Shown piece by piece: positions 1 through 64,000 of a DNA stretch of 64,000 nt. The notes under the pieces are model-generated. The model had not been told where the DNA came from, did no database searches, and worked only from the letters and a program-made list of their open reading frames with translations. Source of the DNA: a virus; the IMG/VR virus record IMGVR_UViG_3300020183_000011; one strand, given 5' to 3'. Positions within the stretch are counted from its first letter, which is position 1; each line of letters opens with the position of its first letter. The translations under genes were made by a program, and so were the position numbers.

Positions 1-2
1 CT

Positions 3-290
3 TTAATATTCATATTAAATCTAAAAGATCAATACAATGGTTCTAAATTCAATGTTGTAGGTAAAGAAGAAATAAATAATCTACAATTAGCACAAATTAT
101 ATCTGATGCACAAGGCAAAAAACTTATCTATGAGTTATCGGACTTTCATAGTGCAAGACCCGGTCATGACTTACGATATGCTTTAGATGGTGGTTTATTA
201 AGAGAACTTGGGTGGGAACCTAAGATATCGCTTAAAGAACGTATCAAAGAAGTCGTTGATTGGACATTAAAAAACGATAGATGGTTATAA
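3..290 (+). CDS. rmlB: C-terminal fragment of a dTDP-glucose 4,6-dehydratase-like NAD-dependent epimerase/dehydratase (5' end outside the window)
   Basis: Hand translation from nt 3 gives ...FNVVGKEEINNLQLAQII...ARPGHDLRYALDGGLLRELGWEP...VVDWTLKNDRWL*. RPGHDxRYAxD and LGWEP are typical of the RmlB C-terminus. Confidence 0.75.
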   Translation, partial: LIFILNLKDQYNGSKFNVVGKEEINNLQLAQIISDAQGKKLIYELSDFHSARPGHDLRYALDGGLLRELGWEPKISLKERIKEVVDWTLKNDRWL

Positions 291-312
291 ACTTATAACA
301 TAAATAATATAT

Positions 313-642
313 ATGGATCAAATAACGATAGACGAATCAGCTGCTAATAAGATTAAAACTCTCTTAGCTGACGAGGAAAACAAAGATTTATTGCTACGCA
401 TATTCGTGTCTGGAGGCGGGTGCTCCGGATTTCAATACGGGTTCACGTTTGATGAATGTCAAAATGAAGACGACTTTGTCATAGAACAATATGGTATTAA
501 ACTATTAGTAGACGCCATGAGCATGCAGTATTTAACAGGTGCAGAGATAGGTTATAAAACATCTTTAATGGGAGAACAATTTGAGATAAAGAACCCAAAT
601 GCTACAAGTAAATGTGGATGCGGTTCATCATTCTCAGCATAA
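313..642 (+). CDS. erpA: A-type Fe-S cluster insertion protein (ErpA/IscA, HesB family)
   Basis: [17 protein letters not shown] and C-terminal CGCGSSF motifs. Confidence 0.92.
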
Positions 643-643
643 T

Positions 644-1051
644 ATGGCTTATTCAGATAAAGTTTTAGATCACTATGAAAACCCGAGAAATGTAGGAAGC
701 CTTGATAAAGCAGATCCAAATGTAGGAACAGGGATGGTGGGTGCACCTGCTTGCGGTGACGTCATGAAATTACAAATTCAAGTAGGAGAAGATGGTGTTA
801 TCGAAGATGCAAAGTTTAAAACTTATGGTTGCGGTTCTGCTATTGCCAGTTCTAGTCTTGTTACAGAATGGCTCAAGGGCAAAACACTTGACGAGGCAAT
901 TGCAATCAAGAATTCAGATATTGCGGAAGAATTAGCTTTACCTCCTGTAAAAATTCACTGTTCAGTTTTAGCTGAAGATGCTATTAAAGCAGCTATCGCT
1001 GATCTTCAAAATAAACAAGTAAAAGCAGCCAAGTGTGTCTGCAAAGTATGA
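644..1051 (+). CDS. iscU: Fe-S cluster scaffold protein IscU
   Basis: MAYSDKVLDHYENPRNVG, GAPACGDVMKLQI, FKTYGCGSAIASSS, LPPVKIHCSVLAEDA. The true start is ATG 644, not 599. Confidence 0.95.
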   Translation: MAYSDKVLDHYENPRNVGSLDKADPNVGTGMVGAPACGDVMKLQIQVGEDGVIEDAKFKTYGCGSAIASSSLVTEWLKGKTLDEAIAIKNSDIAEELALPPVKIHCSVLAEDAIKAAIADLQNKQVKAAKCVCKV

Positions 1052-2067
1052 ATACAGTAATGTTAATCTCAGCGCTTTCATTAAGCGCAATCGCAGCATT
1101 TTACTCGATCGCTGGACTAGCTGCCATATTCGCTGCAGCTGTGGTGCCTATCATCATCATGGGAGGCATCTTAGAAGTATCTAAGTTGGTCGTCGCGTCA
1201 TGGTTATACCAGAACTGGGATGAAGTCCCATTCTCATTCAAAGCATACTTTACTTCTGCTATCGTTATCCTCATGATGTTAACATCTATGGGTATCTTTG
1301 GCTTCTTATCAAAGGCACACTTAGACCAAGCAGTTCCAGCTGGAGATATTACAGCTCAGGTCCAGATCTTTGATGACAAGATCAAGACTGAAAGAGAGAA
1401 CATTGAAGCAGCTCGTAAAGCATTAAAACAAATGGACGCTCAGGTAGACGAGAAGCTTGCTCGTACTACAGACGATAAAGGAACAGAACGTGCAGTACAG
1501 ATCCGTAGAGCTCAATCATCTGAACGTAAGAAACTACAGAACGAGATCACTGTAGCTCAGGCATCTATAGTTAAACTACAAGCTGAGCGAGCTCCTGTCG
1601 CATCTCAAGCTCGTAAGGTCGAGGCTGAAGTTGGTCCGGTTAAGTATATCGCAGCTTTAATCTATGGAGATACCTTAGACCAGAACATGCTGGAAAAAGC
1701 TGTCCGTTGGGTCATCATCATGATCGTCTTGGTGTTTGATCCGCTTGCAGTTCTTATGCTAGTGGCAGTAAACTGGTCTTTAAAAAAAAGACAACCTGAA
1801 GTAGAGCCGGAAGAACTTCCTGAGGATCTATCACCTTGGCTGAATTATCCTATTGATTTAAAGAAACCAAAAAGAAAACCCCGTAAACGTAAGTGGCTTG
1901 AACCTGATCCTGTACCTCTACCAGAGGAAGCAGAATGGAATGATGGAACACATTATGATCCAGATGAGTATGTCTCCCCTTCAAAGACCATTGAGCAAGA
2001 AGTTGACGAACTTAATCATAAGCCTTTGAATTCATTAGAAAGATTAAATAAAAAATACGGACCCTAA
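1048..2067 (+). CDS. Multi-pass membrane protein with a long coiled coil (conserved phage hypothetical)
   Basis: About 3 N-terminal TM helices, an E/K/Q/A-rich heptad region, a further TM (VIIMIVLVFDPLAVLMLVAV) and a charged tail. ATGA overlap with the iscU stop. Confidence 0.7.
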   Translation: MNTVMLISALSLSAIAAFYSIAGLAAIFAAAVVPIIIMGGILEVSKLVVASWLYQNWDEVPFSFKAYFTSAIVILMMLTSMGIFGFLSKAHLDQAVPAGDITAQVQIFDDKIKTERENIEAARKALKQMDAQVDEKLARTTDDKGTERAVQIRRAQSSERKKLQNEITVAQASIVKLQAERAPVASQARKVEAEVGPVKYIAALIYGDTLDQNMLEKAVRWVIIMIVLVFDPLAVLMLVAVNWSLKKRQPEVEPEELPEDLSPWLNYPIDLKKPKRKPRKRKWLEPDPVPLPEEAEWNDGTHYDPDEYVSPSKTIEQEVDELNHKPLNSLERLNKKYGP

Positions 2068-2072
2068 ACTAT

Positions 2073-2080
2073 TATAAATA
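2073..2080 (+). promoter_or_regulatory. T4-type late promoter (TATAAATA) heading the membrane protein/csg cluster
   Basis: Exact TATAAATA with ATG 2085 five nt downstream. Confidence 0.75.
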
Positions 2081-2084
2081 GTAC

Positions 2085-2363
2085 ATGGGCGATATTTTTA
2101 AACTAATTGCTGATGTAGGATTCCCAATAGCCGGAGCATGTGCTGCTGGATATTTTGTGTTTCTTACCGTTAAATTTATCCTTGATGGGGTGACAGGCTC
2201 AGTAAAGGGTATGTCTAACATCATTAAAGCTTTGGATAGACGGGTAGCAGCAATGAATCACGACGTTATTCGCATAGATACTAAGGTGTCTCATGCATTA
2301 GGTATACCACCAGATCTAGATAGGATCGCGAGGGCCGAACAGTCAGACGCTAGGAGAGACTAG
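2085..2363 (+). CDS. Small single-TM plus coiled-coil membrane protein (YvrJ/BhlA-like, holin-like)
   Basis: N-terminal LIADVGFPIA...YFVF TM segment followed by a heptad region; paralog of the next ORF. Confidence 0.55.
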   Translation: MGDIFKLIADVGFPIAGACAAGYFVFLTVKFILDGVTGSVKGMSNIIKALDRRVAAMNHDVIRIDTKVSHALGIPPDLDRIARAEQSDARRD

Positions 2364-2632
2364 TGGAAGATATAGCTGACTTAATAAGCAAGTATGGGTT
2401 TCCCATCGTTGCAGCAGGCGGATTAGGATACTTCGTCTACTATATATGGAAATGGGTAACTGAAGAGATAGACCCTGTAATAGGTGAATCAAATAAAGTT
2501 TTAATTGAACTGATCGATCGTATCCGCATGTTGGATAATGACTTGATCAGGCTCAACCAAAAAGTGAATGTCATTTTGTCTTTAAGAGAGAGGGAAGAAA
2601 ATGAAGTTCACGATAAGGATACTAAGTCTTAG
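2363..2632 (+). CDS. Small single-TM plus coiled-coil membrane protein, paralog of 2085..2363
   Basis: LISKYGFPIVAAGGLGYFVYY...DLIRLNQKV aligns with the preceding ORF; GTG start overlaps the TAG stop. Confidence 0.55.
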   Translation: MEDIADLISKYGFPIVAAGGLGYFVYYIWKWVTEEIDPVIGESNKVLIELIDRIRMLDNDLIRLNQKVNVILSLREREENEVHDKDTKS

Positions 2633-3053
2633 TATTTTACTGATAGGTTGTGTCGCTCAGGCCCAACCACTCCCTGATTATACGTTCAAGAATCCATCCT
2701 TTAATGGAAATGGATACAGTAGCCACATATTGACTATTGAAAATCAAGAACGAACACGAAAAGATAATATCAAGAAAGAGATCCAAGCTGCATTAGATAA
2801 AGCAAAAAACGATGCTAACAACACTAATGTAGCTAAGTTCCTTAACAACCTTGAAAGCCGTATATATGCACAGATTAGTCAAAACCTAGCAACAGAGATG
2901 TTTGCAGATGGTGGTGCAACAAGTGGTACATTAAATTTCGAAGGTAACATCATAAATTGGAACAGGACTGGTACTGAGATCACAATGAACGTGACTGACT
3001 ATCTAGGCAGCACAACGACTGTTGTTATACCACTAGGACAGTGGCAATTCTAA
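2601..3053 (+). CDS. csgF: Curli assembly protein CsgF-like
   Basis: Signal peptide followed by YTFKNPSFNGNG (CsgF FxNPxFGG-type motif), FLNNLESRIYAQISQNL and a C-terminal G-STTTVVIP; directly upstream of csgG. Confidence 0.8.
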   Translation: MKFTIRILSLSILLIGCVAQAQPLPDYTFKNPSFNGNGYSSHILTIENQERTRKDNIKKEIQAALDKAKNDANNTNVAKFLNNLESRIYAQISQNLATEMFADGGATSGTLNFEGNIINWNRTGTEITMNVTDYLGSTTTVVIPLGQWQF

Positions 3054-3054
3054 A

Positions 3055-3855
3055 ATGTATAAACTACTAATTTTATTATCGCTGATGTTTTTAGCTGGTT
3101 GTGCAACTACTCGCGTAGTCACTACACCAGAAAAGCCTGTAGAGGTGAAGAGTATCATGCAAAAAGAGTTTGATACTATACCTCCACCTGCTGGTAGACC
3201 GATTATCGTAGCTGTATATACGTTTATTGATAAGACTGGTCAAAGAAGACCTGCTGCTAATTTTGCAAACCTTAGTTCAGCGGTAACACAAGGAGCCGAG
3301 GCTTTCTTAATAAAGGCTTTACAAGATGTAGGTAAAGGTGTTTGGTTTGAAGTCGTCGAAAGGGTAGGTATCGATAGCTTGACTAAAGAGAGACAACTAA
3401 TTCGTCAGATGCGTGAGGCGTATGATGGTCCTAAAGCTAAACCGTTAGGTCCAATGCTTTATGCAGGTGTCATCGTAGAAGGTGGTATAACTGGATATGA
3501 TACAAGCGTTAAGAGTGGTGGTAGTGCTGCACGTATGTTAGGCATTGGACCACAGACACAATACAGCGAAGACATAGTAACAGTAAGTCTTAGAGTTATT
3601 AGTGTAAACTCTGGTAAAGTTTTAGCTGCTGTAAATATACAGAAAACTATTTACAGCGCTAGTGATAGCATGGCAGTATTAAAGTTTATTAAAGATGGAA
3701 CACAGGCATTTGAGATAGAAAGTGGGTTAACCATAAATGAGCCTGGAACTCAAGCAGTAAAAGCTGCTATAGAGAGTGCAGTAGTAGAGTTAATAAAAGA
3801 AGGTAGCAAGAAAGGTATCTGGGAATTCTCCTATGAACCCTTGCAACCACAATAA
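3055..3855 (+). CDS. csgG: Curli secretion channel lipoprotein CsgG
   Basis: Lipobox LAGC; VAVYTFIDKTGQRRP, SSAVTQGA, WFEVVERVGIDSLTKERQLIR, EGGITGYD, NEP...AVKAAIESAVVELI..G. Confidence 0.92.
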   Translation: MYKLLILLSLMFLAGCATTRVVTTPEKPVEVKSIMQKEFDTIPPPAGRPIIVAVYTFIDKTGQRRPAANFANLSSAVTQGAEAFLIKALQDVGKGVWFEVVERVGIDSLTKERQLIRQMREAYDGPKAKPLGPMLYAGVIVEGGITGYDTSVKSGGSAARMLGIGPQTQYSEDIVTVSLRVISVNSGKVLAAVNIQKTIYSASDSMAVLKFIKDGTQAFEIESGLTINEPGTQAVKAAIESAVVELIKEGSKKGIWEFSYEPLQPQ

Positions 3856-3861
3856 GGAAAG

Positions 3862-4650
3862 ATGATGATAAAATCATTAAAACTTTTTATCATGATTTTA
3901 TTATTAAGTTTCAATGCATGGGCTGCAGACAATAGTATCTACATTGATCAAAGTGGTGATAACAGCACCATCGATGTGATACAAACTGGTGCAGGTAACG
4001 TCATACGTGGCATACAAGGAGTTGGTACAGGTAACACAACACCAGCAAAGATGTATGGTAACAACAGTGTAATCGATATCCAACAAATTGGTAGTACTAA
4101 CACATTAAACTTAGGTTTAAACGTAAGTACAGCAGTTGGTCGTGCGTATGGTATCGACTTAACATACTATGTAACTGGTAATAATGGTACAGCAACCATC
4201 AACAGTAACAATGCTGGTTCAGGTACAAGTGGAAGTAACTTCATAGATGTGCGTCAAACTGGTAACAGTGCAAGCATTAACTTGAACGTATTAGGTAGTA
4301 AGAATGACTTTACTGCTGTTACATCAGGTGGAGCTTCTAACAGTATCACTGCTACTATTAATGCAAACGAGACAGTAAGTAATATTAGTATGACTGGTGG
4401 TGCAAGTAATACATTTACTGGTACTCTTAGCAGCAACAAAGGTCAAGTTAACGTAACTACTGTTGGCGCAAGTAATGGTGTGACACTATCGCAAACTGGT
4501 ACTGCTGGTATTAATGGTCATGAATTTACACTAAACCTAACTGGATCTAGTAACACGTTTGGTGTTACTCAATCTGGAACTATTGACACAACAGTTAATG
4601 TATTGAGTTCTGGAAGCGGTAATACATGGAACATTACTACTGGAAATTAA
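3862..4650 (+). CDS. Secreted curlin-repeat protein (CsgA/CsgB-like)
   Basis: Signal peptide (…FNAWA) and G/N/S/T-rich imperfect curlin repeats: NSIYIDQSGDNSTIDVIQTGAGN, NSVIDIQQIGSTN, NFIDVRQTGNS, NGVTLSQTG, NTFGVTQSG. Confidence 0.72.
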   Translation: MMIKSLKLFIMILLLSFNAWAADNSIYIDQSGDNSTIDVIQTGAGNVIRGIQGVGTGNTTPAKMYGNNSVIDIQQIGSTNTLNLGLNVSTAVGRAYGIDLTYYVTGNNGTATINSNNAGSGTSGSNFIDVRQTGNSASINLNVLGSKNDFTAVTSGGASNSITATINANETVSNISMTGGASNTFTGTLSSNKGQVNVTTVGASNGVTLSQTGTAGINGHEFTLNLTGSSNTFGVTQSGTIDTTVNVLSSGSGNTWNITTGN

Positions 4651-5744
4651 TATGTATCATATTGCTCTGGCCGCAACTAACACTTGCGGCCGTGGGTAGT
4701 ATAACTGAACTTCAAAACACCCCCGCAAACATCCAACGTAAAGGCTCTAGTCTTACCGGAAATAAAGGTATAGGTGTAGAGATGAACGACGTCGTCAAGA
4801 CGGCTCAAGGCAAAACAGGTATAACTTTTGCTGACGACACAAGAGTACAAGTAAGTGAAAACAGTAAGCTAGTCATCGATGACTTTGTGTATGACCCTAA
4901 TAGCAAGAAGGGTGGTAAGCTTGCAATGAAGGTCGCTTTAGGCACAGTACGTTATGCATCAGGTGCAGTCGCACATAATAACCCAGACAACGTTAAGATC
5001 AATACACCAAGCGCTACTATCGCAGTCAGAGGTACAGACTTTACTGCTACAGTAGACGAGTTAGGTAGGAGCACCATAATCTTATTACCAAGTTGTCCTA
5101 AAGATTATAAAGACGTCATACTTGATTGTAAGACTGGTAAAATCGAAGTACTTACAGACGAAGGCAAAGTTGTATTAGATCAACCGTTTCAAGCCACGAG
5201 GGTTGATAACAGAGATAGTAAGCCGTTTAAACCAGTTACTTTAAACTTAGATGAAACTCAAATAAGTAACATACTCATATTAAGTCCACCAAAAGAGCTT
5301 AGAGAGTCTGATGAAGATAAATCTAAGAAGAGATCTGAAGTAAAAGGTGCACTAGATGTAGACTTCTTAGCGGAGAACAAACTCATAAACGTGTTAGAAA
5401 AACAGGCAGCTGAGACATATAAGAGCAAGCTAGATCGAAACTTCTTAGATAATGATTTATTAGCAAACATACTAGACATCATCAATGCACAATTAGCAGC
5501 TCAATTAGATCTATTAGGTAAGACTAAGTCTGGATTATTACCAGATTATATACCAACTTCTGGTGTATTAGTTGAAGTCGATGATCTACAAGTCACATTA
5601 TGTCGTGAAGGTAACGGAGATGTACAATGCATCACGACTCCAAAAAATCAAAATACAACCATAACACAAACTCAAGGACCAGTAGAGATCAAGAATAGGA
5701 TTAACAATGGTGGTAACACGGTTATTAACGCTACTCAAAATTAG
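4626..5744 (+). CDS. Secreted/periplasmic FecR-domain protein
   Basis: Signal peptide; VEMNDVVKT..G...ITFADDTRVQVSENSKLVID, GTVRYASG and INTPSATIAVRGTDF are FecR hallmarks. Confidence 0.85.
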   Translation: MEHYYWKLICIILLWPQLTLAAVGSITELQNTPANIQRKGSSLTGNKGIGVEMNDVVKTAQGKTGITFADDTRVQVSENSKLVIDDFVYDPNSKKGGKLAMKVALGTVRYASGAVAHNNPDNVKINTPSATIAVRGTDFTATVDELGRSTIILLPSCPKDYKDVILDCKTGKIEVLTDEGKVVLDQPFQATRVDNRDSKPFKPVTLNLDETQISNILILSPPKELRESDEDKSKKRSEVKGALDVDFLAENKLINVLEKQAAETYKSKLDRNFLDNDLLANILDIINAQLAAQLDLLGKTKSGLLPDYIPTSGVLVEVDDLQVTLCREGNGDVQCITTPKNQNTTITQTQGPVEIKNRINNGGNTVINATQN

Positions 5745-7230
5745 TCTATTGTTATTTTGCTTAGGTGCAAAAGCTGAAACTTTAGGTATAGGCTTTGAAA
5801 ATAATAGCATAGACGGGTGGACAGTTTCTGGAACATTAGCCGCTACGAAGAGTACATGGAGTTCTACAGGAGTGGGTGTAGCTCTTACCACAGGAGTTAC
5901 AAACTATAGTCCAGGTGGAGGTAAGACGTGGAACATAAACCCATATGGATCTTATATGGCTAGTATACAAGCTGGATCTTCAAACACTGTTACTTTTGAT
6001 AGTGCTATCAGCAGCTTAGGGTTGACTGGCACTGAAAATACTGCTATTAAACAATACCTGACATATCAATCACAAAACGGTGGAGGTGGAAACCCTACTC
6101 CAACTAATTCTAGCTGGATGAAAAAAACTTTTACGTTACAAACTGGTGTAACATACACGATTGCTTGGCAATACTTGAGTACAGACTACACACCATATAA
6201 TGACGGTAGTATCATGACACTAACACACACTAGTAATGCTAATATCATGCCAACACTAAACAACCTTGCACAAAGATATGCATTGTTAGGTTTTACAAAT
6301 CCTGGAACCGGTAACTATGCTACAGGCAGTTATGGAGCTACAGGATGGCAAGTAGCTCAGTTTACTGTTCCAGAAAATGGTAGTTATACTTTAGGCTTTG
6401 CATCGTTTAACTTAGGTGACACTGCATTGAGTCCTATCTTATTCATAGACGTCATGCAAGGAACTACTACACTCAATGGACAAACGTTTACACCAGTAAC
6501 ACCAAATGCTGGTAGCTCTGCTCCACCTCCTCCAGCTCCAGGCCCATCTTACAGTTCTGGAATAACACCAGCACAAACGACTACAAAGAACAATGCAAAT
6601 ACTATCAGACAAGGACAACATGGTAACGAGATATACGTTGAACAGTCTGGAAATAACAACACCTTTGATATTAGTCAAGGAGCTACAGTTACGGGTAAAG
6701 CTAGGATAGAACTATATTCTACGGGAGATAATAATACTTTTAACTTGAAACAAGGAAAGAACTCTGATGGCACTACGCCTTTGGCTGATAGTAATAATCA
6801 TTACTTATACTTTAACCTAAACGGTAGCTCAAACAATATCACTACAAGACAAGTGGATGGGACGACTTCAGGATCTGGTCATTTTAATCATTCGACTGTG
6901 GCTGGAAGCAATAACAGTATATTAAACTTACAAACTGGATCTGGTAGCAAGACTTTATTTCAAAGCGTAACTGGTAATAATAACACTGTGTCGACTACTC
7001 AGCAAGATTCTGGTCAACACTACTTAGACCTTAAACTAACTGGTCCTGGTCATAACACGACCATACTTCAGTCTGGTTCAGGTAATCATGCAGCAACCAT
7101 AGACTTAACAAATTCTGGTGGAGCAGCTACATTAAACCTTAATCAGTCAGGATCAACTAATCAAGTTTACAGTATCCAACAAAGTTGTGTTACTGCTGCA
7201 GGTTGCTCAACAAGCATCACACAACCATAG
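5707..7230 (+). CDS. Secreted two-domain protein: N-terminal globular beta domain, Pro linker, C-terminal curlin repeats
   Basis: Signal peptide (LLLFCLGAKA); SSAPPPPAPGPS linker; NEIYVEQSGNNNTFDISQG, NNTFNLKQG, NNITTRQ, NNSILNLQTG, NTVSTTQQ, HNTTILQSGSGN; ends QQSCVTAAGCSTSITQP. Confidence 0.7.
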   Translation: MVVTRLLTLLKISLLLFCLGAKAETLGIGFENNSIDGWTVSGTLAATKSTWSSTGVGVALTTGVTNYSPGGGKTWNINPYGSYMASIQAGSSNTVTFDSAISSLGLTGTENTAIKQYLTYQSQNGGGGNPTPTNSSWMKKTFTLQTGVTYTIAWQYLSTDYTPYNDGSIMTLTHTSNANIMPTLNNLAQRYALLGFTNPGTGNYATGSYGATGWQVAQFTVPENGSYTLGFASFNLGDTALSPILFIDVMQGTTTLNGQTFTPVTPNAGSSAPPPPAPGPSYSSGITPAQTTTKNNANTIRQGQHGNEIYVEQSGNNNTFDISQGATVTGKARIELYSTGDNNTFNLKQGKNSDGTTPLADSNNHYLYFNLNGSSNNITTRQVDGTTSGSGHFNHSTVAGSNNSILNLQTGSGSKTLFQSVTGNNNTVSTTQQDSGQHYLDLKLTGPGHNTTILQSGSGNHAATIDLTNSGGAATLNLNQSGSTNQVYSIQQSCVTAAGCSTSITQP

Positions 7231-7241
7231 ATAAATAACAA

Positions 7242-7985
7242 ATGAAAAAGTATAAGACTATTTGCATCTCTGACACTCATCTTGGTTCTAAGGATGCTAA
7301 GGCTGATCTACTTAATAATTTCCTTAAACACCATGAATGTGATAATCTGTTCTTAGTAGGAGACATCATAGATGGATGGAAGATACAGCAGAACAAATGG
7401 AAATGGAAGCAAAGCCATACTAATGTTATCCGTAGGATACTAGGTTATGCTAAACGTGGAACTAAGGTTACATATGTGACTGGCAACCATGATGAGTTCC
7501 TTAGACCATTCGTCAATCAGTTTGCTTTAGGTTCTATTACTATATGTAACCAAGCAGAGTATAGAGACACTGATGGAAACCTATTCTTAGTAACACATGG
7601 TGACATGTTTGATGGTATTACAAGAGTTGGTAAATGGATTGGGTTTCTTGGCGATACAGCTTATGATTGTGTATTATGGATCAATACTAAATTTAACTAC
7701 ATAAGACATAGGTTAGGGTTTGGTTATTGGTCATTAAGTAAGTTTCTTAAACATCAAGTAAAGAAAGCGATAGATTTTGTATTCAAATTCGAAGAAAACC
7801 TTGCAGGATACTGTGAACGAAAAAACTTTGATGGAGTTATTTGCGGCCATATCCATACTCCACAGATTAAGACAATCAATGGAATAATCTACATGAATGA
7901 TGGTGACTGGGTAGAATCATGCTCAGCTCTTGTAGAACATGAAGATGGTAAATGGGAAATAATTTATTGGAATGAGATCATATGA
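7242..7985 (+). CDS. plcP: PlcP-like metallophosphoesterase (phospholipase C; family often annotated as UDP-2,3-diacylglucosamine hydrolase)
   Basis: ISDTHLG, LVGDIIDGW, GNHDEFLR, HGDMFD, LGDTAYD, LGFGYWSLS..LK..VKKA, GVICGHIH, YMNDGDWVESCSALVE. Confidence 0.78.
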   Translation: MKKYKTICISDTHLGSKDAKADLLNNFLKHHECDNLFLVGDIIDGWKIQQNKWKWKQSHTNVIRRILGYAKRGTKVTYVTGNHDEFLRPFVNQFALGSITICNQAEYRDTDGNLFLVTHGDMFDGITRVGKWIGFLGDTAYDCVLWINTKFNYIRHRLGFGYWSLSKFLKHQVKKAIDFVFKFEENLAGYCERKNFDGVICGHIHTPQIKTINGIIYMNDGDWVESCSALVEHEDGKWEIIYWNEII

Positions 7986-8974
7986 AGATATTAATAGTAA
8001 CAGACAATTTAAGAGATCAAGTCAATGGCGTTGTCACTACATACAAAAATATTGAGGATCATGCTGTTTCTGCTGGTCATAGTATTGTTTATCTTGATCC
8101 CGGGAAGTTCCGTCATATTAGCTGTCCTTTTTATCCTGAGGTCAAACTTTCCCTTCCTTCGTTCTTTATCAGTAAGATTAAGAAGATGGGTGCGGATCGT
8201 ATTCACATCGCGACAGAGGGACCGCTAGGACTATTTGCAAAGTTCTACTGTGACGCAAACAAGATACCATACACTACAGCGTATCATACTAAGTTTCCAG
8301 AATTCTTAAAAAAATTATTATGGATACCTACATCTATCACATATAGGTATCTTAAATGGTTTCACAAGTATTCAAAAGCTGTGTTAGTACCGAGTGAATC
8401 GATGAGCATAGAATTGCAATCTAAGGGGTTTGTAAATCTAGTTATATGGACTAGAGGCGTATCAAAAGATCTCATAGAAAAGCGTAAAGACAAAACAAAG
8501 AATATGCCTCCAAAGATTTTGTATGTAGGTCGGGTAAGCAAAGAAAAGAACTTAGAAGACTTATGTAATTTACAAAATATGTATGATATCACTGTAGTCG
8601 GAGACGGGCCTATTTTACCTCAGCTGATCCGCAAATACAGAAAGGTTAACTTTACTGGTTATAAATTTGGAGATGAATTAAAGCAAATATATGTAGAGAA
8701 CGACATATTTGTTTTCCCAAGTCTAACTGATACTTTTGGTATAGTTATCATAGAAGCTTTATGTAATGGATTACCTGTAGCAGCATATAGGGTAACTGGT
8801 CCACAAGATATCATTGAATATGGTGTTACAGGATATCTAAGCATGTATGGCAATGGGTTACAGTCTGCTATAGAAAAATGTAAGTCATTAGATAACGTTA
8901 AAGTACAAGAATTATCTATTAAAACATGGACTTGGAAAAATTGTTTTGATATATTTATCAAAGCTGTTAAATAA
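7982..8974 (+). CDS. agt: GT4 glycosyltransferase, Agt-like (diacylglycerol glycosyltransferase)
   Basis: MKILIVTD...QVNGVV, YPEVKL, IHIATEGPLG, TTAYHTKFPE, WTRGV, YVGRVSKEKN, FVFPSLTDTFGIVIIEA..GLPVAAY; ATGA-coupled to the plcP-like gene. Confidence 0.75.
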   Translation: MKILIVTDNLRDQVNGVVTTYKNIEDHAVSAGHSIVYLDPGKFRHISCPFYPEVKLSLPSFFISKIKKMGADRIHIATEGPLGLFAKFYCDANKIPYTTAYHTKFPEFLKKLLWIPTSITYRYLKWFHKYSKAVLVPSESMSIELQSKGFVNLVIWTRGVSKDLIEKRKDKTKNMPPKILYVGRVSKEKNLEDLCNLQNMYDITVVGDGPILPQLIRKYRKVNFTGYKFGDELKQIYVENDIFVFPSLTDTFGIVIIEALCNGLPVAAYRVTGPQDIIEYGVTGYLSMYGNGLQSAIEKCKSLDNVKVQELSIKTWTWKNCFDIFIKAVK

Positions 8975-8975
8975 T

Positions 8976-9004
8976 TTTACTTTAATTAACTATAGGAGTA
9001 TAAT
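8976..9004 (+). promoter_or_regulatory. Sigma70-like early/middle promoter
   Basis: TTTACT-17 nt-TATAAT; one of 10 copies of the T(G/T)TAC(A/T)TT(A/T)A motif. Confidence 0.7.
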
Positions 9005-9010
9005 GTCAAT

Positions 9011-9646
9011 ATGAGTTTCCTTGTAGCTAACTTGCCTCCAGTACATTGCTATGTTCGTAAGGAGTTCTTATATGATTTTAAATCTGGTCATGGCGAATAT
9101 GAGTCATGTATATGGGTTAGTATCAAGAGCCTTCGTAGTCAAGCATTTAGGATAGAGTCATACTTCCCAAGATACGGAGCTTTATATGATAAGTTGCCGT
9201 TGCATGCTTATGTAAGTAGAACGACTGATCTAGAACCTGAAAAGTTCTTATCACTAGACACTTTACAGATATGGGATTGTTTTAGTTATGACATAGCAGT
9301 CATACAAAAAGCATTCTTAAGGAACTTAAGCTGTAAGGTGTATGCTAAAGATAAACAGTTTCATCATGGTGACTATATGTTTACGGTAGATAATTCAGCT
9401 CCAGACTTAAACATACTAGATACGAGTTACAGTGAAGTTCCAGAAGATCATAAGAGTTTTAACTTTATACAACTAAACAATGGACAGTATGCTGCTCAGC
9501 CGAATAACAGGTGTATATTCTTTGATGCAGCAAGTAATCCAAAAGAGATGTTATTCCCTGATTTTAAAGTCTGCACCAAGAAGTATGTGGTAGAGACTAA
9601 TCCTAAATGGAGACTAGGTGATAGCGATACAGTAACATACGAATAA
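9011..9646 (+). CDS. Conserved hypothetical protein
   Basis: Clean 211 aa ORF downstream of the promoter; LQIWDCFSY and GQYAAQPNNR motifs; no function recognised. Confidence 0.7.
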   Translation: MSFLVANLPPVHCYVRKEFLYDFKSGHGEYESCIWVSIKSLRSQAFRIESYFPRYGALYDKLPLHAYVSRTTDLEPEKFLSLDTLQIWDCFSYDIAVIQKAFLRNLSCKVYAKDKQFHHGDYMFTVDNSAPDLNILDTSYSEVPEDHKSFNFIQLNNGQYAAQPNNRCIFFDAASNPKEMLFPDFKVCTKKYVVETNPKWRLGDSDTVTYE

Positions 9647-9654
9647 ATAAACAT

Positions 9655-11664
9655 ATGAAAAAATTACTTAGCCCATGGTTTGCACTAGTCACCCTATTAG
9701 TTTTAGTAGGCATTAGAGTATCAGATCCATCATTTGTAGAGTCAGTTCGTCTTAGATACTTTGACACGCTGATCACAAGTAAACCTGTAGTACAATCAAA
9801 ACAAGTCCATGTCGTAAACATAGATGATAAGTCTATAGAACACCTTGGGCAATTTCCATTTCCAAGGACCCAATATGCAAATATCATCGAAGATCTTTAC
9901 AGCCGTGGGGCTGGTCTTGTTGTCTTTAATCTGTTTATGCCTGATAGTGATAGGTTTGGAAAAGATGCTGGACTGGCTGATACCCTTACTAGGCATCCTG
10001 TAGTATTACCACAAGTCGCAACATCAGACAAACAAAAACCTGGTGCATTTAGACCGGGAGTATCAGAAATCGGAGGCAAAGCTTCTGATCATGCAGTAAA
10101 CTATCCGGGCATTCAAGCCAATATATCATCATTTAACAGCAAAGCTGCTGGAATAGGAGTCGTAAATGTATTACCTGAAATTGATGGTGTTGTTCGTCGT
10201 ATCCCTATGGTCGTCGCAAGTGATGGCCAATTGTACCCAAGTATCAGTCTTGAAACAATGCGTGTTGCAGTTGGAGACCCAAGTTTCCAAGTCAAGTCAA
10301 ACGCAAACGGGATTGAAGCTGTCAGAATACCTAGCTTCGCCAAGGTCGTCACAGACCCAATGGGTAGAATATGGGTCGATTGGAGTTCCACGCCGATTGA
10401 ACACAGTCTTGTGGGATTACCCAAGTCATTCGATGGAGGTATCGTCATCGTTGGGTTATCGGCACGCGGACTTAACAATCCCGTTGCAACCCCACGAGGA
10501 GCCGTCTATCCTCATTATGTACAAGCTTCAGTTTTAGATACACTAACATCTGGCGCCAACATATCTCGTCCTGATTGGGCAGATGGTGCTGAGATGCTTG
10601 CTATAGTTGTATTATCAATCATCATAATCTTTTTAACGAGGTGGAAATATGCTATTCTTCCTATCATTAGTATTATTGGTTCTATATATTACGCTTCTCG
10701 CTACGTGTTCGCCCATCAAGGTATTCTGTTGGACGGCATTTATCCTATTATTAGCTTGTCTGTTGTCTATGGTCATGCATACACCGTTAAGTTCATTTCT
10801 GAATTAAACCAAAAGCTACAGATCAAGAAACAATTTGGTACATACTTATCGCCAGCAATGGTTGAAAAGTTACAAAAGAACCCAGAGCTATTGAAGCTTG
10901 GTGGTGAGACTAGAGAATTATCAATCATGTTTACAGACGTTCGTGGCTTCACGACTATCTCAGAACATTATGGTAAAGACGTTCAAGGTCTGACTAAGAT
11001 CATGAACAGATACATGACAGCCATGACAGCAAAGATCATTGAAAATAATGGTACACTTGATAAGTATATAGGTGATGCTCAGATGGCTTTTTGGAATGCT
11101 CCTTTAGATGATAAGGATCATGCATTAAATGCAGTTAAGACTGGATTGGAGATGTTAAATGATTTGGATAAATTCAATGAAGAGATCGCTAAAGAAAATA
11201 TACCAGCGTTCGGTATGGGACTTGGTATTAACAGCGGCGACGTGGTTGTTGGGAATATGGGTAGCAGCCAGCGTTTTGATTACACTTGTCTTGGTGATGC
11301 GGTCAATCTTGCTTCCCGTTTAGAAGGACAATCAAAGAACTATGGTGTACGTATCGTATTAGGTACAAAGACCGCAGAGTATGCTAAAGAAGTTTATTCA
11401 GTCGTAGAGATGGATACGATCGCTGTTAAGGGCAAGACCGAAGGAGTTAAGGTATACACGATAGGCGAGACTATTAAACATAAACATGAAGAGTATCTAA
11501 AAGAATACTATCGCGGTAATTGGAAACGTGCTACAGAATGGGCACAAGAACTCATCGATGATAAGAACGTTACTATCAAAGACTACTATCACAAGATGAT
11601 AGAACGAATGGACGAAGGTCTCCCTGCTGAGTGGGACGGTGTATATCGAGCCACAAGCAAGTAA
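9655..11664 (+). CDS. CHASE2-domain membrane class III adenylate cyclase
   Basis: N-terminal TM; CHASE2 (VVNIDDKSIEHLGQFPFPRT, EIDGVVRRIP); 3 TMs; cyclase motifs FTDVRGFT, DKYIGDAQMAFW, GNMGS..RFDYTCLGDAVNLASRLEG. Confidence 0.93.
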   Translation: MKKLLSPWFALVTLLVLVGIRVSDPSFVESVRLRYFDTLITSKPVVQSKQVHVVNIDDKSIEHLGQFPFPRTQYANIIEDLYSRGAGLVVFNLFMPDSDRFGKDAGLADTLTRHPVVLPQVATSDKQKPGAFRPGVSEIGGKASDHAVNYPGIQANISSFNSKAAGIGVVNVLPEIDGVVRRIPMVVASDGQLYPSISLETMRVAVGDPSFQVKSNANGIEAVRIPSFAKVVTDPMGRIWVDWSSTPIEHSLVGLPKSFDGGIVIVGLSARGLNNPVATPRGAVYPHYVQASVLDTLTSGANISRPDWADGAEMLAIVVLSIIIIFLTRWKYAILPIISIIGSIYYASRYVFAHQGILLDGIYPIISLSVVYGHAYTVKFISELNQKLQIKKQFGTYLSPAMVEKLQKNPELLKLGGETRELSIMFTDVRGFTTISEHYGKDVQGLTKIMNRYMTAMTAKIIENNGTLDKYIGDAQMAFWNAPLDDKDHALNAVKTGLEMLNDLDKFNEEIAKENIPAFGMGLGINSGDVVVGNMGSSQRFDYTCLGDAVNLASRLEGQSKNYGVRIVLGTKTAEYAKEVYSVVEMDTIAVKGKTEGVKVYTIGETIKHKHEEYLKEYYRGNWKRATEWAQELIDDKNVTIKDYYHKMIERMDEGLPAEWDGVYRATSK

Positions 11665-12380
11665 TGAAGTTCTTAATTTTACTTTTATTAGCATTCAACT
11701 GCTATGCTCAAGACATAACTGCTAACTCATGGGTGGTGACAGATGAAGATGGAAAGGTGATCGCGGGGCAAAATATTGCAGAAGTCAGGTCAATAGCATC
11801 TATCACAAAACTAGTCACAGCGATGACCATATTAAACAGCGGAGAGAACATAGAAGCTCCAGTCAAGACTAAAGCTTTTGGTATGATAACACGCCATCAG
11901 CTGATAGACATGGCCATAGTAAAGTCAAATAACCAAACTGCAGACTTATTATGTCAGTTATATGTAGGTGGATATGACAGGTGTATAGCTGACATGAATC
12001 ACTTGTTATTTAAGCTTAACCTACTCAACACCATCGTCTATGATGCTACTGGTCTTGATAGACGTAACAAATCCACAGCCATGGAGCTAACACAGTTAGT
12101 CCAGGAAGCTGCAAAATATCCAGAATTAGTCAACGCATCTCAACAGGCAAAGATCAAGATTAAGACCAAGAAGCGTTTCTGGGTCTTTAAGAACACTAAC
12201 CCTCTCATAGGTAAACGTCAGGACATACTGATCTCCAAGACAGGCTATACAAGGCCTGCCGGAGGCTGCCTGGCGATGCTTATGTCCACAGATAAGGGCC
12301 AGAGATCAGTCGTGGTTTTAGGCTCCCAGAACACTCATACACGCATCCCCGAAGCTGAATTCTTAGCTGAAAATTACTAA
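11664..12380 (+). CDS. Peptidase S11 (D-Ala-D-Ala carboxy/endopeptidase, PBP7-like), secreted
   Basis: Signal peptide; SIASITK (SxxK), KSNN (SxN), SKTGY (KTG); TAATG overlap with the cyclase stop. Confidence 0.88.
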   Translation: MKFLILLLLAFNCYAQDITANSWVVTDEDGKVIAGQNIAEVRSIASITKLVTAMTILNSGENIEAPVKTKAFGMITRHQLIDMAIVKSNNQTADLLCQLYVGGYDRCIADMNHLLFKLNLLNTIVYDATGLDRRNKSTAMELTQLVQEAAKYPELVNASQQAKIKIKTKKRFWVFKNTNPLIGKRQDILISKTGYTRPAGGCLAMLMSTDKGQRSVVVLGSQNTHTRIPEAEFLAENY

Positions 12381-12396
12381 TAAAATCATAGGTTTA

Positions 12397-12409
12397 TAAG
12401 TTATTGATT
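12397..12409 (-). promoter_or_regulatory. IHF consensus site upstream of an early promoter
   Basis: Reverse complement AATCAATAACTTA matches WATCAANNNNTTR. Confidence 0.45.
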
Positions 12410-12439
12410 TATATAGATAATTTATTTTAGTCCAGACTA

Positions 12440-12468
12440 TGTACATTAATTAGCCTTTTCTGTATAAT
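12440..12468 (+). promoter_or_regulatory. Sigma70-like early promoter
   Basis: TGTACATTAAT...TATAAT with a 17 nt spacer. Confidence 0.75.
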
Positions 12469-12501
12469 GGTTCTATACTAATTAATAACGGAGAGAAAAC
12501 T

Positions 12502-12774
12502 ATGAAGACAAATACAGAACAATTAGCTTGGGAAATTCAAGCTTATGGCATGACAAAAGCTCAATTAAATCTAATGGTAAAACAACAAGCTTTTCCAGGT
12601 ACTGAGATGATGTTTGCAGCTGGCTTATTAAGCGACGCTCAACAAATCATGGATCCAGAATTCAATGATGAAGGTTGGGTAAGTCCTAAGACAGCTAATC
12701 AAGCTCGTCAGTACATCAACTGTGCTAAGGCAATCATGTTTGATGTTATGGATCCATCAAGAAAGGCTGCTTAA
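12502..12774 (+). CDS. Hypothetical early protein
   Basis: ORF with GGAGAG RBS, downstream of the promoter. Confidence 0.7.
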   Translation: MKTNTEQLAWEIQAYGMTKAQLNLMVKQQAFPGTEMMFAAGLLSDAQQIMDPEFNDEGWVSPKTANQARQYINCAKAIMFDVMDPSRKAA

Positions 12775-12935
12775 TGACCTTCAAAGTGAATGGGCACTAT
12801 TATAAGTGTATTGTTAACCCTCAGTTTGCCTTCTCTGGTAATACTTTGGAAGGCTGGATGTTAACAGCGCAAGATAACGATAACGGTATCATTGACAGTT
12901 TACTTAAAGCAAGATTTATCAAGGAGATTATATAA
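12774..12935 (+). CDS. Small hypothetical protein (53 aa; not in the ORF track)
   Basis: MTFKVNGHYYKCIVNPQFAFSG...IKEII*, with TAATG overlaps at both ends. Confidence 0.6.
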   Translation: MTFKVNGHYYKCIVNPQFAFSGNTLEGWMLTAQDNDNGIIDSLLKARFIKEII

Positions 12936-13303
12936 TGGGATTAGATATGACAGCATACACCCGCGCGAAGGGTGCCGAAGAAACAACAGAGATCCAATAC
13001 TGGCGTAAACACAACGCGCTTCATGGTCTCATGGAAGAGATATGGCGTGATAAGGCTGAGTTAGCTGGTGAGGACATTAGCGATGTTCAGTTTAACTGTG
13101 TTGAGTTACAACTTACTGAAGCTGATCTTGACTATATCGAGTCACAGGTTGTAGGTGAAACTTTACCAGAAACAGAAGGCTTCTTTTTTGGTCATGACTC
13201 AAGGTTTAGTGACGAAGACAAATTAAAGGACTTAGAGTTCATCACTAAGGCTCGTGAAGCTTTGGCCAACGGTGAAGAAGTATTTTACGATAGTTGGTGG
13301 TAA
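12935..13303 (+). CDS. Conserved phage hypothetical protein (MGLDM...YWRK.N.LHG...YDSWW type)
   Basis: Recurrent phage family signature; AAGGAG RBS. Confidence 0.7.
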   Translation: MGLDMTAYTRAKGAEETTEIQYWRKHNALHGLMEEIWRDKAELAGEDISDVQFNCVELQLTEADLDYIESQVVGETLPETEGFFFGHDSRFSDEDKLKDLEFITKAREALANGEEVFYDSWW

Positions 13304-13306
13304 GCA

Positions 13307-13335
13307 TGTACATTAATTCATTTATTTGGTAGAAT
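13307..13335 (+). promoter_or_regulatory. Sigma70-like promoter
   Basis: TGTACATTAAT-..-TAGAAT with a 17 nt spacer. Confidence 0.7.
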
Positions 13336-13341
13336 TATATT

Positions 13342-13503
13342 ATGGAAAATAAAAATACAGTAGTTAGTGTCAAGGACATTAAAAGGGGTCGTATGTATAC
13401 GGTACCAGAGCCAATCGACTATGATGACCTCATAGAAGACGAACGCCAGTTATTAAACGCTATGGCTGATCCCCACTTCAATGGTCCTGGCTACGACGAA
13501 TAA
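13342..13503 (+). CDS. Small acidic hypothetical protein (53 aa; not in the ORF track)
   Basis: MENKNTVVSVKDIKRGRMYTVPEPIDYDDLIEDE...GYDE*; ATG lies 7 nt after the -10 box. Confidence 0.55.
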   Translation: MENKNTVVSVKDIKRGRMYTVPEPIDYDDLIEDERQLLNAMADPHFNGPGYDE

Positions 13504-13596
13504 GACTCTCAGCCAATCAATAAAATATATGCGGACACTGCATAGCACTGCTTCCGATGGGTCAGCTACTAGTGCACTGGTAGTTCCGAGAGTCTT
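13502..13596 (+). ncRNA. Putative structured non-coding RNA (multi-stem)
   Basis: Closing stem AAGACTCTC/GAGAGTCTT; internal hairpins TATGC..GCATA and AGCTACTAG-TGCA-CTGGTAGTT. Confidence 0.45.
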
Positions 13597-13658
13597 TTTA
13601 AAGTACATTAGAGGGGTTAAACTAAGGTACCTCTATTTGACCTAGTGTACTTTAAAAA

Positions 13659-13735
13659 GGGCCTATAGCTCAGTTGGTTAGAGCAGAGGACTCATAATCC
13701 TTTGGTCCATGGTTCGAGTCCATGTGGGCCCACCA
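13659..13735 (+). tRNA. tRNA with CAU anticodon, most likely tRNA-Ile2 (lysidine-modified, reads AUA)
   Basis: Cloverleaf: acceptor GGGCCTA/TGGGCCC, D-arm AGCTCAGTTGGTTAGAGC, anticodon arm GAGGA-CTCATAA-TCCTT, GGTTCGAGTCC T-arm, encoded CCA; C4:G69 and C5:G68 pairs. Confidence 0.92.
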
Positions 13736-13741
13736 AATTAT

Positions 13742-13770
13742 TTTACATTAAATCATCTTTATATTATAAT
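13742..13770 (+). promoter_or_regulatory. Sigma70-like promoter
   Basis: TTTACATTAAA...TATAAT with a 17 nt spacer. Confidence 0.7.
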
Positions 13771-13779
13771 GGAGTTATT

Positions 13780-14034
13780 ATGCAAGATATGAATGTTCGT
13801 CAGTTAATCTTAAATTCAATCAAAGATAAAAGCATCACAGTATCCTTTACTAAAAAGGATGGCAGTAATCGCAACATGCTTTGTACTTTAGCAGAGTCAT
13901 TAATACCTGAAGACAAAAAGCCAAAGACAGAGAATACAAAATTTAGTGATGACGCACTACGTGTGTTTGATTTAGATAAGCAGGAATGGAGATCATTCCG
14001 TTGGGACTCAATTAAAACAGTGAAAGGTATATAA
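13780..14034 (+). CDS. WYL_2/SH3-like (DUF2693-type) protein common in T4-like phages
   Basis: VSFTKKDGSNRNMLCTL and VFDLDKQEWRSFRWD; the tracked start at 13702 lies inside the tRNA. Confidence 0.7.
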   Translation: MQDMNVRQLILNSIKDKSITVSFTKKDGSNRNMLCTLAESLIPEDKKPKTENTKFSDDALRVFDLDKQEWRSFRWDSIKTVKGI

Positions 14035-14285
14035 TGCAATTATTAGAAGAAGATAAAAAGAAAATCAAAGGTGCTTTAAACGAGATTAGTGACTCTATGA
14101 CTCGTGTTGAGGCTGAGAAGGATTTCGTTAAGGAAGTTCTTAAGAATCTATATGACGAGTTCAAGATCCCTAAAAAGACATTAGCAAAGTTAGCTAATAC
14201 ATATCATAGACAAAACTTCAACGAAGAGGTCGCATTGAACGATGAGTTCGAGACCATCTATACCACAGTTACAAACCAAGAATAA
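14034..14285 (+). CDS. dsbA: T4 DsbA-like dsDNA-binding protein
   Basis: EISDSMTRVEAEKD...FKIPKK...LANTYHRQNFNEE; upstream of rnh as in T4-like phages. Confidence 0.75.
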   Translation: MQLLEEDKKKIKGALNEISDSMTRVEAEKDFVKEVLKNLYDEFKIPKKTLAKLANTYHRQNFNEEVALNDEFETIYTTVTNQE

Positions 14286-14286
14286 T

Positions 14287-14315
14287 TGTACATTAATCCA
14301 TAACTATGGTATACT
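14287..14315 (+). promoter_or_regulatory. Sigma70-like promoter
   Basis: TGTACATTAAT...TGgTATACT with a 17 nt spacer. Confidence 0.72.
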
Positions 14316-14321
14316 GTCATC

Positions 14322-15458
14322 ATGAAAACTAAAAAACCAACCAAAGAATGGAAAGAGAAAGCCCTCGCACAAGGTAAAGGCGACGGCGCTCCTACAGTCA
14401 CACAAGAAAACTATAAGTCAACATTGATGGCAGCTCTTGGTTACTATAATACTAATGCTGAAAACTCTACACGAGCTAATGCACTTAGGAAATATATCAA
14501 AGGCTATGCTAAAGAATGGGACGGTAAACTGTCAATGAAGGACGTATCGTTCAAAGATATCTATAAAGTCTTATCTGATAAGGTGCCTGACTATGAGCTC
14601 ATCAACATGGGTTCATTATGTATGATCATGGAGAACGGTGGCTTCATATCACCTATAAATCATGATGATATGTTACAAAAGGTCGTAGCTATCTATCACA
14701 AGTACAACACAGACGAAGTCATTGATGATAGACCTAAAGCACCAGTCATCTCTATAGATCAGCGCGTAGCAGATGCAGCTCGTGCGGCCTCTGAAGACAT
14801 TGACTATGCTATCGATAACTTTATTAAAAATAAGACATGGGACTTTAATACTAAAGCACACCTCTTATCCAATAATATATCAGGCATGGTCGCTAAGCGT
14901 ATCGGTGATTACTATAAGCTTAACGTAAACGAGATCGATGAAGCGCTTGAAGGTAAAGACGAACAGCTTGTAGAAGGCTATTCATTCCTTACTAGGACTG
15001 AACTCAAGAAGTTTAGAGCAGCAATCCAATCTATCGTAGATGATTGTGCTCAACACCAAGTTACTGTTAAGAAGCCAAGAGTCACCAAAGCAAAACCACC
15101 AGCAGTCATCGTTAAGAAACTTAAGTATATGTTTAAGCATGATCTATTAAACCTTAAGTCTATCAACCCTGCTGATATCGTTGGTGCTAAAGAGTTATGG
15201 GTATACAACATTAAGTATCGTAAGCTTGTATCTTATATGGCTGATGACTCTGATACACTATCAGTCAAAGGTACAACGATCATCAACTATAGTATCGCTA
15301 AGTCATGGTCATGGACACTAAGAAACCCTGAGAAGTTCTTTAAAGACTTATCTATTGGTAAACGTAACCTTAACACAGCAGTAAAAGCTTTGACTACAAA
15401 ACCAACTGCACCAAATGGTCGTATCAATGAAGAGACCATATTATTAGGAGCATTTTAA
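14322..15458 (+). CDS. Conserved hypothetical protein of T4-like phages
   Basis: 378 aa; C-terminal LKSINP..IVGA.ELWVYN.KYRKL...SVKGTT...TLRNPE...NGRINE. Confidence 0.75.
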   Translation: MKTKKPTKEWKEKALAQGKGDGAPTVTQENYKSTLMAALGYYNTNAENSTRANALRKYIKGYAKEWDGKLSMKDVSFKDIYKVLSDKVPDYELINMGSLCMIMENGGFISPINHDDMLQKVVAIYHKYNTDEVIDDRPKAPVISIDQRVADAARAASEDIDYAIDNFIKNKTWDFNTKAHLLSNNISGMVAKRIGDYYKLNVNEIDEALEGKDEQLVEGYSFLTRTELKKFRAAIQSIVDDCAQHQVTVKKPRVTKAKPPAVIVKKLKYMFKHDLLNLKSINPADIVGAKELWVYNIKYRKLVSYMADDSDTLSVKGTTIINYSIAKSWSWTLRNPEKFFKDLSIGKRNLNTAVKALTTKPTAPNGRINEETILLGAF

Positions 15459-15459
15459 A

Positions 15460-16356
15460 ATTATTATATTAGACTATAGTCAGATTGCTCTGAGTAACAT
15501 ATTACCGTTTCAGAACGATATCAAGCGTCAGTCACCTGAAGAGATCAAGAACCTCATCAGGCATACTACATTATCCACGATTAAGTCATATAAGAAAAAG
15601 TATGGTAAAGAATATGGTGAACTAATCATCGCGTGTGATGGTCGAAACTATTGGCGTAAGTCAATATTCCCACACTATAAAGCACATCGTAAGGCGAACA
15701 GAGATAAGTCAGACCTTGATTGGGGTTTCATCTTTGATACGCTCGCAGAGTTAAGACAAGAACTGATTGATCATTTCCCGTACAAGGTACTTATCAACGA
15801 AGGCGCTGAAGCTGACGACATCATAGCTACTTTAGTAGATTATAGCCAAGAAAATTTATTGATACAAGAAGGGCTGTTTTACAGCCCTCAAAAGATATTG
15901 ATCGTCTCATCTGATAAGGACTTCATACAGCTACAGCGCAACAAGAACGTGCGTCAATGGTCACCTATGCAGCGTAAGTATGTAGAAGGATCACAAAAAG
16001 ATATACAAGAGTATACGATCCAGCATATAGTTAAAGGTGATAGTGGCGATGGCATACCCAACATCTTGTCAAGAGATGACGTGTTTATGTCAGGCGATAG
16101 ACAAAAGCCGTTCTCAGCTAAGCGTTTACCAGAATTCTTTGAAAAGGGTATCGATGCTTGCAAGAACGACGAGGAACGCAGGAACTATCAGCGTAATCAG
16201 ACTTTGGTTAACTTCGATCATATACCTAAAGAACTAGCTAAAATCATCATATATACTTATGAGAATACTAAACCTAAAGGTGATAAAAATTCTATAATGA
16301 ACTATTTAATTCAAAACAAATGTCGTCTACTTTTAGACGAAATCGAGGACTTTTAA
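15460..16356 (+). CDS. rnh: T4-type RNase H / 5'-3' exonuclease (298 aa, probable ATT start)
   Basis: Frame is open from 15448 and reads IIILDYSQIA...IIACDGRNYWRKSIFPHYKAHRK...EADDIIA...SSDKDFIQLQ...KGDSGDGIPN; AGGAG lies 9 nt before ATT 15460. Confidence 0.88.
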   Translation: MIILDYSQIALSNILPFQNDIKRQSPEEIKNLIRHTTLSTIKSYKKKYGKEYGELIIACDGRNYWRKSIFPHYKAHRKANRDKSDLDWGFIFDTLAELRQELIDHFPYKVLINEGAEADDIIATLVDYSQENLLIQEGLFYSPQKILIVSSDKDFIQLQRNKNVRQWSPMQRKYVEGSQKDIQEYTIQHIVKGDSGDGIPNILSRDDVFMSGDRQKPFSAKRLPEFFEKGIDACKNDEERRNYQRNQTLVNFDHIPKELAKIIIYTYENTKPKGDKNSIMNYLIQNKCRLLLDEIEDF

Positions 16357-16357
16357 T

Positions 16358-16777
16358 ATGGCTATTAGATTTTTACCAGAGATATTAGATGAGATCAATA
16401 AAGATCCCAAACTATTATCAACCAAATATAAAGGTAATACAGCTTTACGCATAGTGTTTGAACACTCATTCTTACCTGATAAGAAGTTCTTACTACCAGA
16501 TGATGCACCTCCATTCAAAGCGGATGCAGCACCACTTGGCATGAGTCCAGCTATCTTAACACAGGAGCTTAGACGCTTTTATATATTCTTACGCAAAGAC
16601 TTAAAACCTATCAAACGTGAAGCCTTATTCATATCATTGTTAGAGTCTGTACACCCAACTGAGGCTGACCTATGCATAGCTATTAAGGATCAAAAGCTAC
16701 ATAAGATGTATAAGAAAATCACTCGTAAGGTGGTTGAAGAGGCAGGGTTCATTGCACCTGAGACGACAGGAGCATAG
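16358..16777 (+). CDS. Conserved hypothetical protein found after rnh in T4-like phages
   Basis: FLLPDDAPPFK, KREALFISLLESVHPTEA...IKDQKL. Confidence 0.7.
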   Translation: MAIRFLPEILDEINKDPKLLSTKYKGNTALRIVFEHSFLPDKKFLLPDDAPPFKADAAPLGMSPAILTQELRRFYIFLRKDLKPIKREALFISLLESVHPTEADLCIAIKDQKLHKMYKKITRKVVEEAGFIAPETTGA

Positions 16778-16849
16778 ATTTACATAAATAGATAGTAAGC
16801 TGTATGCTGGATAAACTATGAATCCAGGTGAGTTTAAAATTGTCTTTAT

Positions 16850-16862
16850 AATCAACACCTTA
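16850..16862 (+). promoter_or_regulatory. IHF consensus site
   Basis: AATCAACACCTTA matches WATCAANNNNTTR, 8 nt upstream of the -35 box. Confidence 0.42.
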
Positions 16863-16870
16863 TGTTAACA

Positions 16871-16899
16871 TGTACTTTTATTAGGGGATGTGGTATACT
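16871..16899 (+). promoter_or_regulatory. Sigma70-like promoter
   Basis: TGTACTTTTA...TGgTATACT with a 17 nt spacer. Confidence 0.68.
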
Positions 16900-16906
16900 G
16901 TATAGT

Positions 16907-17431
16907 ATGATAAGGCATATATTACTCTATAAGTCAGACACTATTTCAGTCAGCTGTACGTCAGCTGTGTATGAGTTATCTACACGTAGGTTAACCACGT
17001 ACGTCAAGCAATGCATTGCAGCTGAAAAGACCCTTATCAAAGACATATCCAAAAAATATCCTAAGAAGTCCAAAGGTATCAAGTATGACTTCTTGTTTAA
17101 GAACTTCAAAGCTGAGGATATGCTTGGCACTACCGATCAACAGTACGATGACGACTTATTGATTGAGCTCAACTCAAAGAACACTGCTAACTTATGTCGT
17201 ACCATATCACATGAGTTAGTACATGCCAGACAGTTTATATCTGGCCAATTGAAGTATAACGTTAAGATTAAATACTTAACGTATGAAGGTGAAGCACATC
17301 GTTATATCTATCGTAAGCAACCATGGGAAATAGAAGCTTATGCATTAGAACAATCAGGTGCACTTAAGATGAAAAGGTGGCTATTAAATCATGCACATTT
17401 TAACCCAAAACTCGTTACACCAGCCATATAA
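16907..17431 (+). CDS. Putative zincin-like metallopeptidase
   Basis: TISHELVHARQF (HExxH) plus QPWEIEAY; start moved to the ATG downstream of the promoter. Confidence 0.7.
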   Translation: MIRHILLYKSDTISVSCTSAVYELSTRRLTTYVKQCIAAEKTLIKDISKKYPKKSKGIKYDFLFKNFKAEDMLGTTDQQYDDDLLIELNSKNTANLCRTISHELVHARQFISGQLKYNVKIKYLTYEGEAHRYIYRKQPWEIEAYALEQSGALKMKRWLLNHAHFNPKLVTPAI

Positions 17432-17576
17432 AGCGAAAGTAGTTTCGTTCGAACCACTCCAAGATTGGAAGTTTAAAGTGTCATACTTTGACGACGAAGG
17501 TTTTTTATGGACAGAAGTCGTAGATCATACAAGGTTAGAAGGAGAGTTCGTAGATGAACATCTTTTATCTGCATAA
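17391..17576 (+). CDS. Small hypothetical protein
   Basis: 61 aa ORF bridging its neighbours. Confidence 0.45.
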   Translation: MHILTQNSLHQPYKAKVVSFEPLQDWKFKVSYFDDEGFLWTEVVDHTRLEGEFVDEHLLSA

Positions 17577-18132
17577 AGATCCAGTAAAAGCAGCTGAGAT
17601 GCATGTTGACAAGCATGTAGTCAAGATGATCCTCGAGTCATGTCAGTTATTATCAACTGCACATCGTATATTGGATGGTAAGCAAGTCATGGGTAAAACC
17701 AAGACTGGTCGAAACGTCAAACGTTGGATACTACCTGAAGATTTTTTAATAGACATGAACGATGTGATATACCAAGCAACACATGTCAACCATCCATCTG
17801 CAGTATGGGCTCGGCATTCAAAAGCAAACTATATGTGGTTACATGAATTGTTAGATGCATTATGTAACGAATACACCTATCGATATGGTAAGGTGCATAA
17901 GTGCGAAGCTGATGGGCTTGTAAATATACTATCAATGCCACCGATCAATATACCTGATCTATCATTTACCGAACCGACCCCAGCAATGCCTGACCAATAC
18001 AAGGTATCTGAGGACTCTATACAGTCATATCGTAACTATTACAATGGAGAAAAGCAACGGATGTTCTCATGGAAGAAAAGGTCAGTCCCTGAGTTTATAA
18101 ATAAAACAGGAGATAATTATGCCATTGTATGA
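17554..18132 (+). CDS. Pyrimidine-dimer DNA glycosylase (DenV/endonuclease V)-like protein
   Basis: MNIFYL...HVDKHVVKMILESCQLLSTAH, THVNHPSAVW, EYTYRYGKVH, AMPDQYK, YRNYY. Confidence 0.7.
   Translation: MNIFYLHKDPVKAAEMHVDKHVVKMILESCQLLSTAHRILDGKQVMGKTKTGRNVKRWILPEDFLIDMNDVIYQATHVNHPSAVWARHSKANYMWLHELLDALCNEYTYRYGKVHKCEADGLVNILSMPPINIPDLSFTEPTPAMPDQYKVSEDSIQSYRNYYNGEKQRMFSWKKRSVPEFINKTGDNYAIV
18096..18103 (+). promoter_or_regulatory. T4-type late promoter upstream of the lysis region
   Basis: Exact TATAAATA. Confidence 0.6.
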
Positions 18133-18364
18133 TTTTAGAAACAAGGACACTGGTGAGGTGTTCGAGAAGTTTATGAGTATATCTGCTAAAGAGGAATACT
18201 TAAGAGAAAATCCAAACATTGAACCAATGTTGGGTATGAATGCACTCATAGATCCAGTCAGGTTAGGTGTTCGTAGACCAGATCAAGGGTTTAAAGAAGT
18301 ACTACAACGTATTCACGAAAAGACTGCAGGTTCTCAACTAAATAAATTTAGTAACCACTTATAA
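18119..18364 (+). CDS. FmdB-like small protein
   Basis: MPLYDFRNKDTGEVFE...GFKEVLQRIH; Cys-less FmdB-type N-terminus seen in T4-like phages. Confidence 0.6.
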   Translation: MPLYDFRNKDTGEVFEKFMSISAKEEYLRENPNIEPMLGMNALIDPVRLGVRRPDQGFKEVLQRIHEKTAGSQLNKFSNHL

Positions 18365-18366
18365 AA

Positions 18367-18405
18367 TATGGGTCCGCTGAACCCCATAGCATTATTAAGT
18401 TCAGT
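18367..18405 (+). promoter_or_regulatory. Putative H-type RNA pseudoknot in the lysis-cassette leader
   Basis: S1 TATGGG/CCCATA, S2 GCTGAAC/GTTCAGT; loops of 3, 0 and 10 nt. Confidence 0.45.
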
Positions 18406-18429
18406 TGTTAACTTACAAAGGAGAATCAC

Positions 18430-18570
18430 ATGTTAACAAACATTATTGTATTTTTAGTTGGTGCTCATTTGGGTGCAAAATACCCACAAAAAGCAACACT
18501 AATCGTTGACACAGCTGTATCTTTTGCAAAAGCAGTATGGGCAAAAGTATCAGGTTTAGTGGCAAAATAA
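18430..18570 (+). CDS. Small hydrophobic protein (46 aa), candidate holin or lysis accessory (not in the ORF track)
   Basis: AAGGAGA RBS; MLTNIIVFLVGAHLGAKYPQKATLIVDTAVSFAKAVWAKVSGLVAK*; TAATG overlap with the endolysin. Confidence 0.6.
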   Translation: MLTNIIVFLVGAHLGAKYPQKATLIVDTAVSFAKAVWAKVSGLVAK

Positions 18571-19211
18571 TGAGCTTCGATTTCGAATTTACTGAGCAAA
18601 AACTAGCTAAGATACTTACTCGTAATAAGAAAGTACACGAGTGGTATGAGGCAATGTTTGAGCAGTTACCTCAATTTGAAGTAACTACAGCAAAACGCGT
18701 TGCTGCTTTTGTGGCTCAGTGTGCACATGAATCTGCGGACTTCACGACTCTTCAAGAAAACCTAAACTACTCTGCTGATGCATTGAACAAACTGTTTAGT
18801 AAGTACTTTGCTTCAGCTGGTAGAGATGCTGCTCCATATCATCGTAAACCTGAAATGATTGCAAACGTAATATATGCAAACCGTATGGGTAACGGAGATA
18901 CTGCAAGCGGAGAAGGTTACAAGTATAGAGGACGTGGTCCAATTCAATTAACAGGTAAGGCTAATTATCAAGCGTTTGCAACTGACTTCTTTGAAGATCC
19001 AGAAACGGTGATGAATGATCCTGACCTCGTGACAGACGATATACCTACCGCATTATATTCAGCATTATGGTTTTGGAATAAAAACAAACTAAACCGTGAA
19101 GCTGATCTAGGTGATATTAAGTTAATGACTAAGAAAATTAATGGTGGTTACATCGGCCTCGAAGACCGAATCAAACATTATAACCACGCCATTGAGATTT
19201 TAACAGCTTAA
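18570..19211 (+). CDS. GH19 (chitinase-like) endolysin
   Basis: AFVAQCAHES, ENLNYS, YRGRGPIQLTGKANY, SALWFW, TKKINGG..GLEDR. Confidence 0.9.
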   Translation: MSFDFEFTEQKLAKILTRNKKVHEWYEAMFEQLPQFEVTTAKRVAAFVAQCAHESADFTTLQENLNYSADALNKLFSKYFASAGRDAAPYHRKPEMIANVIYANRMGNGDTASGEGYKYRGRGPIQLTGKANYQAFATDFFEDPETVMNDPDLVTDDIPTALYSALWFWNKNKLNREADLGDIKLMTKKINGGYIGLEDRIKHYNHAIEILTA

Positions 19212-19215
19212 TCAT

Positions 19216-19244
19216 TGTACTTTAATTAGACCTTGATATATAAT
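19216..19244 (+). promoter_or_regulatory. Sigma70-like promoter
   Basis: TGTACTTTAAT...TATAAT with a 17 nt spacer. Confidence 0.55.
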
Positions 19245-19770
19245 GAAGGTAGCAGTACTATGTAACGGTCCCAGTCGGTCAGCCTATGATCCCAATAAAG
19301 AATATGCATACCGCATAGGATGCAATATCCCTTGGACAAAGGTTGACTGTACTGTGATACTCGATCCACAACTTGTTAAAGTATTGATCAGAGATATATC
19401 ACTCATAGATTGTAAAGTATACTTTAGTCAAAATGTAGTGGATTACGTTAAAGAAGTTGGAGCTGCAACATTATTTGATGTTGTAGGTATAATACAAAAG
19501 ACCCGTAGAGGTCTATCAAGCGGAAACATAGCATGCTTGAAGGCAGTAGAGCTTGGTTACAAAGACATAGATATATACGGAGCAGACGCGTTTATCACTA
19601 ATGACATACGCAGTAACACTGCTAGTAAGAGTTATACAAGAAACTTCTTAAGTTCAGACGGTATGAACATGTCTCCAGATTGGAGAACTAATTTTAATAA
19701 GATGATTAAAGATCATCCAGAAGTAAAGTTTAATTTCATTGAAAGGAACGAAAATGTTAAAGAACTATAA
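19243..19770 (+). CDS. Hypothetical protein with a GT29/MAF-like Rossmann signature
   Basis: VAVLCNGPS, IGCN, SSG..A...A..LGYKDIDIYGAD. Confidence 0.5.
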   Translation: MKVAVLCNGPSRSAYDPNKEYAYRIGCNIPWTKVDCTVILDPQLVKVLIRDISLIDCKVYFSQNVVDYVKEVGAATLFDVVGIIQKTRRGLSSGNIACLKAVELGYKDIDIYGADAFITNDIRSNTASKSYTRNFLSSDGMNMSPDWRTNFNKMIKDHPEVKFNFIERNENVKEL

Positions 19771-20011
19771 AAATGATTTAATAATTATAGCTACTTTTTT
19801 TGCTCTTATTAGTTATTCGATGTATATATTAGCAGCGGGTCAAACTATAATCAATGTTGCTGCAGCGGTAGAACAAGCAAAAAAACCAGCCGCACCAGTG
19901 AAGAAAACGGAACCTGTTAAGAAGGTAGATAAAGCTGCAGCAAAACCAGCAGAACCAAAAAAAGATCCTAATCGTAAAAAGCCAACGCTTAAGAAAAAAT
20001 ATAAAAAATAA
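19754..20011 (+). CDS. Single-TM protein with Lys/Pro/Ala-rich tail
   Basis: One hydrophobic helix followed by AKKPAAPVKK... low-complexity sequence. Confidence 0.55.
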   Translation: MLKNYKNDLIIIATFFALISYSMYILAAGQTIINVAAAVEQAKKPAAPVKKTEPVKKVDKAAAKPAEPKKDPNRKKPTLKKKYKK

Positions 20012-20662
20012 TTGAAGAACTTTATATATCATGATTTCCCGAAGCTTGAACGGGTTGATGGTCCAGACGGTAGAACGTACAATACACCAGACGGTAAAAG
20101 GTATCCATCAATAACGAGGGTGACGGGCATGCTTACTCAATCATATATCGCTGAATGGCGTAATAGGGTAGGACATGAAGCAGCAACACGTATCTCTACA
20201 AAAGCATCAAGCAGAGGTACACGTATACATACGTTATGCGAAGAGTTTCTAAAAGGTAACACTGTAGACCCTTCACTCACTGATCATGAGATGTGGAAGT
20301 CAATGATACCGTATGTAGATAAGATAGATAATATACACGCTCTGGAGAGCAAACTATATTCCGATAAACTACAAGTTGCAGGCACTGTTGACTGTATAGG
20401 TGATTATGACGGTATACCGAACATCATCGATTTTAAGACTTCTGGAAAACCAAAGGATATAAATAGTATACAGCATTACTTTTTACAGGCCACAGCTTAT
20501 TCAGTTATGTTTGAGGAACTAACAGGTATCGCAGTTCCTAATATAACTATTTTAATAGGAGTAGACCATGACAAAACACAAGTATTTCAAGGGAAGCGTA
20601 GCAGCTTCATTCGCCAGTTAATTGACATCCGTCAATCTTTCAAAAAATTAAATTTACTTTAA
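20012..20662 (+). CDS. PD-(D/E)XK exonuclease (ExoV/Cas4-like, T4-like phage family)
   Basis: YPSITRV, RGTRIH, AGTVDCIG, IIDFKTS, YFLQATAY; TTG start. Confidence 0.85.
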   Translation: MKNFIYHDFPKLERVDGPDGRTYNTPDGKRYPSITRVTGMLTQSYIAEWRNRVGHEAATRISTKASSRGTRIHTLCEEFLKGNTVDPSLTDHEMWKSMIPYVDKIDNIHALESKLYSDKLQVAGTVDCIGDYDGIPNIIDFKTSGKPKDINSIQHYFLQATAYSVMFEELTGIAVPNITILIGVDHDKTQVFQGKRSSFIRQLIDIRQSFKKLNLL

Positions 20663-20681
20663 TTAGCAACTAGAGTATAAT
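20653..20681 (+). promoter_or_regulatory. Sigma70-like promoter
   Basis: TTTACTTTAAT...TATAAT with a 17 nt spacer. Confidence 0.7.
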
Positions 20682-20716
20682 ATAATCAAGTAACGAATCG
20701 CAAGGAGAATATCCCC

Positions 20717-21244
20717 ATGAAGAGAACTTTTGCTGTCATTTTGGCATTGTGTTACCTGTGTAATTTTACAATTGCACATACAGAACAAACACGACAAAAG
20801 ATAGAACCACCTAAAAAATTAACTAAGGTGGAAAAACAACAAGTAGAATGTCTAGCACAAAATATCTATTATGAAGCTGGATACGAACCTAAACAAGGTA
20901 AGGTAGCAGTAGCACTAGTCACACTAAACCGCGTATATTCTGGAAATTATCCAAGATCTATATGTGCTACCATGACTCAAAAGTTTGAGGAAGTATGCCA
21001 GTTTAGTTGGTACTGTGATGATTATAAAAGGATCAAAGCACAATCATATAGATACACTAAACACGAGAAACAAGCGTTTGAAGATGCTAGACAGATAGCT
21101 CTACATACGTACTTAAACTATAGAGAGATGTACGACTTAACAAAAGGTGCATTGTTTTTTCATACAAAAGCTGTTAAACCTGAATGGAAAAACGTAACAG
21201 TAACAGCTGTTATTGGGAATCATATTTTTTACAGAAAGATTTAA
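20717..21244 (+). CDS. SleB-like cell wall hydrolase (Hydrolase_2) with signal peptide
   Basis: CLAQNIYYEA, GKVAVALVTLNRV, CQFSW, TKGALFFH, IGNHIFY. Confidence 0.9.
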   Translation: MKRTFAVILALCYLCNFTIAHTEQTRQKIEPPKKLTKVEKQQVECLAQNIYYEAGYEPKQGKVAVALVTLNRVYSGNYPRSICATMTQKFEEVCQFSWYCDDYKRIKAQSYRYTKHEKQAFEDARQIALHTYLNYREMYDLTKGALFFHTKAVKPEWKNVTVTAVIGNHIFYRKI

Positions 21245-21246
21245 TA

Positions 21247-21924
21247 ATGACTAAATTGGCAAATGAAAACGTCCCTAATTTATTAAGTGGACTAATTAAT
21301 AATGTACATATCAATACGATAACATCTACAACATGTGTGCATGAAGTATTCTTAGATGCAGAGATCGAGGAACCAAGTAAGTATAGAGAACTTATCTCTG
21401 TGCTAGTCAATGCTGGTCCAAACGATAAGATCCATCTTTATATCAACTCGCCGGGTGGTCACCTTGATACAGCCGCAGCCATAGTTTCTGGTATCCTATC
21501 AAGTGAAGCAGAAGTCACAGCGTTCATCATGGGTGCATGTCATTCTGCGGCCTCTATTATAGCTATGTACTGTCATGCTGTACACGTTTACGATACAGCC
21601 TACATGATGGTTCATACAGCCTCATTCGGCTCATCTGGTAACACCCCAACAGTCAAGGCACATACAGACTTTACTGTCAAGCAGTGTGAAAATCTCATGA
21701 AGGATGCTTACGAAGGGTTCTTAACTCCTGACGAACTTAAGAAAGTCCTTAACGGTATAGAGCTATGGTATAATGCAGAAGAGATCAAGCCGCGTTTGAA
21801 GAAACGTTTTGCTGCTGTAGAAATGATGAAGAAGAAACAAGATAATAAGGAGGTCGTAGACCAGCCGAAGCCAAAGAAAACTCGAATTAAGTTAAAAGTA
21901 GAAGACGGTGAAGCTATCGATTAG
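21247..21924 (+). CDS. ClpP-like serine protease
   Basis: IHLYINSPGG, ACHSAASII (Ser nucleophile), MMVH. Confidence 0.85.
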   Translation: MTKLANENVPNLLSGLINNVHINTITSTTCVHEVFLDAEIEEPSKYRELISVLVNAGPNDKIHLYINSPGGHLDTAAAIVSGILSSEAEVTAFIMGACHSAASIIAMYCHAVHVYDTAYMMVHTASFGSSGNTPTVKAHTDFTVKQCENLMKDAYEGFLTPDELKKVLNGIELWYNAEEIKPRLKKRFAAVEMMKKKQDNKEVVDQPKPKKTRIKLKVEDGEAID

Positions 21925-21927
21925 TTG

Positions 21928-21956
21928 TGTACATTAAATGTTTATTATGATATAAT
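21928..21956 (+). promoter_or_regulatory. Sigma70-like promoter
   Basis: TGTACATTAAA...TGaTATAAT with a 17 nt spacer. Confidence 0.72.
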
Positions 21957-21981
21957 ATAATTTTAAATCAAGGAAAATGAA

Positions 21982-22239
21982 ATGAACGTGGCACAACATA
22001 TCAATCACAGTTATCAAACAGGCAACAAGCAAGAACTAATAAGAGTCAAAGGTGAACTAGAAAAGAACTTAAAAGAAGTAGACATATTCTTTGACGAGTA
22101 CTTAGAACTATTCTCTGAGCAGATGAACTCTGCTAATAAATCAGATCCAGTTTGGAAAGCATATAACGACCAGTACAAAGCTTATGAGAATATTAAGCAT
22201 AGCCTTAAGTTAACTAATCATTATATAAGTATGCTATGA
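21982..22239 (+). CDS. Hypothetical helical protein
   Basis: ORF with AAGGA RBS, coupled to gene 33. Confidence 0.65.
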   Translation: MNVAQHINHSYQTGNKQELIRVKGELEKNLKEVDIFFDEYLELFSEQMNSANKSDPVWKAYNDQYKAYENIKHSLKLTNHYISML

Positions 22240-22466
22240 TGGAAGGTAAGATGTTTAAGAACACCAATGAGTTTTCATTATTCATTGAATCCATCGTAGC
22301 CGAAAAGCGGATATCCCATATGGACGCAATATTATTGTACTGTGAACAAAACTTTATAGATCCTGAGGACATCTCAGGTATGATCAATAAAAACCTCAAG
22401 CAAAAGATAGAAAACAACTTGATAGAACTTAACTACTTGCCAAAGAAGGGTAAGCTAGACATATGA
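22236..22466 (+). CDS. 33: Late transcription co-activator gp33
   Basis: FSLFIE.IV....ISHMDAILLYCE.N.ID...I...LKQKIE...LNYL; 33-59-32 synteny. Confidence 0.85.
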   Translation: MMEGKMFKNTNEFSLFIESIVAEKRISHMDAILLYCEQNFIDPEDISGMINKNLKQKIENNLIELNYLPKKGKLDI

Positions 22467-23098
22467 ATGGATTTAAGGCATATCGTTATTACCTTGCCTT
22501 AAAGCTCCATTTTACAACAGATAAGTTTAATGTATTTGAGAACAAAGGCCATGTTAAAGGATCGTACGAGTCGTTTAATGCTCGTAATGATAGACACCTG
22601 TTTGAAAAGCTTGGTTGTAAGTTTAATGCCGACAAAGAACTCATACAGTTCATAGTAGCACAGTTCGTCTACAATAACCCTAACTTCATATACGAGTTAG
22701 AGCAAGCAGACGATCATTATAGGGAATGGATCAAGGTTAAGGAAAGCCTGTCAAAGGTATTTGAGGATGACCTCAATGAACTGACACTAGAAGCAGAAAA
22801 GAACGGATACAAATTATCTGAGCTTTTTAATTGTACATTAAATGACTTTCCTGTTATAATTAAACTATATCTTGGAAAACGAATACACCCTCAGACACTA
22901 TCGATATTATCTACCATGGGTACACCTGTGGCAGAACTATGTAATAATGATCATATCGACTTATTACTAGGCAACGAGCTGAGGATCATATACAAGATGG
23001 CTGGATTTATCAAGATCCAGAACAAAGAAAAGATCAATAAGATCTTTAAAGAATTTATCGAAAATAACAACATGGGCATGATAAATAAAGATGAGTAG
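22463..23098 (+). CDS. 59: Helicase loader gp59
   Basis: YRYYLALKLHFTTDKF..F...G, RNDRHLFEKL; between genes 33 and 32. Confidence 0.85.
   Translation: MNGFKAYRYYLALKLHFTTDKFNVFENKGHVKGSYESFNARNDRHLFEKLGCKFNADKELIQFIVAQFVYNNPNFIYELEQADDHYREWIKVKESLSKVFEDDLNELTLEAEKNGYKLSELFNCTLNDFPVIIKLYLGKRIHPQTLSILSTMGTPVAELCNNDHIDLLLGNELRIIYKMAGFIKIQNKEKINKIFKEFIENNNMGMINKDE
22832..22860 (+). promoter_or_regulatory. Sigma70-like promoter inside gene 59, probably serving gene 32
   Basis: TGTACATTAAA...TGtTATAAT with a 17 nt spacer. Confidence 0.65.
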
Positions 23099-23145
23099 AA
23101 GTTATACTCTATACTACGCAATATTAACATACAAAGGAAAATACG

Positions 23146-24072
23146 ATGGACATTAATACACTCCGCGCTTCGCGCAATCAAGACTTCAGCAAGATCTCAT
23201 CTGCATTCGAATCAGATAACAATAAGAACTATGAAGACAATCGCTTTTGGAAACTAGAGCGTGACAAAGCAGGTAATGCAACTGCAGTGATTCGTTTCTT
23301 ACCAAGAGTCGAAGGTGATGAACTACCATGGGTTAAAGTATTCTCTCATGGCTTCAAAGGTCCAACAGGTAAATGGTACATTGAAAACTCATTGACCACT
23401 GTTGGAAAACCAGATCCAGTTGGTGAACTCAACACCACACTTTGGAACTCAGGTTCTGATGCAAATAAAGAGATCGCACGTGATCAAAAGCGTCGCTTAA
23501 CATTCATCTCAAACATTGTGGTCGTATCAGATCCAGTACATCCAGAAAATAATGGCAAAGTAGTGCTGTTCAAGTATGGTAAGAAGATCTTTGACATGAT
23601 CATGAACAAAGCACAACCTACATTTGAGGATGAAAAACCAGTGAATGTGTTTGACTTATGGGAAGGTGCAAACTTCAAGATCCGTATGCGTACGGTCGAA
23701 GGTTATCCTAACTATGACCAATCAGTGTTCGCGGAGCAAACACCAGTGGCTCCAACTGATGAAGCGATCTTAGCTATCGTAAATCAACAAGTTAAGCTAG
23801 CTGAGTTCATTGATCCTAACAACACTAAACAGTTTAAGTCTTATGACGAACTTAAAGCTAAGTTAGATTCAGTGTTAAGTGGTGGAGTTGCTGTACCTAC
23901 GGCAGAGTCAATGAGTAATGATCCATTACCATCTGCACCACCACCATCATTCACTGCCAAAGCTGAACCAACATTTACTGCGGCACCAGCTCCAGTATCT
24001 AAAGCGCCAGAGATCAATGATGAGGATGAAGACATGATGGGTTTCTTTGCAAGTATCGCTAACGAAAACTAA
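23146..24072 (+). CDS. 32: Single-stranded DNA-binding protein gp32
   Basis: DNRFWK, AVIRFLP, HGFKGPTGKWYIENS, FKYGKKIFD, GANFKI, YPNYDQS; acidic C-terminal tail. Confidence 0.95.
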   Translation: MDINTLRASRNQDFSKISSAFESDNNKNYEDNRFWKLERDKAGNATAVIRFLPRVEGDELPWVKVFSHGFKGPTGKWYIENSLTTVGKPDPVGELNTTLWNSGSDANKEIARDQKRRLTFISNIVVVSDPVHPENNGKVVLFKYGKKIFDMIMNKAQPTFEDEKPVNVFDLWEGANFKIRMRTVEGYPNYDQSVFAEQTPVAPTDEAILAIVNQQVKLAEFIDPNNTKQFKSYDELKAKLDSVLSGGVAVPTAESMSNDPLPSAPPPSFTAKAEPTFTAAPAPVSKAPEINDEDEDMMGFFASIANEN

Positions 24073-24084
24073 GAGTAGATGTAG

Positions 24085-24110
24085 AAAAGGGACCGAAAGG
24101 TCCCTTTTTT
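24085..24110. terminator. Bidirectional rho-independent terminator
   Basis: AAAAGGGACC-GAAA-GGTCCCTTTTTT between convergent genes. Confidence 0.9.
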
Positions 24111-26040
24111 ATGTAGCATACCTAGAGTTATAGTAAGACCTAACAGAATGGTCTTGATCTCTTATAGGTACTTTAATAGAATTATTTGTTGATGACTTAC
24201 TAATATTAGTTGGAGCATTAACGATAGTATTTGATGGAGCTGCATTAGATGGTAACTTAGATGTTGCGTTATCTGCTGATCGTGCTGAAACTTCCGCCGC
24301 TTTTTGACGATCAGCATAAATCTGCATCTTAGCTTTATCTATTGCAATGTCTTTTGAAATTTGAGATTTACTTGCTGGTTTATAATACTTCGATTTCATA
24401 GCTTGTGTATCAGTTACTGCGCCTTCATCTTCAGCGTTATCTGCAGATCGTGCTGAAACTTGATCAGCTTTATTTGATGCTGCAGTTATGGCTTTAGCTT
24501 GATCGCGTAAGTCTTCAATGTTTTGCAACCTCATGTATTCATCAGCACTGATCTCTTTATCATCTACGAGGTATCTTATATTGTTAGGATCACTAGTATC
24601 CATGCGTAAGCTGTGTGTTTCTTTATTTGATGTAGCCTTTGGAGCACCTTTGTAATAGTTATCATAGATGCCTTTACCTAAACCTATAGCACCACCGATA
24701 CCCGCACCGATAGCAGTACCAACACCAGGAATAACAGAACCGATCATAGCTCCATAACCAGCATACTTAACTGCTGTACCACCAGTTCCTACAGCTTTAC
24801 CAGTCTTTTCGTATCCTGCTTCTTTAAGCTTATCACCACCCCATTGCATACCTTCACCAACTGCAGCTCCAACTGCACCTATGCCGACACCTTTCATGAG
24901 CTTACCAGCACCACCTACTTTTGATAGGTATCCAGCTCCCTTTTTAGCAGCTCCAATAGCACCTTTTCTGCCGATAAGATCGGTTGCAACACTAGCTAGT
25001 CCTCCTAAAGATCCGCCTTGACCTGCCGACGCAGCAACGTTGTTTAAAGCAACTAACATGTCAGAGTCGGCTTTAGCCTTACGTTCATTCTCTATCTTAG
25101 TGATGGTTATCAGTTCATTGAGTGGTTCTGTAGAAGCTGTTAATGCTTTTAATGTATCACTCTCTTCTTGCGATACATTTAGTTCATCTTGTGAGACATC
25201 TTCTTTAGCAGATTTAATTGCTCCCTTTTTCTCACCTTGTTTTGTAGGATCAATATCAATTAGCGCTTGTGCGGCTTTATCTCGGGCTTCTATATTCTTT
25301 CGACCACCAGTAGTCCTAGCATACTCTTCTTCTGACATTAATCCTTGAGCTGTGTCTATCTTGTATTGTTCTGTTTGAAGGTTAGCTTTAGCTTCTTGTA
25401 CCTTTTTACCTCTTTCAGCGTAATAGTCTTCTACAGCAGCATCTGTCTTAAACTGCTTTAGGTTTTTCATAGTAGAGTTTGCTTTAGTCATCTCATGAGC
25501 AGTTCTCAAACGCTCTTCTCGTACGTCTAGCTTTTTATCTAACCAGCTTCCACCTCCAGCTTTAACCAACCCAGTAGTATGTAATAAACCTCTGATTGAT
25601 CCAAACTTCCAAGCCATGCCGCTTGGATCAAACTTATTACCAGCTCTACCTGTAAGTCTTTCTTTAAACTGTTGTCCTATCCCGCGATAGTCCTTCTCTT
25701 GCTCTTTTGCTAACTTTTCAGCTTTTTCTCCAGTAATACCTTTTCCTTTAGAAGTATCACTGATAGTTTTTGTTAACTTTTCTATGTTTTTATTTAATCT
25801 TTTATTTTCATCTATCAAGTATTCTGTATTTTTATTAGAATCTTCTTTAAGTTTAGTTTCTTTAGAGTCTTTGATAATCGGTTCTGCAGCAAGCGTTTTC
25901 GTCTTGACACCTTCAGCTGATAGGTTATGCGAACGTAACTGTTGGATAACCTGTTTAAGAGCTCCTTCGCCCATCCTTTCAGGTTGATACTCTTTCTGAA
26001 ACTCTGCTTCAGATTTAAAAATTAATCCGCTTTTTGCCAT
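24109..26040 (-). CDS. Tape-measure / gp29-like baseplate hub protein
   Basis: Helical K/E/A-rich sequence, glycine-zipper GAMIGSVIPGVGTAIGAGIGGAIG, C-terminal NTIVNAPTN; follows the gp26/gp51-like genes. Confidence 0.65.
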   Translation of the reverse strand: MAKSGLIFKSEAEFQKEYQPERMGEGALKQVIQQLRSHNLSAEGVKTKTLAAEPIIKDSKETKLKEDSNKNTEYLIDENKRLNKNIEKLTKTISDTSKGKGITGEKAEKLAKEQEKDYRGIGQQFKERLTGRAGNKFDPSGMAWKFGSIRGLLHTTGLVKAGGGSWLDKKLDVREERLRTAHEMTKANSTMKNLKQFKTDAAVEDYYAERGKKVQEAKANLQTEQYKIDTAQGLMSEEEYARTTGGRKNIEARDKAAQALIDIDPTKQGEKKGAIKSAKEDVSQDELNVSQEESDTLKALTASTEPLNELITITKIENERKAKADSDMLVALNNVAASAGQGGSLGGLASVATDLIGRKGAIGAAKKGAGYLSKVGGAGKLMKGVGIGAVGAAVGEGMQWGGDKLKEAGYEKTGKAVGTGGTAVKYAGYGAMIGSVIPGVGTAIGAGIGGAIGLGKGIYDNYYKGAPKATSNKETHSLRMDTSDPNNIRYLVDDKEISADEYMRLQNIEDLRDQAKAITAASNKADQVSARSADNAEDEGAVTDTQAMKSKYYKPASKSQISKDIAIDKAKMQIYADRQKAAEVSARSADNATSKLPSNAAPSNTIVNAPTNISKSSTNNSIKVPIRDQDHSVRSYYNSRYAT

Positions 26041-26177
26041 TACCTACTCTCTAGTCTTTGTTTTTCTTCTTCTAAATACTTAATCAACATAGCAACATAG
26101 ATCTCGCGTTCAAATGGGAACATCTCTTCAATCTCAGTCAACGAATACTTGTGGTATTGCATGAGAGCGAAGTTCAT
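26040..26177 (-). CDS. gp51-like baseplate hub assembly protein (45 aa from ATG; frame open to the gp26 slippery site)
   Basis: (LSHESLSNYYK)MNFALMQYHKYSLTEIEEMFPFEREIYVAMLIKYLEEEKQRLESR*; TAATG overlap with the tape-measure start. Confidence 0.75.
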   Translation of the reverse strand: MNFALMQYHKYSLTEIEEMFPFEREIYVAMLIKYLEEEKQRLESR

Positions 26178-26215
26178 CTTATAATAGTTGGACAAGCTCT
26201 CGTGACTGAGATTAA

Positions 26216-26929
26216 CTAAAAAAAACTTGCCAGGCCCTCCATAGACTTAACATGATGCTTGCTACATACTGGGCAATCATATTCTACTGTCTGCTTTAAC
26301 TTAGGTACAGTTAAGAAAAAGTTTTCAATCTTCTTAAACTGTTCTTGAGTTAAGTTTTCAAGGAAGTCTAATACTTCTTGTCTTGTTTGATCTTTAGTAT
26401 TAAACACCTCATCAGTGTTGTATATTGATTCTATACAATCAACTACTACATCAAATATACTGTCTATATCTCCGTCTCGTATCTTCTCTAACTTATCTAA
26501 AGTATCTAGCGACGGGTTTTTCATCATGATCCCAACATCATCAAATAAAGGGATGTTAGTGTCATGTCCTTCTGGAAACTCTACCTTAAACTTTGTTATA
26601 TCTAACTTAACGTTAGCCTTTGCCTTTTCGTCATCGCATGTATCACAAAGGAATATTAACTCTACTATCTCGCCTACAGACTTTGCTCTGATCTGTGTAA
26701 ATAAGTATTCATAGTCAAACGTAGCTAAGTTATCTATGTCTACGTCTCCGACTATGCAAGACTGTAAGACGTTCTTTAATGTGTTGATCATTACCTTAGG
26801 GTCTTCAGACTGCTGTGCTAAGAGTAATGCTTTCTCTTCTTTGACCAAAAACGGTCTAAACTGTATCTCTCTCTTTGTAGATGGCACCGTTACATTATAT
26901 AACGGTGCCTTCATCATAGGTAGTGCCAT
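26216..26929 (-). CDS. 26: gp26-like baseplate hub subunit / assembly chaperone
   Basis: FRPFLVKEEKALLLA, FDYEYLFTQIRAKSVGE, two CxxC motifs, ends EGLASFF. Confidence 0.85.
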   Translation of the reverse strand: MALPMMKAPLYNVTVPSTKREIQFRPFLVKEEKALLLAQQSEDPKVMINTLKNVLQSCIVGDVDIDNLATFDYEYLFTQIRAKSVGEIVELIFLCDTCDDEKAKANVKLDITKFKVEFPEGHDTNIPLFDDVGIMMKNPSLDTLDKLEKIRDGDIDSIFDVVVDCIESIYNTDEVFNTKDQTRQEVLDFLENLTQEQFKKIENFFLTVPKLKQTVEYDCPVCSKHHVKSMEGLASFF

Positions 26930-26930
26930 A

Positions 26931-27362
26931 CTATTCTCCTTTATTCATATCTTTGATCATCTTGCTCAATTCGGAGGTTGACCCCACAAAAATCGCATTA
27001 TTATTTGTTACTTGTTTATTTGGCTGCCCTTCTTGTTGCTTAGGCGAATCCAACTTCTGCTTACGTTCACTCAATGCTAACAGCTGCTCGTTAGTGTCAG
27101 CTAGTTGTTTCATTAAGTTACCTACTACTTCAAAAGCTCTTGGGTGTTCTGATTGTTTTGCAATCTCTAACGCATGATACAATGCATCTTGGCCTTGATT
27201 CAACAACTTATGTAGGTTATTACGAGCTGAATCATAGTCGTAATCTACGTTCTCTTCAACCTTAGTAGAAGCTGGCACTATCTCAGCGCCAGTACTAATC
27301 GTTTCCCCAGGTTTGAGAGGCTCTACGTTAAAAACCTTTGACAAATTATCATCAGACTTCAT
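26931..27362 (-). CDS. 16: Terminase small subunit gp16-like
   Basis: DYDSARNNL, AKQSEHPRAFEV, NNNAIFVGSTSEL. Confidence 0.8.
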   Translation of the reverse strand: MKSDDNLSKVFNVEPLKPGETISTGAEIVPASTKVEENVDYDYDSARNNLHKLLNQGQDALYHALEIAKQSEHPRAFEVVGNLMKQLADTNEQLLALSERKQKLDSPKQQEGQPNKQVTNNNAIFVGSTSELSKMIKDMNKGE

Positions 27363-27376
27363 GATATACCTTTATG

Positions 27377-27877
27377 TTAAGTTATCTTTCTTCTTGGTGT
27401 AGCACGTTCAGCACTAACTTCAGGCTCACTATAATCCTCTACACTCGGTGGTGCTGGTGGAGCAGGAGGTGGTGGAGCTGATGGAGCTGGTCTTTGTGGG
27501 ATTGGCATCTGCATCTGTTGTGGTGCATCATTCTTTTTAGATGCTGAGTATGCATTAGCACCAAAGAATGCTGCCACCAAAGCTGAGATGGCTACAAAGT
27601 ATGTAGGAGCGATATTACCAATGATAGTTGCTGCATCGTCTACGTCTAACCATGAAGCGATAACGATGGTCACTGGATATAATAACATACCCCATAGTGC
27701 AAACCATGTCATCTTACGCATAGCATCACGTTGAGCATCTTGGTCTTCAAGCTCTCTACGCTTAAACTCAAGATACATAGCTAGTTCTTGGCTACTCACA
27801 TAGCCGTCACCGTTTGTATCCGCCTCTTGTAAATGTTGGTAAGCATTATCGCTTACACCTTGTTTTTTGTATTCCAT
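27377..27877 (-). CDS. EF-hand-containing two-TM membrane protein with Pro-rich tail
   Basis: DTNGDGYVSSQE loop; TMs WFALWGMLLYPVTIVIASW and YFVAISALVAAFFGA. Confidence 0.65.
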   Translation of the reverse strand: MEYKKQGVSDNAYQHLQEADTNGDGYVSSQELAMYLEFKRRELEDQDAQRDAMRKMTWFALWGMLLYPVTIVIASWLDVDDAATIIGNIAPTYFVAISALVAAFFGANAYSASKKNDAPQQMQMPIPQRPAPSAPPPPAPPAPPSVEDYSEPEVSAERATPRRKIT

Positions 27878-27886
27878 TTTAAGTCC

Positions 27887-28579
27887 TTAAGTTAATATTG
27901 TTCCGCGACCTGTAGACGCTGTTTCTGAAGAGTATAATGAATTTCTAGAGTTCTCAAAAGAATTATATCCTGTTTGATACTGATCAAAGTTGGTAAAGTA
28001 TGTGTCTGGCACCTCTACAGTATCACTCAAGAATGATTCTGTAGTGTTTGTTGCTGGTGAAGATCTCCAATACTTGTACTCCATAGCTACTGATAGCTTC
28101 ATCACGTCTTTATTTGCATAGTCCATTTGGATAGCGTTTATAGCTTTTGGATAGGCATGATATAATGTTACTTGATAACGACTCTTGTCTTTTATATCAA
28201 ATATATCAATGTTTATGTCTGTCACATAAGTCCAATAGTAATTAAAGTTACGAGTTACTGGGTCTTGAATAGCATTCATCCACTTATCAAACAGTTCTTT
28301 AACTGTCATCGAGTTATCTACATAGAACCCCATGTTTATGGTCTCGTATTGTTTTTGGTGTGGCATCTGACGCTCTTCGCCAAAAGTCTTTGCTGCCGTG
28401 GTCTCTAATGTTAACCCAGGCAAGCTTATGGCATCACAGTATAATAGTATCTTACGTAAATCTGCACTATATAGTCCTGCAGATAGAGAGCTTGGTAAAG
28501 CAAAAGATACCGCGAACCTAGATGTTCGCATCAACCCTTCGCCAGCTACTTGTGATATGAATTCGTTTAAAGTTGCCAT
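27887..28579 (-). CDS. 54: Tail tube initiator / gp54-like protein (tube fold)
   Basis: GLMRTSRFAV, CDAISLPG, FYVD, FDKWM, AYPKAI, YKYW. Confidence 0.72.
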   Translation of the reverse strand: MATLNEFISQVAGEGLMRTSRFAVSFALPSSLSAGLYSADLRKILLYCDAISLPGLTLETTAAKTFGEERQMPHQKQYETINMGFYVDNSMTVKELFDKWMNAIQDPVTRNFNYYWTYVTDINIDIFDIKDKSRYQVTLYHAYPKAINAIQMDYANKDVMKLSVAMEYKYWRSSPATNTTESFLSDTVEVPDTYFTNFDQYQTGYNSFENSRNSLYSSETASTGRGTILT

Positions 28580-29163
28580 TAGTATCCCATTGAGTCTTTC
28601 CAGACCCTGTTCTTATTTGCACCAACAAACTGCTCTACAGGTAACATGATCGCCGTAGCCCAGTCGTTTGCATCTATCTTCCTAAAAGTTGTCTTAACAT
28701 GATCAATCAAATAATGCTTAACACATGGTTCTGCTGATTTAAATTTACTGACTCCGTTTATTAGGCTCCATGAATATCGTATACGAGTGTTTTCGTTCAT
28801 GTTCCTGTCAGACACAAAGTCCATCAGCCTTTGTAATAGTATCATCCTAGGCTGATAAGGTAAGTAGTGTAAGTTTAAGCCAAGAAACCCACCAGCAACC
28901 TTCTTAAAAGGTAACACTAACGGGAACTTATCATAGTATGGCAGTTCATCTTTACCCTTAGGATCATATATAAACATATACATCGATCCTGGAACTATAG
29001 TGTTCTTAACCCTTGCAGAATCAGAATTCAGTACTTTAGCAGCTGTAAGGTTCTGTCTTCCAAGGAGCAAAGCTTGTTGTTGAAACCATGCCTTAGACTT
29101 GATAGCAGCTTCTTTTAAGTTATACTGATTGTTAGCAAATACGTCTTTAATCTGTTGAGCCAT
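28579..29163 (-). CDS. 2: DNA end protector protein gp2
   Basis: PGSMYMFIYDPK.K..LPYYDKFPLV, GLNLHYLP, CVKHYL, LPVEQF. Confidence 0.9.
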   Translation of the reverse strand: MAQQIKDVFANNQYNLKEAAIKSKAWFQQQALLLGRQNLTAAKVLNSDSARVKNTIVPGSMYMFIYDPKGKDELPYYDKFPLVLPFKKVAGGFLGLNLHYLPYQPRMILLQRLMDFVSDRNMNENTRIRYSWSLINGVSKFKSAEPCVKHYLIDHVKTTFRKIDANDWATAIMLPVEQFVGANKNRVWKDSMGY

Positions 29164-29168
29164 TTGAT

Positions 29169-29176
29169 TATTTATA
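29169..29176 (-). promoter_or_regulatory. T4-type late promoter for gene 2
   Basis: TATAAATA on the minus strand with the ATG 6 nt downstream. Confidence 0.7.
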
Positions 29177-29178
29177 TG

Positions 29179-29616
29179 CTAATTTAAGCCTAATTCATTC
29201 TCGGTTATGATCACGAACTCATACCCTCGATCCTTACACCATTCTGTAGCTGCCTTCCATTTTGCTTGGTTCTTGATAAAGGTGACTGACTCCATCAAGT
29301 AGTGTCTTGTCTTCTTGCCTGGAAACACTGGTGGCTGGGTCTGTTTGGCAGGTTTAACCTCTACGAGGTATGTCTTTGTTTGGTTTTCTTTGGTCTTAAC
29401 TCGTATCTTAAAGTCTATGAAGTACCTGTGAAGCCTATTGTCGGTGGGGCATTTATAAGGGATGACCGTCTCTTCTGAACACCATTTTATGATGGATGGG
29501 TTTTTATCACACCATGCAGCAAACCTGGTTTCCCAACTAGACCTCATGATGATGTTAGTAGGATCCCCTTCATACTTCTCTGGGAACATTGGTTTATATC
29601 TTCTTTTATGAAACAT
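29179..29616 (-). CDS. 4: Head completion nuclease gp4
   Basis: KYEGDPTNIIMRSSWE, W.SEE..IPY, HRYFIDF, LVEVKP, NQAKWKAA, ITENEL; start taken at MFHK. Confidence 0.9.
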   Translation of the reverse strand: MFHKRRYKPMFPEKYEGDPTNIIMRSSWETRFAAWCDKNPSIIKWCSEETVIPYKCPTDNRLHRYFIDFKIRVKTKENQTKTYLVEVKPAKQTQPPVFPGKKTRHYLMESVTFIKNQAKWKAATEWCKDRGYEFVIITENELGLN

Positions 29617-29621
29617 ATCCT

Positions 29622-29638
29622 TATTTATCATATAAATA
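29622..29638. promoter_or_regulatory. Back-to-back divergent late promoters
   Basis: GATAAATA on the minus strand (29629-29622) and TATAAATA on the plus strand (29631-29638). Confidence 0.65.
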
Positions 29639-29663
29639 ATCAATAAACGTTTAGGAATATAAT

Positions 29664-30878
29664 ATGCCAGATTTAAAATTATTTGGGAAAAACTTCGGTG
29701 ACCCATTTAAATCTAAAAGTACTCAAACTAAAGAAGATAACATTCCGTCAGGAAATAAAAACTTTTTTGGTAGTGAGTTGTTTTCTGCAAGAGGTGGTCA
29801 AGCAACATTTGATAGCAACAAATACAGGATCAACGAACACACTTATCCTTCAGACTTGATGGGTAATTTAGCTGAATATGGAAGTAACTACGTAGTGTTT
29901 TATATCAACGCTGCAGTAGATTCAAAGCTAATCAAAGACCAGATAGAAGCTACTGTAGAAGACAATACTCCCAGAGATAACGGTGAACTATTAGCTTTAT
30001 CAAGAAAGTTTGGCACTGGAGTTGGAGGAGCTATAGCTGCCCCAGCAGGAATAGCCATTGGCGGATTAGCATTAGGCGGCAGCTTAACAACATCTTCAGT
30101 GGTGAATGGAGTAGCAGCACGAGGCTTATCAAAAGAGGCGTTAACCACTGCTGCAGCCATAGGATTAGGTGCTGGTGCAGTAGCAACAGCTGCTAGCACT
30201 TTCTCAGGTCAAAAGAAAAGATTAAAGACAGCCATCGCTTTACACTCTCCTAATAACATGAGTACTACATACAGCATGAACTACGACGAAGAAGACCTCG
30301 ACATCTATGCTATGGGTGTAGCTGCAGCTGGAGGTACAGCTGCGGGCATTGAAGCCCTAGCCCAAAAAGGAGCTAGCAATGTATCTGGAGAAGGCGCGTT
30401 AAGTTCTATAGCCGCGGCAGGTTTAGGCTTAGGTTTATCAAAACTACCAGGAACCGCAGGCATAAGCAAGCTTACTGGCCTAGCACCTAACCCAAGAAAA
30501 GAACAACTATTCAAGCACGTATATTTTAGGACTTTTAACTTTGACTACCAGTTTTATCCAAGAGATCATATAGAAGCAGAAAAGGTATTAAACATCATCT
30601 ATGAGTTCAAGCTACACATGCATCCAGAGTTTAAAGACGCAAATAACTTCTTATACATATACCCATCAGAGTTTGATATATTCTATTATAATGGTACACA
30701 AGAAAATAAAAACGTAAATAGACACACATCATGCGTACTTACTGACATGACAGTAAACTACTCTCCAAACGGTCAGTTCACCACGTTCGAGAACGGTATG
30801 CCTACACAGATCAACATCACGTTGACATTTAAAGAACTTGCAACTCTTACAAAAGAGAAGATACAAGACGGGCTATAA
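29664..30878 (+). CDS. 48: Baseplate tail-tube cap gp48
   Basis: NPRKEQLFKHVYFRTFNFDYQFYPR, YPSEFDI, CVLTDMTVNYSP, LTFKE. Confidence 0.85.
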   Translation: MPDLKLFGKNFGDPFKSKSTQTKEDNIPSGNKNFFGSELFSARGGQATFDSNKYRINEHTYPSDLMGNLAEYGSNYVVFYINAAVDSKLIKDQIEATVEDNTPRDNGELLALSRKFGTGVGGAIAAPAGIAIGGLALGGSLTTSSVVNGVAARGLSKEALTTAAAIGLGAGAVATAASTFSGQKKRLKTAIALHSPNNMSTTYSMNYDEEDLDIYAMGVAAAGGTAAGIEALAQKGASNVSGEGALSSIAAAGLGLGLSKLPGTAGISKLTGLAPNPRKEQLFKHVYFRTFNFDYQFYPRDHIEAEKVLNIIYEFKLHMHPEFKDANNFLYIYPSEFDIFYYNGTQENKNVNRHTSCVLTDMTVNYSPNGQFTTFENGMPTQINITLTFKELATLTKEKIQDGL

Positions 30879-30881
30879 TAT

Positions 30882-31376
30882 ATGTACTTTAAAAACTTCC
30901 CTACATTTTTATATGACTATGATATCAATGGTACGACCCAGTACAAGCTAGTCAAGGACATCACACAGAACGTTAGGTTGCGTAAAGAACTACTATCTAA
31001 CATAACGTTGTATGATGAGTATGACTTCAGAGACGGAGATACACCTGAAATCATAGCAGAGAAGGTATATGGGTCTCCACTATACCATTGGGTCGTCATG
31101 CTGGTTAACGAAAAGTATGACTACATCAATGACTTCCCTCTCCCGGTATATGAACTAGAGAAGCATATCACTGCAAAGTATGGCGCAGGTAATGAGTACG
31201 ATACGCATCATTATGTAGATAGCAACGGGTTCATAGTACACTCATCATACCCTGGAGCAACATCTGTATCTAACTATACGTATGAGTCAGACGTGAACGA
31301 GAGTAAACGCAGGATCAAGCTAATATCACCTTCACTACTAAACACCATCCTTAAAAACTTTAAAGACCTTATATAA
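30882..31376 (+). CDS. 53: Baseplate wedge subunit gp53
   Basis: MYFKNFP, DGDTPEIIAEKVYG..YHWVV, NESKRRIKL. Confidence 0.9.
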   Translation: MYFKNFPTFLYDYDINGTTQYKLVKDITQNVRLRKELLSNITLYDEYDFRDGDTPEIIAEKVYGSPLYHWVVMLVNEKYDYINDFPLPVYELEKHITAKYGAGNEYDTHHYVDSNGFIVHSSYPGATSVSNYTYESDVNESKRRIKLISPSLLNTILKNFKDLI

Positions 31377-32665
31377 TGCCAGCAGATTCTGAAGTAATAC
31401 GGTTCGCGGGAGACGTCTCGATCGACAAGATTGAGATCATCTCGTCTAATGGGTTTGGTCAAGACGTAACCAATCAAGTCATAGCCATAGAGATGTACGA
31501 GGACATATTCTCTCCGTTCATATCTGGAGTACTGGCATTAAAAGACTCGTTAGACTTAGCAAACCTGTTCCCGTTTGTAGGTGAAGAGTTCGTCAACATC
31601 AAGATGCATACTCCTTCCTTCGAAGGTAAGGATAACATAATCAGCGACCAGTTCTATATCTTCAAGATGTCAAATCGTATCAAGAAGGGTGACAGGAACC
31701 TTATCTATGAACTACACTTCATATCACGTGAAGCCATAGTTGACTTAAACAAGAAGGTCAGTAAGTGTTATCAAGGTAAGTGTTCTGACATAGCTCAATC
31801 GATAATCACAGATAAGATCAATGGCTTGGAGACTGTTAAGACTCCTATCATAGAAGAGACGCCTAACGGGGTCAAGTACATATCAAACTTTTGGTCTCCT
31901 GTAAAAGCATTGAACTATACGGCAGAGATCGCTGTTAACAGGAACGGCAACGCTTCTTATCTGTTCTTTGAAAATAAGTACGGGTTAAACTTCGTATCGC
32001 TCGAGACGTTGTATCAAGCAGAGCCCACACAATACTTCACTTATGATGCTTTCATGAGGGAGTTTACTCCAGACGGCAGGTCATTCAGGAACATAGAAAA
32101 AGAATACCAACGTATCATAGACATCAACATGCCAACCATATTTGACTACATAGACAGGGCAAAGAGCGGCATGTATGCTTCTAAGATGATCAACTATGAC
32201 CTAACTACCAAGAAGTATGTGGTCAAAAACTTTGATATGCTCACCGAGTTTAGTAATCAAAAACACCTAAACGAGTTTGCTGGTGCCTCTAATAATGTCA
32301 TTCGTAGGTCAAACTCAATGGTGTTTGCTATGCCAAAATACTATGGAAACTTTAATAACTTTGGTGACGTGACTAATGCTAGGTCGATCCAAAGAAGGAT
32401 GTCATTGATACAACAAGCAGAGATATCAAAGGTGGAGATAGTCGTCCCAGGTAGGACAGACTACACAGTAGGCAAGAAGGTTTACTTGAACTTGAATAAG
32501 TTTAATCCTACCGATAAGGAAGACATGGATACGGCTGATAACATGTTTTCGGGTAACTATATAATAGCAGCTATAAATCATTTTGTAAATAGAGAGAAGC
32601 ATGAGTGTCATATGGAGTTGATCAAAGACACGTTCATAGTTGATCTAAATAAAGGTGGAAGATGA
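31376..32665 (+). CDS. Baseplate hub protein (gp27/gpD-like)
   Basis: YEDIFSPFISG, YLFFENKYG.NF.SL, VPG...TVG, SGNYIIAAINH; between gp53 and gp5. Confidence 0.7.
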   Translation: MPADSEVIRFAGDVSIDKIEIISSNGFGQDVTNQVIAIEMYEDIFSPFISGVLALKDSLDLANLFPFVGEEFVNIKMHTPSFEGKDNIISDQFYIFKMSNRIKKGDRNLIYELHFISREAIVDLNKKVSKCYQGKCSDIAQSIITDKINGLETVKTPIIEETPNGVKYISNFWSPVKALNYTAEIAVNRNGNASYLFFENKYGLNFVSLETLYQAEPTQYFTYDAFMREFTPDGRSFRNIEKEYQRIIDINMPTIFDYIDRAKSGMYASKMINYDLTTKKYVVKNFDMLTEFSNQKHLNEFAGASNNVIRRSNSMVFAMPKYYGNFNNFGDVTNARSIQRRMSLIQQAEISKVEIVVPGRTDYTVGKKVYLNLNKFNPTDKEDMDTADNMFSGNYIIAAINHFVNREKHECHMELIKDTFIVDLNKGGR

Positions 32666-34941
32666 AGTTATACACTGGATGCGTAGAGAACAGGAACGAC
32701 CCGCTCAAGCTTGGTAGATGTCAAGTTAGAGTCGTTGGTCTACATAACCATGATAAGAACCAGCTAAAGACTGAAGACTTACCATGGGCATATCCTATGC
32801 AGCCAATAACTTCTGCTGGTATATCAGGCATAGGTCACTCTCCATTAGGTCCAGTTGAAGGAACCTGGGTCCTCATCATGTTTAGAGATGATGACGAACA
32901 ACAACCAATCATATTAGGTTCTATCGGCGGTATCCCACAAGCACAAGGTGCAATAGATCAAGATAATGATCAGATGATATTAAAAGAAGATGGTATGATC
33001 GCGCCGGCCGATCAACAATCAATCACAGATTCAAATGGAAACATAATAAGTAATGATTCTCCTGAAGATAAAATAGAAGAATTAACTGGGTTAAATCCAG
33101 CATCATCATATACATTATCTCAAGCTGGTATCGATGAGATCAAGAGAAACGATCCAGCATTATCAGATACAGAGATACAAGACTATGTAGCAACAAATAT
33201 AGCACCAGCAATCCAATCCACGGTCAAAGCTCCTATCAGTCAATCAATGTTTGATGGATTATGTGCTCTTGCATATAATACTACACCAGAAACTGTAACT
33301 AATTCATCAATGATGGTTGATCTTAATTCTGCAAAATACTTAGATGCAGCCACTGCATTCAATGGTCTAAATCCAGATACTACACAGAAAGACTTATTCT
33401 TAAAAGATGGTATACCAAATGTTGCTGGTGAACTATCACCAGTAGCTTCCGCTACTCCACCAGTCGACTCATCAACTACTAGTTCGGGATTAACTAACGA
33501 CGGTATAGCTATGGTCCTCGGATTTAAAGATCCAAAAGGTAAGTACCCGCTATACTTAAACGAACCAGATACCAATAAGCTTGCAAGACATGAAGACATC
33601 AAGAAGACCATAGTTCGTAAGAAGGAACTAGCGAGGGAGAAAGGTGTCATCTCTGCATTTAACGTGACATGGGACCAATCTCCCGTACCATACAACTCAT
33701 TGTACCCGTATAATCATGTGTTCATGTCCGAGTCTGGCCATGTCATGGAGTTTGACGATACACCAAACTCAGAGCGCGTACACATCTATCATAAGTCTGG
33801 TACATACACAGAGATCGACTCTAACGGTACAGAAGTCAAGCGTATAGTAGGTGACAAGTACGAGGTGCTTGAACGAAACGGTCACCTATATGTTAAAGGC
33901 ACTGCTGACGTCACCATAGATGGTAACCATAATGTCAAGATCAACAATGCATTAAATGTTGAGGTCATTGGTGACGTTAAGATGCACGTTACTGGTAAAA
34001 TGGACGTTGATGTTGCAGGAGTCTATAACTTAAAAGCAAAAGGCATTAATATCGAGACTAGCACTGATCCTATTAACATATTATCAGGCAATAGTGTAAA
34101 CGTACAATCTGCTGCAGCGCAAAACTTTAAAGCCGCAGCAACATTTAACGTTGATGCCGTACGAGTAGACATGAACAGTGGTACAGCTGGTGATGCAACT
34201 GGTACAGGGTTAGATACACTAGAGATAGCAACTCCTGAACTACCAACGTTTTCTGAACTAGTAGTGTTAACTCGTGGAGTAGAAGCTGCAGCACACTATG
34301 AAACACCTGAGGAAGGTGATCCATCAGAGTACATAGACAAACAAATCTCAGATGGTACATTAGACCCTGCCGACAAAGACTTTGGTACTTCTCAAGGCTC
34401 TGCTTCCGCAGCAGAAAACAACGTTGCTCCTTTACCACAGAGCTGTAACATCATCAGTTCTATGGAGAAGTTTACTCCAGACCTAATACTATCTCCACAC
34501 TTTAGCCTTGGCGGGTTAACAAAGGGTGGATCAAGGATGCCTGTGAACCAACAAGGATTAACTGCACAAGAGATCGTATGTAACCTTAAGGGTCTTGCTG
34601 AAAACTGCCTTGAGCCTATCATCAACTTATACCCAGGTATGGTGATAACTTCAGGATACAGGAGACCTGGTGATGTACCTAAGTCGTCTGCTACATCACA
34701 ACACTATTTAGGTCAAGCAGCAGACATCATCATCCCAGGGTTTAACAGAGAAAGACACTATGAAGCTATACAAGCCATCCAAAAGATCATCCCGTATGAC
34801 CAATTGATATTAGAGTATTCTGGTAAGACTACTGTATGGATCCATGTGTCGTTTAAGTATACGGCAAATAGGTTGATGGCGTTTACCATGAGGGATCATG
34901 CAAAAGTTGGTGGCACAGGACAATTTACACTCATAGCATAA
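32662..34941 (+). CDS. 5: gp5 central spike: OB-fold, lysozyme relic, beta-helix, C-terminal peptidase M15 domain
   Basis: GCVENRNDPLKLGRCQVRVVGLH, LPWA, YPYNHV..SESGH..EFDDTP; C-terminal ITSGYR, SQH..GQAADI, WIHVS. Confidence 0.9.
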   Translation: MKLYTGCVENRNDPLKLGRCQVRVVGLHNHDKNQLKTEDLPWAYPMQPITSAGISGIGHSPLGPVEGTWVLIMFRDDDEQQPIILGSIGGIPQAQGAIDQDNDQMILKEDGMIAPADQQSITDSNGNIISNDSPEDKIEELTGLNPASSYTLSQAGIDEIKRNDPALSDTEIQDYVATNIAPAIQSTVKAPISQSMFDGLCALAYNTTPETVTNSSMMVDLNSAKYLDAATAFNGLNPDTTQKDLFLKDGIPNVAGELSPVASATPPVDSSTTSSGLTNDGIAMVLGFKDPKGKYPLYLNEPDTNKLARHEDIKKTIVRKKELAREKGVISAFNVTWDQSPVPYNSLYPYNHVFMSESGHVMEFDDTPNSERVHIYHKSGTYTEIDSNGTEVKRIVGDKYEVLERNGHLYVKGTADVTIDGNHNVKINNALNVEVIGDVKMHVTGKMDVDVAGVYNLKAKGINIETSTDPINILSGNSVNVQSAAAQNFKAAATFNVDAVRVDMNSGTAGDATGTGLDTLEIATPELPTFSELVVLTRGVEAAAHYETPEEGDPSEYIDKQISDGTLDPADKDFGTSQGSASAAENNVAPLPQSCNIISSMEKFTPDLILSPHFSLGGLTKGGSRMPVNQQGLTAQEIVCNLKGLAENCLEPIINLYPGMVITSGYRRPGDVPKSSATSQHYLGQAADIIIPGFNRERHYEAIQAIQKIIPYDQLILEYSGKTTVWIHVSFKYTANRLMAFTMRDHAKVGGTGQFTLIA

Positions 34942-35459
34942 TGCCATTCTCACCGTCAACATCGTCATTAAATACACTAAATGAGTTTAAGAACTTAAGT
35001 CATACTATAACGTATGTGTCGAGCGGAGGAATTAGTTATCCTGTAACTATAACTGCAAGTGAAAGCAATCCAACTATAGTAATTTCTGGAAACACTATAT
35101 CTGGATATTATTCAGATGTTTTTGTTGGAGAGATAGGATATAGAACAGTTGACGATCAATTTATTACTGTAGACAATTGGCAAGATGTTGAAGATGCAGT
35201 AAATGATGGTTCATTGTCAGAAATATATTACTATTATGCAGATCAAGCAATCAATTATGTTTATACATATACCGCATCTGCTAATAACGAAACTCAAATA
35301 TATACTATTACAGTTACTAATGATTGGACGTATGGAAGAGATCAATTATTACGATATATTAATCCATCACAAATTTCTGGCATCATATGGATAAATAATA
35401 ACGGACAGACAATTACATGGAAAAATTCTGCTGGCAACAATATTACTTGGGCTAATTAA
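34941..35459 (+). CDS. Hypothetical virion protein (gp5.1-like position)
   Basis: Beta-rich, TAATG-coupled to gp5. Confidence 0.55.
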
Positions 35460-35800
35460 TGACTATACCAAATACACTTGCTAACTTATCAGGATCGATC
35501 CAGTTATCATTACTGGATGAAAACTTTACATATTTAGATGGTGCTGTAGCTACTGCTGTAACTGGAGCTACAGGAGTTCAAGGCGCATCTGGAGTAAATG
35601 GAGCTACTGGTATTCAAGGCCCAACAGGTGGTGCATCTGGACCTCAAGGTGCATCAGGTGCATCAGGTGCAAGCGGTGCCACAGGTTCTACCGGACCAAT
35701 TGGTGCGACAGGTCTTGGTGCTACAGGTTTAACTGGTGCAACTGGAGTTGCTGGTATGCAATTTACTGTATCAGGCAGCAGTTTGTACATTACTACATAA
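35459..35800 (+). CDS. Short collagen-like protein
   Basis: LDENF N-terminal motif followed by Gly-X-Y repeats (GAT/GAS/GPQ). Confidence 0.75.
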
Positions 35801-35808
35801 AGCAATAT

Positions 35809-36300
35809 ATGCCTACTCAGCAAATAGATTTTAGTACAATCCAAAATATATATCTAAATGGTAATGAAATTTTTGAATTACAATTAGATAATCAAGTATT
35901 ATGGAAAAAGTATCTATTTAATGGTACGACAACTTTTACCACTTCATATAATACATCAGTATCAAGTACGACTAGTGCTATAACAAATTATGCTACAAAT
36001 TATACAACATCAGTTACAACTTCTAATCTGACAGCTTATTCACAAACTACGTCTAATACTACATCGATCGCTACTATTGTTGGGCAGGACAAAAAACTCG
36101 GACCAATATATGCAAATACTGCTTATTTGACGTATTTTATTACTTCATACAATGAAACTACTTCATATACTACTTCATGGTCTACAAGTAACACAACTAG
36201 TAACACGACTTCATATTTGACAAATTATCTAGCTTCTACTTCTAACCCAACAAGTTTAAATTATAGTACGTATTTGATAACATATATTGGTAAAGTTTAA
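35809..36300 (+). CDS. Thr/Ser-rich tetrapeptide-repeat protein
   Basis: IQNIYLNGNEI...VLW N-terminus followed by TTSY/TTSW/STSN/TTSN/LTNY repeats. Confidence 0.65.
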   Translation: MPTQQIDFSTIQNIYLNGNEIFELQLDNQVLWKKYLFNGTTTFTTSYNTSVSSTTSAITNYATNYTTSVTTSNLTAYSQTTSNTTSIATIVGQDKKLGPIYANTAYLTYFITSYNETTSYTTSWSTSNTTSNTTSYLTNYLASTSNPTSLNYSTYLITYIGKV

Positions 36301-37184
36301 TGGATACAATTAACAGTAGATGGGAAGATGAATCACGGATAGGTAATAATGTACCGCTTTATGATAAAGAAATCTTTTTAGAGATTGAAAAATATATTAT
36401 AAAAACATGTGCTAAGTACGACTTAACCTGTAAGTATAATGTTGGCCCATTAATAGGAGGGGTTCCTCCTATCGAAGATAATACAATCATAGTTAATCCG
36501 TTAGTTAATGCTATAGCATATCATGATGTTATGGGTGGTATCCTGATAAGTACTAGAAACGCTGAACTAAACTGCAGAAATGTTGACACAATATTAGCTA
36601 ATCATATGACAGATGATATATCTGAAATTGTTATTTCTAAATTAAAAGACAAGTATGTATTAAATAGTAGTGATAAACTATATGATAAAGTTGCATTTAT
36701 GCCGGGATCTAACTTATTTCATACAGTTAATTGGGAAAAACTAAATGAAGCTATGATTGATAATCCATCTGCTATGATTAAACTACACCCAGTTATAACT
36801 GAAAAGTCTGCTAAGTCAATTAAGAATAAGTGGCCTGAAAGAGTTATAGATGAAAAAACTAGTGGACTACAGCTACTTAATGCTTCATCTTTAATTTGGA
36901 CTTCTTATAATAGTGAATTTGGTTTAATAGCTAGTTTAAAGAAAATACCATTTTCAAATTTAAGTAAATGGAATGATATATTTTCAATGGTATATGCACC
37001 AATATATAGAAATTTAAAATATAAAGATTTAGAGCATAATAAAGATGTAGTTTCAAAAGTAATTTCAAGTAAGAGAAGTGGATACATATTTCCTTGGCAA
37101 GATGATTGGAAACAGCGAGTTGAAATATATTTTGAATCTATACATAAGTTTAATACTGGAATGGAATATCCATATGCCGAGTAA
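36300..37184 (+). CDS. Hypothetical protein, possible GT-B / capsule-polysaccharide (KpsS-like) transferase
   Basis: IKLHP...SGLQLLNASSLIWTSYNSEFGLIA.LKKIP resembles the KxHP...L..s..v.T.nSt.G.eA...gkP motif. Confidence 0.4.
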   Translation: MDTINSRWEDESRIGNNVPLYDKEIFLEIEKYIIKTCAKYDLTCKYNVGPLIGGVPPIEDNTIIVNPLVNAIAYHDVMGGILISTRNAELNCRNVDTILANHMTDDISEIVISKLKDKYVLNSSDKLYDKVAFMPGSNLFHTVNWEKLNEAMIDNPSAMIKLHPVITEKSAKSIKNKWPERVIDEKTSGLQLLNASSLIWTSYNSEFGLIASLKKIPFSNLSKWNDIFSMVYAPIYRNLKYKDLEHNKDVVSKVISSKRSGYIFPWQDDWKQRVEIYFESIHKFNTGMEYPYAE

Positions 37185-37983
37185 AGTAATATCACAACAA
37201 TTAAAAATATATTCTGAAAATATAGATCATCATTTAGCCATCAATAGTATACCAAATTGTGGGCTTGTTACTTTATTAGATGATGCTGATATTATCTTAG
37301 ATTCAACAAATAAATTAGAATTTAAAAATATAGATATAAATGCATATTTTTCTAATAAAAGGACTAATATTAAAAGCATGCCGGCTTATGTAAAATATAT
37401 TGATCAACAAAGTATGTTATATCATATTAATAATAAGCAAGTATTGTATTCAAAGATCTCCGTGGTTCCATTCCATGAATTTATTAATAATACTTCATTT
37501 AAGTATTTTGTTGATATGTATAAAGATCAAACATTTGACTTAGTTAAGCTTGATAAAGATGATGAAACTGTTTTAACAACTGATACGCTAGAAAATATAT
37601 TAATCATTCATGATAATTTATTAGAAACAACATTGATAGAAGATGTAATGTTTAGTTCAAACTCAAAATATATGGTCAGAAAAATAAAAAATCCTCAAAC
37701 AAAATATGTTTATGGAGCTATTTCTTTTGATGGTACATCACTCCATATTGCTACTAATGTTAGGATGCCTAATCAAATTTTATCATTGGTTAAATTATTA
37801 TTTGCGGCTTGTGCCGGGTTTTTTCAAATAGAATACTTTGATAATGTTAATAAGTATGAAATTTATAGTTTTAAATTTTCAATGGATCTAGATATTTTAT
37901 CAGATAATATAATTAATATACCTCAAGTGCAAAAAGCTTTTGAAGAAATTTCAAATCAATATGAATTTGGAATGGATGTATGA
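37174..37983 (+). CDS. Hypothetical protein (weak ATP-grasp-like features)
   Basis: AT-rich ORF starting MPSKV; YMVRKI and GFFQIEY segments are only suggestive. Confidence 0.35.
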   Translation: MPSKVISQQLKIYSENIDHHLAINSIPNCGLVTLLDDADIILDSTNKLEFKNIDINAYFSNKRTNIKSMPAYVKYIDQQSMLYHINNKQVLYSKISVVPFHEFINNTSFKYFVDMYKDQTFDLVKLDKDDETVLTTDTLENILIIHDNLLETTLIEDVMFSSNSKYMVRKIKNPQTKYVYGAISFDGTSLHIATNVRMPNQILSLVKLLFAACAGFFQIEYFDNVNKYEIYSFKFSMDLDILSDNIINIPQVQKAFEEISNQYEFGMDV

Positions 37984-38636
37984 GTAAATTTCTATTGTCT
38001 CTTTCAGGTGGAAAAGATAGTTTAGCTGCTTATCTTAAATTAAAAGAAACTTTTGGTTCTAGTTGTATTAAAACGTTTACCATTAAATCAAACAATGATG
38101 TGGTCTGGAATACAGATCTAGATTTAATAGATGAAATGTATGAAAATAATATAATACTAGATTCTGGCGATAAAGTCTATTATGATGCATTTGGCCAAAT
38201 GCTAAATGATCATGATATTAATCCTAATGAATATTATTTTTCATCAGGAGAATTAGATTCTATAAATGAAACAGTAGACTATTATCCTATAATAAGTAAG
38301 TTTGGGTTTAAAGGATTTGTTACTCCATTCTATGGTAAACCTAAACAACTTGTATTTGATATCTTGCAAAAATATAACTGCGAGTTTATTATAACTCAAG
38401 CCTTTGTAACACCTACAGCTAATATTGATGAAGTTTATTCTAATATTGGTCGTATAGTAACAGCCGAGCAGCTTAAAAACATGTATCTGGATAAGAATTT
38501 TAATTATTTTTTTGCATATCAGACTTTTGCTATTAAATGTGATTCAATAATAACATTAAGCCAAAACAAAATAACAGGTTTATATGAATCTATTAATATG
38601 TCTAAAGATAAAAATACATCAATATTTATTATGTAA
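37980..38636 (+). CDS. PP-loop ATPase (diphthine-ammonia ligase / ANH superfamily-like)
   Basis: N-terminal LSLSGGKDSL PP-loop; YQTFA near the C-terminus resembles the Dph6 E(F/Y)xT motif. Confidence 0.65.
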   Translation: MSKFLLSLSGGKDSLAAYLKLKETFGSSCIKTFTIKSNNDVVWNTDLDLIDEMYENNIILDSGDKVYYDAFGQMLNDHDINPNEYYFSSGELDSINETVDYYPIISKFGFKGFVTPFYGKPKQLVFDILQKYNCEFIITQAFVTPTANIDEVYSNIGRIVTAEQLKNMYLDKNFNYFFAYQTFAIKCDSIITLSQNKITGLYESINMSKDKNTSIFIM

Positions 38637-38667
38637 TTAATAAATAGTTTATCTATAAGGATATAAA

Positions 38668-38775
38668 ATGCTTGAATATATTTTGTGCTATGCCTGGTCT
38701 TTTACTTTAGGTACCATTTTTGGCGCAGCCTTAACATGGTACCTATTTTATTTACAATCTAAAGATAGAATATAA
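38668..38775 (+). CDS. Small single-TM peptide (35 aa)
   Basis: AAGGA RBS; MLEYILCYAWSFTLGTIFGAALTWYLFYLQSKDRI*. Confidence 0.45.
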   Translation: MLEYILCYAWSFTLGTIFGAALTWYLFYLQSKDRI

Positions 38776-38778
38776 GAT

Positions 38779-39063
38779 ATGTCAGCAGCTACTAGATTAG
38801 GAGATATTTGCACAGGACATGGATGCTTTCCTCCCAGAGTGAATGATGAAGCATCTGACAATGTATTCATCAATGGCATAGGAGCTCATAGGTTAGGAGA
38901 CCATTGGGTAACCCATTGTTGTACTATTATATGTCATGATGGAGTAGCAGCAGAAGGTTCATCTACTGTCTTTATTAATGGTAAAGCTGCAGTAAGGATA
39001 GGCGACATGATCTCATGTGGGTCAGCTTCTGCAGAGGGTTCACCTAATGTGTTCTTTGGATAA
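38779..39063 (+). CDS. 5.4: PAAR spike-tip protein (gp5.4)
   Basis: AATRLGDICTGHGCFPP, VFING..A.R.GD, GSPNVF. Confidence 0.92.
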   Translation: MSAATRLGDICTGHGCFPPRVNDEASDNVFINGIGAHRLGDHWVTHCCTIICHDGVAAEGSSTVFINGKAAVRIGDMISCGSASAEGSPNVFFG

Positions 39064-39068
39064 AGTCA

Positions 39069-39076
39069 TATAAATA
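39069..39076 (+). promoter_or_regulatory. T4-type late promoter
   Basis: TATAAATA with the gp25 ATG 5 nt downstream. Confidence 0.72.
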
Positions 39077-39080
39077 AGAC

Positions 39081-39473
39081 ATGGCGCGAAATACCAGAAC
39101 ATTTTCTGATCTAGACCTTAACTTCACTAAACACCCGGTGACTAAGGATGTCGTACGTAAGTTCGACGAAGAGGCTATCAAGGCAGCTGTCAAGAACTTA
39201 GTCTTAACACAAAACTACGAGAGACCATTCCATTCAGAGATTGGGTCTCAGATACGAGGCCTGCTGTTTGAGCCAGCGACGCCTATGTTAAACATAATGC
39301 TCAAGAGAGCTATCGCTGATACCATCATTAACTTTGAACCAAGGGTTAAGCTTGATGAAGTATTGGTGACTTTCTCACCAGACAATAATGAAGTCTATGT
39401 ATCGATATACTTCACCATAGTCAACACAGTTCGACCATTACAGGTTGATCTTATTTTAACGAGAACAAGATAA
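39081..39473 (+). CDS. 25: Baseplate wedge subunit gp25
   Basis: FSDLDLNF..HP, AIK..VKNLVLT...ERPF....G....LLFE, FEPRV. Confidence 0.92.
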   Translation: MARNTRTFSDLDLNFTKHPVTKDVVRKFDEEAIKAAVKNLVLTQNYERPFHSEIGSQIRGLLFEPATPMLNIMLKRAIADTIINFEPRVKLDEVLVTFSPDNNEVYVSIYFTIVNTVRPLQVDLILTRTR

Positions 39474-39474
39474 T

Positions 39475-41313
39475 ATGGAAAATAAAAACATAACCACTGC
39501 TGAGTTAGACTTTGATGCGATTAAATCCAACTTAAAAACATTCTTACAAGGCCAAGCAGCTTTTGCTGACTATGACTTTGAGGGTGCCGGCCTTTCCGTA
39601 CTGATGGATATACTCGCATACAATACCCATTACAACGCTCTATATACAAACTTAGCTGTCAATGAATCTTTCTTGGATTCTGCTAGCAAACGATCAAGCG
39701 TCGTTTCAAGAGCTAAAGAAATTGGGTACGTGCCTCATTCAGCCACTGGTGCTGTAGCTACGGTCAACATAACTGTCACAGGGACGACTTCATCACCTGC
39801 TACCTTGACACTACCAGCATACAGCTCGTTCTCTACCACCGTGGATGGAGTCCAATATACATTTTATAACACCGAAGCCGTATCGACGAGTAAGGTAGGA
39901 TCATCATACACGTTTACAGGTATTAACATCAAAGAAGGTACACCATTAACGTTCAAGTATACGGTGGCTTCTGGAACTAGGTACATACTACCAAACGCTG
40001 AAGTAGACTTATCTACCTTAAGCGTACGTGTCCAAGATAACTCAACGTCGTCAGTTTTCAACTCGTTCGTCAACCAAGAGCTGATCTTAAACCTAGACGA
40101 AGAGTCAAAGGTATTCTTTATAAAAGAGATCGAAGGTGAACTCTACGAGCTAGAGTTTGGTAATGACACCATAGGTAAAGCTTTGGTGACAGGTAACGTG
40201 GTCAACATATCATACATGGTCACAAACACGATCGAAGCCAACGGAGCTAGACTATTTAACTATACAGGATCAAGCTTATTAGGAGGCACAGTAGCAGTGA
40301 CTACCACGACTCCTGCGGTAGGTGGTGCTGACATCGAGTCCATAGAGTCTATCAGGTACAACGCTCCTCGTTCATACTCATCACAAAACCGTGCAGTCAC
40401 AGTAGAAGACTATAAGGCATTGATATTTAGGTTATACCCAGAAGCAGAGACAGTCAATGCATGGGGCGGAGAAGACAACGTGCCACCAGTCTATGGTAAA
40501 GTATTCTTGTCTATCAAGCCTACTAACACGACTGTACTGACTGCGGCTCAAAAGAACTTCATCATCAACGAGATCTTAAAACAAAAGAACGTTGTATCGA
40601 TCACACCTGAGATTGTTGACCCAGAATACATCCAGCTAGATATCAACACCACCGTATACTATAACCCTAGGTTAACATCTAAGTCTGAGAGCGAGATAAA
40701 GACTTTGGTCGTTGATACTATCAAAGCTTACAACACAGAAAACCTTGAGTCCTTCACAGGCATCTTTAGGTTCTCTAACATAACAGCTGACATAGACAAC
40801 ACTGAAGACTCGATCATAAGTAACATCACGACCATAAAACTACACCGAGAAGTCGAGATCCAGTATAATACCAACGCAAACTATAGCATATATCTAGGCA
40901 ACCCGATATACAACTCAACTGTACCAGAACAATCATTGACATCTACAGGCTTCTATATCGCAGGTAACGAGAACCTCATGTACCTTGAAGACTTACCATC
41001 AAATTCTAGGTACGGTGTGTTGAAGATGTACTACTTCAACGTAGACGTCAAGACATACTTCAGGACGTTTGGTACGATAGATTACCAAACAGGTACTGTC
41101 AACATGCCAGAGCTAGAGATCACAGGCATCGACCAAGCTACAGGCACCCTCGAGTTGATCGTTAAACCCCAATCAAACGACGTAGTATCTATTCGTAACC
41201 AACTGGTCACCATACCTGACGAGCAGATCAACGTCGAAGTCATACTAGATAAGGTAGCAGTGGGTGACCCTGCTGGTGGATCTAATTACCAATTCACGTC
41301 AAGTCGTAACTAA
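39475..41313 (+). CDS. 6: Baseplate wedge subunit gp6
   Basis: ELDFDAIKSNLK, DYDFEG, LAYNTHYN, ESFLDSA, ESIESIRYNAP...QNRAVT.EDY, WGGEDN.PP.YGKVF. Confidence 0.93.
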   Translation: MENKNITTAELDFDAIKSNLKTFLQGQAAFADYDFEGAGLSVLMDILAYNTHYNALYTNLAVNESFLDSASKRSSVVSRAKEIGYVPHSATGAVATVNITVTGTTSSPATLTLPAYSSFSTTVDGVQYTFYNTEAVSTSKVGSSYTFTGINIKEGTPLTFKYTVASGTRYILPNAEVDLSTLSVRVQDNSTSSVFNSFVNQELILNLDEESKVFFIKEIEGELYELEFGNDTIGKALVTGNVVNISYMVTNTIEANGARLFNYTGSSLLGGTVAVTTTTPAVGGADIESIESIRYNAPRSYSSQNRAVTVEDYKALIFRLYPEAETVNAWGGEDNVPPVYGKVFLSIKPTNTTVLTAAQKNFIINEILKQKNVVSITPEIVDPEYIQLDINTTVYYNPRLTSKSESEIKTLVVDTIKAYNTENLESFTGIFRFSNITADIDNTEDSIISNITTIKLHREVEIQYNTNANYSIYLGNPIYNSTVPEQSLTSTGFYIAGNENLMYLEDLPSNSRYGVLKMYYFNVDVKTYFRTFGTIDYQTGTVNMPELEITGIDQATGTLELIVKPQSNDVVSIRNQLVTIPDEQINVEVILDKVAVGDPAGGSNYQFTSSRN

Positions 41314-42839
41314 TGAGCATTGATCTAAAGACGGTAGTCTCGAAACAAATCCCAGAGTTTATACGGGAAGACAACCCAACGTTCGTAGCTTTCGTTGAAG
41401 CATACTATCAGTACTTAGATCAGTATGAGAAGCGAGACTTATACGAGATCAGGGATATCGACCAGACGGTAAACTCATACATCCAGTTTTTTAAGAACGA
41501 ACTAGATATATTTGGTGAGAAGTATGACTACATAGACCAAAGGTTGTTTTTAAGGAAAGTTAAAGAGCTATTCGTAGCAAAAGGCGTTGAGGCTTCCTAT
41601 AAGTTCTTACTCAAGCTACTGTTTAATAAGACTGCCGAGATATCGTATCCATGGGACTCAGTATTAAAGGCTTCTGACGGTAAATGGCAACAAGAGATGT
41701 CAGTCTTTGTTGAGTTTACTTCTGGAGATGCTAACTTGCTACCAGGAAATAGGATCAACATAACAGCCACGAACATCATCATCAAGGTATTCGTAGATCG
41801 AGTCAAACATATAAGAGGTAACATCTATGAAGTATTCATAGATAAAAACTATTATGGTGACATACAAGTAGATTACACACTATCATACGATGGTATAGTC
41901 GGGACTATCATCCCTACAACAGTGTCATACAGCGTCACCCAGCCAGGATCAGGATACAAGATCGGAGACCTAATCACTGGTACGACTATATCTGGTGGAG
42001 AGACTATCACCCAGCTTTTAAAGGTCACAAAGGTGGATTCTAACGGCGGGGTAGTTAACATAACCACCCTTAGGTTTGGTGCTGGTTATACTGCTGGATT
42101 TTACTTATTAAAGTCAAACGAAGCCATCACTACGTCTTCTACGATATCTATTGAAAAAGAATCAACGCCACAATATACTATACCGACAGAATCTACAGTA
42201 GATCAATATGAGGACTATGGATATGTAGTAAACCCAAACTACTGCGATGTGACCTACGATGACCCATCGTACAAGGGTACACTACTACAACAGTTCTATG
42301 ATGAGTCTTTATCAGGTCAAGGTACAAACCCTGACTACCTATTGATTAGATTTGATATAGGAGCTGTAGCAAAGTATCAAGGCCATTGGACATCAAACGA
42401 CGGGTTCTTAGATGACATCATCTATATACAAGACAGTTACAGATGGCAAAAGTATTCTTACTTGATCACGATCGACGAGAACCTTGAAAATTACAAGTCA
42501 TTGATCAAGTCATACTTACACCCTGCAGGCACAGCATTGTTTGGCGAGTACAGGATACAAAACATATTTAACGTTGATGCCACCGCTGTACAAGAATTAA
42601 CACAATGGAGATCTAAAGCTACATTCCTCACTATAAATAAAGACATGGGTACTGAATACGTGTATCCTTCAGATCAAGGTGGACACATCTCTATCGAACC
42701 ATATAGCTCTGAAGATTACTTTGTACCAGAAGAATTTTATAATCCACCAGTAGTTATCCCATTCTTCGGTGATGGTAGAAACAACTTGCAATCTAGTATA
42801 ACAATAACAGATGCTTCACCCAGCATCGTAGAATCTTAA
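41313..42839 (+). CDS. Baseplate wedge protein gp7-like
   Basis: QIPEFIRED.P.FV.F..AYY, KG...SYK.L...LF, LKASDGKW, IQDSY.WQ.YSY, HPAG...FGE. Confidence 0.75.
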   Translation: MSIDLKTVVSKQIPEFIREDNPTFVAFVEAYYQYLDQYEKRDLYEIRDIDQTVNSYIQFFKNELDIFGEKYDYIDQRLFLRKVKELFVAKGVEASYKFLLKLLFNKTAEISYPWDSVLKASDGKWQQEMSVFVEFTSGDANLLPGNRINITATNIIIKVFVDRVKHIRGNIYEVFIDKNYYGDIQVDYTLSYDGIVGTIIPTTVSYSVTQPGSGYKIGDLITGTTISGGETITQLLKVTKVDSNGGVVNITTLRFGAGYTAGFYLLKSNEAITTSSTISIEKESTPQYTIPTESTVDQYEDYGYVVNPNYCDVTYDDPSYKGTLLQQFYDESLSGQGTNPDYLLIRFDIGAVAKYQGHWTSNDGFLDDIIYIQDSYRWQKYSYLITIDENLENYKSLIKSYLHPAGTALFGEYRIQNIFNVDATAVQELTQWRSKATFLTINKDMGTEYVYPSDQGGHISIEPYSSEDYFVPEEFYNPPVVIPFFGDGRNNLQSSITITDASPSIVES

Positions 42840-42850
42840 TAGGAGTAAAC

Positions 42851-43558
42851 ATGTTTAAAGACGGCATTAAATTAACAGGACGTTTGTTAATACAAAAATT
42901 TAACGTCAATAAGGAGCTGGTGTATTCTACAGAAGTACCTAACTTGATAGTTACTGCTGGAAAAGAATTCGTTGCTTCTAGGATAGTTGGATCAACATTA
43001 GATGTTATGGGTTACATGGCTATCGGTGACGACGCATCGACTAGTGCTTTAGCACAAACAACATTGGTCAACGAGTTAGCTAGAGTTGCTATTACTTCCG
43101 CGACAGCTTCAGGTGTAAACGCGACGTTCACTGGTACTTTTGGTGCTGGCGTTGGTACAGGTTCTATAGTAGAAGCTGGTATATTCAATGCTGACGACTC
43201 TTCAGTGCTCGTGTTTGACGGCGATAACGACGTAGATGATGCATCAGACGAGATCACCTACAACTCTCATGGTCTAGTGACAGGGGACAAAGTAACTTAT
43301 ACAGATGGCGGCGGTACAGCTATCACAGGTTTAACAGATGGTGGTACTTATTACATCATCCGTGTAGACGCAAATACAGTGCAGTTGGCGTCCTCATATG
43401 CAAATGCTGTAGCTGGTACAGAACTAGGTTTAACATCAGGTTCAGGTCTTAATCATAAGTTGACTTATGGTACTATGCTTTGCAGGACAACATTCCCAGT
43501 CATTACTAAATCAAGTTCAGAAACTATTGCTATATCTTGGGTTGTTTCTGTAGGATAA
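42851..43558 (+). CDS. Virion structural protein with an inserted beta-barrel module
   Basis: NLIVTAG, YMAIG, TLVNELAR, EAGIFNA ... RTTFPVITK...ISW, interrupted by HGLVTGDKVTY...GLTDGGTYY. Confidence 0.65.
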   Translation: MFKDGIKLTGRLLIQKFNVNKELVYSTEVPNLIVTAGKEFVASRIVGSTLDVMGYMAIGDDASTSALAQTTLVNELARVAITSATASGVNATFTGTFGAGVGTGSIVEAGIFNADDSSVLVFDGDNDVDDASDEITYNSHGLVTGDKVTYTDGGGTAITGLTDGGTYYIIRVDANTVQLASSYANAVAGTELGLTSGSGLNHKLTYGTMLCRTTFPVITKSSSETIAISWVVSVG

Positions 43559-43562
43559 TAAA

Positions 43563-46328
43563 ATGACATCATCATATTCAATATTTAAACAGAAGTTCAA
43601 GAAGACGATAGCTGATGCTATCTATCAAGAAGTTACTTCTAATACTGCGACTTACTATCATTGGTTTGGTAAAGAAAATAGTTGGACAGACTTCTTAAGC
43701 CCGTTCATACCATCTTCAACCACTGATATACCAGGAGCACCTTCAGAAAACTTCAGGTATGAACTTCATGTTCGTCGAGACCTACTAACCGCAAAGAAGA
43801 TTAAACCTTCAGACGTATCTTATGTGGTCAGACGTATCGACTGGACATCAAATACTGTTTATGATATATACGATGACGCCATCGAGACTACTACAGGATA
43901 CGGATACGGCCCAGCATATTCTGGAGCTACACGTTTAGAAGATGCAGACTTTTATGTATTGACTACAGACTATAACGTCTATAAGTGCATAGATAACAAC
44001 GAAGATTCACCTTCACTATACATGCCTACTGGTACGACGACAGACGTGTTCTCTACATCTGACGGTTACAGATGGAAGTTTATGTACTCTATCCCGGTAT
44101 CATTAAGAAATAGGTTCTTGTCTTCTGAACATATGCCAGTCTCTACAGCTTTAAAAGCACAGTTCTATTCGAGCGGTACTATTAACTTTATAGCTATAGA
44201 AAATGGTGGTGGAGGATATAATCCTGCCACGACCACTGCAGTCATCACCGGTGACGGGTACAAAGAATCAAACCCATACTTAATTAGTTCTTTAACATTA
44301 GAAGAAGCTGGAGATGGTTACTCTACTGTTAGTGCTAGCATATCATCACCGTTCTCTTCATTTCTTGTATGGTCTTCAGAGCTTAACGTATCTGTTGGCA
44401 CTTATATTAAGCACACAAATCCTGCAACTTTAGATGATAACTTTTACTACGTAGTCACTGGCACTAAGTTAGGCACTAGTGGACCAATCCATACTTCAGG
44501 AACAATCAATAATGGGTCAGCACAGTTAAAATATGTAGGTACTACAGCAACGATATCTGTTACATTATCAGGATCTGAAGTTGACTCAGTGACTTTAGTT
44601 GATGGCGGCTTTGGTTATCAAGATACTCCTACTATCACTGTTTCAGAACCGGTCACAAAAGATGATAATTGGGAACCATTAGTCACAGCTACACTTGGAG
44701 ATATACTCTATCATTCAGGTAGATACTACGAGGTCACTACTGGTGGTAGCACAGGAACAACTGGTCCGACACATACTTCGGGTGCTGTAGCAAACGGCGC
44801 TGCAGTATTAACATACGTAGCTACACTAGCAGAGATCACTGCTGTCATCGTGAAGACAGAAGCTGAGATAGACCTCACCATATCTCCTGGGATTGATAGT
44901 GTGTATACTCTATTACTAGGTTCACAAGGCACAAAATACGTAGAGGTGCCTAACGTCACGATAGCAGCTCCAGGAACTGGCACTACAGCGACGGCGACAG
45001 CAGCCATAGATGCAGGTAAAGTAATAACACTGTCAGTGTCAGATGCAGGAAACGGATACACATCAGCTCCTGCAGTTACTATATCTTATCCAAAATTGAC
45101 ATTTAATGGTGCTACTGCTGTAAACGATGTGGCCGAGACGATCACATATACTGGACATAGACTAGTCACAGGAGATGCTGTTGTATACAATAACGGTGGA
45201 GGTACATCTATTGGTGGACTAACATCAACTAATACCTACTATGTTATCAAAGTAAATGATAACATTATTCAACTTGCAGGTTCATCTGGCGACGCATCGT
45301 CTGGTACATACATAAACTTAACAGACGGAGTCGGATCAGCTCATACATTGACATTGACTACAGGTCAAGCTACAGCTACTGCAGTATTAGGTACTGGTGG
45401 TGAGATAGTTGGGTATACGATCGTGGACGGAGGAGTTGGTTATACTAATGCTAACATCGAGGTAGTTGACTCATCATCTTCCGGAAGTGGTGCAGTATTG
45501 GCAGCAGACTTTTCTATAGGAGCGATCGATACGCTTCAAGCAAACGTTGAGTTGCTAGCTGTACCAGGTTCAGTAGAAACCATAAAGATGGTAGAAAATG
45601 GTACAGGTTATGGTGCTGCGACCGTCAACATCCTTGGTGATGGTACAGGAGCCACAGCAACAGCTACATGTTCTGGTGGTCAGGTAACTAAGATAGAAAT
45701 AACTAATGCTGGTTCTGGATATACATGGACTGAGATCGAGATCACTGGTAATTCTGGATCATCTGGTGCTGTAGCAAGAGCTATCATGTCACCATTAGGT
45801 GGTCATGGATCAAACGCTATCGACGAGTTAAACGCTAACTCTATAATCTTCTATACATCTATCTCAAGAGATAAGAACCAAGGTATTGAGATCAACAACG
45901 ACTATCGTAAGGTTGGTCTTGTACGTAACTTAAAACAGTTTGGTTCTAACAGAAGGTTTACAGAAGACATTGGTTCTGGATGTGTGCTGGTTACTGGCAT
46001 TTTTAACCCTACACAACTACAGTATGATATGTTACTATTAAAAGATGGGTATAAAAAGTATCGTATAGTAGACTTTAATGATACACAGATCCTAGTATCA
46101 GTGTTTAATAACTTTACTATCGGTATAGGAGATGTTTTGGTCACAGACCCTACAAATGAAGGAGCTGTATCTGCACCTACGGTAGTAGCACAAAACATCA
46201 TAGCAACAGCGGTTTCTGAAAGGACTATAGATCAGTTCTCTGGAGACTTCTTGATGTTCTCTGTGAGAGAAGCTTACGCACCGACGTCTGAGCAAATTAT
46301 CACGGTAAGAACCACATTAACCATATAA
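43563..46328 (+). CDS. Baseplate wedge gp8-like protein, expanded with accessory domains
   Basis: VVRRIDW, FYVLTTDYNVYKCIDN, DGYRWKFMYSI, GGHG.NAIDEL, NDYRKVGLVRN. Confidence 0.8.
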   Translation: MTSSYSIFKQKFKKTIADAIYQEVTSNTATYYHWFGKENSWTDFLSPFIPSSTTDIPGAPSENFRYELHVRRDLLTAKKIKPSDVSYVVRRIDWTSNTVYDIYDDAIETTTGYGYGPAYSGATRLEDADFYVLTTDYNVYKCIDNNEDSPSLYMPTGTTTDVFSTSDGYRWKFMYSIPVSLRNRFLSSEHMPVSTALKAQFYSSGTINFIAIENGGGGYNPATTTAVITGDGYKESNPYLISSLTLEEAGDGYSTVSASISSPFSSFLVWSSELNVSVGTYIKHTNPATLDDNFYYVVTGTKLGTSGPIHTSGTINNGSAQLKYVGTTATISVTLSGSEVDSVTLVDGGFGYQDTPTITVSEPVTKDDNWEPLVTATLGDILYHSGRYYEVTTGGSTGTTGPTHTSGAVANGAAVLTYVATLAEITAVIVKTEAEIDLTISPGIDSVYTLLLGSQGTKYVEVPNVTIAAPGTGTTATATAAIDAGKVITLSVSDAGNGYTSAPAVTISYPKLTFNGATAVNDVAETITYTGHRLVTGDAVVYNNGGGTSIGGLTSTNTYYVIKVNDNIIQLAGSSGDASSGTYINLTDGVGSAHTLTLTTGQATATAVLGTGGEIVGYTIVDGGVGYTNANIEVVDSSSSGSGAVLAADFSIGAIDTLQANVELLAVPGSVETIKMVENGTGYGAATVNILGDGTGATATATCSGGQVTKIEITNAGSGYTWTEIEITGNSGSSGAVARAIMSPLGGHGSNAIDELNANSIIFYTSISRDKNQGIEINNDYRKVGLVRNLKQFGSNRRFTEDIGSGCVLVTGIFNPTQLQYDMLLLKDGYKKYRIVDFNDTQILVSVFNNFTIGIGDVLVTDPTNEGAVSAPTVVAQNIIATAVSERTIDQFSGDFLMFSVREAYAPTSEQIITVRTTLTI

Positions 46329-46331
46329 ATA
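46324..46331 (+). promoter_or_regulatory. T4-type late promoter
   Basis: Exact TATAAATA before the 1725 aa gene. Confidence 0.65.
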
Positions 46332-46356
46332 TATAAAACTATTGGAAGAGTAAAAC

Positions 46357-49300
46357 ATGGCAATTAATTTTAATATAGAACCGTACTATGACGACTTTGA
46401 TGATACCAAAAATTATCATAGGATCTTATTCCGTCCAGGCTATGCAGTTCAAGCTAGAGAGTTAACTCAGCTTCAGACTCAACTACAAGACCAAATCAAG
46501 AAGTTTGGTAACCATATCTTTATAAATGGTGCTGTAGTTATAGGTGGTGGTAGATCTTTTGAGAATGACTTGCTATCAATCAAGTTAAACTCTTCATTCT
46601 CTGGTGCTACTGTAAACATCAATAACTTTGATGGTAAGATCATTACAGGATCTACTTCTGGCACAAAAGCTGTAGTTAAGTCTATCGCAGACATCACTAC
46701 TACAGACCCTAAAACATTACTAGTCAAGATAATTTCAGGATCTGCATTCACTGCAGGTGAAAACATCGTGACTTCTCCAGGCACTGCATATACTGCTACC
46801 ATACAATCAACTAGCCCGTTCAATACAGGCATGAGCTTTGCGATAGATTCTGGAGTGTACTACATTGATGGTAAGTTCATATTCGTAGAAGCGCAAAGCC
46901 TGCCTGTTTCAAAGTACTCAAACACATCTTCGCATAACATTGGGTTTGTGGTAGAAGAAGAGACCATCACGACAGATGAAGATTCATCTATCTTAGATCG
47001 TGCACAGGGTACACCAAACTTTGCAGCTCCTGGTGCAGATCGTTATAAAGCATCGTTGACGTTAACAGTTAAATCTTTAGGTTCAGCTCTAGATGACTTC
47101 GTTGAGATAGCTCGAGTAGTAGATGGTGAACTAGTAGTTAATCAATACAAGACAATTTATTCTGAGATAGGTAAAGAGCTAGCACGTCGTACGTTTGACG
47201 AGTCTGGTGATTACACTGTTAAGAAATGGCCTATACAGATATTAGATCATCAAGCCACGACTCCAGACGCTACTAAGTTTACGGTAGCTCTAGATCCAGG
47301 TAAAGCATATGTCAAAGGCTTTGAGTTTGAAACCATTAACCAAGAGTTCCTGACTTTAGACAGAGCTAGAGACACAGAACAAGCAGATAACTTAGATGTC
47401 AACATCACATACGGTAACTATGTCATAGTGACAAGCTTATATGGTCAGTTCACTACTAACGCTGCATCAAGTCCATATTCATCAGTTGAGATCCATGATG
47501 TCGTAAGAGCTTCAGTATCTGGAGCTACATCAAAGATCGGTTCAGCAAAAGTACGATTCTTAACAATAAACTCAGGAACACCAGGAACATCTGCGACTTA
47601 TAAGATGTACTTGTTTGACATCGTCATAGATTCGGGTAAGTTCTTTAAGAACGCAGAGTCTATCGTCATTCGATCAGGAGCATCAGTATTATCTGGGGCT
47701 GACGTAGACTTATTATCTAAAGATGGTGGTTCATCTGGCGGAGACGCTTTCTTATCAGGACAAGACTCACCAGGACTTGTGTTCCCGTTATTAAACCAAT
47801 ATGTCAAGACAGTAAGAGATTCATCAAACGCTACACAGTCTGACTACACTATACAAAGGACTTTCTCAGGAGTTTCATTCTCGGCAGGTACTGCTTCCAT
47901 CTCTACTGCAAACGGGTTAGAAAGGTTTGTTGGTACATCTGGAGCTTTATCAGACACTGTTAAAGATGCTAGCTATCATGCTGTGATCACTGCAATCACG
48001 AACGCTGGTTCTACAGGTTTGAGCGTAGGTAGTATCATTAGATTTAATACAGCAGCATCTAGATCAATTACACTTTCAACTCCATCTGTAGGTGTTGCAC
48101 ATCAAGCAACGTTTAACATCAACGATGGGTCGTTCGCTGCTACGGTAACAATCATAGCTGGGATAAATGCTAATACACAAACAGAAAGACTTAAAACTCT
48201 ATCTAATTATACGATCAAGATCTTAGGTACCGGTTCTGGTGGTGGATTAAACACTACTTTAGGTGGTAAAGACTCATTAAGTCTTTCAGACATCTATGAA
48301 GTTGAAGGTGTCTATAACACAGGCGCTACAAACCCAACGACAGTAACTGTTAACGGCACTACAGGTGCATTAACATGGGGTGCTGTATCATATACAGATG
48401 TGACTGATGACTACATAGTCGATGATGGTCAACGTGCAGAATACTATGATCATGGCAACTTAGTGTTATCTGGTACTGCTCCAACATCATCACACTACTT
48501 ACTAGTCGTGTATAGAAACTTCTCACATTCAGGTAACGGCTTCTTATCAGTCGACTCATATGGTATCGACTACACAGATATCCCACAATTTACTGATCCA
48601 GCTTCTGGTACAGTATACGAACTAAGGGACTGTATCGATTTTAGACCAAGACGTACTGACGGAGCTTCAACACTATCAGGCGGACAAGTTCCTGATCCAG
48701 ACGGTACATTTAACTGTGACTATCAATACTACCTTGGTAGGTTCGATAAGATCATTGCAACATCTGATAAACAGTTTGTTGTTAAACAAGGTGTCCCAGC
48801 TGTATATCCAGTTGTGCCTGTAGACGAATCGAATGGCATGACGATCTACATCGTTGCTATACCTCCATATACATCATATGTGTCTGACGTACAGATCAAG
48901 TATATCGATAACAAACGTTATACAATGAGAGATATTGGCCGTCTAGAAAAACGTATATCAAACCTAGAATACTATACACAGCTTTCTCTATTAGAAAAAC
49001 AAGCTAAGGATACATCTATCCCTGACTCTTCTAACTTTGAGAAGTTTAAGAACGGGTTTGCTGTAGACCCATTCACATCACAAGACATATTCTATAGCTC
49101 TGCTGCAGCATGGTCAGAGAGACGTTGGGGTTGGTGGAATGCATGGTTCAACGGATCAAATACCTGGAGTCAAGCAGCAACTAACTATAATGAAAATTCA
49201 ATAGCAAACCCAGCTGATCCTGGTTTTAATGCTGCTATCGATCCATTAAACCAAGAACTTAGAGCTCCGTTTACAGTACAGTTTCATCAGTTCAACGTTA

Positions 49301-51534
49301 GTACATTAACAGATACAGAAAGAAACGGTGATCTTGTAACACTATCTTACACAGAAGAAGACGCTATAACACAAAACGTAGCTACTACATTTGTTAACGT
49401 TAACCCATTTAACGTTGTTCGATTCTTAGGTTCTATAGTCTTAGAGCCATCATTCGATCAATGGGTAGACACAGAGTTCTTACCTGCGGTAAACAGAGTC
49501 GTTGATGTACAAGTACCTGATGCTGCAGACTTGGTCATTCAAAACTTTAGCGGTGGTGGTAATCGTGTCAACATCACAAGTAGAACTACATCAGTAGTAT
49601 CTAACGTCATAGGGTCTACAACGTCATCATTGGGCACAAGTGTGGTCGATGTTCAATACATCCCGTTCATCAGAGCTAATACTATACTTGGTGTAGGTAA
49701 AACATTTAAACCTAATGCTGAACTATATCCATTCATTGAAAACACCGACATCAGTTCATATGTTAGACCACTCACATTAGTTGAAGTTCAAAACTTTACT
49801 GGTACTTTATTGAACACCAACCAAGGAGCTTATGAATCATTATCATTTAGGACTGGTTCTGCAAGTGGTGTAGAGACTGGTACAGCTAAAGCAGCTATCT
49901 TTACACAAGCGACAACTGCTGATGCTACAAAACGACTATTAACGATCTACGATAATGCTGGCACCATAGCAGTAGGTAAGTATGTAGTTGGATTAGACGG
50001 CGGTGGTTCTGGCTTAGTCACAGATGTTACTACTTACAGCTTAGGTGACTCATTAGTCCCTGATGAATATGGTCATATTGGCTTTGAGTTCCAGATCCCA
50101 GCTAATACGTTTAAGACTGGCGAGAGGACTATTCGTCTAATCGATAATACATTAAACGATACAGAAGCTCAAGAGTCTATCGGCGAAGCTAAGTATACAG
50201 CTATCGGCACATTACAAACTAAACAAGAAACACTATTAACTACAAGAGCTATCCAAAATCAAAGAGTTACTGTAGAGACTGGAAATAGATTCTGGGTTGA
50301 CCCGACAGCTCAAACATTCCTTGTTGATCCAAATGCATACCCACAAGGGTTCTACTTATCATCTGTGGACGTATTCTTTAGGACTAAATCATCTACTATC
50401 CCAGTAACGATGGAGATAAGAAGGACCGCTAACGGTTATCCTGAAGCTAACAGGACAATCCCATTTGCCGAAGTCATACTAGAGCCTGAAAAAGTTAATA
50501 CATCTACGACAAGTAATACTGCAACGACGTTTAACTTTGCAAACCCAATACACCTATCTCCTGGCGAGTACGCTATCGTGTTACTAACTAATTCAGATGA
50601 TTATCAAGTATATGTCTCTGAGATTGGTCAAACAGTCATAGGTGGTACTGCTAAGGTAAATAAACAACCATACTTAGGTTCATTGTTTAAATCACAAAAC
50701 TCTACTACATGGGAAGCAGATCAAAACAAAGACCTTAAGTTTACTATCCGTAGAGCAGAGTTTGCTGCATCAGGTACTGCTGAGTTTGATATCATCGACC
50801 CTACGTCGACTAAAGACTATCAAACATTGTTTACTAACTCTTCAACGATCTTACCTACTGGCACAACGATCGTATGGGAAGCAAAAGCATACAATGCAGA
50901 CACTACGTTTGATGCTGATTGGACACCTATCAACATCAATCAAGACATCAACTACTCGTTCTTACGTAGGTTAGCACAAGAGTCTATCGCTGGTGATGTT
51001 AGCTTGAAACTAAGAGCATCATTAGCAACTACAAACACTGCTGTATCTCCAGCGGTAGACGCTTCAGCATTGTCTGTAGTTACAGCGTTGAATACTATCA
51101 ACAATGATTCTACTGATGAGTCTGGATTAAACGTTAATGGTAATGCGTTAGCAAGATACATCACTAACCCAATCAACTTAGCTGACGGCTTTGATGCATC
51201 TAACTTATGTGTTACTGTAGACATCAACAGACCAGCTGGTACAGACGTTAAAGTTTACTACAAGACTCTACCGACTGAGAAGACAACACCTATATCTGAT
51301 GAGTTATGGTACGAGATGACACTAGAGTCTGCTGTTGCATCTTCAATCAATAACTTTGACTTTAGAGAACATAGGTTCTTCCCGTCTGATGCATTTGATT
51401 CTTATGGTGTACCACAAGACTCTCCGATCACGACAAGGTTCAATACGTTCCAGATCAAGATAGTGTTGTTGTCTTCATCAGAAGCAAGCACTCCTAGATT
51501 AAGAGACTTAAGAATCATTGCGTTGGATAGCTAA
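46357..51534 (+). CDS. Large virion structural protein (DUF4815/VrlC-like)
   Basis: FNIEPYYDDFD..KNYHRILFRPG.AVQARELTQLQT, APGADR, LARRTFDESGDY, NKRYTMRDIG.LEKRI.NLEYYT.LSLLE, DPTAQTF, DLRIIAL. Confidence 0.85.
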   Translation: MAINFNIEPYYDDFDDTKNYHRILFRPGYAVQARELTQLQTQLQDQIKKFGNHIFINGAVVIGGGRSFENDLLSIKLNSSFSGATVNINNFDGKIITGSTSGTKAVVKSIADITTTDPKTLLVKIISGSAFTAGENIVTSPGTAYTATIQSTSPFNTGMSFAIDSGVYYIDGKFIFVEAQSLPVSKYSNTSSHNIGFVVEEETITTDEDSSILDRAQGTPNFAAPGADRYKASLTLTVKSLGSALDDFVEIARVVDGELVVNQYKTIYSEIGKELARRTFDESGDYTVKKWPIQILDHQATTPDATKFTVALDPGKAYVKGFEFETINQEFLTLDRARDTEQADNLDVNITYGNYVIVTSLYGQFTTNAASSPYSSVEIHDVVRASVSGATSKIGSAKVRFLTINSGTPGTSATYKMYLFDIVIDSGKFFKNAESIVIRSGASVLSGADVDLLSKDGGSSGGDAFLSGQDSPGLVFPLLNQYVKTVRDSSNATQSDYTIQRTFSGVSFSAGTASISTANGLERFVGTSGALSDTVKDASYHAVITAITNAGSTGLSVGSIIRFNTAASRSITLSTPSVGVAHQATFNINDGSFAATVTIIAGINANTQTERLKTLSNYTIKILGTGSGGGLNTTLGGKDSLSLSDIYEVEGVYNTGATNPTTVTVNGTTGALTWGAVSYTDVTDDYIVDDGQRAEYYDHGNLVLSGTAPTSSHYLLVVYRNFSHSGNGFLSVDSYGIDYTDIPQFTDPASGTVYELRDCIDFRPRRTDGASTLSGGQVPDPDGTFNCDYQYYLGRFDKIIATSDKQFVVKQGVPAVYPVVPVDESNGMTIYIVAIPPYTSYVSDVQIKYIDNKRYTMRDIGRLEKRISNLEYYTQLSLLEKQAKDTSIPDSSNFEKFKNGFAVDPFTSQDIFYSSAAAWSERRWGWWNAWFNGSNTWSQAATNYNENSIANPADPGFNAAIDPLNQELRAPFTVQFHQFNVSTLTDTERNGDLVTLSYTEEDAITQNVATTFVNVNPFNVVRFLGSIVLEPSFDQWVDTEFLPAVNRVVDVQVPDAADLVIQNFSGGGNRVNITSRTTSVVSNVIGSTTSSLGTSVVDVQYIPFIRANTILGVGKTFKPNAELYPFIENTDISSYVRPLTLVEVQNFTGTLLNTNQGAYESLSFRTGSASGVETGTAKAAIFTQATTADATKRLLTIYDNAGTIAVGKYVVGLDGGGSGLVTDVTTYSLGDSLVPDEYGHIGFEFQIPANTFKTGERTIRLIDNTLNDTEAQESIGEAKYTAIGTLQTKQETLLTTRAIQNQRVTVETGNRFWVDPTAQTFLVDPNAYPQGFYLSSVDVFFRTKSSTIPVTMEIRRTANGYPEANRTIPFAEVILEPEKVNTSTTSNTATTFNFANPIHLSPGEYAIVLLTNSDDYQVYVSEIGQTVIGGTAKVNKQPYLGSLFKSQNSTTWEADQNKDLKFTIRRAEFAASGTAEFDIIDPTSTKDYQTLFTNSSTILPTGTTIVWEAKAYNADTTFDADWTPININQDINYSFLRRLAQESIAGDVSLKLRASLATTNTAVSPAVDASALSVVTALNTINNDSTDESGLNVNGNALARYITNPINLADGFDASNLCVTVDINRPAGTDVKVYYKTLPTEKTTPISDELWYEMTLESAVASSINNFDFREHRFFPSDAFDSYGVPQDSPITTRFNTFQIKIVLLSSSEASTPRLRDLRIIALDS

Positions 51535-51740
51535 TGAAGATCAAAGTAGAAAATGAAAGTTTAGTCAGAGACACGAACTCTAACGCTATATTAGAGACTG
51601 ATACAAGAAAGCTCCATAAACACAGAGCGATCAAGCAAGCTCTTAAAGATAAAGAAGATAAACTTGATTCATTAATGGAAAAAATAAATAAGTTAGAAAC
51701 AATTATCGACAGGATGACACATGGCAACATTAACACTTAG
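51534..51740 (+). CDS. Small conserved coiled-coil protein
   Basis: KVENESLVRD.NSNAIL motif typical after DUF4815-like genes. Confidence 0.7.
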   Translation: MKIKVENESLVRDTNSNAILETDTRKLHKHRAIKQALKDKEDKLDSLMEKINKLETIIDRMTHGNINT

Positions 51741-52926
51741 ATCAGTTAAGGGTGCACCCCTTACTAACAATGAGATAGATACCAATTTTAGTAATCTTAA
51801 TACCGATATAGGTACTAGATTACTTTCATCTGACTATACGGCTTCTGACGTCTTAACAAAGATCAAGACTGTTGATGGAACAGATTCTGGGCTCGATGCA
51901 GATACACTTGATGGTCTAAACACATCAAGCTCAGATACATCAGGTAATAGTGTTGTGACTCGTTCATCTGGTAACTTTTCAGCTGGCACCATCACAGCTA
52001 CACAGTTAAACGGTCCATTATACTTAAACACTTCACAAACCATAGTGTTTGAGGGTACAGATGACACGAATGAAACTACTCTGACAGTAGCTGACCCTAC
52101 ATCTGATAGGACCATCACGCTACCTAACGTGACAGGTACTGTAGTGACTACAGGTGACACAGGCTCTGTGACTAACACCATGCTTGCAGGATCTATAGCT
52201 AATGCTAAGTTAGCTAATGACTCAATCACAGTTGATGGTACTACCATAGCTTTAGGAGCTTCTGGTTCTATTACAGGTGCAGATCTAACATGGTCAGGTA
52301 CACAAACATTCGTTGATAATAAACTATTGGTCGTAGATAATGTAGATACTTCTAAGAAGCTTGCATTACAGATATCAAACATCTCACCATCAACAACAAG
52401 AACTCTAACTGCACCAGATGCAGATGGTACAATTGCAACTAGAGAATACGTAGCTGGTGGAGCAGGAGCCGGATCATTCACCACTTTATCTGCTAGCTCA
52501 ACCACATCATTGACTGGTGATTTATCCATCAGTAACTTAATAACTGCTGGTGAAAAGACTACCGTATCAAATACTGCTGCTGCAAGTACAATACAATATG
52601 ATATGTTAACTCAAAGTATCTTGTATTATACTGCTAACGCTACAGGTAATTGGACATTAAACCTAAGAGGTAATAGTTCAACTACATTAAATAGTGTGAT
52701 GGCGATAGGTGAGACTAGGACTATCACGTTCTTAGTTACTCAAGGTGGAACAGCTTATTATCAATCAGGTTTAACTGTAGATGGTACTTCTGTTACTCCT
52801 AAATGGCAAAATGGTGTAACTCTGACTTCTGGTAATACTAATGGTATAGACGTATATGTCTTAGCTATAGTCAAGACTGCTAACGCTACGTTCACTGTCT
52901 TAGAGTCAACTACCAAGTTTGCTTAA
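51721..52926 (+). CDS. Tail fibre-like protein (paralog A)
   Basis: LTLR..KG.PLT..E.D.NF, VDG..SGLDADTLDG, DRTITLPN.TGTV; C-terminal TITFLVTQGGT...PKW domain. Confidence 0.75.
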   Translation: MATLTLRSVKGAPLTNNEIDTNFSNLNTDIGTRLLSSDYTASDVLTKIKTVDGTDSGLDADTLDGLNTSSSDTSGNSVVTRSSGNFSAGTITATQLNGPLYLNTSQTIVFEGTDDTNETTLTVADPTSDRTITLPNVTGTVVTTGDTGSVTNTMLAGSIANAKLANDSITVDGTTIALGASGSITGADLTWSGTQTFVDNKLLVVDNVDTSKKLALQISNISPSTTRTLTAPDADGTIATREYVAGGAGAGSFTTLSASSTTSLTGDLSISNLITAGEKTTVSNTAAASTIQYDMLTQSILYYTANATGNWTLNLRGNSSTTLNSVMAIGETRTITFLVTQGGTAYYQSGLTVDGTSVTPKWQNGVTLTSGNTNGIDVYVLAIVKTANATFTVLESTTKFA

Positions 52927-52934
52927 GGGTTAAG

Positions 52935-53546
52935 ATGCCATTAATAAACACAGGCTCATTATCTGCTAGAGCATTTGGGTTTGCTGGTAGAGGTATAGTA
53001 ACATTAACTACCGGTTCAGTACAAGAGATATTTGCTACAAGCTTGGGTAGTAGGTCTGCAACCATAACATTAGCAGACGGCAATATAGTGACTGGATCTT
53101 ATATCCATTCAAATAGTAATCAAGGCCTTCGTTACAGGTCAATAACGGCTGATAATTCTACTTTAGTATATGGATCACAACAAATATTCTCAAGAGGTAC
53201 TTGCGGTGGAGAAACCATAGCAATAAGCTTAGCAGCAGGTAACGTCGTGAATGGTAGACAGATGGCACATGCCGAAGATAATACCAACACCTACACCGGT
53301 AGCATAAACTTATACTATAAGACTCTTACGTTATCGTACTCTAATACTTTAGTATGGGGTAATGCTACACAATCAACAACAGTTCAATCTGGTTCTTGGG
53401 TAGATGTGCCTGGTACATTAGCAACAAAAGGATCTACTGTGAACATGATGACTGGACAAAGCTATTTTGTTGGTGGCGGCCGCTGCGGACGCTTGTGGAA
53501 TCCTTTTAACCATTTTGTATGGTATAGGTCATTAACGGTATCGTAA
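52935..53546 (+). CDS. Putative fibre tip/adhesin protein
   Basis: MPLINTG..SARAFGF N-terminus, beta-rich; follows the fibre gene. Confidence 0.5.
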   Translation: MPLINTGSLSARAFGFAGRGIVTLTTGSVQEIFATSLGSRSATITLADGNIVTGSYIHSNSNQGLRYRSITADNSTLVYGSQQIFSRGTCGGETIAISLAAGNVVNGRQMAHAEDNTNTYTGSINLYYKTLTLSYSNTLVWGNATQSTTVQSGSWVDVPGTLATKGSTVNMMTGQSYFVGGGRCGRLWNPFNHFVWYRSLTVS

Positions 53547-53547
53547 T

Positions 53548-53811
53548 ATGTTTGCATTATATGATAAGAATACAGGATTTGTAAGGGTTACATGCACTGA
53601 AAACCCAGTAATGAGCTGTAAGTTTGTTCCAGATTGGCATGACAACTATGTTTTAGAAGAGTTTCCATATACTGATATTATAAATTTACAAGAATATTTT
53701 GCTAAAGTTGAAAATAATAAACTAAAGGTCATAGGAAAAATAGATGATCTGCGAATTAGAGGGTTACAACATCGTTATGATGGTTTTAGCCCATTGTTTG
53801 AAGGAGAATAA
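53548..53811 (+). CDS. Small hypothetical protein (paralog of the next ORF; possible fibre chaperone)
   Basis: MFALYDKNTGFVRVTCTENP aligns with MFVIACRETGCVKLTCTEDP. Confidence 0.55.
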   Translation: MFALYDKNTGFVRVTCTENPVMSCKFVPDWHDNYVLEEFPYTDIINLQEYFAKVENNKLKVIGKIDDLRIRGLQHRYDGFSPLFEGE

Positions 53812-53813
53812 AT

Positions 53814-54062
53814 ATGTTTGTCATAGCGTGTAGAGAGACTGGATGTGTAAAGCTAACTTGTACTGAAGATCCAAGAAATGTCATGGCTCTAAGTCCAAAC
53901 TTAGACGAACACTTTGATGTGTTAGAGTTTGATGATAACAATGATTATACAGATAAGCACTTAAAGGTAATAGACGGGTCTCTAGTAGACTTAGGGTATA
54001 TAAGAGATATGGAAAGCACAGTAGCAGAAGACTGCAATAACTGTCCACCATTAACAGAATAA
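53814..54062 (+). CDS. Small hypothetical protein (paralog of the previous ORF)
   Basis: Shares TG.V..TCTE.P, VLE and KV...L...G.I.D with 53548..53811. Confidence 0.55.
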   Translation: MFVIACRETGCVKLTCTEDPRNVMALSPNLDEHFDVLEFDDNNDYTDKHLKVIDGSLVDLGYIRDMESTVAEDCNNCPPLTE

Positions 54063-54075
54063 ACTAGGATTAAAA

Positions 54076-54912
54076 ATGGCAACGTTAACACTCAGAAACA
54101 TTAAAGGAACACCATTAACCATCGCAGAGATGGATGATAACTTTTCTAACTTAAACACAGATGTCGGGACTAGATTACTATCATCAAACTATACAGCGGC
54201 TGACGTATTAACAAAGGTTAAGACTGTCGACGGTTCTGGATCTGGTTTAGATGCTGACTTACTAGACGGATTAAACTCTTCTACATCAAACACCATATCA
54301 ACCATAGTCGCTCGTGATAGTTCTGGTAACTTTGCAGCAGGACAAATCACGGCTACTACTTTCGTAGGCTCTGTGTCAGTTCCAGTAAGTGGCACCATAA
54401 CATTAACTGGATCAACATCAGGTAATCTTACATTACAAGCTCCAGCTGCAGCAGGTACAAATACCATTACTTTCCCAGCTTCTACAGGTAACGTGGTCAC
54501 TACAGGTGATACAGGTACAGTCACAAACGCTATGCTTGCTGGTTCAATAGCAAACTCTAAGTTAGTTAATAGTTCTATCACGATCGACGGAGCTTCAGTG
54601 TCTCTTGGAGGTTCTGTAAACATCTCGACAGGTGACATCACATGGACAGGCGCACAAACATTTAGAGATAATAAGTTCACGATGACTGATAATTCTGATA
54701 CTACAAAAGCATTTACATTTGAAGCATCAGGTATCACTGCTGGTGCGACAAGGACTTTCACGATGCCTGACGTTAGTGGTACAATGGCTCTTCAAAGCTA
54801 CGTGACTTCATACGTACAAACAGTAGGTCAAAACTCTCAAGGAACAAAGACAGTTTCAACAGCTAGCCCAACTGGTGGTAGCGACGGAGATATCTGGTAC
54901 AAATACATATAA
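54076..54912 (+). CDS. Tail fibre-like protein (paralog B)
   Basis: N-terminus closely similar to 51721..52926; ends SPTGGSDGDIWYKYI. Confidence 0.75.
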   Translation: MATLTLRNIKGTPLTIAEMDDNFSNLNTDVGTRLLSSNYTAADVLTKVKTVDGSGSGLDADLLDGLNSSTSNTISTIVARDSSGNFAAGQITATTFVGSVSVPVSGTITLTGSTSGNLTLQAPAAAGTNTITFPASTGNVVTTGDTGTVTNAMLAGSIANSKLVNSSITIDGASVSLGGSVNISTGDITWTGAQTFRDNKFTMTDNSDTTKAFTFEASGITAGATRTFTMPDVSGTMALQSYVTSYVQTVGQNSQGTKTVSTASPTGGSDGDIWYKYI

Positions 54913-54928
54913 CCTCGTGAGTGTTAAT

Positions 54929-55579
54929 ATGCTTGTTATATCCCCAAGTGAGATCAAAGTTAAACATAATGGTGTAGTGTATGACCTGATAGGCACGCCT
55001 TCTCTAGAGTTTAGTTTCGTTTACTTGTACTATGAACCTGAATCTAATAATCTAAAGAAAGTAATCCCGCTAGTAGACCAGTTAATATATCAAGACTTAA
55101 CTCGCAGTGAAGTCTTATTGATCCAAGAGTTCTTATCAAAGTTAGACGACGAAGAATACCTAGAAGCTTTTTTAAAGCAATATCGTAAAGTACACGATGT
55201 GTTTAAACACGAAGAGCTAAAGCTTGTAGTACAGAAAACATTAGTGCATGCCATCAATGATAAAGGTCATTATATTGGCATGTACGAAGACTTACCTGAG
55301 GGCACCACAGAAGTATCAAGTCAACCGCCAAAAGATATGTACTTAGAATCTTTTGGGATTAACTACATGTGGGATCAAATAAATAGGCAATGGCAGGTAA
55401 GAGGTGGTTATAAAGAACGAAGGAAGCTTGAGTATTTAAAACAGATTGACATAGGTGAACAGCTTGGTGCTTTGTTCGATGCGATAGAAGCATTAGCTAA
55501 TGATGACCAATTACCAGATGATTTTAAAAACATATCATCAAAGATTAAACTAATTAAGAGTAGTATCCCAAAGGAATAA
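54929..55579 (+). CDS. Hypothetical protein in the fibre cassette
   Basis: C-terminal YKERRKLEY...IGEQL.ALF...IK.IK..IPK is typical of fibre-associated proteins; start taken at MLVIS. Confidence 0.55.
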   Translation: MLVISPSEIKVKHNGVVYDLIGTPSLEFSFVYLYYEPESNNLKKVIPLVDQLIYQDLTRSEVLLIQEFLSKLDDEEYLEAFLKQYRKVHDVFKHEELKLVVQKTLVHAINDKGHYIGMYEDLPEGTTEVSSQPPKDMYLESFGINYMWDQINRQWQVRGGYKERRKLEYLKQIDIGEQLGALFDAIEALANDDQLPDDFKNISSKIKLIKSSIPKE

Positions 55580-55580
55580 T

Positions 55581-56309
55581 ATGACACTACATATCAAAGA
55601 TTCAGGAGTCTGGAGACTTATATCAAATGCCTTTGTAAAAGTATCAGGTGTTTGGAAGGACTCAGATCGAATATACGTTAAAGACGCTGGAGTATGGAGA
55701 GAAGTGCACGCTGCTTATCCAGGTGCTGGATCACAGACGTTTAATACTTCTGGAACTTTTACTGTGCCAGCTGGTGTTAACACTATCAGCGGGACAGTTT
55801 ATGGTGGAGGCGGAGGCGGTGGAGGGTCTGGTTCAAGAAACAGCTTCGATAACAATGCTGGCTATGCAGCGGGTGGAGGAGGTGGTGGATCAGGTACACA
55901 AAACTTTACAGCTTCAGTAACTGGTGGATCAACACACTACGTTCAAGTATCTCAAGGTGGTGGCGGCAGCAACATGGGTGTTGGAGGTGGTGGAGCTGGT
56001 ACGACTTATGTTGGCAGTCTATTAGTCATACCTGCGGCATCTTCTGGTCAACCACCAAGTGTTATCGGTATAGGCAAAGGGTCAAGTCATCCTGGCGGAG
56101 CAGGAGGAGCAGGTGTTATTGGCGGCAATGCAGGAAACCAAGGAGCTGCAAACGTAAATAGTGGTAACTTTGGAAACTCTGGTCCAGGAGGATCAGGCGG
56201 TAATGGTGGTGTAGGTAATGGTGGTGCAGGTGGACCAAACGTTGGGTTTAATGGTGCTGGTTCAGCTGGATCTGCAGGTAATGCAGGAAGAGTAGTGATT
56301 AACTGGTAA
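55581..56309 (+). CDS. Glycine-rich adhesin (gp38-like)
   Basis: N-terminal repeats HIKDSGVWR/FVKVSGVWK/YVKDAGVWR, SGTFTVPAGV, polyglycine blocks, G.VVINW end. Confidence 0.72.
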   Translation: MTLHIKDSGVWRLISNAFVKVSGVWKDSDRIYVKDAGVWREVHAAYPGAGSQTFNTSGTFTVPAGVNTISGTVYGGGGGGGGSGSRNSFDNNAGYAAGGGGGGSGTQNFTASVTGGSTHYVQVSQGGGGSNMGVGGGGAGTTYVGSLLVIPAASSGQPPSVIGIGKGSSHPGGAGGAGVIGGNAGNQGAANVNSGNFGNSGPGGSGGNGGVGNGGAGGPNVGFNGAGSAGSAGNAGRVVINW

Positions 56310-56890
56310 TGCGTATAGAATATTTGAAGAAACCTTTTTATCATACTATCATCTATGATTTTTTTAATCAAGATGAAATGGATACTATTAAAAAAGAAAT
56401 TGATGAATTAAAAAATATTAATGCTGATATAAAAGATGAGCATCATAAACAAATATTAGAAAATGGTAATATTGAAAGTTATTTGTTAGATGTTATCTAC
56501 AATGATAGAAGACGTGATAGTAATATACTTAGTTTAATTACTAAAATATATAATATGTATTGGGATGATAAATTTGATTTATCTAAAAACCCATTTTTAA
56601 ATTATATAGGTTTATCAAATTCTGATAATACAGTAGTACATGCATATAAGAATCATTCTAGTTATTTTGAGCATCATGATCAAAGTGTAGTATCATTCTT
56701 ATATCCATTTTTTGATAAACAATTTGATGGTGGAGAATTAGCATTTGGTGATTATATACCAAAGTTAGAATCAAATTGCTGTATAATATTTCCGTCATAT
56801 GAAAAGCATAAAGTATTACCGATAAAAACCAAAGAATCTGGTATAGTTCGTTGGTCTATAAATCAAAGGATCTTTATTAGGAATGGATGA
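56309..56890 (+). CDS. 2OG-Fe(II) oxygenase
   Basis: HHD (HxD), FDGGEL, IIFPS..KHKV, RWS. Confidence 0.85.
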   Translation: MRIEYLKKPFYHTIIYDFFNQDEMDTIKKEIDELKNINADIKDEHHKQILENGNIESYLLDVIYNDRRRDSNILSLITKIYNMYWDDKFDLSKNPFLNYIGLSNSDNTVVHAYKNHSSYFEHHDQSVVSFLYPFFDKQFDGGELAFGDYIPKLESNCCIIFPSYEKHKVLPIKTKESGIVRWSINQRIFIRNG

Positions 56891-57363
56891 TGAGAACTTG
56901 GGCTGAGATATCATATGGCATAGTTAGGTATATGTTCGAAGCACCAGAAGTCCCGTTAGGACAGCCTGGTGTATACTATCATGATGTGACCGATTATGAT
57001 CCTAAACCAGAAGTATTATACGAATACAATGCATCTACTAAACAGTTTACTAAACCTGAGTTTAGTGATCTAAACCATCCAAAGAATATAAGCATTGCAT
57101 GGAATGGTGTGAGGAACATACGAAACACTGCATTAAACCTTTCTGATTATACTCAGACTAAAGATTTTCCGGACAAGGTGATGCAAAAGAGATTTAAGAA
57201 GTACAGACAGGTGCTAAGAGATTTACCAGAGAAATACTCTAGTCCCTATGATGTGAAGTTTCCTCTGGATCCGTATAAAACTGAAATTAAATTAACTTTT
57301 TGGGAAAGACTTCAATATGTTTGGTCGTACATTAAAAACGGAAAAAATATACGTAGTAGATAA
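56887..57363 (+). CDS. Tail fibre assembly chaperone
   Basis: W..VR..RN..L..SDYTQ..D.P......YRQ.LRDLP......V.FP. Confidence 0.8.
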   Translation: MMRTWAEISYGIVRYMFEAPEVPLGQPGVYYHDVTDYDPKPEVLYEYNASTKQFTKPEFSDLNHPKNISIAWNGVRNIRNTALNLSDYTQTKDFPDKVMQKRFKKYRQVLRDLPEKYSSPYDVKFPLDPYKTEIKLTFWERLQYVWSYIKNGKNIRSR

Positions 57364-57862
57364 TGTCATTGATTATAGTAATCAAGAAGCTTTATTTGGA
57401 TTTTGTAAGAACAGTATCTTTAGCTTTGGTCATGCCGCAACTTCAGTTAGTCCATATGAACTATCAAGATTCGTATCAAACCTAACAAACGAAGAGCTTG
57501 CTAGGACTAACTTAGATAACCTATTTACCTCGTTGGTCAAGAAACATTATGGCAAAGGTCTTAAGATAGATCGATCATATATCAACGTTTATTTTCCATA
57601 TACACCAACTGCAGTACACACTGATGATTGTTCACATGATGCAGTATCATTCTTGATGTATGCTAATCCTTATTGGCAAATAGATTGGGCTGGAGAGACT
57701 CAGTTCTTTACAGATAACTTACAAGAAGTAAGACAATCGGTCATACCAAAGGGTGGTAGAGCTATAGTGTTTAACTCTAATATACCTCATTCGGCAAGAA
57801 CGCCTTCTGTCATATGTCCAGTGCCTCGATTTACTTTGACTATTAAAGGATACTTAATATGA
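57317..57862 (+). CDS. 2OG-Fe(II) oxygenase
   Basis: HTD, YANPYW..DWAGET.F, PKGGRAIVFNS.IPH, R. Confidence 0.85.
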   Translation: MFGRTLKTEKIYVVDNVIDYSNQEALFGFCKNSIFSFGHAATSVSPYELSRFVSNLTNEELARTNLDNLFTSLVKKHYGKGLKIDRSYINVYFPYTPTAVHTDDCSHDAVSFLMYANPYWQIDWAGETQFFTDNLQEVRQSVIPKGGRAIVFNSNIPHSARTPSVICPVPRFTLTIKGYLI

Positions 57863-58458
57863 CACCACAATTTTTAGATTTTATTGGGATGATACCTCAA
57901 GGTTTTCCTAAGAAGACTTGTAAGAAGATCATCGATGCATATCATGAACTAGATAAACTAAAGCACACCGTACCAGGTAGGATCGGCGGTGTTAGTAGAC
58001 CAGCTGAAGTCATGAAGGCCGCAAAGAACAGCAGAGACGTAGAGCTTGGTGTGTTTCATAGTTACAGAGACCTTTTGTTTGAAGTCAATGGTTACCTTCA
58101 AACGTGTTATAACCAATACATGGACAAGTACTGGCAGATAGGACAGTACTTAAGCAGACATGATGTGACTGCATGGCAGATACAAAAGTATGATGCTAAA
58201 GACAATGGTGGTTACCATCATTTTCATATAGAGAACAGTGGTGTAAGTAACATGCGAAGGGTCATGGCTTACATAGTTTATCTAAACGATATCGATGAGG
58301 GTGGAGAGACAGAGTTCCTACATCAAAATATCAGGGTTAAACCTGAAGCTGGTAAAGTAGTCATATTCCCTGCATACTTTACACACGTCCACAGAGGAAA
58401 CCCTGTCCTCAGCGGACAAGATAAATATATCTTAACAGGATGGTTGGAATACGTATGA
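57859..58458 (+). CDS. 2OG-Fe(II) oxygenase (prolyl-4-hydroxylase-like)
   Basis: YH.FHIE (HxE), YLND..EGGETEF, PEAGKVVIFPA.FTH.HRGNP, KYILTGW. Confidence 0.88.
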   Translation: MTPQFLDFIGMIPQGFPKKTCKKIIDAYHELDKLKHTVPGRIGGVSRPAEVMKAAKNSRDVELGVFHSYRDLLFEVNGYLQTCYNQYMDKYWQIGQYLSRHDVTAWQIQKYDAKDNGGYHHFHIENSGVSNMRRVMAYIVYLNDIDEGGETEFLHQNIRVKPEAGKVVIFPAYFTHVHRGNPVLSGQDKYILTGWLEYV

Positions 58459-59168
58459 TGAGTAAAGTGACGGTAGGTTGGGCACCATATTTAGAATCTG
58501 ATTATCAAAAAGGCCTAGCTTTCTTAGCTAGTAAACCTATAAGCGTATATGAAACGCATATGAAAGCAGGCAATCATAGGTATAAACTATGTCCTGCGAC
58601 TCGAGACCTTGCGCTTAATACGTTTATAGTTAGGTCACCTTTTGATGCACACTTTATAGTAGACGCTGATAAGAAGACTATACAGTTTATAGAACCATAC
58701 GTTCAGCCGTTTGAGTTTTATCATATGAGGAAGGGCGAGTACTCTGACACTGACCAGCCTATCATGTCGATAAACTATCATCAAGTGTTTGTCACTGAAG
58801 ATAAGAACGTGGAGATGACTGTGACTGCTCCATGGTTTGAAGAGACACAACAAGATTTTAGGGTCGTGCCAGGTAGATTTAAGATAAGTGACTGGTGGAG
58901 ACCATTAGACTTTGCTATACAATTAAAGGAACGAAGACAAGAAGTAAGGATTAAGAAGGACGATCCATTATTCTACTTGACTTTTATTACTGGAGACCCC
59001 TCTGATGTGGTTGTCATCAAAGATGTCGACTTAAATGATGATTTAAAGAGTATCTTGGCTTCGGCTACAGACGCTAAACACTATCAACCAAGGTGTCCTA
59101 TGAAGACGCTTTATGGGATATTTAATCGCTACAAACGTAAGCCTTCATTACGATTTTTAGATAAATAG
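58455..59168 (+). CDS. Conserved hypothetical protein of phage 2OG clusters
   Basis: CPA.RD....F..RSP.D, VPGRF.I..W.RP, IKK.DPL. Confidence 0.6.
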   Translation: MMSKVTVGWAPYLESDYQKGLAFLASKPISVYETHMKAGNHRYKLCPATRDLALNTFIVRSPFDAHFIVDADKKTIQFIEPYVQPFEFYHMRKGEYSDTDQPIMSINYHQVFVTEDKNVEMTVTAPWFEETQQDFRVVPGRFKISDWWRPLDFAIQLKERRQEVRIKKDDPLFYLTFITGDPSDVVVIKDVDLNDDLKSILASATDAKHYQPRCPMKTLYGIFNRYKRKPSLRFLDK

Positions 59169-59204
59169 TATATATAACCACGTCATAACTACAATAAATA
59201 ATAC

Positions 59205-59357
59205 ATGGCAGCTATAACCAATTTTTACATAGATACTGGATCCACTTTTGGAGCAGTCATCACCGTCAAAGGCTCGGATGGCTGCCCTGGATATACAATA
59301 ACATCATACATTACAAAGTCTTATGCGTCAAGGACAAGTATTAATTATTATAAATAA
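59205..59357 (+). pseudogene. Truncated duplicate of the 59361..59696 gene
   Basis: MAAITNFYIDTGSTFGAVITVKGSDGCPGYTITSYITKSYAS... versus MAAIANLYIDAGSTFSAIISCKGSDGLPLDLTGYTVAAQIRKSYAS; stops after 50 aa. Confidence 0.75.
59349..59356 (+). promoter_or_regulatory. T4-type late promoter
   Basis: TATAAATA with ATG 59361 five nt downstream. Confidence 0.7.
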
Positions 59358-59360
59358 TAA

Positions 59361-59696
59361 ATGGCCGCGATAGCAAATTTATATATAGACGCTGGATCAA
59401 CATTTAGCGCGATTATTTCATGTAAAGGTTCAGATGGATTGCCATTAGACCTTACAGGATATACAGTTGCCGCGCAGATTAGAAAATCTTATGCGTCGGC
59501 AACAGCTTATAGTTTGAATCCGACCATATATTCAGCTACAGCAGGCAAAATAAGAATAGCACTTTCACATACCCAATCATCAGCTATAAAAGCTGGAAGA
59601 TATATGTATGACATTGAGATCACTTCTGGCTCAGGAGAGAGAAAAAGGGTGTCTGAGGGGATAGTAATAGTAACACCAGAGATTACGAAGGTTTAA
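59361..59696 (+). CDS. Small virion adaptor-like protein (BppU/Ig-like)
   Basis: IDAGSTF, PLDLTGY...QIRKSY, GRY.YDIEI, RV.EG.V.V.P.IT. Confidence 0.65.
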   Translation: MAAIANLYIDAGSTFSAIISCKGSDGLPLDLTGYTVAAQIRKSYASATAYSLNPTIYSATAGKIRIALSHTQSSAIKAGRYMYDIEITSGSGERKRVSEGIVIVTPEITKV

Positions 59697-59697
59697 T

Positions 59698-59922
59698 ATG
59701 GCAGATGATATTTACGTAACCGTCGAAACTGAGCAATTAGCAGAAGTCACTGCAGTTGGCATTCAAGGCCTTTCTGCGACTTCAAACAATTTAGGCGACA
59801 TTAATGATGTCGATTTATCTACATTAGTCAACGGTTCTTTATTAATTTATGACACTACAAGTTTAAAGTGGAGATCATCAATATTTTTAGAACAGCAAGA
59901 TATAACCGGGGGACAGTATTAA
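59698..59922 (+). CDS. Small fibre-associated protein
   Basis: L.DI.DVD...L.NGS.L.YD....KW, ends ITGGQY. Confidence 0.6.
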   Translation: MADDIYVTVETEQLAEVTAVGIQGLSATSNNLGDINDVDLSTLVNGSLLIYDTTSLKWRSSIFLEQQDITGGQY

Positions 59923-62304
59923 ATGGCATCAATAATTAGGATTAAACGTTCTGGAACATCAGGCAACCCATCAGTATTGGGTGCAGGTGAACTAGCCTAT
60001 TCTGCACAGGCAGGAAATCAAGCTAACGGTGGCGATCGGTTATATGTAGGTTTCGGTACAGAAACTGCAGGCGATGCTGCTAACCATTATGTAATTGGTG
60101 GTAAGTATTTCACAGACATGATGGATCATGTGCATGGCACACTAACTGCATCTTCAGCACTTATTGTCGACGCTGACAGCAAATTAGATAACCTCAAAGT
60201 AGACAACTTAGATTTAAATGGCAACACAATCTCTTCCACAGATACTAATGGTAATATTGTACTAGATCCGGATGGCACTGGTTATGTTTCTATCACTGGA
60301 ACAAATGGTGTAGTAATTCCAGTTGGTACTACTGCTCAGCGTGGACCAACAGTACAAGGTACTATTCGCTATAATACTGATAACTCTGCATTTGAAGGAT
60401 ACTCTGGCACAACTTGGGGATCTCTTGGTGGTGTCAAATCTGTTGATGGTTTAACATACATTTCTGCAGAATTAAATCCCGGCGACTCTGACGATACAAT
60501 TCGTGCATATACAAACGGAACACTAGCATTTCAGTTTGATACTGACTCTGCTCAATTCGAATCAAAACTAGCGACTGTTACAATTGCAGCAAATACTGCA
60601 TCTTCAAGCACAACTACTGGTGCATTGGTTGTTACAGGTGGTGTTGGTATTGGTGGTGCGTTAAATGTTACAGGTAATATCAGTGCAGCAAATATTACTG
60701 GCTCTGGTACAATTTCTCTTGGTAATATTTCTATCTCTGGAAATACTATTGCTTCTTCAAATAGCAATGGTGACATTAATATCACTCCAAATGGTACTGG
60801 TAAAGTTGTTCTAACAAATCCATATGTTGGTGCAGATACCCTTGCTGAGTATATCTACGATACAGTTGGTGGTGCAATCACTGCTGGAACTGGTATCACT
60901 GTTACAAATAATGATGGTAGCAATACATCAACAGTTGCCATAGACAATACTGTTGTTACTTTAACTGGCACACAAACTCTTACAAATAAAACAATCAGTT
61001 TTACAAGCAATACAATTACTGCTACATCTGCTGAATTAGCTACAGCAATTTCAGATGAAACTGGTTCTGGTTCTCTAGTTTTCGCTAATAGCCCATCACT
61101 AACTACACCAACTATTGGTGCAGCAACTGCTACTAGTATTACAGGTGCTTCTGGTAATCTATCAATTACTGCTGCTTCTGGTGATAATAACATCAATCTA
61201 GTTCCAACAGGTACTGGTACTGTTGATGTCGCAAATAAGAGAATCACTTCTGTTGCCGAACCAACTCAAGCGACTGATGCTGCAACTAAAAACTATGTTG
61301 ACGCTGTTAAGACTGGTCTAGATCCAAAAGACTCTGTTCGTGTAGCTACTACAGCTAATTTAACTGCGACATATTCTAATGGGACTTCTGGTGTAGGTGC
61401 AACTCTCACTAACTCTGGAACACAAGCTGCATTAACAATTGATAGTATTGTTCTATCTGTTAATGATCGTATTCTTGTTAAAAATCAATCCACTGCTTCT
61501 ATAAATGGTATCTATACTGTTACTGATATTGGTTCTGTTTCTACAAACTGGGTTCTTACTCGTGCAACTGATTCTGATACTGGAACAGAACTTACTGCTG
61601 GTGCATTTACTTTTGTTGAAGAAGGCACTCTTAACGGAGACAATGGTTATGTTGTAACAACCAATGGTGCTATTACTATTGGAACTACTGACATCGATTG
61701 GGTACAGTTCTCTGGTGCTGGTCAGGTAATTGCAGGTAATGGTTTAACTAAGACTGGTAATCAGATCGATGTAGTTGGAACTGCTGATAGAATTACCGCA
61801 AATGCTGATAGTATAGATATCGCAGCAACATATGTTGGTCAATCTTCTATCACAACTCTTGGTACTATTACTACTGGTGTTTGGCAGGGAACTATTGTTG
61901 ATCCTACATATGGTGGTACTGGTGTTAACAATGGCAATAAGACCATTACTCTTGGTGGTAATTTTACTCATACTGGTGCACATACATTAGGATTAACAAC
62001 TACTGCAAATACTAGTGTCACACTACCAATATCTGGTACTCTAGCAACTTTAGCTGGAACAGAAACATTTACAAATAAAACATTAACATCACCAACAATC
62101 AACAGTGGTGCTCTTTCTGGAACATTCTCTGGTGGTGCAACTCTTTCTGGTGCAATTGTTTTCTCCAATAGCACTGCTTCTTCTAGTTCTATAACTGGTG
62201 CTGTAGTTGTAACAGGTGGTGTTGGTATTGGCGGAAATCTTTACGGTGCAGGTGCAGGAACTTCTACACTTGACGGATTTAACATTGATGGTGGTACTTA
62301 CTAA
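59923..62304 (+). CDS. Long tail fibre-like protein
   Basis: IRIKRS, GELAYS, G.IRYN....FEGY, TGALVV.GGVGIGG twice, DAATKNYVD, LTRATD, IDGGTY end. Confidence 0.8.
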   Translation: MASIIRIKRSGTSGNPSVLGAGELAYSAQAGNQANGGDRLYVGFGTETAGDAANHYVIGGKYFTDMMDHVHGTLTASSALIVDADSKLDNLKVDNLDLNGNTISSTDTNGNIVLDPDGTGYVSITGTNGVVIPVGTTAQRGPTVQGTIRYNTDNSAFEGYSGTTWGSLGGVKSVDGLTYISAELNPGDSDDTIRAYTNGTLAFQFDTDSAQFESKLATVTIAANTASSSTTTGALVVTGGVGIGGALNVTGNISAANITGSGTISLGNISISGNTIASSNSNGDINITPNGTGKVVLTNPYVGADTLAEYIYDTVGGAITAGTGITVTNNDGSNTSTVAIDNTVVTLTGTQTLTNKTISFTSNTITATSAELATAISDETGSGSLVFANSPSLTTPTIGAATATSITGASGNLSITAASGDNNINLVPTGTGTVDVANKRITSVAEPTQATDAATKNYVDAVKTGLDPKDSVRVATTANLTATYSNGTSGVGATLTNSGTQAALTIDSIVLSVNDRILVKNQSTASINGIYTVTDIGSVSTNWVLTRATDSDTGTELTAGAFTFVEEGTLNGDNGYVVTTNGAITIGTTDIDWVQFSGAGQVIAGNGLTKTGNQIDVVGTADRITANADSIDIAATYVGQSSITTLGTITTGVWQGTIVDPTYGGTGVNNGNKTITLGGNFTHTGAHTLGLTTTANTSVTLPISGTLATLAGTETFTNKTLTSPTINSGALSGTFSGGATLSGAIVFSNSTASSSSITGAVVVTGGVGIGGNLYGAGAGTSTLDGFNIDGGTY

Positions 62305-62358
62305 ATAATTTTGGTATGGGTAGTCTATACTACCTAATTCCTTTTTTAAGGGTTTGTA

Positions 62359-63645
62359 ATGGCAAATAAAGTCTTACTCAAAAAATCTTCGGTAACGGGC
62401 AAGATACCGTTAACGACTGACCTCGAATACGGGGAAGTCGCGCTTAACTACACAGACGGTAAGCTATTTTTCAAGGATTCATCTAATAGTATCAAAGCCT
62501 TTTTACAGGCTCCCACCCTTGATGATGTAACTGATAACGGTTCATCCACAACAAATTCAATCACTGTCGGCCAACTATCTATTGGCTCGGCATTTACTCT
62601 TCCAACCACAGATGGTAATTCTGGTCAAGTACTTGTTACTAATGGGGCCGGAGTTGTAACCTGGTCATCAGCGATTGGACCTCAAGGAGCAACTGGACCA
62701 ACTGGAGCTACAGGTTTAACTGGTGCAACAGGTGCTGCTGGTTCAAATGGTGCTACTGGCCCTCAAGGCGTACAAGGTGCAACAGGCGCTGGTGCTGCTG
62801 GTGCTACTGGCCCTCAAGGCGTACAAGGTGCATCAGGTGTAGGCGGTGGTGGCGGAGGCGGAGATGGTGCAACAGGTGCAACAGGTCCTGTAGGTGCAAC
62901 AGGTGCTGCTGGTTCAAATGGTGCAACAGGTGCTGCTGGTGCTACTGGCCCTCAAGGCGTACAAGGTGCATCAGGTGTAGGCGGTGGTGGCGGAGGTGCT
63001 GATGGAGCAACTGGACCAACAGGTGCAACAGGACCAGCTGGTGCAACTGGTCCTATAGATCCAGACGGTTGGCAAAAAAATTCAACAGATCTTATAACAA
63101 CTACTGCGAATCAGGTTGTTGATACATTTACAGCTGAAACATATACTACAGCAAAATATATATGTCAGATGACAACAGACACTGGTGATATATCTGCCAC
63201 TGAGATCTTATTGATACATGATGGAGTTGATGTATGGACAACTCAATATGCTACTTTAAATTCTAGCGGATCAGCTCTAGGAACTTTTGATGCGGACATA
63301 TCTGGAACAGACGTCAGATTATTATTCTCTCCAGTTAGTGCTAACACAACTGTAAAAGTTAAACGTGTCATGTTAGAAGCTGACACTGTAACAGAATTTG
63401 ATTACCAAGGAGATCTACAAGCATTGACTGGATCAGTAGATCTAAACACTGAAACTGGATCAGTAGATCTAAATCTTGATGCTGGATCAATCGACCTAAA
63501 TACAGCAAGTGGTTCAGAGGATCTAAATACAGCCACAGGTACAGAAGATTTGAATGATATTTCAGGATTACCGGGAGATTTATTTTCATTAACTGGATCA
63601 GAAGATTTGAATTCTGGAAACGGTTCAATGGATCTATTAATTTAA
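62359..63645 (+). CDS. Collagen-like fibre protein with C-terminal nonapeptide repeats
   Basis: LKKS..GK.P...L.YGE.ALNY.DG; long Gly-X-Y tract; GSxDLN repeats at the C-terminus. Confidence 0.8.
62680..63055 (+). repeat. Collagen-coding direct repeats
   Basis: GGTGCTACTGGCCCTCAAGGCGTACAAGGTGCA occurs three times; two copies extend into TCAGGTGTAGGCGGTGGTGGCGGAGG. Confidence 0.8.
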
Positions 63646-63659
63646 AAATTAGCTTATAG

Positions 63660-63691
63660 TATAAATATTGAGTAACAATATTGTATAAATA
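63660..63691 (+). promoter_or_regulatory. Tandem T4-type late promoters
   Basis: TATAAATA at 63660-63667 and 63684-63691. Confidence 0.6.
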
Positions 63692-63736
63692 ATAAGAGAA
63701 CAGCACTAGTGCTTCTATAACAAAGGACAAAGTAAA

Positions 63737-64000
63737 ATGCCAAAGACCCTACAACATAGACGAGATACCACATCTAACCTAGCTTCCGAGACCGGGAGTA
63801 TAGGTGAGATTTTTATGGATACGACGAAGAACACACTCGTCGTCATGGATGGAAGTACTGCTGGTGGCCACCCATTAGCATTAGAAGGCGCTGGCGGAGC
63901 TGGTGCAACTGGTGCAACTGGTGCCGCTGGTGCAACTGGTGCCGCTGGATCTAATGGAGCTGCTGGTGCAACTGGTGCCGCTGGATCTAATGGAGCTGCT
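63737..64000 (+). CDS. 5' part of a collagen-like fibre protein with an Mtd_N-like N-terminus (runs off the window)
   Basis: MPKTLQHRRDTT...G.IGEIFMDTTK.TLVV.DG.TAGGHPLA followed by Gly-X-Y repeats. Confidence 0.75.
   Translation, partial: MPKTLQHRRDTTSNLASETGSIGEIFMDTTKNTLVVMDGSTAGGHPLALEGAGGAGATGATGAAGATGAAGSNGAAGATGAAGSNGAA

Follow-up and report, generated by a model that had tools for sequence, protein, structure and literature searches.

The region between positions 2,073 and 12,380 of the window (the whole stretch of viral DNA analysed here, 64,000 nucleotides) holds a further copy of the type VIII secretion (curli) module already published for phages, in this case carried by a T4-like aquatic myophage whose baseplate genes lie at 29-46 kb. 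A megablast search of the window against deposited phages gave no match, which marks it as a distinct lineage, and the copy adds a new lineage of this known module. Our overall reading, which we hold to be probable, is that the module displays a curlin fibre and includes a FecR/CHASE2 pair recruited from an alphaproteobacterial cassette. The csgF, csgG, curlin, FecR, CHASE2 cyclase and S11 peptidase genes named in a preliminary description were all confirmed on the + strand (Table 1). From 2073, the order is a late-promoter motif, tmA, tmB, csgF, csgG, curlin 1, the FecR gene and curlin 2, followed by three inserted genes, a CHASE2/3-TM class III adenylate cyclase and, last, an S11 peptidase. 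Neighbouring genes overlap or abut along the whole region, and no convincing terminator was found between 2073 and 12380.

Table 1. Features of the curli module and its inserted genes in the window.
Feature	Position	Strand	Basis and remarks
T4-type late promoter motif TATAAATA	2073..2080	+	Exact motif, 5 nt 5' of the ATG at 2085; heads the module
tmA, small single-pass membrane protein with coiled coil (92 aa)	2085..2363	+	Hydrophobic helix at about residues 13-33
tmB, tmA paralogue (89 aa)	2363..2632	+	GTG start overlaps tmA stop; N-terminal hydrophobic helix and coiled coil
CsgF homologue with signal peptide	2601..3053	+	PF10614, E 3e-16
CsgG outer-membrane lipoprotein channel	3055..3855	+	PF03783, E 2.7e-46
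Curlin 1, secreted curlin-repeat beta-solenoid (262 aa, ~10 rungs)	3862..4650	+	Signal peptide, model, profile
FecR-domain secreted protein (372 aa)	4626..5744	+	PF04773, E 6.9e-10; signal peptide
Curlin 2 (507 aa): signal peptide, beta-sandwich head ~24-270, Pro-rich linker, curlin repeats ~290-507	5707..7230	+	Profile comparison
Metallophosphoesterase, inserted	7242-7985	+	Pfam Metallophos, E 9e-12
GT4 glycosyltransferase, inserted	7982-8974	+	Glyco_trans_1_4, E 4.8e-20
Sigma-70-like site (TTTACT, 17 nt, TATAAT)	8976..9004	+	Consensus scan, 10/12 positions; precedes phrog_3704 gene
Inserted auxiliary gene (211 aa, phrog_3704)	9011..9646	+	PHROG E 4.8e-86, label 'ferredoxin', category moron/auxiliary metabolic gene
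CHASE2 receptor adenylate cyclase	9655..11664	+	Pfam CHASE2, E 3.9e-38; Guanylate_cyc, E 1.9e-20
Secreted S11 DD-peptidase (238 aa)	11664..12380	+	PF00768, E 2.8e-32; signal peptide; SxxK, SxN and KTG motifs

Earlier work on phages has already described such modules. Wittmers et al. 2022 reported CsgF, CsgG, CsgA/B, FecR, a second CsgA/B and a cyclase in podo- and myo-pelagiphages, and suggested that these genes serve aggregation and defence against superinfection (PMC9599517). The preliminary description had treated the curlin cargo as previously unrecognised, which is true of Buchholz 2022 but not of Wittmers 2022 or of the HTVC008M and Melnitz records, where curlin proteins are annotated; nor are the aggregation and superinfection roles that it raised new ideas. 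In PMC9599517, FecR is read as an iron regulator, and CHASE2 and the transmembrane segments are never mentioned. The modules of HTVC008M and Melnitz share the order found here: two small genes, csgF, csgG, curlin, FecR, second curlin and cyclase. However, the window's cyclase is displaced by the three inserted genes, starting at 9655, 2.4 kb past the end of curlin 2 at 7230 (as had been described), and has an S11 peptidase coupled to it.

One or two histidine kinase genes always precede csgF according to PMC9599517, whereas the two genes at that place in the window have no kinase domain by Pfam, which finds neither a domain nor a histidine kinase in tmA. Both instead match phrog_18771 (E about 1e-33 to 3e-33 for tmA and about 1e-35 to 2.5e-35 for tmB). 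Among 50,697 deposited phage records, this family occurs only in the six that have the module, and both genes are present in all 24 loci with full context, in some loci on the opposite strand beyond the cyclase. The late-promoter motif noted ahead of the cluster recurs in relatives, where TATAAATA is found no more than 120 nt before tmA in 38 of 79 loci, as against none of 79 for tmB, none of 69 for curlin 1 and one of 72 for the cyclase.

CsgF and CsgG, the latter a predicted lipoprotein, are intact, to judge by their sequences. CsgF carries an F-K-N-P-S-F-N-G-N-G motif at the N-terminus, behind the signal peptide. CsgG has the intact lipobox previously ascribed to it (L-A-G-C), matches E. 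coli CsgG structures over its full length (E 1.5e-45) and is 45-47% identical to the CsgG of Melnitz and HTVC008M. Both genes are present in every phage locus with enough upstream flank (69/69).

Evidence that curlin cargo is present, as had been claimed, comes from fold and profile comparisons. Pfam profiles for CsgG, CsgF, FecR, CHASE2 and Guanylate_cyc all found their targets, but Curlin_rpt stayed below the Pfam cut-off for both curlin 1 (E 0.04) and curlin 2 (E 0.02). A family profile of curlin 1 nevertheless matched solved curlins (8c50, E 3e-16; E. coli CsgA 8enq, E 1.2e-5). Its AlphaFold model is the expected all-beta solenoid (pLDDT 85.6, pTM 0.80), closest to Pontibacter CsgA 8c50 (Z 21.2, rmsd 8.8 A, 213 residues aligned; the runner-up scored 16.0). 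Wherever both csgG and the FecR gene were seen, an open reading frame of 154-300 aa lies between them.

The second curlin-repeat protein does carry the globular domain attributed to it, a beta-sandwich head of about 250 aa resembling choice-of-anchor-L and NF038132-type domains (a lead drawn only from the Atlas), while its C-terminal part is recognised by the curlin 1 profile (hhalign 95%, E 2.6e-8). At this position, the curlin part is kept in 58 of 61 loci and the head in five. Two relatives (L061 and L048) have an F5/8 type C domain here, with Curlin_rpt above the Pfam cut-off. In L030 and L032 the place is taken by an autotransporter beta-domain (E 1e-20 and 7e-13, respectively), and the window's head shares 39% identity with that of L030. 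Across loci, curlin 2 is a conserved curlin stalk with swappable heads, some lectin-like, and an autotransporter stands in for the stalk in some phages. The F5/8 type C and autotransporter domains at the same position argue for surface display of the curlin 2 head.

These data bear on the view, following Buchholz 2022, that the CsgG/CsgF pore and holin-like tmA/tmB form a lysis-timing or permeability device and that the curlin-like proteins are not fibre cargo. The late-promoter motif and the lack of an encoded CsgE gate are consistent with this, as is the fact that Melnitz-infected cells were not seen to clump (PMC9004378). TmA and tmB are indeed two single-pass membrane paralogues, but the holin-like character ascribed to them is marginal: the holin PHROG match is weak (E 1e-3 to 4e-5, with tmA at 1e-3) and covers the first 20-58 residues only. 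Moreover, CsgG belongs to the outer membrane whereas holins act at the inner membrane, the curlin genes sit at the same position in every locus and encode a CsgA-like solenoid, and curlin 2 has adhesin-type heads. We consider a lysis device very unlikely.

Compared with the curli systems of E. coli and Pontibacter (PDB 6l7a, 8enq, 8c50), the phage shares full-length CsgG with its lipobox, a CsgF family member and curlin-repeat solenoid subunits. It differs in having no CsgE, CsgC/H, CsgD or recognisable CsgB, in a curlin of about 10 rungs rather than 5, in the large N-terminal head of its second subunit and in the FecR-domain gene among its cargo genes.

That FecR gene overlaps both curlin genes and is translationally coupled on both sides. 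Its product, which has more than 5,400 metagenomic homologues, consists of an N-domain (24-205), an acidic linker (~215-300) and a small C-terminal beta domain (310-372); in the model (pLDDT 74.6), a long low-confidence linker joins the two folded domains. The N-domain has the periplasmic signalling-domain fold of the FecR/PupR anti-sigma regulators of TonB-dependent cell-surface signalling (PupR 6ovm_R, Z 15.1, rmsd 2.8 A, 137 residues; 4m0h, Z 13.6). Unlike those regulators, the phage protein has a cleavable signal peptide in place of a cytoplasmic anti-sigma domain or membrane anchor, and neither an ECF sigma factor nor a TonB-dependent transducer was seen in the phage locus.

FecR genes had been said to lie often near CHASE2 cyclases in bacteria, and this holds for 29 of 63 loci. 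Behind the bacterial FecR homologues come full-length CHASE2 cyclases (31-36% identity), in most pairs after a gap of about 9-100 nt, and this operonic pairing argues that the two form a functional pair. The closest bacterial FecR genes belong to a cassette that also encodes a Slam-like TPR outer-membrane protein and a CHASE2 cyclase but lacks csgG. The TPR protein, with an outer-membrane-type C-terminal Phe, precedes FecR in 50 loci and resembles Slam / type XI secretion (TPR plus DUF560 barrel, with cargo), with Pfam matches to TPR_Slam in 5 of 14 and to SlipAM in 2 of 14, none of which reaches a curated cut-off. No TPR gene of this kind occurs in the phage; csgFG stands in its place. Since the closest alphaproteobacterial csgG loci in turn have neither FecR nor cyclase, the phage module appears to be a chimera, and this distribution suggests a separate origin for its FecR and cyclase genes, in a three-part envelope system.

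The same relatives raise the alternative that the FecR-domain protein, rather than being a soluble periplasmic relay, is a cargo of the pore or a tether for it. Its FecR/retention-like N-terminal domain would then be periplasmic, the acidic linker of about 85 residues would pass through CsgG and the C-terminal beta domain would lie on the surface or fibre, an arrangement that could still feed the CHASE2 cyclase. The position of the gene between two cargo genes and the long linker fit this view. So do two Rhizobium homologues, beside a Slam-like TPR outer-membrane gene, whose C-termini match a Slam-dependent surface-lipoprotein domain (E 1e-7 and 1e-8), and weak retention_LapA matches in 6 of 11 bacterial homologues, although all of these family matches fall under curated cut-offs. 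For residues 20-117 there is also a structural match to 5ix9, a cell-surface anchoring domain (Z 6.8, rmsd 2.3 A, 73 residues), but common arrangements reach scores in this range. In the phage protein, the C-terminal domain is no Slam-cargo barrel, nor is it matched by the curlin profile (hhalign 0.2%), and we regard the tether as unlikely, if less so than a lysis device.

The cyclase comprises TM1 (4-26), a periplasmic CHASE2 domain (~27-306), three TM helices (309-381) and a class III catalytic domain (413-603), as placed by hydropathy and Pfam. In an alignment with solved class III cyclases, the metal Asp residues (FTDVRGF, IGDA) are retained, as are the Lys of DKYIGD, the Thr of DYTCLGD and the Asn/Arg of VNLASRLE, and the protein is predicted from these residues to be a catalytically intact, ATP-type receptor cyclase. 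It lies 3.9 kb from the FecR gene in the window; wherever a phage locus extends 7 kb or more past that gene (45 of 45), the two are no more than 5 kb apart, across FecR identities of 38% to 94%. FecR and the cyclase thus co-occur with csgFG in relatives.

Could the cyclase nevertheless be independent of the secretion genes, serving, for example, host take-over, ATP drain or interference with nucleotide-based defence, and co-travel as a mobile block? A promoter of its own had been proposed, and a sigma-70-like candidate does exist at 8976-9004, but such sites, this one included, are no commoner in the region than chance. Unrelated genes separate the cyclase from curlin 2 here and in other loci, and it is on the opposite strand in a few (L007, L071, L081). 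No cNMP-binding domain or receptor was found in ten module-bearing phage genomes, the window (a weak tblastn test) or the Pelagibacter HTCC8051 genome. Against independence stand the constant proximity to FecR, the operonic bacterial pairs and the retained sensory periplasmic domain, and we consider it very unlikely.

Four genes, those for the phosphoesterase, the glycosyltransferase, the phrog_3704 protein and the S11 peptidase, are insertions that are either unrelated to the module or accessory to it. The first two are absent from the equivalent site in Melnitz and HTVC008M but occur as a pair at the same site in L010, L011, L018/L019 and L054; the phrog_3704 gene is not in the module of relatives. 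The S11 gene is coupled to the cyclase in the window, as described, by a 1-nt overlap at its likely start, ATG 11664; a GTG at 11631 was set aside. However, it directly follows the cyclase in just 4 of 53 related loci, and its proposed place in the module was rejected; it is, on this distribution, a predicted lineage-specific accessory.

Bacterial systems provide precedents for signalling through such a pair. The NsrA-CyaD1/CyaD2/CyaK-Clr cascade of S. meliloti likewise combines CHASE2, three TM helices and a class III cyclase, with a FecR-domain gene beside the cyclase. Its cyclases respond to an external protein by way of NsrA, an outer-membrane protein needed for sensing, and CHASE2 is inhibitory, CyaD1 without it being constitutively active. 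The FecR-domain gene smc02177 adjoins cyaD1 and acts in the same pathway but is dispensable for perceiving the plant signal that was tried, so a FecR-domain neighbour is not necessarily the sensor. S. meliloti differs in having a Crp-type receptor, Clr, with none found for the phage, and the bacterial outer-membrane partner is NsrA or a TPR barrel rather than CsgG. In the Burkholderia 'BiofilmReg' operon and P. aeruginosa PA4035/PA4036, a gene for a secreted FecR-domain protein directly precedes that for a CHASE2 receptor in a biofilm-linked operon; there, however, the output is a histidine kinase and response regulator, the FecR protein has a LysM domain and there is no secretion pore.

In the fibre-display reading, host Sec and Lol machineries would put CsgG/CsgF into the outer membrane late in infection, and curlin 1 would be secreted and polymerise as a fibre. 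Curlin 2 would join it by the conserved stalk and show its swappable head (lectin-like in some relatives), and the displayed heads may make the infected cell or its debris adhesive. The FecR protein and CHASE2 cyclase would be a functional pair from the alphaproteobacterial Slam-like TPR/FecR/CHASE2 cassette, its outer-membrane partner swapped in the phage for the type VIII system. A FecR-to-CHASE2 relay is plausible and might let the cyclase respond, across the periplasm, to the condition of the pore, the fibre or the surface.

The window comes from a T4-like myophage: between 29.6 and 46 kb its ORFs match PHROGs for the baseplate hub and wedge and for the tail tube. From 2073 to 12380, on the + strand, runs a continuous row of genes that overlap or abut, and megablast of this region against deposited phages gave 0 matches. 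In this array Pfam recognises CsgF, CsgG and the FecR domain, along with CHASE2 fused to a class III cyclase and with peptidase S11, in agreement with the gene identities given in the preliminary description. Signal-peptide-like N-termini are present in CsgF, curlin 1, the FecR-domain protein, curlin 2 and the S11 peptidase. The peptidase (PF00768, 112.6 bits) also has SxxK, SxN and KTG motifs read from its sequence, and the ATG overlapping the cyclase stop codon is the most likely start of its gene. The first ATG of the array is preceded at 5 nt by an exact TATAAATA. This sequence recurs upstream of tmA, the first gene, in 38/79 related loci and almost never before other genes, which supports late expression of the block.

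Features of the module, of its surroundings in the window and of comparison loci (L numbers are fetched phage or bacterial loci)
Feature	Position	Strand	Remark
IscA-like and IscU-like genes	313-1051		Fe-S_biosyn (109 aa) and NifU_N (150 aa); mutually overlapping, just upstream of the module
Multi-pass membrane protein	1033-2067		344 aa; weak DUF4407 match
tmA	2085-2363	+	92 aa; one helix and a coiled coil
tmB	2363-2632	+	89 aa; one helix and a coiled coil; paralogue of tmA
CsgF	2601-3053	+
CsgG	3055-3855	+
Curlin 1	3862-4650	+
FecR-domain protein	4626-5744	+	372 aa
Curlin 2	5707-7230	+	507 aa; head and curlin stalk
Metallophosphoesterase and GT4 glycosyltransferase	7242-8974	+	Pfam; between curlin 2 and cyclase
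CHASE2 cyclase	9655-11664	+
S11 peptidase	11664-12380	+
WYL_2 protein	13702-14034		small; Sm-like SH3 barrel; downstream of the module
Low-GC segment	36001-38000		structural region; GC 0.276 vs ~0.39 elsewhere
FecR, CHASE2 cyclase, tmA/tmB	L090:5210-9163		contig labelled Rickettsiales MAG
SAR11 native FecR cassette	L094:8524-12377		Pelagibacter HTCC8051
SulP-STAS-cNMP_binding transporter	L154:14667-17042	-	Rhizobium; convergent, right after a CHASE2 cyclase
Type Va autotransporter	L030:11136-13697		PF03797; at the curlin 2 position
Type Va autotransporter	L032:11134-13185		PF03797; at the curlin 2 position

Modules of this kind have been described before. A search for CsgG in 50,697 phage records recovered only Melnitz (4 records), HTVC008M (2) and a 1.5-kb record labelled Salmonella phage. 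Melnitz and HTVC008M have the same gene order as the window, except that the cyclase immediately follows the second curlin; in their records the curlin proteins, the FecR domain protein and the cyclase are already annotated as such. The window shares with the published pelagiphage T8SS module the block csgF, csgG, curlin, FecR, (curlin), cyclase, whereas its own cyclase lies 2.4 kb past curlin 2. It is therefore one more copy of an already published kind.

Two earlier studies have interpreted these genes. Buchholz 2022 made the case that they form a lysis pore, and stated that csgA/B were missing (PMC9004378). Wittmers et al. 2022 found CsgA/B, FecR, a second CsgA/B and a cyclase in podo- and myo-pelagiphages, so the statement of the preliminary description that curlin cargo had gone unrecognised in such phages is outdated. 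The same authors reported that the pelagiphage module is expressed in metatranscriptomes, and proposed roles in sibling capture, superinfection defence and import (PMC9599517). FecR was treated there as an iron regulator, and CHASE2 and the transmembrane segments were unmentioned (PMC9599517).

That the cargo is present in the window, as first proposed from the sequence, is upheld by several lines of evidence. Pfam Curlin_rpt stays below its cut-off in both curlin 1 and curlin 2. Despite this, a family profile built from 29 proteins at the curlin 1 position matches solved curlins (Pontibacter CsgA 8c50, E 3e-16; E. coli CsgA 8enq, E 1.2e-5), and the AlphaFold model of curlin 1 is an all-beta stack of ~20 strands (pLDDT 85.6, pTM 0.80). 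Foldseek with this model returned nothing from the PDB at E <= 0.001, while an exhaustive structural aligner placed 8c50 first (Z 21.2, rmsd 8.8 A over 213 residues; generic beta-helices 16.0). Together, the family profile, the model and the exhaustive fold match identify the cargo as curlin. For curlin 2, a single-sequence PDB search gave nothing useful; its last ~220 residues match the curlin 1 profile (hhalign 95%, E 2.6e-8), and proteins at the same position in relatives pass the Pfam Curlin_rpt cut-off. Melnitz-infected cells were reported to show no clumping (Buchholz 2022; PMC9004378).

The secretion pore is recognisable as well. CsgG (PF03783, 158 bits, cut-off 20.8) carries an L-A-G-C lipobox, and its residues 1-259 align to solved E. 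coli CsgG with E 1.5e-45. CsgF was identified by PF10614 (60.2 bits, cut-off 25.8); a single-sequence PDB search with it gave nothing useful. Pfam families for the CsgE gate, the CsgC/H chaperone and the CsgD regulator were absent from all ORFs between 2085 and 12380, and alphaproteobacterial-type T8SS likewise lacks CsgC, CsgD and CsgE (PMC9599517).

The two small genes before csgF gave no Pfam match to HisKA or HATPase, so the histidine kinase(s) preceding the published module are absent here. Both matched holin phrog_4898 weakly (E 4e-5 over 20 residues and E 1e-3 over 58), and their nearest named Atlas cluster, YvrJ at 0.89, is a lead only. Holins are small membrane proteins that permeabilise the inner membrane and are usually encoded beside an endolysin; no endolysin gene adjoins tmA/tmB. 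Among deposited phages, tmA was not found in any without the module. Upstream of tmA, homologues of the 344-aa DUF4407-like protein occur directly adjacent in many relatives (L004, L009, L010, L012, L022, L024, L057, L058); the remaining homologues lie at another place or on the opposite strand. This protein may be loosely attached to the module.

To follow the module across relatives, 80 IMG/VR loci were fetched through FecR (38-94% identity) and screened by tblastn. As these loci were chosen via FecR, the counts tell what accompanies FecR and not the reverse. The cyclase lies 54-4888 nt from FecR in every locus with at least 7 kb after FecR (45/45; 35/35 when de-duplicated), CsgF and CsgG are present in 69/69 loci with enough upstream flank, and both tmA and tmB occur in 24/24 full-context loci. 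The linkage of csgF and csgG with FecR and CHASE2 anticipated in the preliminary description is thus found in all FecR-selected relatives with enough flanking sequence. In some loci tmA/tmB lie beyond the cyclase on the opposite strand, and S11 follows the cyclase in 4/53. A phosphoesterase, with or without a glycosyltransferase, also separates FecR or curlin 2 from the cyclase in L010, L011, L018/L019, L054 and L068. Such recurrence speaks for a hot spot of insertion within the module and against a functional part of it.

Related arrangements also occur elsewhere. L090, which is probably a phage, encodes a 1317-aa FecR-domain protein with long coiled coils, then a CHASE2 cyclase and tmA/tmB, with no CsgG or CsgF detected in the 15.9 kb of sequence examined. 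FecR homologues were also found on IMG contigs of 330-364 kb (P0062, P0079, P0102; L018, L032), two of them classed as 100% complete viruses, of which one has direct terminal repeats, which indicates that the module is also carried by much larger phage genomes.

The FecR-domain protein (PF04773, 39.7 bits, cut-off 24) differs from the regulators that it resembles. In its model (pLDDT 74.6) the N-domain (24-205) is confident, an acidic linker of low confidence follows (~215-300), and a small C-domain of six strands (310-372) completes the chain. The N-domain fold matches periplasmic signalling domains (PupR, 6ovm_R, Z 15.1; BDI_1681, Z 13.6), and residues 20-117 match more weakly the cell-surface anchoring domain 5ix9 (Z 6.8). 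It shares the periplasmic FecR fold with FecR-type anti-sigma regulators but has neither an N-terminal cytoplasmic anti-sigma domain nor a membrane anchor, as the signal peptide leads directly into the FecR-fold domain. Profile comparison does not support the idea of a C-terminus ending in curlin strands (residues 300-372 against the curlin profile, hhalign 0.2%), although the protein tail carries a conserved N-x-G-G...I-x-I-x-Q motif. Complex prediction of CHASE2 24-310 with FecR 22-232, using a 38-row alignment for each, scored 0.00 and is uninformative either way. Of the interpretation in the preliminary description, the cargo and the linkage hold, and the relay from FecR to CHASE2 with a cAMP output is a candidate mechanism.

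By hydropathy, the cyclase begins with a single TM helix, followed by CHASE2 in the periplasm, three further TM helices and the catalytic domain in the cytoplasm. Alignment to solved class III cyclases shows that both metal-binding Asp, the substrate Lys and Thr and the Asn/Arg pair are kept. The Lys/Thr pair indicates ATP as the substrate and, judged from these residues, the protein is probably an active adenylate cyclase. A receptor for its product was sought through the cNMP-binding domain PF00027, which is absent from 10 module-bearing phage genomes; 5 of these either have an estimated completeness of 99% or more or were deposited as complete genomes. A weak tblastn test likewise found no such domain in the window. 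Pelagibacter HTCC8051 also lacks PF00027, and class III cyclases are missing from this genome too.

The FecR-cyclase pair probably originated in bacteria. Downstream of the nearest bacterial FecR homologues (Thalassospira, Rhizobium/Allorhizobium, Devosia and others) lies a gene for a full-length CHASE2 cyclase with 31-36% identity to the phage cyclase over ~669 residues, at a gap of ~9-100 nt in most pairs. None of these nearest loci contains CsgG, CsgF, tmA or tmB. Among 401 genomes, 7 alphaproteobacterial ones have a close CsgG homologue (41-49% identity), and there no FecR, cyclase or tmA/tmB was found within 10 kb of CsgG. Because the bacterial FecR-CHASE2 loci lack csg genes and the bacterial csgG loci lack FecR and cyclase, the phage module looks chimeric.

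Directly upstream of FecR, 50 bacterial loci encode a 465-502-aa protein with a signal peptide, N-terminal TPRs and a C-terminal Phe, the residue in which outer-membrane beta-barrel proteins end. Its Pfam matches were TPR_19 (14/14), TPR_Slam (5/14), SlipAM (2/14) and BBP2_2 (2/14); those to TPR_Slam (best E 5e-7) and SlipAM (E 0.003) are weak. Slam/T11SS systems combine a translocon of TPRs and a DUF560 barrel with cargo whose C-terminus forms a barrel domain. Two Rhizobium FecR proteins have a C-terminal match to slam_lipo, the domain of Slam-dependent surface lipoproteins (E 1e-7 and 1e-8), below the 80-bit cut-off, and the profile of the TPR protein retrieved only generic TPR matches from the PDB. 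No phage locus has the TPR gene. From gene content, the phage module looks like a chimera in which a T8SS cassette has replaced the outer-membrane member of an OM protein/FecR/CHASE2 cyclase cassette. This bacterial receptor cassette is itself barely mentioned in the open literature, where 3-4 papers name FecR and CHASE2 together. In the Rhizobium locus L154, the transporter following the cyclase is a possible local cAMP effector of the bacterial cassette.

A separate FecR cassette is native to SAR11 (L094-L102, L113, L117). It encodes a DUF2860/TPR-like OM-type protein, a FecR-domain protein of 191 aa, an unknown protein and one with an inverse-autotransporter beta-domain, and it lacks a CHASE2 cyclase. 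Its existence suggests that the host may supply partners for the phage proteins.

Precedent for signalling from the outer membrane to CHASE2 comes from S. meliloti. There, CyaK and CyaD1/D2 depend on NsrA for sensing an external protein. CyaD1 without CHASE2 is constitutively active, which marks CHASE2 as inhibitory. A FecR-domain gene, smc02177, adjoins cyaD1 and acts in the same pathway, and is dispensable for perceiving the tested plant signal. The window's cyclase shares with the CyaD1/CyaK type the TM helix, CHASE2, three TM helices and a class III domain with its catalytic residues, but a Crp/cNMP-binding reader was not found on the phage side.

The curlin 2 heads suggest what such a system could present at the surface. 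The stalk is conserved in 58/61 loci and the window's head in 5 only; in other phages this position holds a discoidin domain (F5/8 type C) or gives a weak match to PA14. In L030 and L032 an autotransporter beta-domain (E 1e-20 and 7e-13) replaces the stalk. The window's head shares 39% identity with the L030 head, and an Atlas search on the former gave the same lead. By sequence comparison, the same passenger appears on two secretion scaffolds. Since both are outer-membrane display scaffolds, the head is most simply read as a surface-exposed binding domain, and curlin 2 as a predicted adhesin-type fusion, an adhesin-tipped subunit with swappable heads.

A more ambitious reading, which we consider improbable, combines these elements. 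The three-part bacterial sensor (Slam-like translocon, FecR, CHASE2 cyclase) would have been rebuilt with a curli pore, and FecR, threaded through CsgG, would tether a lectin-tipped fibre to CHASE2. The FecR or retention-like domain would sit in the periplasm against CHASE2, with the C-terminal domain on the fibre. Contact of an infected cell's fibres with another cell or particle would then produce a nucleotide signal; read by a receptor of an unrecognised kind, this signal would adjust how infection ends.

The present analysis turns a gene list into a proposal testable at the bench: a CHASE2 receptor with a cassette-derived FecR partner and an adhesin-tipped curlin 2, with no known cAMP receptor at hand. 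Phage curli modules account for ~0.1% of assembled viral proteins and are abundant in the ocean (PMC9599517). The module is predicted to give curli-less hosts a new surface structure.

What the first reader, a model, noticed from the sequence alone, without database searches (positions are those of the whole stretch)
7242..8974. Phage-encoded PlcP-Agt pair: host phospholipid-to-glycolipid remodelling as an auxiliary metabolic module
Seen: a coupled (ATGA) metallophosphoesterase and GT4 gene pair. The phosphoesterase has GNHD (LpxH has GNRD), LGDxAYD, YWSLS and NxGDWVESC. The GT4 has TD..xQVNGVV, IHIATEGPLG and YHTxFPE. Known: these motifs match PlcP (phospholipase C releasing diacylglycerol) and Agt (making glucosyl/glucuronosyl-DAG). 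The adjacent plcP-agt pair drives P-starvation lipid remodelling in alphaproteobacteria such as SAR11 and rhizobia. Inference: the phage could mine membrane phosphate for genome replication while keeping the membrane intact, or change the surface to exclude competitors. It is preceded by a late-type GATAAATA and no Pho box is visible, which suggests phage-timed rather than PhoB-timed expression. I am not aware of this pair being described as a phage module.
Basis: partly seen in the sequence, partly recalled or inferred. Interest (0 to 1): 0.82.

Follow-up and report, generated by a model that had tools for sequence, protein, structure and literature searches.

The report
Phage-borne PlcP-Agt lipid-remodelling gene pair
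A T4-like marine phage carries its own copies of the two bacterial enzymes that strip the phosphate head from membrane lipids and rebuild them as sugar lipids, so the virus probably reshapes its host's membrane and may draw phosphorus from it; I found no paper describing this in phages.

Summary
Window 7242-7985 encodes a 247-aa metallophosphoesterase and 7982-8974 a 330-aa GT4 glycosyltransferase, joined by an ATGA overlap, in a T4-like myophage of the pelagimyophage/Melnitz group (csgF/csgG just upstream).

The phosphoesterase is not LpxH:
- It scores 33-43 bits against LpxH cut-offs of 134-190.
- It has GNHD where all five LpxH compared have GNRD.
- It is split from LpxH by a 100%-supported branch.
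- It is a separate paralogue in genomes that also hold a true LpxH.

It sits in the clade of bacterial genes that are followed by an agt-type GT4 (44 of 80 loci) and preceded by Pho boxes, which is the published plcP-agt operon. The GT4 keeps the catalytic and diacylglycerol-binding residues mapped in SAR11 GTcp. Its best match in 5 of 5 genomes is the plcP-adjacent transferase.

Both genes form virus-only clades and are under purifying selection (dN/dS 0.03 and 0.11-0.16). At least 532 IMG/VR stretches carry the phosphoesterase. Many of them sit behind Pho-box-like repeats or beside pstS.

This window has no Pho box. It has a conserved NATAAATA late-type motif 4 nt before the start codon.

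I found no paper on phage plcP; virome surveys list 'lpxH'. This scan has already noted the same module on many other phage genomes.

The parts
7230..7237 (+). GATAAATA, a late-promoter-type NATAAATA motif 4 nt before the plcP start codon
   Evidence: Present. The octamer is not enriched window-wide: 7 matches against 5.0 expected. The arrangement NATAAATA-N4-6-ATG does recur before 7 window genes, including the gp25-like gene at 39081. It is kept at the same place before plcP in L172 (TATAAATA N6), L173 (CATAAATA N5) and Mosig (AATAAATA N5). Its function is inferred.
7242..7985 (+). plcP-like gene: 247-aa LpxH-fold, two-metal phosphoesterase, predicted phospholipase C that releases diacylglycerol
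   Evidence: Pfam Metallophos. Scores are below the LpxH equivalog cut-offs. All metal-ligand motifs are present, with GNHD rather than GNRD. It falls in the PlcP-type clade, separated from LpxH with 100% support. The AF2 model's best Foldseek hits are LpxH at about 20% identity. dN/dS is 0.03.
7982..7985 (+). ATGA stop/start overlap coupling plcP to agt
   Evidence: Read directly from the sequence. In L172 and L173 a 42-aa basic ORF, itself ATGA-coupled on both sides, lies between the two genes. It is missing here.
7982..8974 (+). agt-like gene: 330-aa retaining GT4 (GT-B) glycosyltransferase, predicted diacylglycerol glucosyl/glucuronosyl transferase
   Evidence: Pfam GT4 domains. H102, T157-R158, GRVSKEKN, FPSLTDTFG (D250) and W318 correspond to GTcp His104, Thr162/Arg163, the two UDP-sugar motifs, Asp256 and Trp320. 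Its best genome-wide match in 5 of 5 genomes is the plcP-adjacent GT. AF2 pLDDT is 89 with a GT-B fold. dN/dS is 0.11-0.16.

Best explanation
The pair is a virus-borne version of the bacterial PlcP-Agt lipid-renovation operon. The first enzyme, a cytoplasmic two-metal phosphoesterase of the PlcP clade, cuts the phospho-head group from host phosphatidylethanolamine or phosphatidylglycerol and leaves diacylglycerol. The second, an Agt/GTcp-type GT4, immediately glycosylates that diacylglycerol from a UDP-sugar to give phosphorus-free glucosyl- or glucuronosyl-diacylglycerol, so the membrane stays intact. The released phospho-head groups can feed the nucleotide pool for phage DNA.

In this phage the two genes are translationally coupled. 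They appear to be driven by the phage's own late-type NATAAATA element rather than by host PhoB, so remodelling would occur in every infection.

Shown here: family membership, intact catalytic residues, conserved synteny, purifying selection, virus-specific clades, and linkage of viral relatives to Pho boxes and pstS. Inferred: substrates and products, expression timing, and the benefit to the phage.

I put about 0.85 on the enzymatic identity. I put about 0.55 on phosphorus salvage being the main selective benefit.
For: - Not LpxH. It scores 43 and 33 bits against cut-offs of 134 and 190. True LpxH (197-341 bits) sits elsewhere in four genomes that also carry the window-type gene at 28-48 bits. 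Of the control genomes, only E. coli exceeds the cut-off. GNHD is invariant in 172 family members, against GNRD in 5 of 5 LpxH. YWSLS and NxGDWVES are conserved across the family and absent from LpxH. The LpxH split has 100% support in FastTree and in IQ-TREE C20.
- plcP-type clade. 44 of 80 bacterial relatives (Pseudomonas, Caulobacter, Cupriavidus, a Pelagibacteraceae SAG and others; 46-59% identity) have the window-type GT4 directly downstream. This is the arrangement published for plcP-agt (PMC4796936, PMC8528852). Characterised PlcPs share only 46-47% identity with one another.
- Pho regulation in bacteria. Pho-box matches of at least 11 of 14 positions occur upstream of 32 of 78 bacterial genes, against 12 of 390 control segments.
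- The GT4. It keeps the GTcp catalytic dyad, both UDP-sugar motifs and the DAG-binding residues. Its top hit in 5 of 5 genomes is the plcP-adjacent GT at 215-264 bits. Other GT4s score 36 bits or less, apart from Agt2-like second copies.
- Viral context. At least 532 IMG/VR stretches carry the phosphoesterase. 21 of 80 have a GT4 within 2.5 kb. L172 and L173 are syntenic with the window. Four of five large viral records tested carry a large terminase. Of 38 exact Pho-box-like repeats in 988 kb of viral loci, 21 precede plcP and about 10 precede an adjacent pstS. Mosig's copy is the divergent neighbour of pstS.
- Selection. dN/dS is 0.03 for the phosphoesterase and 0.11-0.16 for the GT4.
Against: - No enzyme assay exists for any viral copy.
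- I could not align the window proteins directly with the characterised proteins (SMc00171, MED193_17359, PB7211_983, PA3219, Atu2297, WP_008545403.1), because no tool gave me their sequences. Membership rests on clade, synteny, motifs and published residue numbers.
- The predicted lipid-binding lid (residues 124-177) is modelled poorly, with pLDDT below 50.
- The window lacks a Pho box and a pstS neighbour, so the phosphate link is by kinship only.
- The phosphorus yield looks modest. Remodelling frees about 0.27 million P atoms per Phaeobacter cell, roughly one 150-kb genome's worth (my arithmetic: 300,000 P atoms). The burst size is about 9 for a cultured pelagimyophage.
- With only 4 nt between NATAAATA and the ATG, a T4-style late start site would give a leaderless or truncated message.
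- The host is unknown. GC is about 38-39%, and gp6 is only 40-41% identical to the SAR11 and OM43 phage proteins.
Confidence: 0.8

Rival explanations
1. The enzymes are as above, but the benefit is envelope engineering rather than phosphorus salvage. Replacing phospholipids with glycolipids late in infection would change membrane charge or fluidity. That could serve the neighbouring curli-type secretion, FecR, CHASE2-cyclase and DD-peptidase genes, block superinfection, or control lysis timing.
For: The pair sits inside an envelope-directed island: CsgF, CsgG, curlin-like proteins, FecR, a CHASE2 cyclase and Peptidase_S11. This synteny is kept in L172 and L173. There is no Pho box and no pstS here, and there is a late-type motif. 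The phosphorus yield is small relative to burst demand. Published work shows that host lipid remodelling alters grazing and phage attachment (titles and abstracts of PMC9457565 and PMC9938194).
Against: In viral relatives plcP is tied to pstS and to Pho-box-like repeats. Close T4-like relatives that share the curli island (L090, L091) still carry three such repeats before plcP. The GT4 is often absent while plcP is kept. That fits head-group release as the core function better than glycolipid production.
Confidence: 0.2
2. The database reading is right: the first gene is LpxH (UDP-2,3-diacylglucosamine diphosphatase) and the second an LPS or cell-wall glycosyltransferase, together modifying lipid A or LPS.
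For: Automatic names in IMG and GenBank say so, including 'LpxH' and 'glycosyltransferase involved in cell wall biosynthesis'. LpxH is the closest solved fold: Foldseek E 2e-11 and profile E 3.7e-07.
Against: Scores are far below both LpxH equivalog cut-offs. The motif is GNHD, not GNRD. The gene is a separate paralogue in genomes that hold a true LpxH, and the split has 100% support. A single-sequence search finds no PDB LpxH. The GT4 matches LPS GT models only at 20-33 bits against cut-offs of 385 or more, and in whole genomes it picks the plcP-linked GT.
Confidence: 0.02
3. The pair is a recently captured, selectively neutral passenger, or it acts on non-lipid substrates such as nucleotides or phage DNA glycosylation.
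For: It lies in a hypervariable region whose gene content differs between close relatives. The GT4 is absent in L082-L091, orf 9011-9646 is inserted only in the window, and the 42-aa ORF is lost here. Metallophosphoesterases and GT4 enzymes are functionally diverse families.
Against: dN/dS is low. Both genes form virus-only clades with 99-100% support, which implies long residence in phages. All catalytic residues are intact. The GT4 shares 38-45% identity over its full length with plcP-linked GTs, and other GT4 matches are negligible.
Confidence: 0.03

Closest known systems
Bacterial PlcP-Agt lipid-renovation operon (S. meliloti SMc00171; Phaeobacter MED193_17359; SAR11 HTCC7211 PB7211_983 / GTcp; P. 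aeruginosa PA3219-PA3218)
   Same: The gene order is the same, with a phosphoesterase followed by a GT4. Identity to bacterial members is 46-59% for the phosphoesterase and 36-45% for the GT4, the range seen among characterised PlcPs. The signature motifs and the GTcp catalytic and DAG-binding residues are present.
   Different: It is encoded by a lytic T4-like phage. Both proteins fall in virus-only clades. There is no Pho box; an NATAAATA late-type motif abuts the start codon. The two genes are fused by an ATGA overlap.
LpxH (UDP-2,3-diacylglucosamine diphosphatase, lipid A pathway)
   Same: It shares the calcineurin-like fold with a helical insertion between the metal motifs, and the same metal ligands. 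LpxH is the nearest solved structure.
   Different: Identity is about 20%. It has GNHD instead of GNRD, scores below the family cut-offs, is a separate paralogue and forms a separate clade.
Phage phosphate-stress auxiliary genes (pstS, phoA, phoH of marine T4-like phages)
   Same: It is a host-derived gene set in the variable region of aquatic T4-like and jumbo phages. Relatives place plcP behind Pho-box-like repeats and next to pstS.
   Different: It targets an internal phosphorus store, the membrane lipid, rather than external phosphate. This window's copy shows no Pho control.
Pelagibacter phage Mosig EXVC030M gene Mosig_00120, annotated 'putative UDP-2,3-diacylglucosamine hydrolase'
   Same: It is the only cultured pelagiphage homologue, at 46.7% identity and of the same family. 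It has AATAAATA-N5-ATG before the gene.
   Different: Mosig has no agt and is paired divergently with pstS. In the tree it sits with Hyphomonas and Hellea rather than in the main viral clade, which suggests a separate acquisition.

Membership tests
PlcP (metallophosphoesterase phospholipase C of lipid renovation) | Calcineurin-like fold with a complete set of metal-ligand motifs (DxH, GD, GNH[DE], H, GHxH) | tested here: met
   Pfam Metallophos at 9e-12. D11/H13, D41, N82/H83, H119 and H203/H205 are present and invariant across the family.
PlcP (metallophosphoesterase phospholipase C of lipid renovation) | Falls in the clade of plcP-type genes, apart from LpxH | tested here: met
   LpxH is split off with 100% support. 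Whole-genome paralogue test. GNHD against GNRD, plus the YWSLS and NxGDWVES signatures.
PlcP (metallophosphoesterase phospholipase C of lipid renovation) | Operon-like linkage to a non-phosphorus-lipid synthesis gene (agt type) | tested here: met
   ATGA-coupled GT4 in the window. The same linkage occurs in 44 of 80 bacterial loci and about 23 of 82 viral loci.
PlcP (metallophosphoesterase phospholipase C of lipid renovation) | Pho-box (PhoB) control | tested here: not met
   There is no Pho box in the window. The feature is met in many bacterial and viral relatives. It concerns regulation, not enzymatic membership.
PlcP (metallophosphoesterase phospholipase C of lipid renovation) | Direct sequence comparison with experimentally characterised PlcPs | not testable with these tools
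   No tool returned SMc00171, MED193_17359, PB7211_983 or PA3219. The cluster look-up gave no accessions. Only proxies were used: a Pelagibacteraceae SAG and Pseudomonas species.
PlcP (metallophosphoesterase phospholipase C of lipid renovation) | Mn-dependent hydrolysis of PE/PG/PC to diacylglycerol | not testable with these tools
   Needs biochemistry.
Agt / GTcp clade of GT4 (diacylglycerol glycosyltransferases) | GT4 GT-B fold | tested here: met
   Pfam domains. AF2 pLDDT 89. Best folds are BshA, MshA and PimA-type GT4 at TM about 0.7.
Agt / GTcp clade of GT4 (diacylglycerol glycosyltransferases) | His/Asp catalytic dyad, the GRVAxEKN and FPSxTDTFG motifs, and DAG-binding Thr-Arg and C-terminal Trp (PMC8231724) | tested here: met
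   H102, D250 in FPSLTDTFG, GRVSKEKN (Ala to Ser), T157-R158 and W318, all conserved in the family alignment. The correspondence is by motif and position, not by alignment to GTcp itself.
Agt / GTcp clade of GT4 (diacylglycerol glycosyltransferases) | Closest relatives are plcP-linked GTs, not LPS or EPS GT4s | tested here: met
   Top hit in 5 of 5 genomes is the plcP-adjacent gene at 215-264 bits. Other GT4s score 36 bits or less, except Agt2-like copies. All NCBIfam LPS/EPS models are far below their cut-offs.
Agt / GTcp clade of GT4 (diacylglycerol glycosyltransferases) | Product identity (MGlc-DAG, GlcA-DAG or MGal-DAG) and donor specificity | not testable with these tools
   Needs lipidomics or enzyme assays.
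LpxH | Scores above the curated equivalog cut-offs (TIGR01854, NF003743) | tested here: not met
   32.7 bits against 190.35, and 43.1 against 134.
LpxH | GNRD motif | tested here: not met
   GNHD in the window. GNRD in 5 of 5 LpxH and in the PDB LpxH alignment.

The most novel reading that the evidence does not exclude
Phages from at least two lineages, T4-like marine or lake myophages and roughly 350-kb jumbo phages, maintain their own long-resident PlcP-Agt lineage. They use it to convert host membrane phospholipid into glycolipid and to reclaim the phosphorus. In most lineages host PhoB switches it on together with pstS. In this curli-bearing marine lineage it has been rewired to the phage's late programme, possibly as a leaderless transcript, so that every infected cell is remodelled whatever its phosphorus status. 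Virome surveys have been counting the gene as the LPS gene 'lpxH'.
Probability: 0.45. Interest if true: 0.78.

Novelty: new variant of a known kind. Interest (0 to 1): 0.68.

Why it matters
Lipid renovation is a major way in which ocean bacteria lower their phosphorus quota. Phosphorus is also the element that most limits phage DNA synthesis.

A virus-encoded PlcP-Agt pair would add the host membrane to the list of phosphorus sources that phages control, alongside pstS and phoA. It would change the lipid composition of infected cells, and therefore what is released on lysis and how grazers and other phages see those cells.

It also means that 'lpxH' entries in viral auxiliary-gene catalogues (for example PMC10653327 and PMC9611531) should be re-examined.

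The idea is directly testable by expression followed by lipidomics, and with the cultured phage Mosig.

Tried and rejected
- The single-protein scan of genome contigs found nothing.
- Megablast of 5000-13000 against isolate phages gave no match.
- phmmer of the phosphoesterase against PDB gave no hit. Only the profile reached LpxH.
- The cluster look-up gave no accession numbers, so it provided no anchor to characterised proteins.
- No whole genome is held for the window.
- GATAAATA and TATAAATA are not enriched window-wide. The signal lies in their position before start codons.
- Sigma-70-like promoter and terminator scans were at background level.
- The ESM Atlas search for orf 9011-9646 was uninformative.
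- The idea that the viral clade is mis-binned bacterial DNA was rejected. Four of five large records tested carry a large terminase, and many loci share phage genes with the window.
- The LpxH reading and the passenger-gene reading were rejected; see the rival explanations.
Full report
**What is there.** Window 7242-7985 (+) encodes a 247-aa protein and 7982-8974 (+) a 330-aa protein. The TGA stop of the first overlaps the ATG of the second, giving ATGA at 7982-7985. Pfam assigns the first to the calcineurin-like phosphoesterases (Metallophos, 9e-12). It assigns the second to GT4 glycosyltransferases (Glyco_trans_1_4, Glycos_transf_1, Glyco_transf_4).

**The replicon.** It is a T4-like myophage:
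- A gp6-type baseplate wedge matches phrog_219 at 1.6e-174, and a gp5 hub is present.
- gp32, gp59, the RNase H C-terminal domain and a T4 baseplate protein are present.
- The nearest isolates by gp6, at 40-41% identity, are Pelagibacter phages HTVC008M and Mosig and the OM43 phage Melnitz.
- CsgF (2601-3053) and CsgG (3055-3855) lie just upstream. This is the curli cluster described for pelagimyophages and Melnitz (PMC7029224, PMC9004378).
- GC is about 38-39%, and the host is unknown.

**The phosphoesterase is not LpxH.**
- Databases name its relatives LpxH. It scores only 43.1 and 32.7 bits against NCBIfam LpxH equivalogs whose cut-offs are 134 and 190.
- A single-sequence search finds no solved structure.
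- A family profile reaches LpxH only at E 3.7e-07, and that alignment shows GNRD in LpxH where the family has GNHDE.
- In four gamma- and betaproteobacterial genomes a true LpxH (197-341 bits, above cut-off) lies at one place and the window-type gene (28-48 bits) at another.
- A Pelagibacteraceae single-cell genome has only the window-type gene. Among 14 control genomes only E. coli exceeds the cut-off, and Caulobacter matches only below it.
- In a 178-row alignment GNHD is invariant in 172 family members, against GNRD in 5 of 5 LpxH. YWSLS and NxGDWVES are conserved across the family and absent from LpxH. All metal-ligand motifs are kept.
- FastTree, and IQ-TREE under LG+C20+F+G4, both split LpxH from the family with 100% support across a very long branch.
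- The AF2 model (pLDDT 79; the helical insert 124-177 is poorly defined) has LpxH as its 24 best Foldseek hits, at about 20% identity and TM about 0.56. It is therefore an LpxH-fold enzyme of a different family.

**The family is the plcP type.**
- Of the 80 best bacterial loci, 44 carry a full-length homologue of the window GT4 (36-45% identity) directly downstream. These loci come from Hyphomonas, Pseudomonas, Caulobacter, Cupriavidus, a Pelagibacteraceae SAG and others, at 46-59% identity.
- That is the plcP-agt arrangement shown experimentally in Phaeobacter, SAR11 HTCC7211 and P. aeruginosa (PMC4796936, PMC8528852).
- Characterised PlcPs are only 46-47% identical to one another, so the window protein lies within the family's spread.
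- As an independent check, I scored the 250 nt upstream of each bacterial gene against the Pho-box consensus CTGTCAT-N4-CTGTCAT. 32 of 78 reach at least 11 of 14 positions, against 12 of 390 control segments.

**The GT4 is Agt-type.**
- The SAR11 enzyme GTcp (334 aa) has a His104-Asp256 dyad, the motifs GRVAxEKN and FPSxTDTFG, and DAG-binding Thr162, Arg163 and Trp320 (PMC8231724).
- The window protein has H102 (YHT), T157-R158, GRVSKEKN, FPSLTDTFG with D250, and W318. All are conserved in the alignment of plcP-linked GTs.
- Searched against five whole genomes, its best match is always the plcP-adjacent gene (215-264 bits, 38-45% identity). Every other GT4 scores 36 bits or less, apart from second Agt-like copies. 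P. aeruginosa is likewise reported to have an Agt2.
- LPS and EPS GT models are far below their cut-offs.
- The AF2 model (pLDDT 89) is a standard retaining GT-B enzyme, with no solved relative above 18% identity.

**The viral dimension.**
- Among about 50,700 isolate phage records only Mosig (46.7%), cyanophage S-SRM01 (36%) and one unverified faecal contig carry the phosphoesterase.
- Of the best 80, 21 have a GT4 within 2.5 kb.
- Two contigs, L172 and L173, are syntenic with the window: csgG, a curlin-like gene, FecR, a second curlin-like gene, plcP (96% and 84%), agt (84% and 77%) and the CHASE2 cyclase.
- A second large subclade lies on contigs that CheckV rates as 34-95% of roughly 350-kb genomes. 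A large-terminase search hit four of five large records, three from this subclade plus the 219-kb record of L091, a relative from the window's own subclade.
- In both gene trees, all viral and metagenome sequences that were picked by similarity form one clade apart from the bacterial ones: 99% support for plcP and 100% for agt.
- Mosig groups with Hyphomonas and Hellea, and S-SRM01 is a deep long branch, so there was more than one capture.
- Window against L172 and L173 gives dN/dS of 0.03 for plcP and 0.11-0.16 for agt.
- Caveat: the bacterial reference set was capped, so 'virus-only' may soften with fuller sampling.

**Regulation.** The window has no Pho box. The 11-nt gap before plcP holds GATAAATA.
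- That octamer is not enriched overall. However, 13 of the window's 28 ATAAATA sites lie within 45 nt upstream of gene starts.
- Seven genes, including the gp25-like gene at 39081, show NATAAATA followed by 4-6 nt and ATG.
- The same arrangement precedes plcP in L172, L173 and Mosig, even though the flanking sequences differ.
- By analogy with T4-type late promoters (my knowledge), transcription would start at or next to the ATG.

Many relatives differ from the window. Upstream of plcP they carry YTGTMAY-N4-YTGTMAY direct repeats.
- In 14 of the 21 loci with such a repeat, TAAATA follows exactly 11 nt later. This is the architecture of a PhoB-dependent promoter.
- Across 988 kb of viral loci the exact pattern occurs 38 times. 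21 of these precede plcP, and about 10 more precede an adjacent pstS (PBP_like_2, 1e-32).
- In one 250-kb phage record the pattern occurs once, before a pstS-plcP pair.
- T4-like relatives that share the curli island (L090, L091) have three repeats, and L090 has pstS right after plcP.
- Mosig's plcP is the divergent neighbour of pstS.

So the viral family is tied to phosphate stress. The window's sub-lineage seems to have exchanged PhoB control for the phage's own programme.

**Mechanism and its limits.** The best-supported reading has three steps. PlcP releases DAG and phospho-head groups from host PE or PG. Agt glycosylates the DAG. The head-group phosphorus becomes available.

The yield is modest. 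Remodelling freed about 0.27 million P atoms per Phaeobacter cell. That is about one 150-kb genome by my arithmetic, against a burst of about 9. Membrane engineering, in an island full of envelope genes, therefore remains a serious alternative purpose.

**Literature and earlier findings.**
- Searches combining plcP with phage and viral terms, lpxH with auxiliary-gene terms, and lipid remodelling with phage-encoded found no description of a phage plcP or plcP-agt.
- The pelagimyophage, Mosig and Melnitz papers do not mention it.
- Two virome papers list 'lpxH' as an LPS auxiliary gene. I could not check whether those are this family.
- This scan's notebook shows the same module reported from many other phage genomes, with the same reading. 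I consulted it after my own analysis.

Noticed in passing
window 313, 2085, 7242, 9655, 29163(-), 39081, 59361 (gene starts): NATAAATA followed by only 4-6 nt and then ATG recurs before seven genes, including a gp25-like baseplate gene. A T4-type late start site would fall on or beside the ATG, which suggests leaderless late messages or a dual promoter/translation signal.
   Followed up: partly
L088-L161 viral loci, e.g. L155, L110, L144, L090, L091; L176:1501-1518: Pho-box-like repeats YTGTMAY-N4-YTGTMAY, often with TAAATA exactly 11 nt downstream, precede phage plcP and phage pstS almost exclusively: about 31 of 38 occurrences in 988 kb. In one 250-kb phage record the only copy precedes a pstS-plcP pair.
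   Followed up: yes
L172:4513-4642 and L173:7874-8003: A 42-aa, very basic ORF lies between plcP and agt, ATGA-coupled on both sides. It has been deleted in the window, leaving plcP and agt directly coupled.
   Followed up: partly
window 2601-7230: This is the curli-type cluster: CsgF (3e-16), CsgG (2.7e-46), a repeat protein at 3862-4650, a FecR-domain protein at 4626-5744 and a 507-aa curlin-like protein at 5707-7230. A protein in the same cluster of relative L177 hits PA14 and Curlin_rpt. Published pelagimyophage papers say the curlin subunits are missing.
   Followed up: partly
window 9655-12380: A CHASE2 plus class III nucleotide cyclase (669 aa) is followed by a Peptidase_S11 DD-peptidase. 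Both are conserved next to plcP in several viral relatives.
   Followed up: no
window 9011-9646: This 211-aa ORF belongs to phrog_3704 (4.8e-86, labelled 'ferredoxin'; no Pfam hit). It is inserted between agt and the cyclase only in the window and has its own sigma-70-like promoter at 8976-9004. Homologues lie near plcP in 12 of 80 viral loci.
   Followed up: partly
L131:3474-4718 and 8895-9785; also L128, L132, L158, L104, L116, L155, L159: Jumbo-phage loci carry a UDP-glucose/GDP-mannose dehydrogenase-like gene within 5 kb of plcP, a possible source of UDP-glucuronate. They also carry a RimK-type ATP-grasp gene between plcP and agt.
   Followed up: partly
GT4 alignment (jumbo-phage loci): About 16 of 40 viral and metagenome Agt-like proteins read FPSxWETFG, with Glu at the position of GTcp Asp256. 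The D256E mutant of GTcp lost more than 90% of its activity. These copies may have altered activity or specificity.
   Followed up: no
L016 (Pelagibacteraceae SAG), GT downstream of plcP: The SAR11 single-cell genome's Agt-like protein has Cys (YCT) where the catalytic His of GTcp (YHT) is expected.
   Followed up: no
L001:7900-7965 (Mosig pstS-plcP intergenic region): TTTAACA-N4-CTTAACA and further TTAAC repeats lie between the divergent pstS and plcP genes. They have the 7+4+7 spacing of a Pho box but different letters, and could be a SAR11-type Pho box.
   Followed up: no
window 599-1051 and 36001-38000: A NifU/IscU-like iron-sulfur scaffold gene (8e-53) lies at the left end of the window. 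A 2-kb stretch has only 27.6% GC, against about 39% elsewhere.
   Followed up: no
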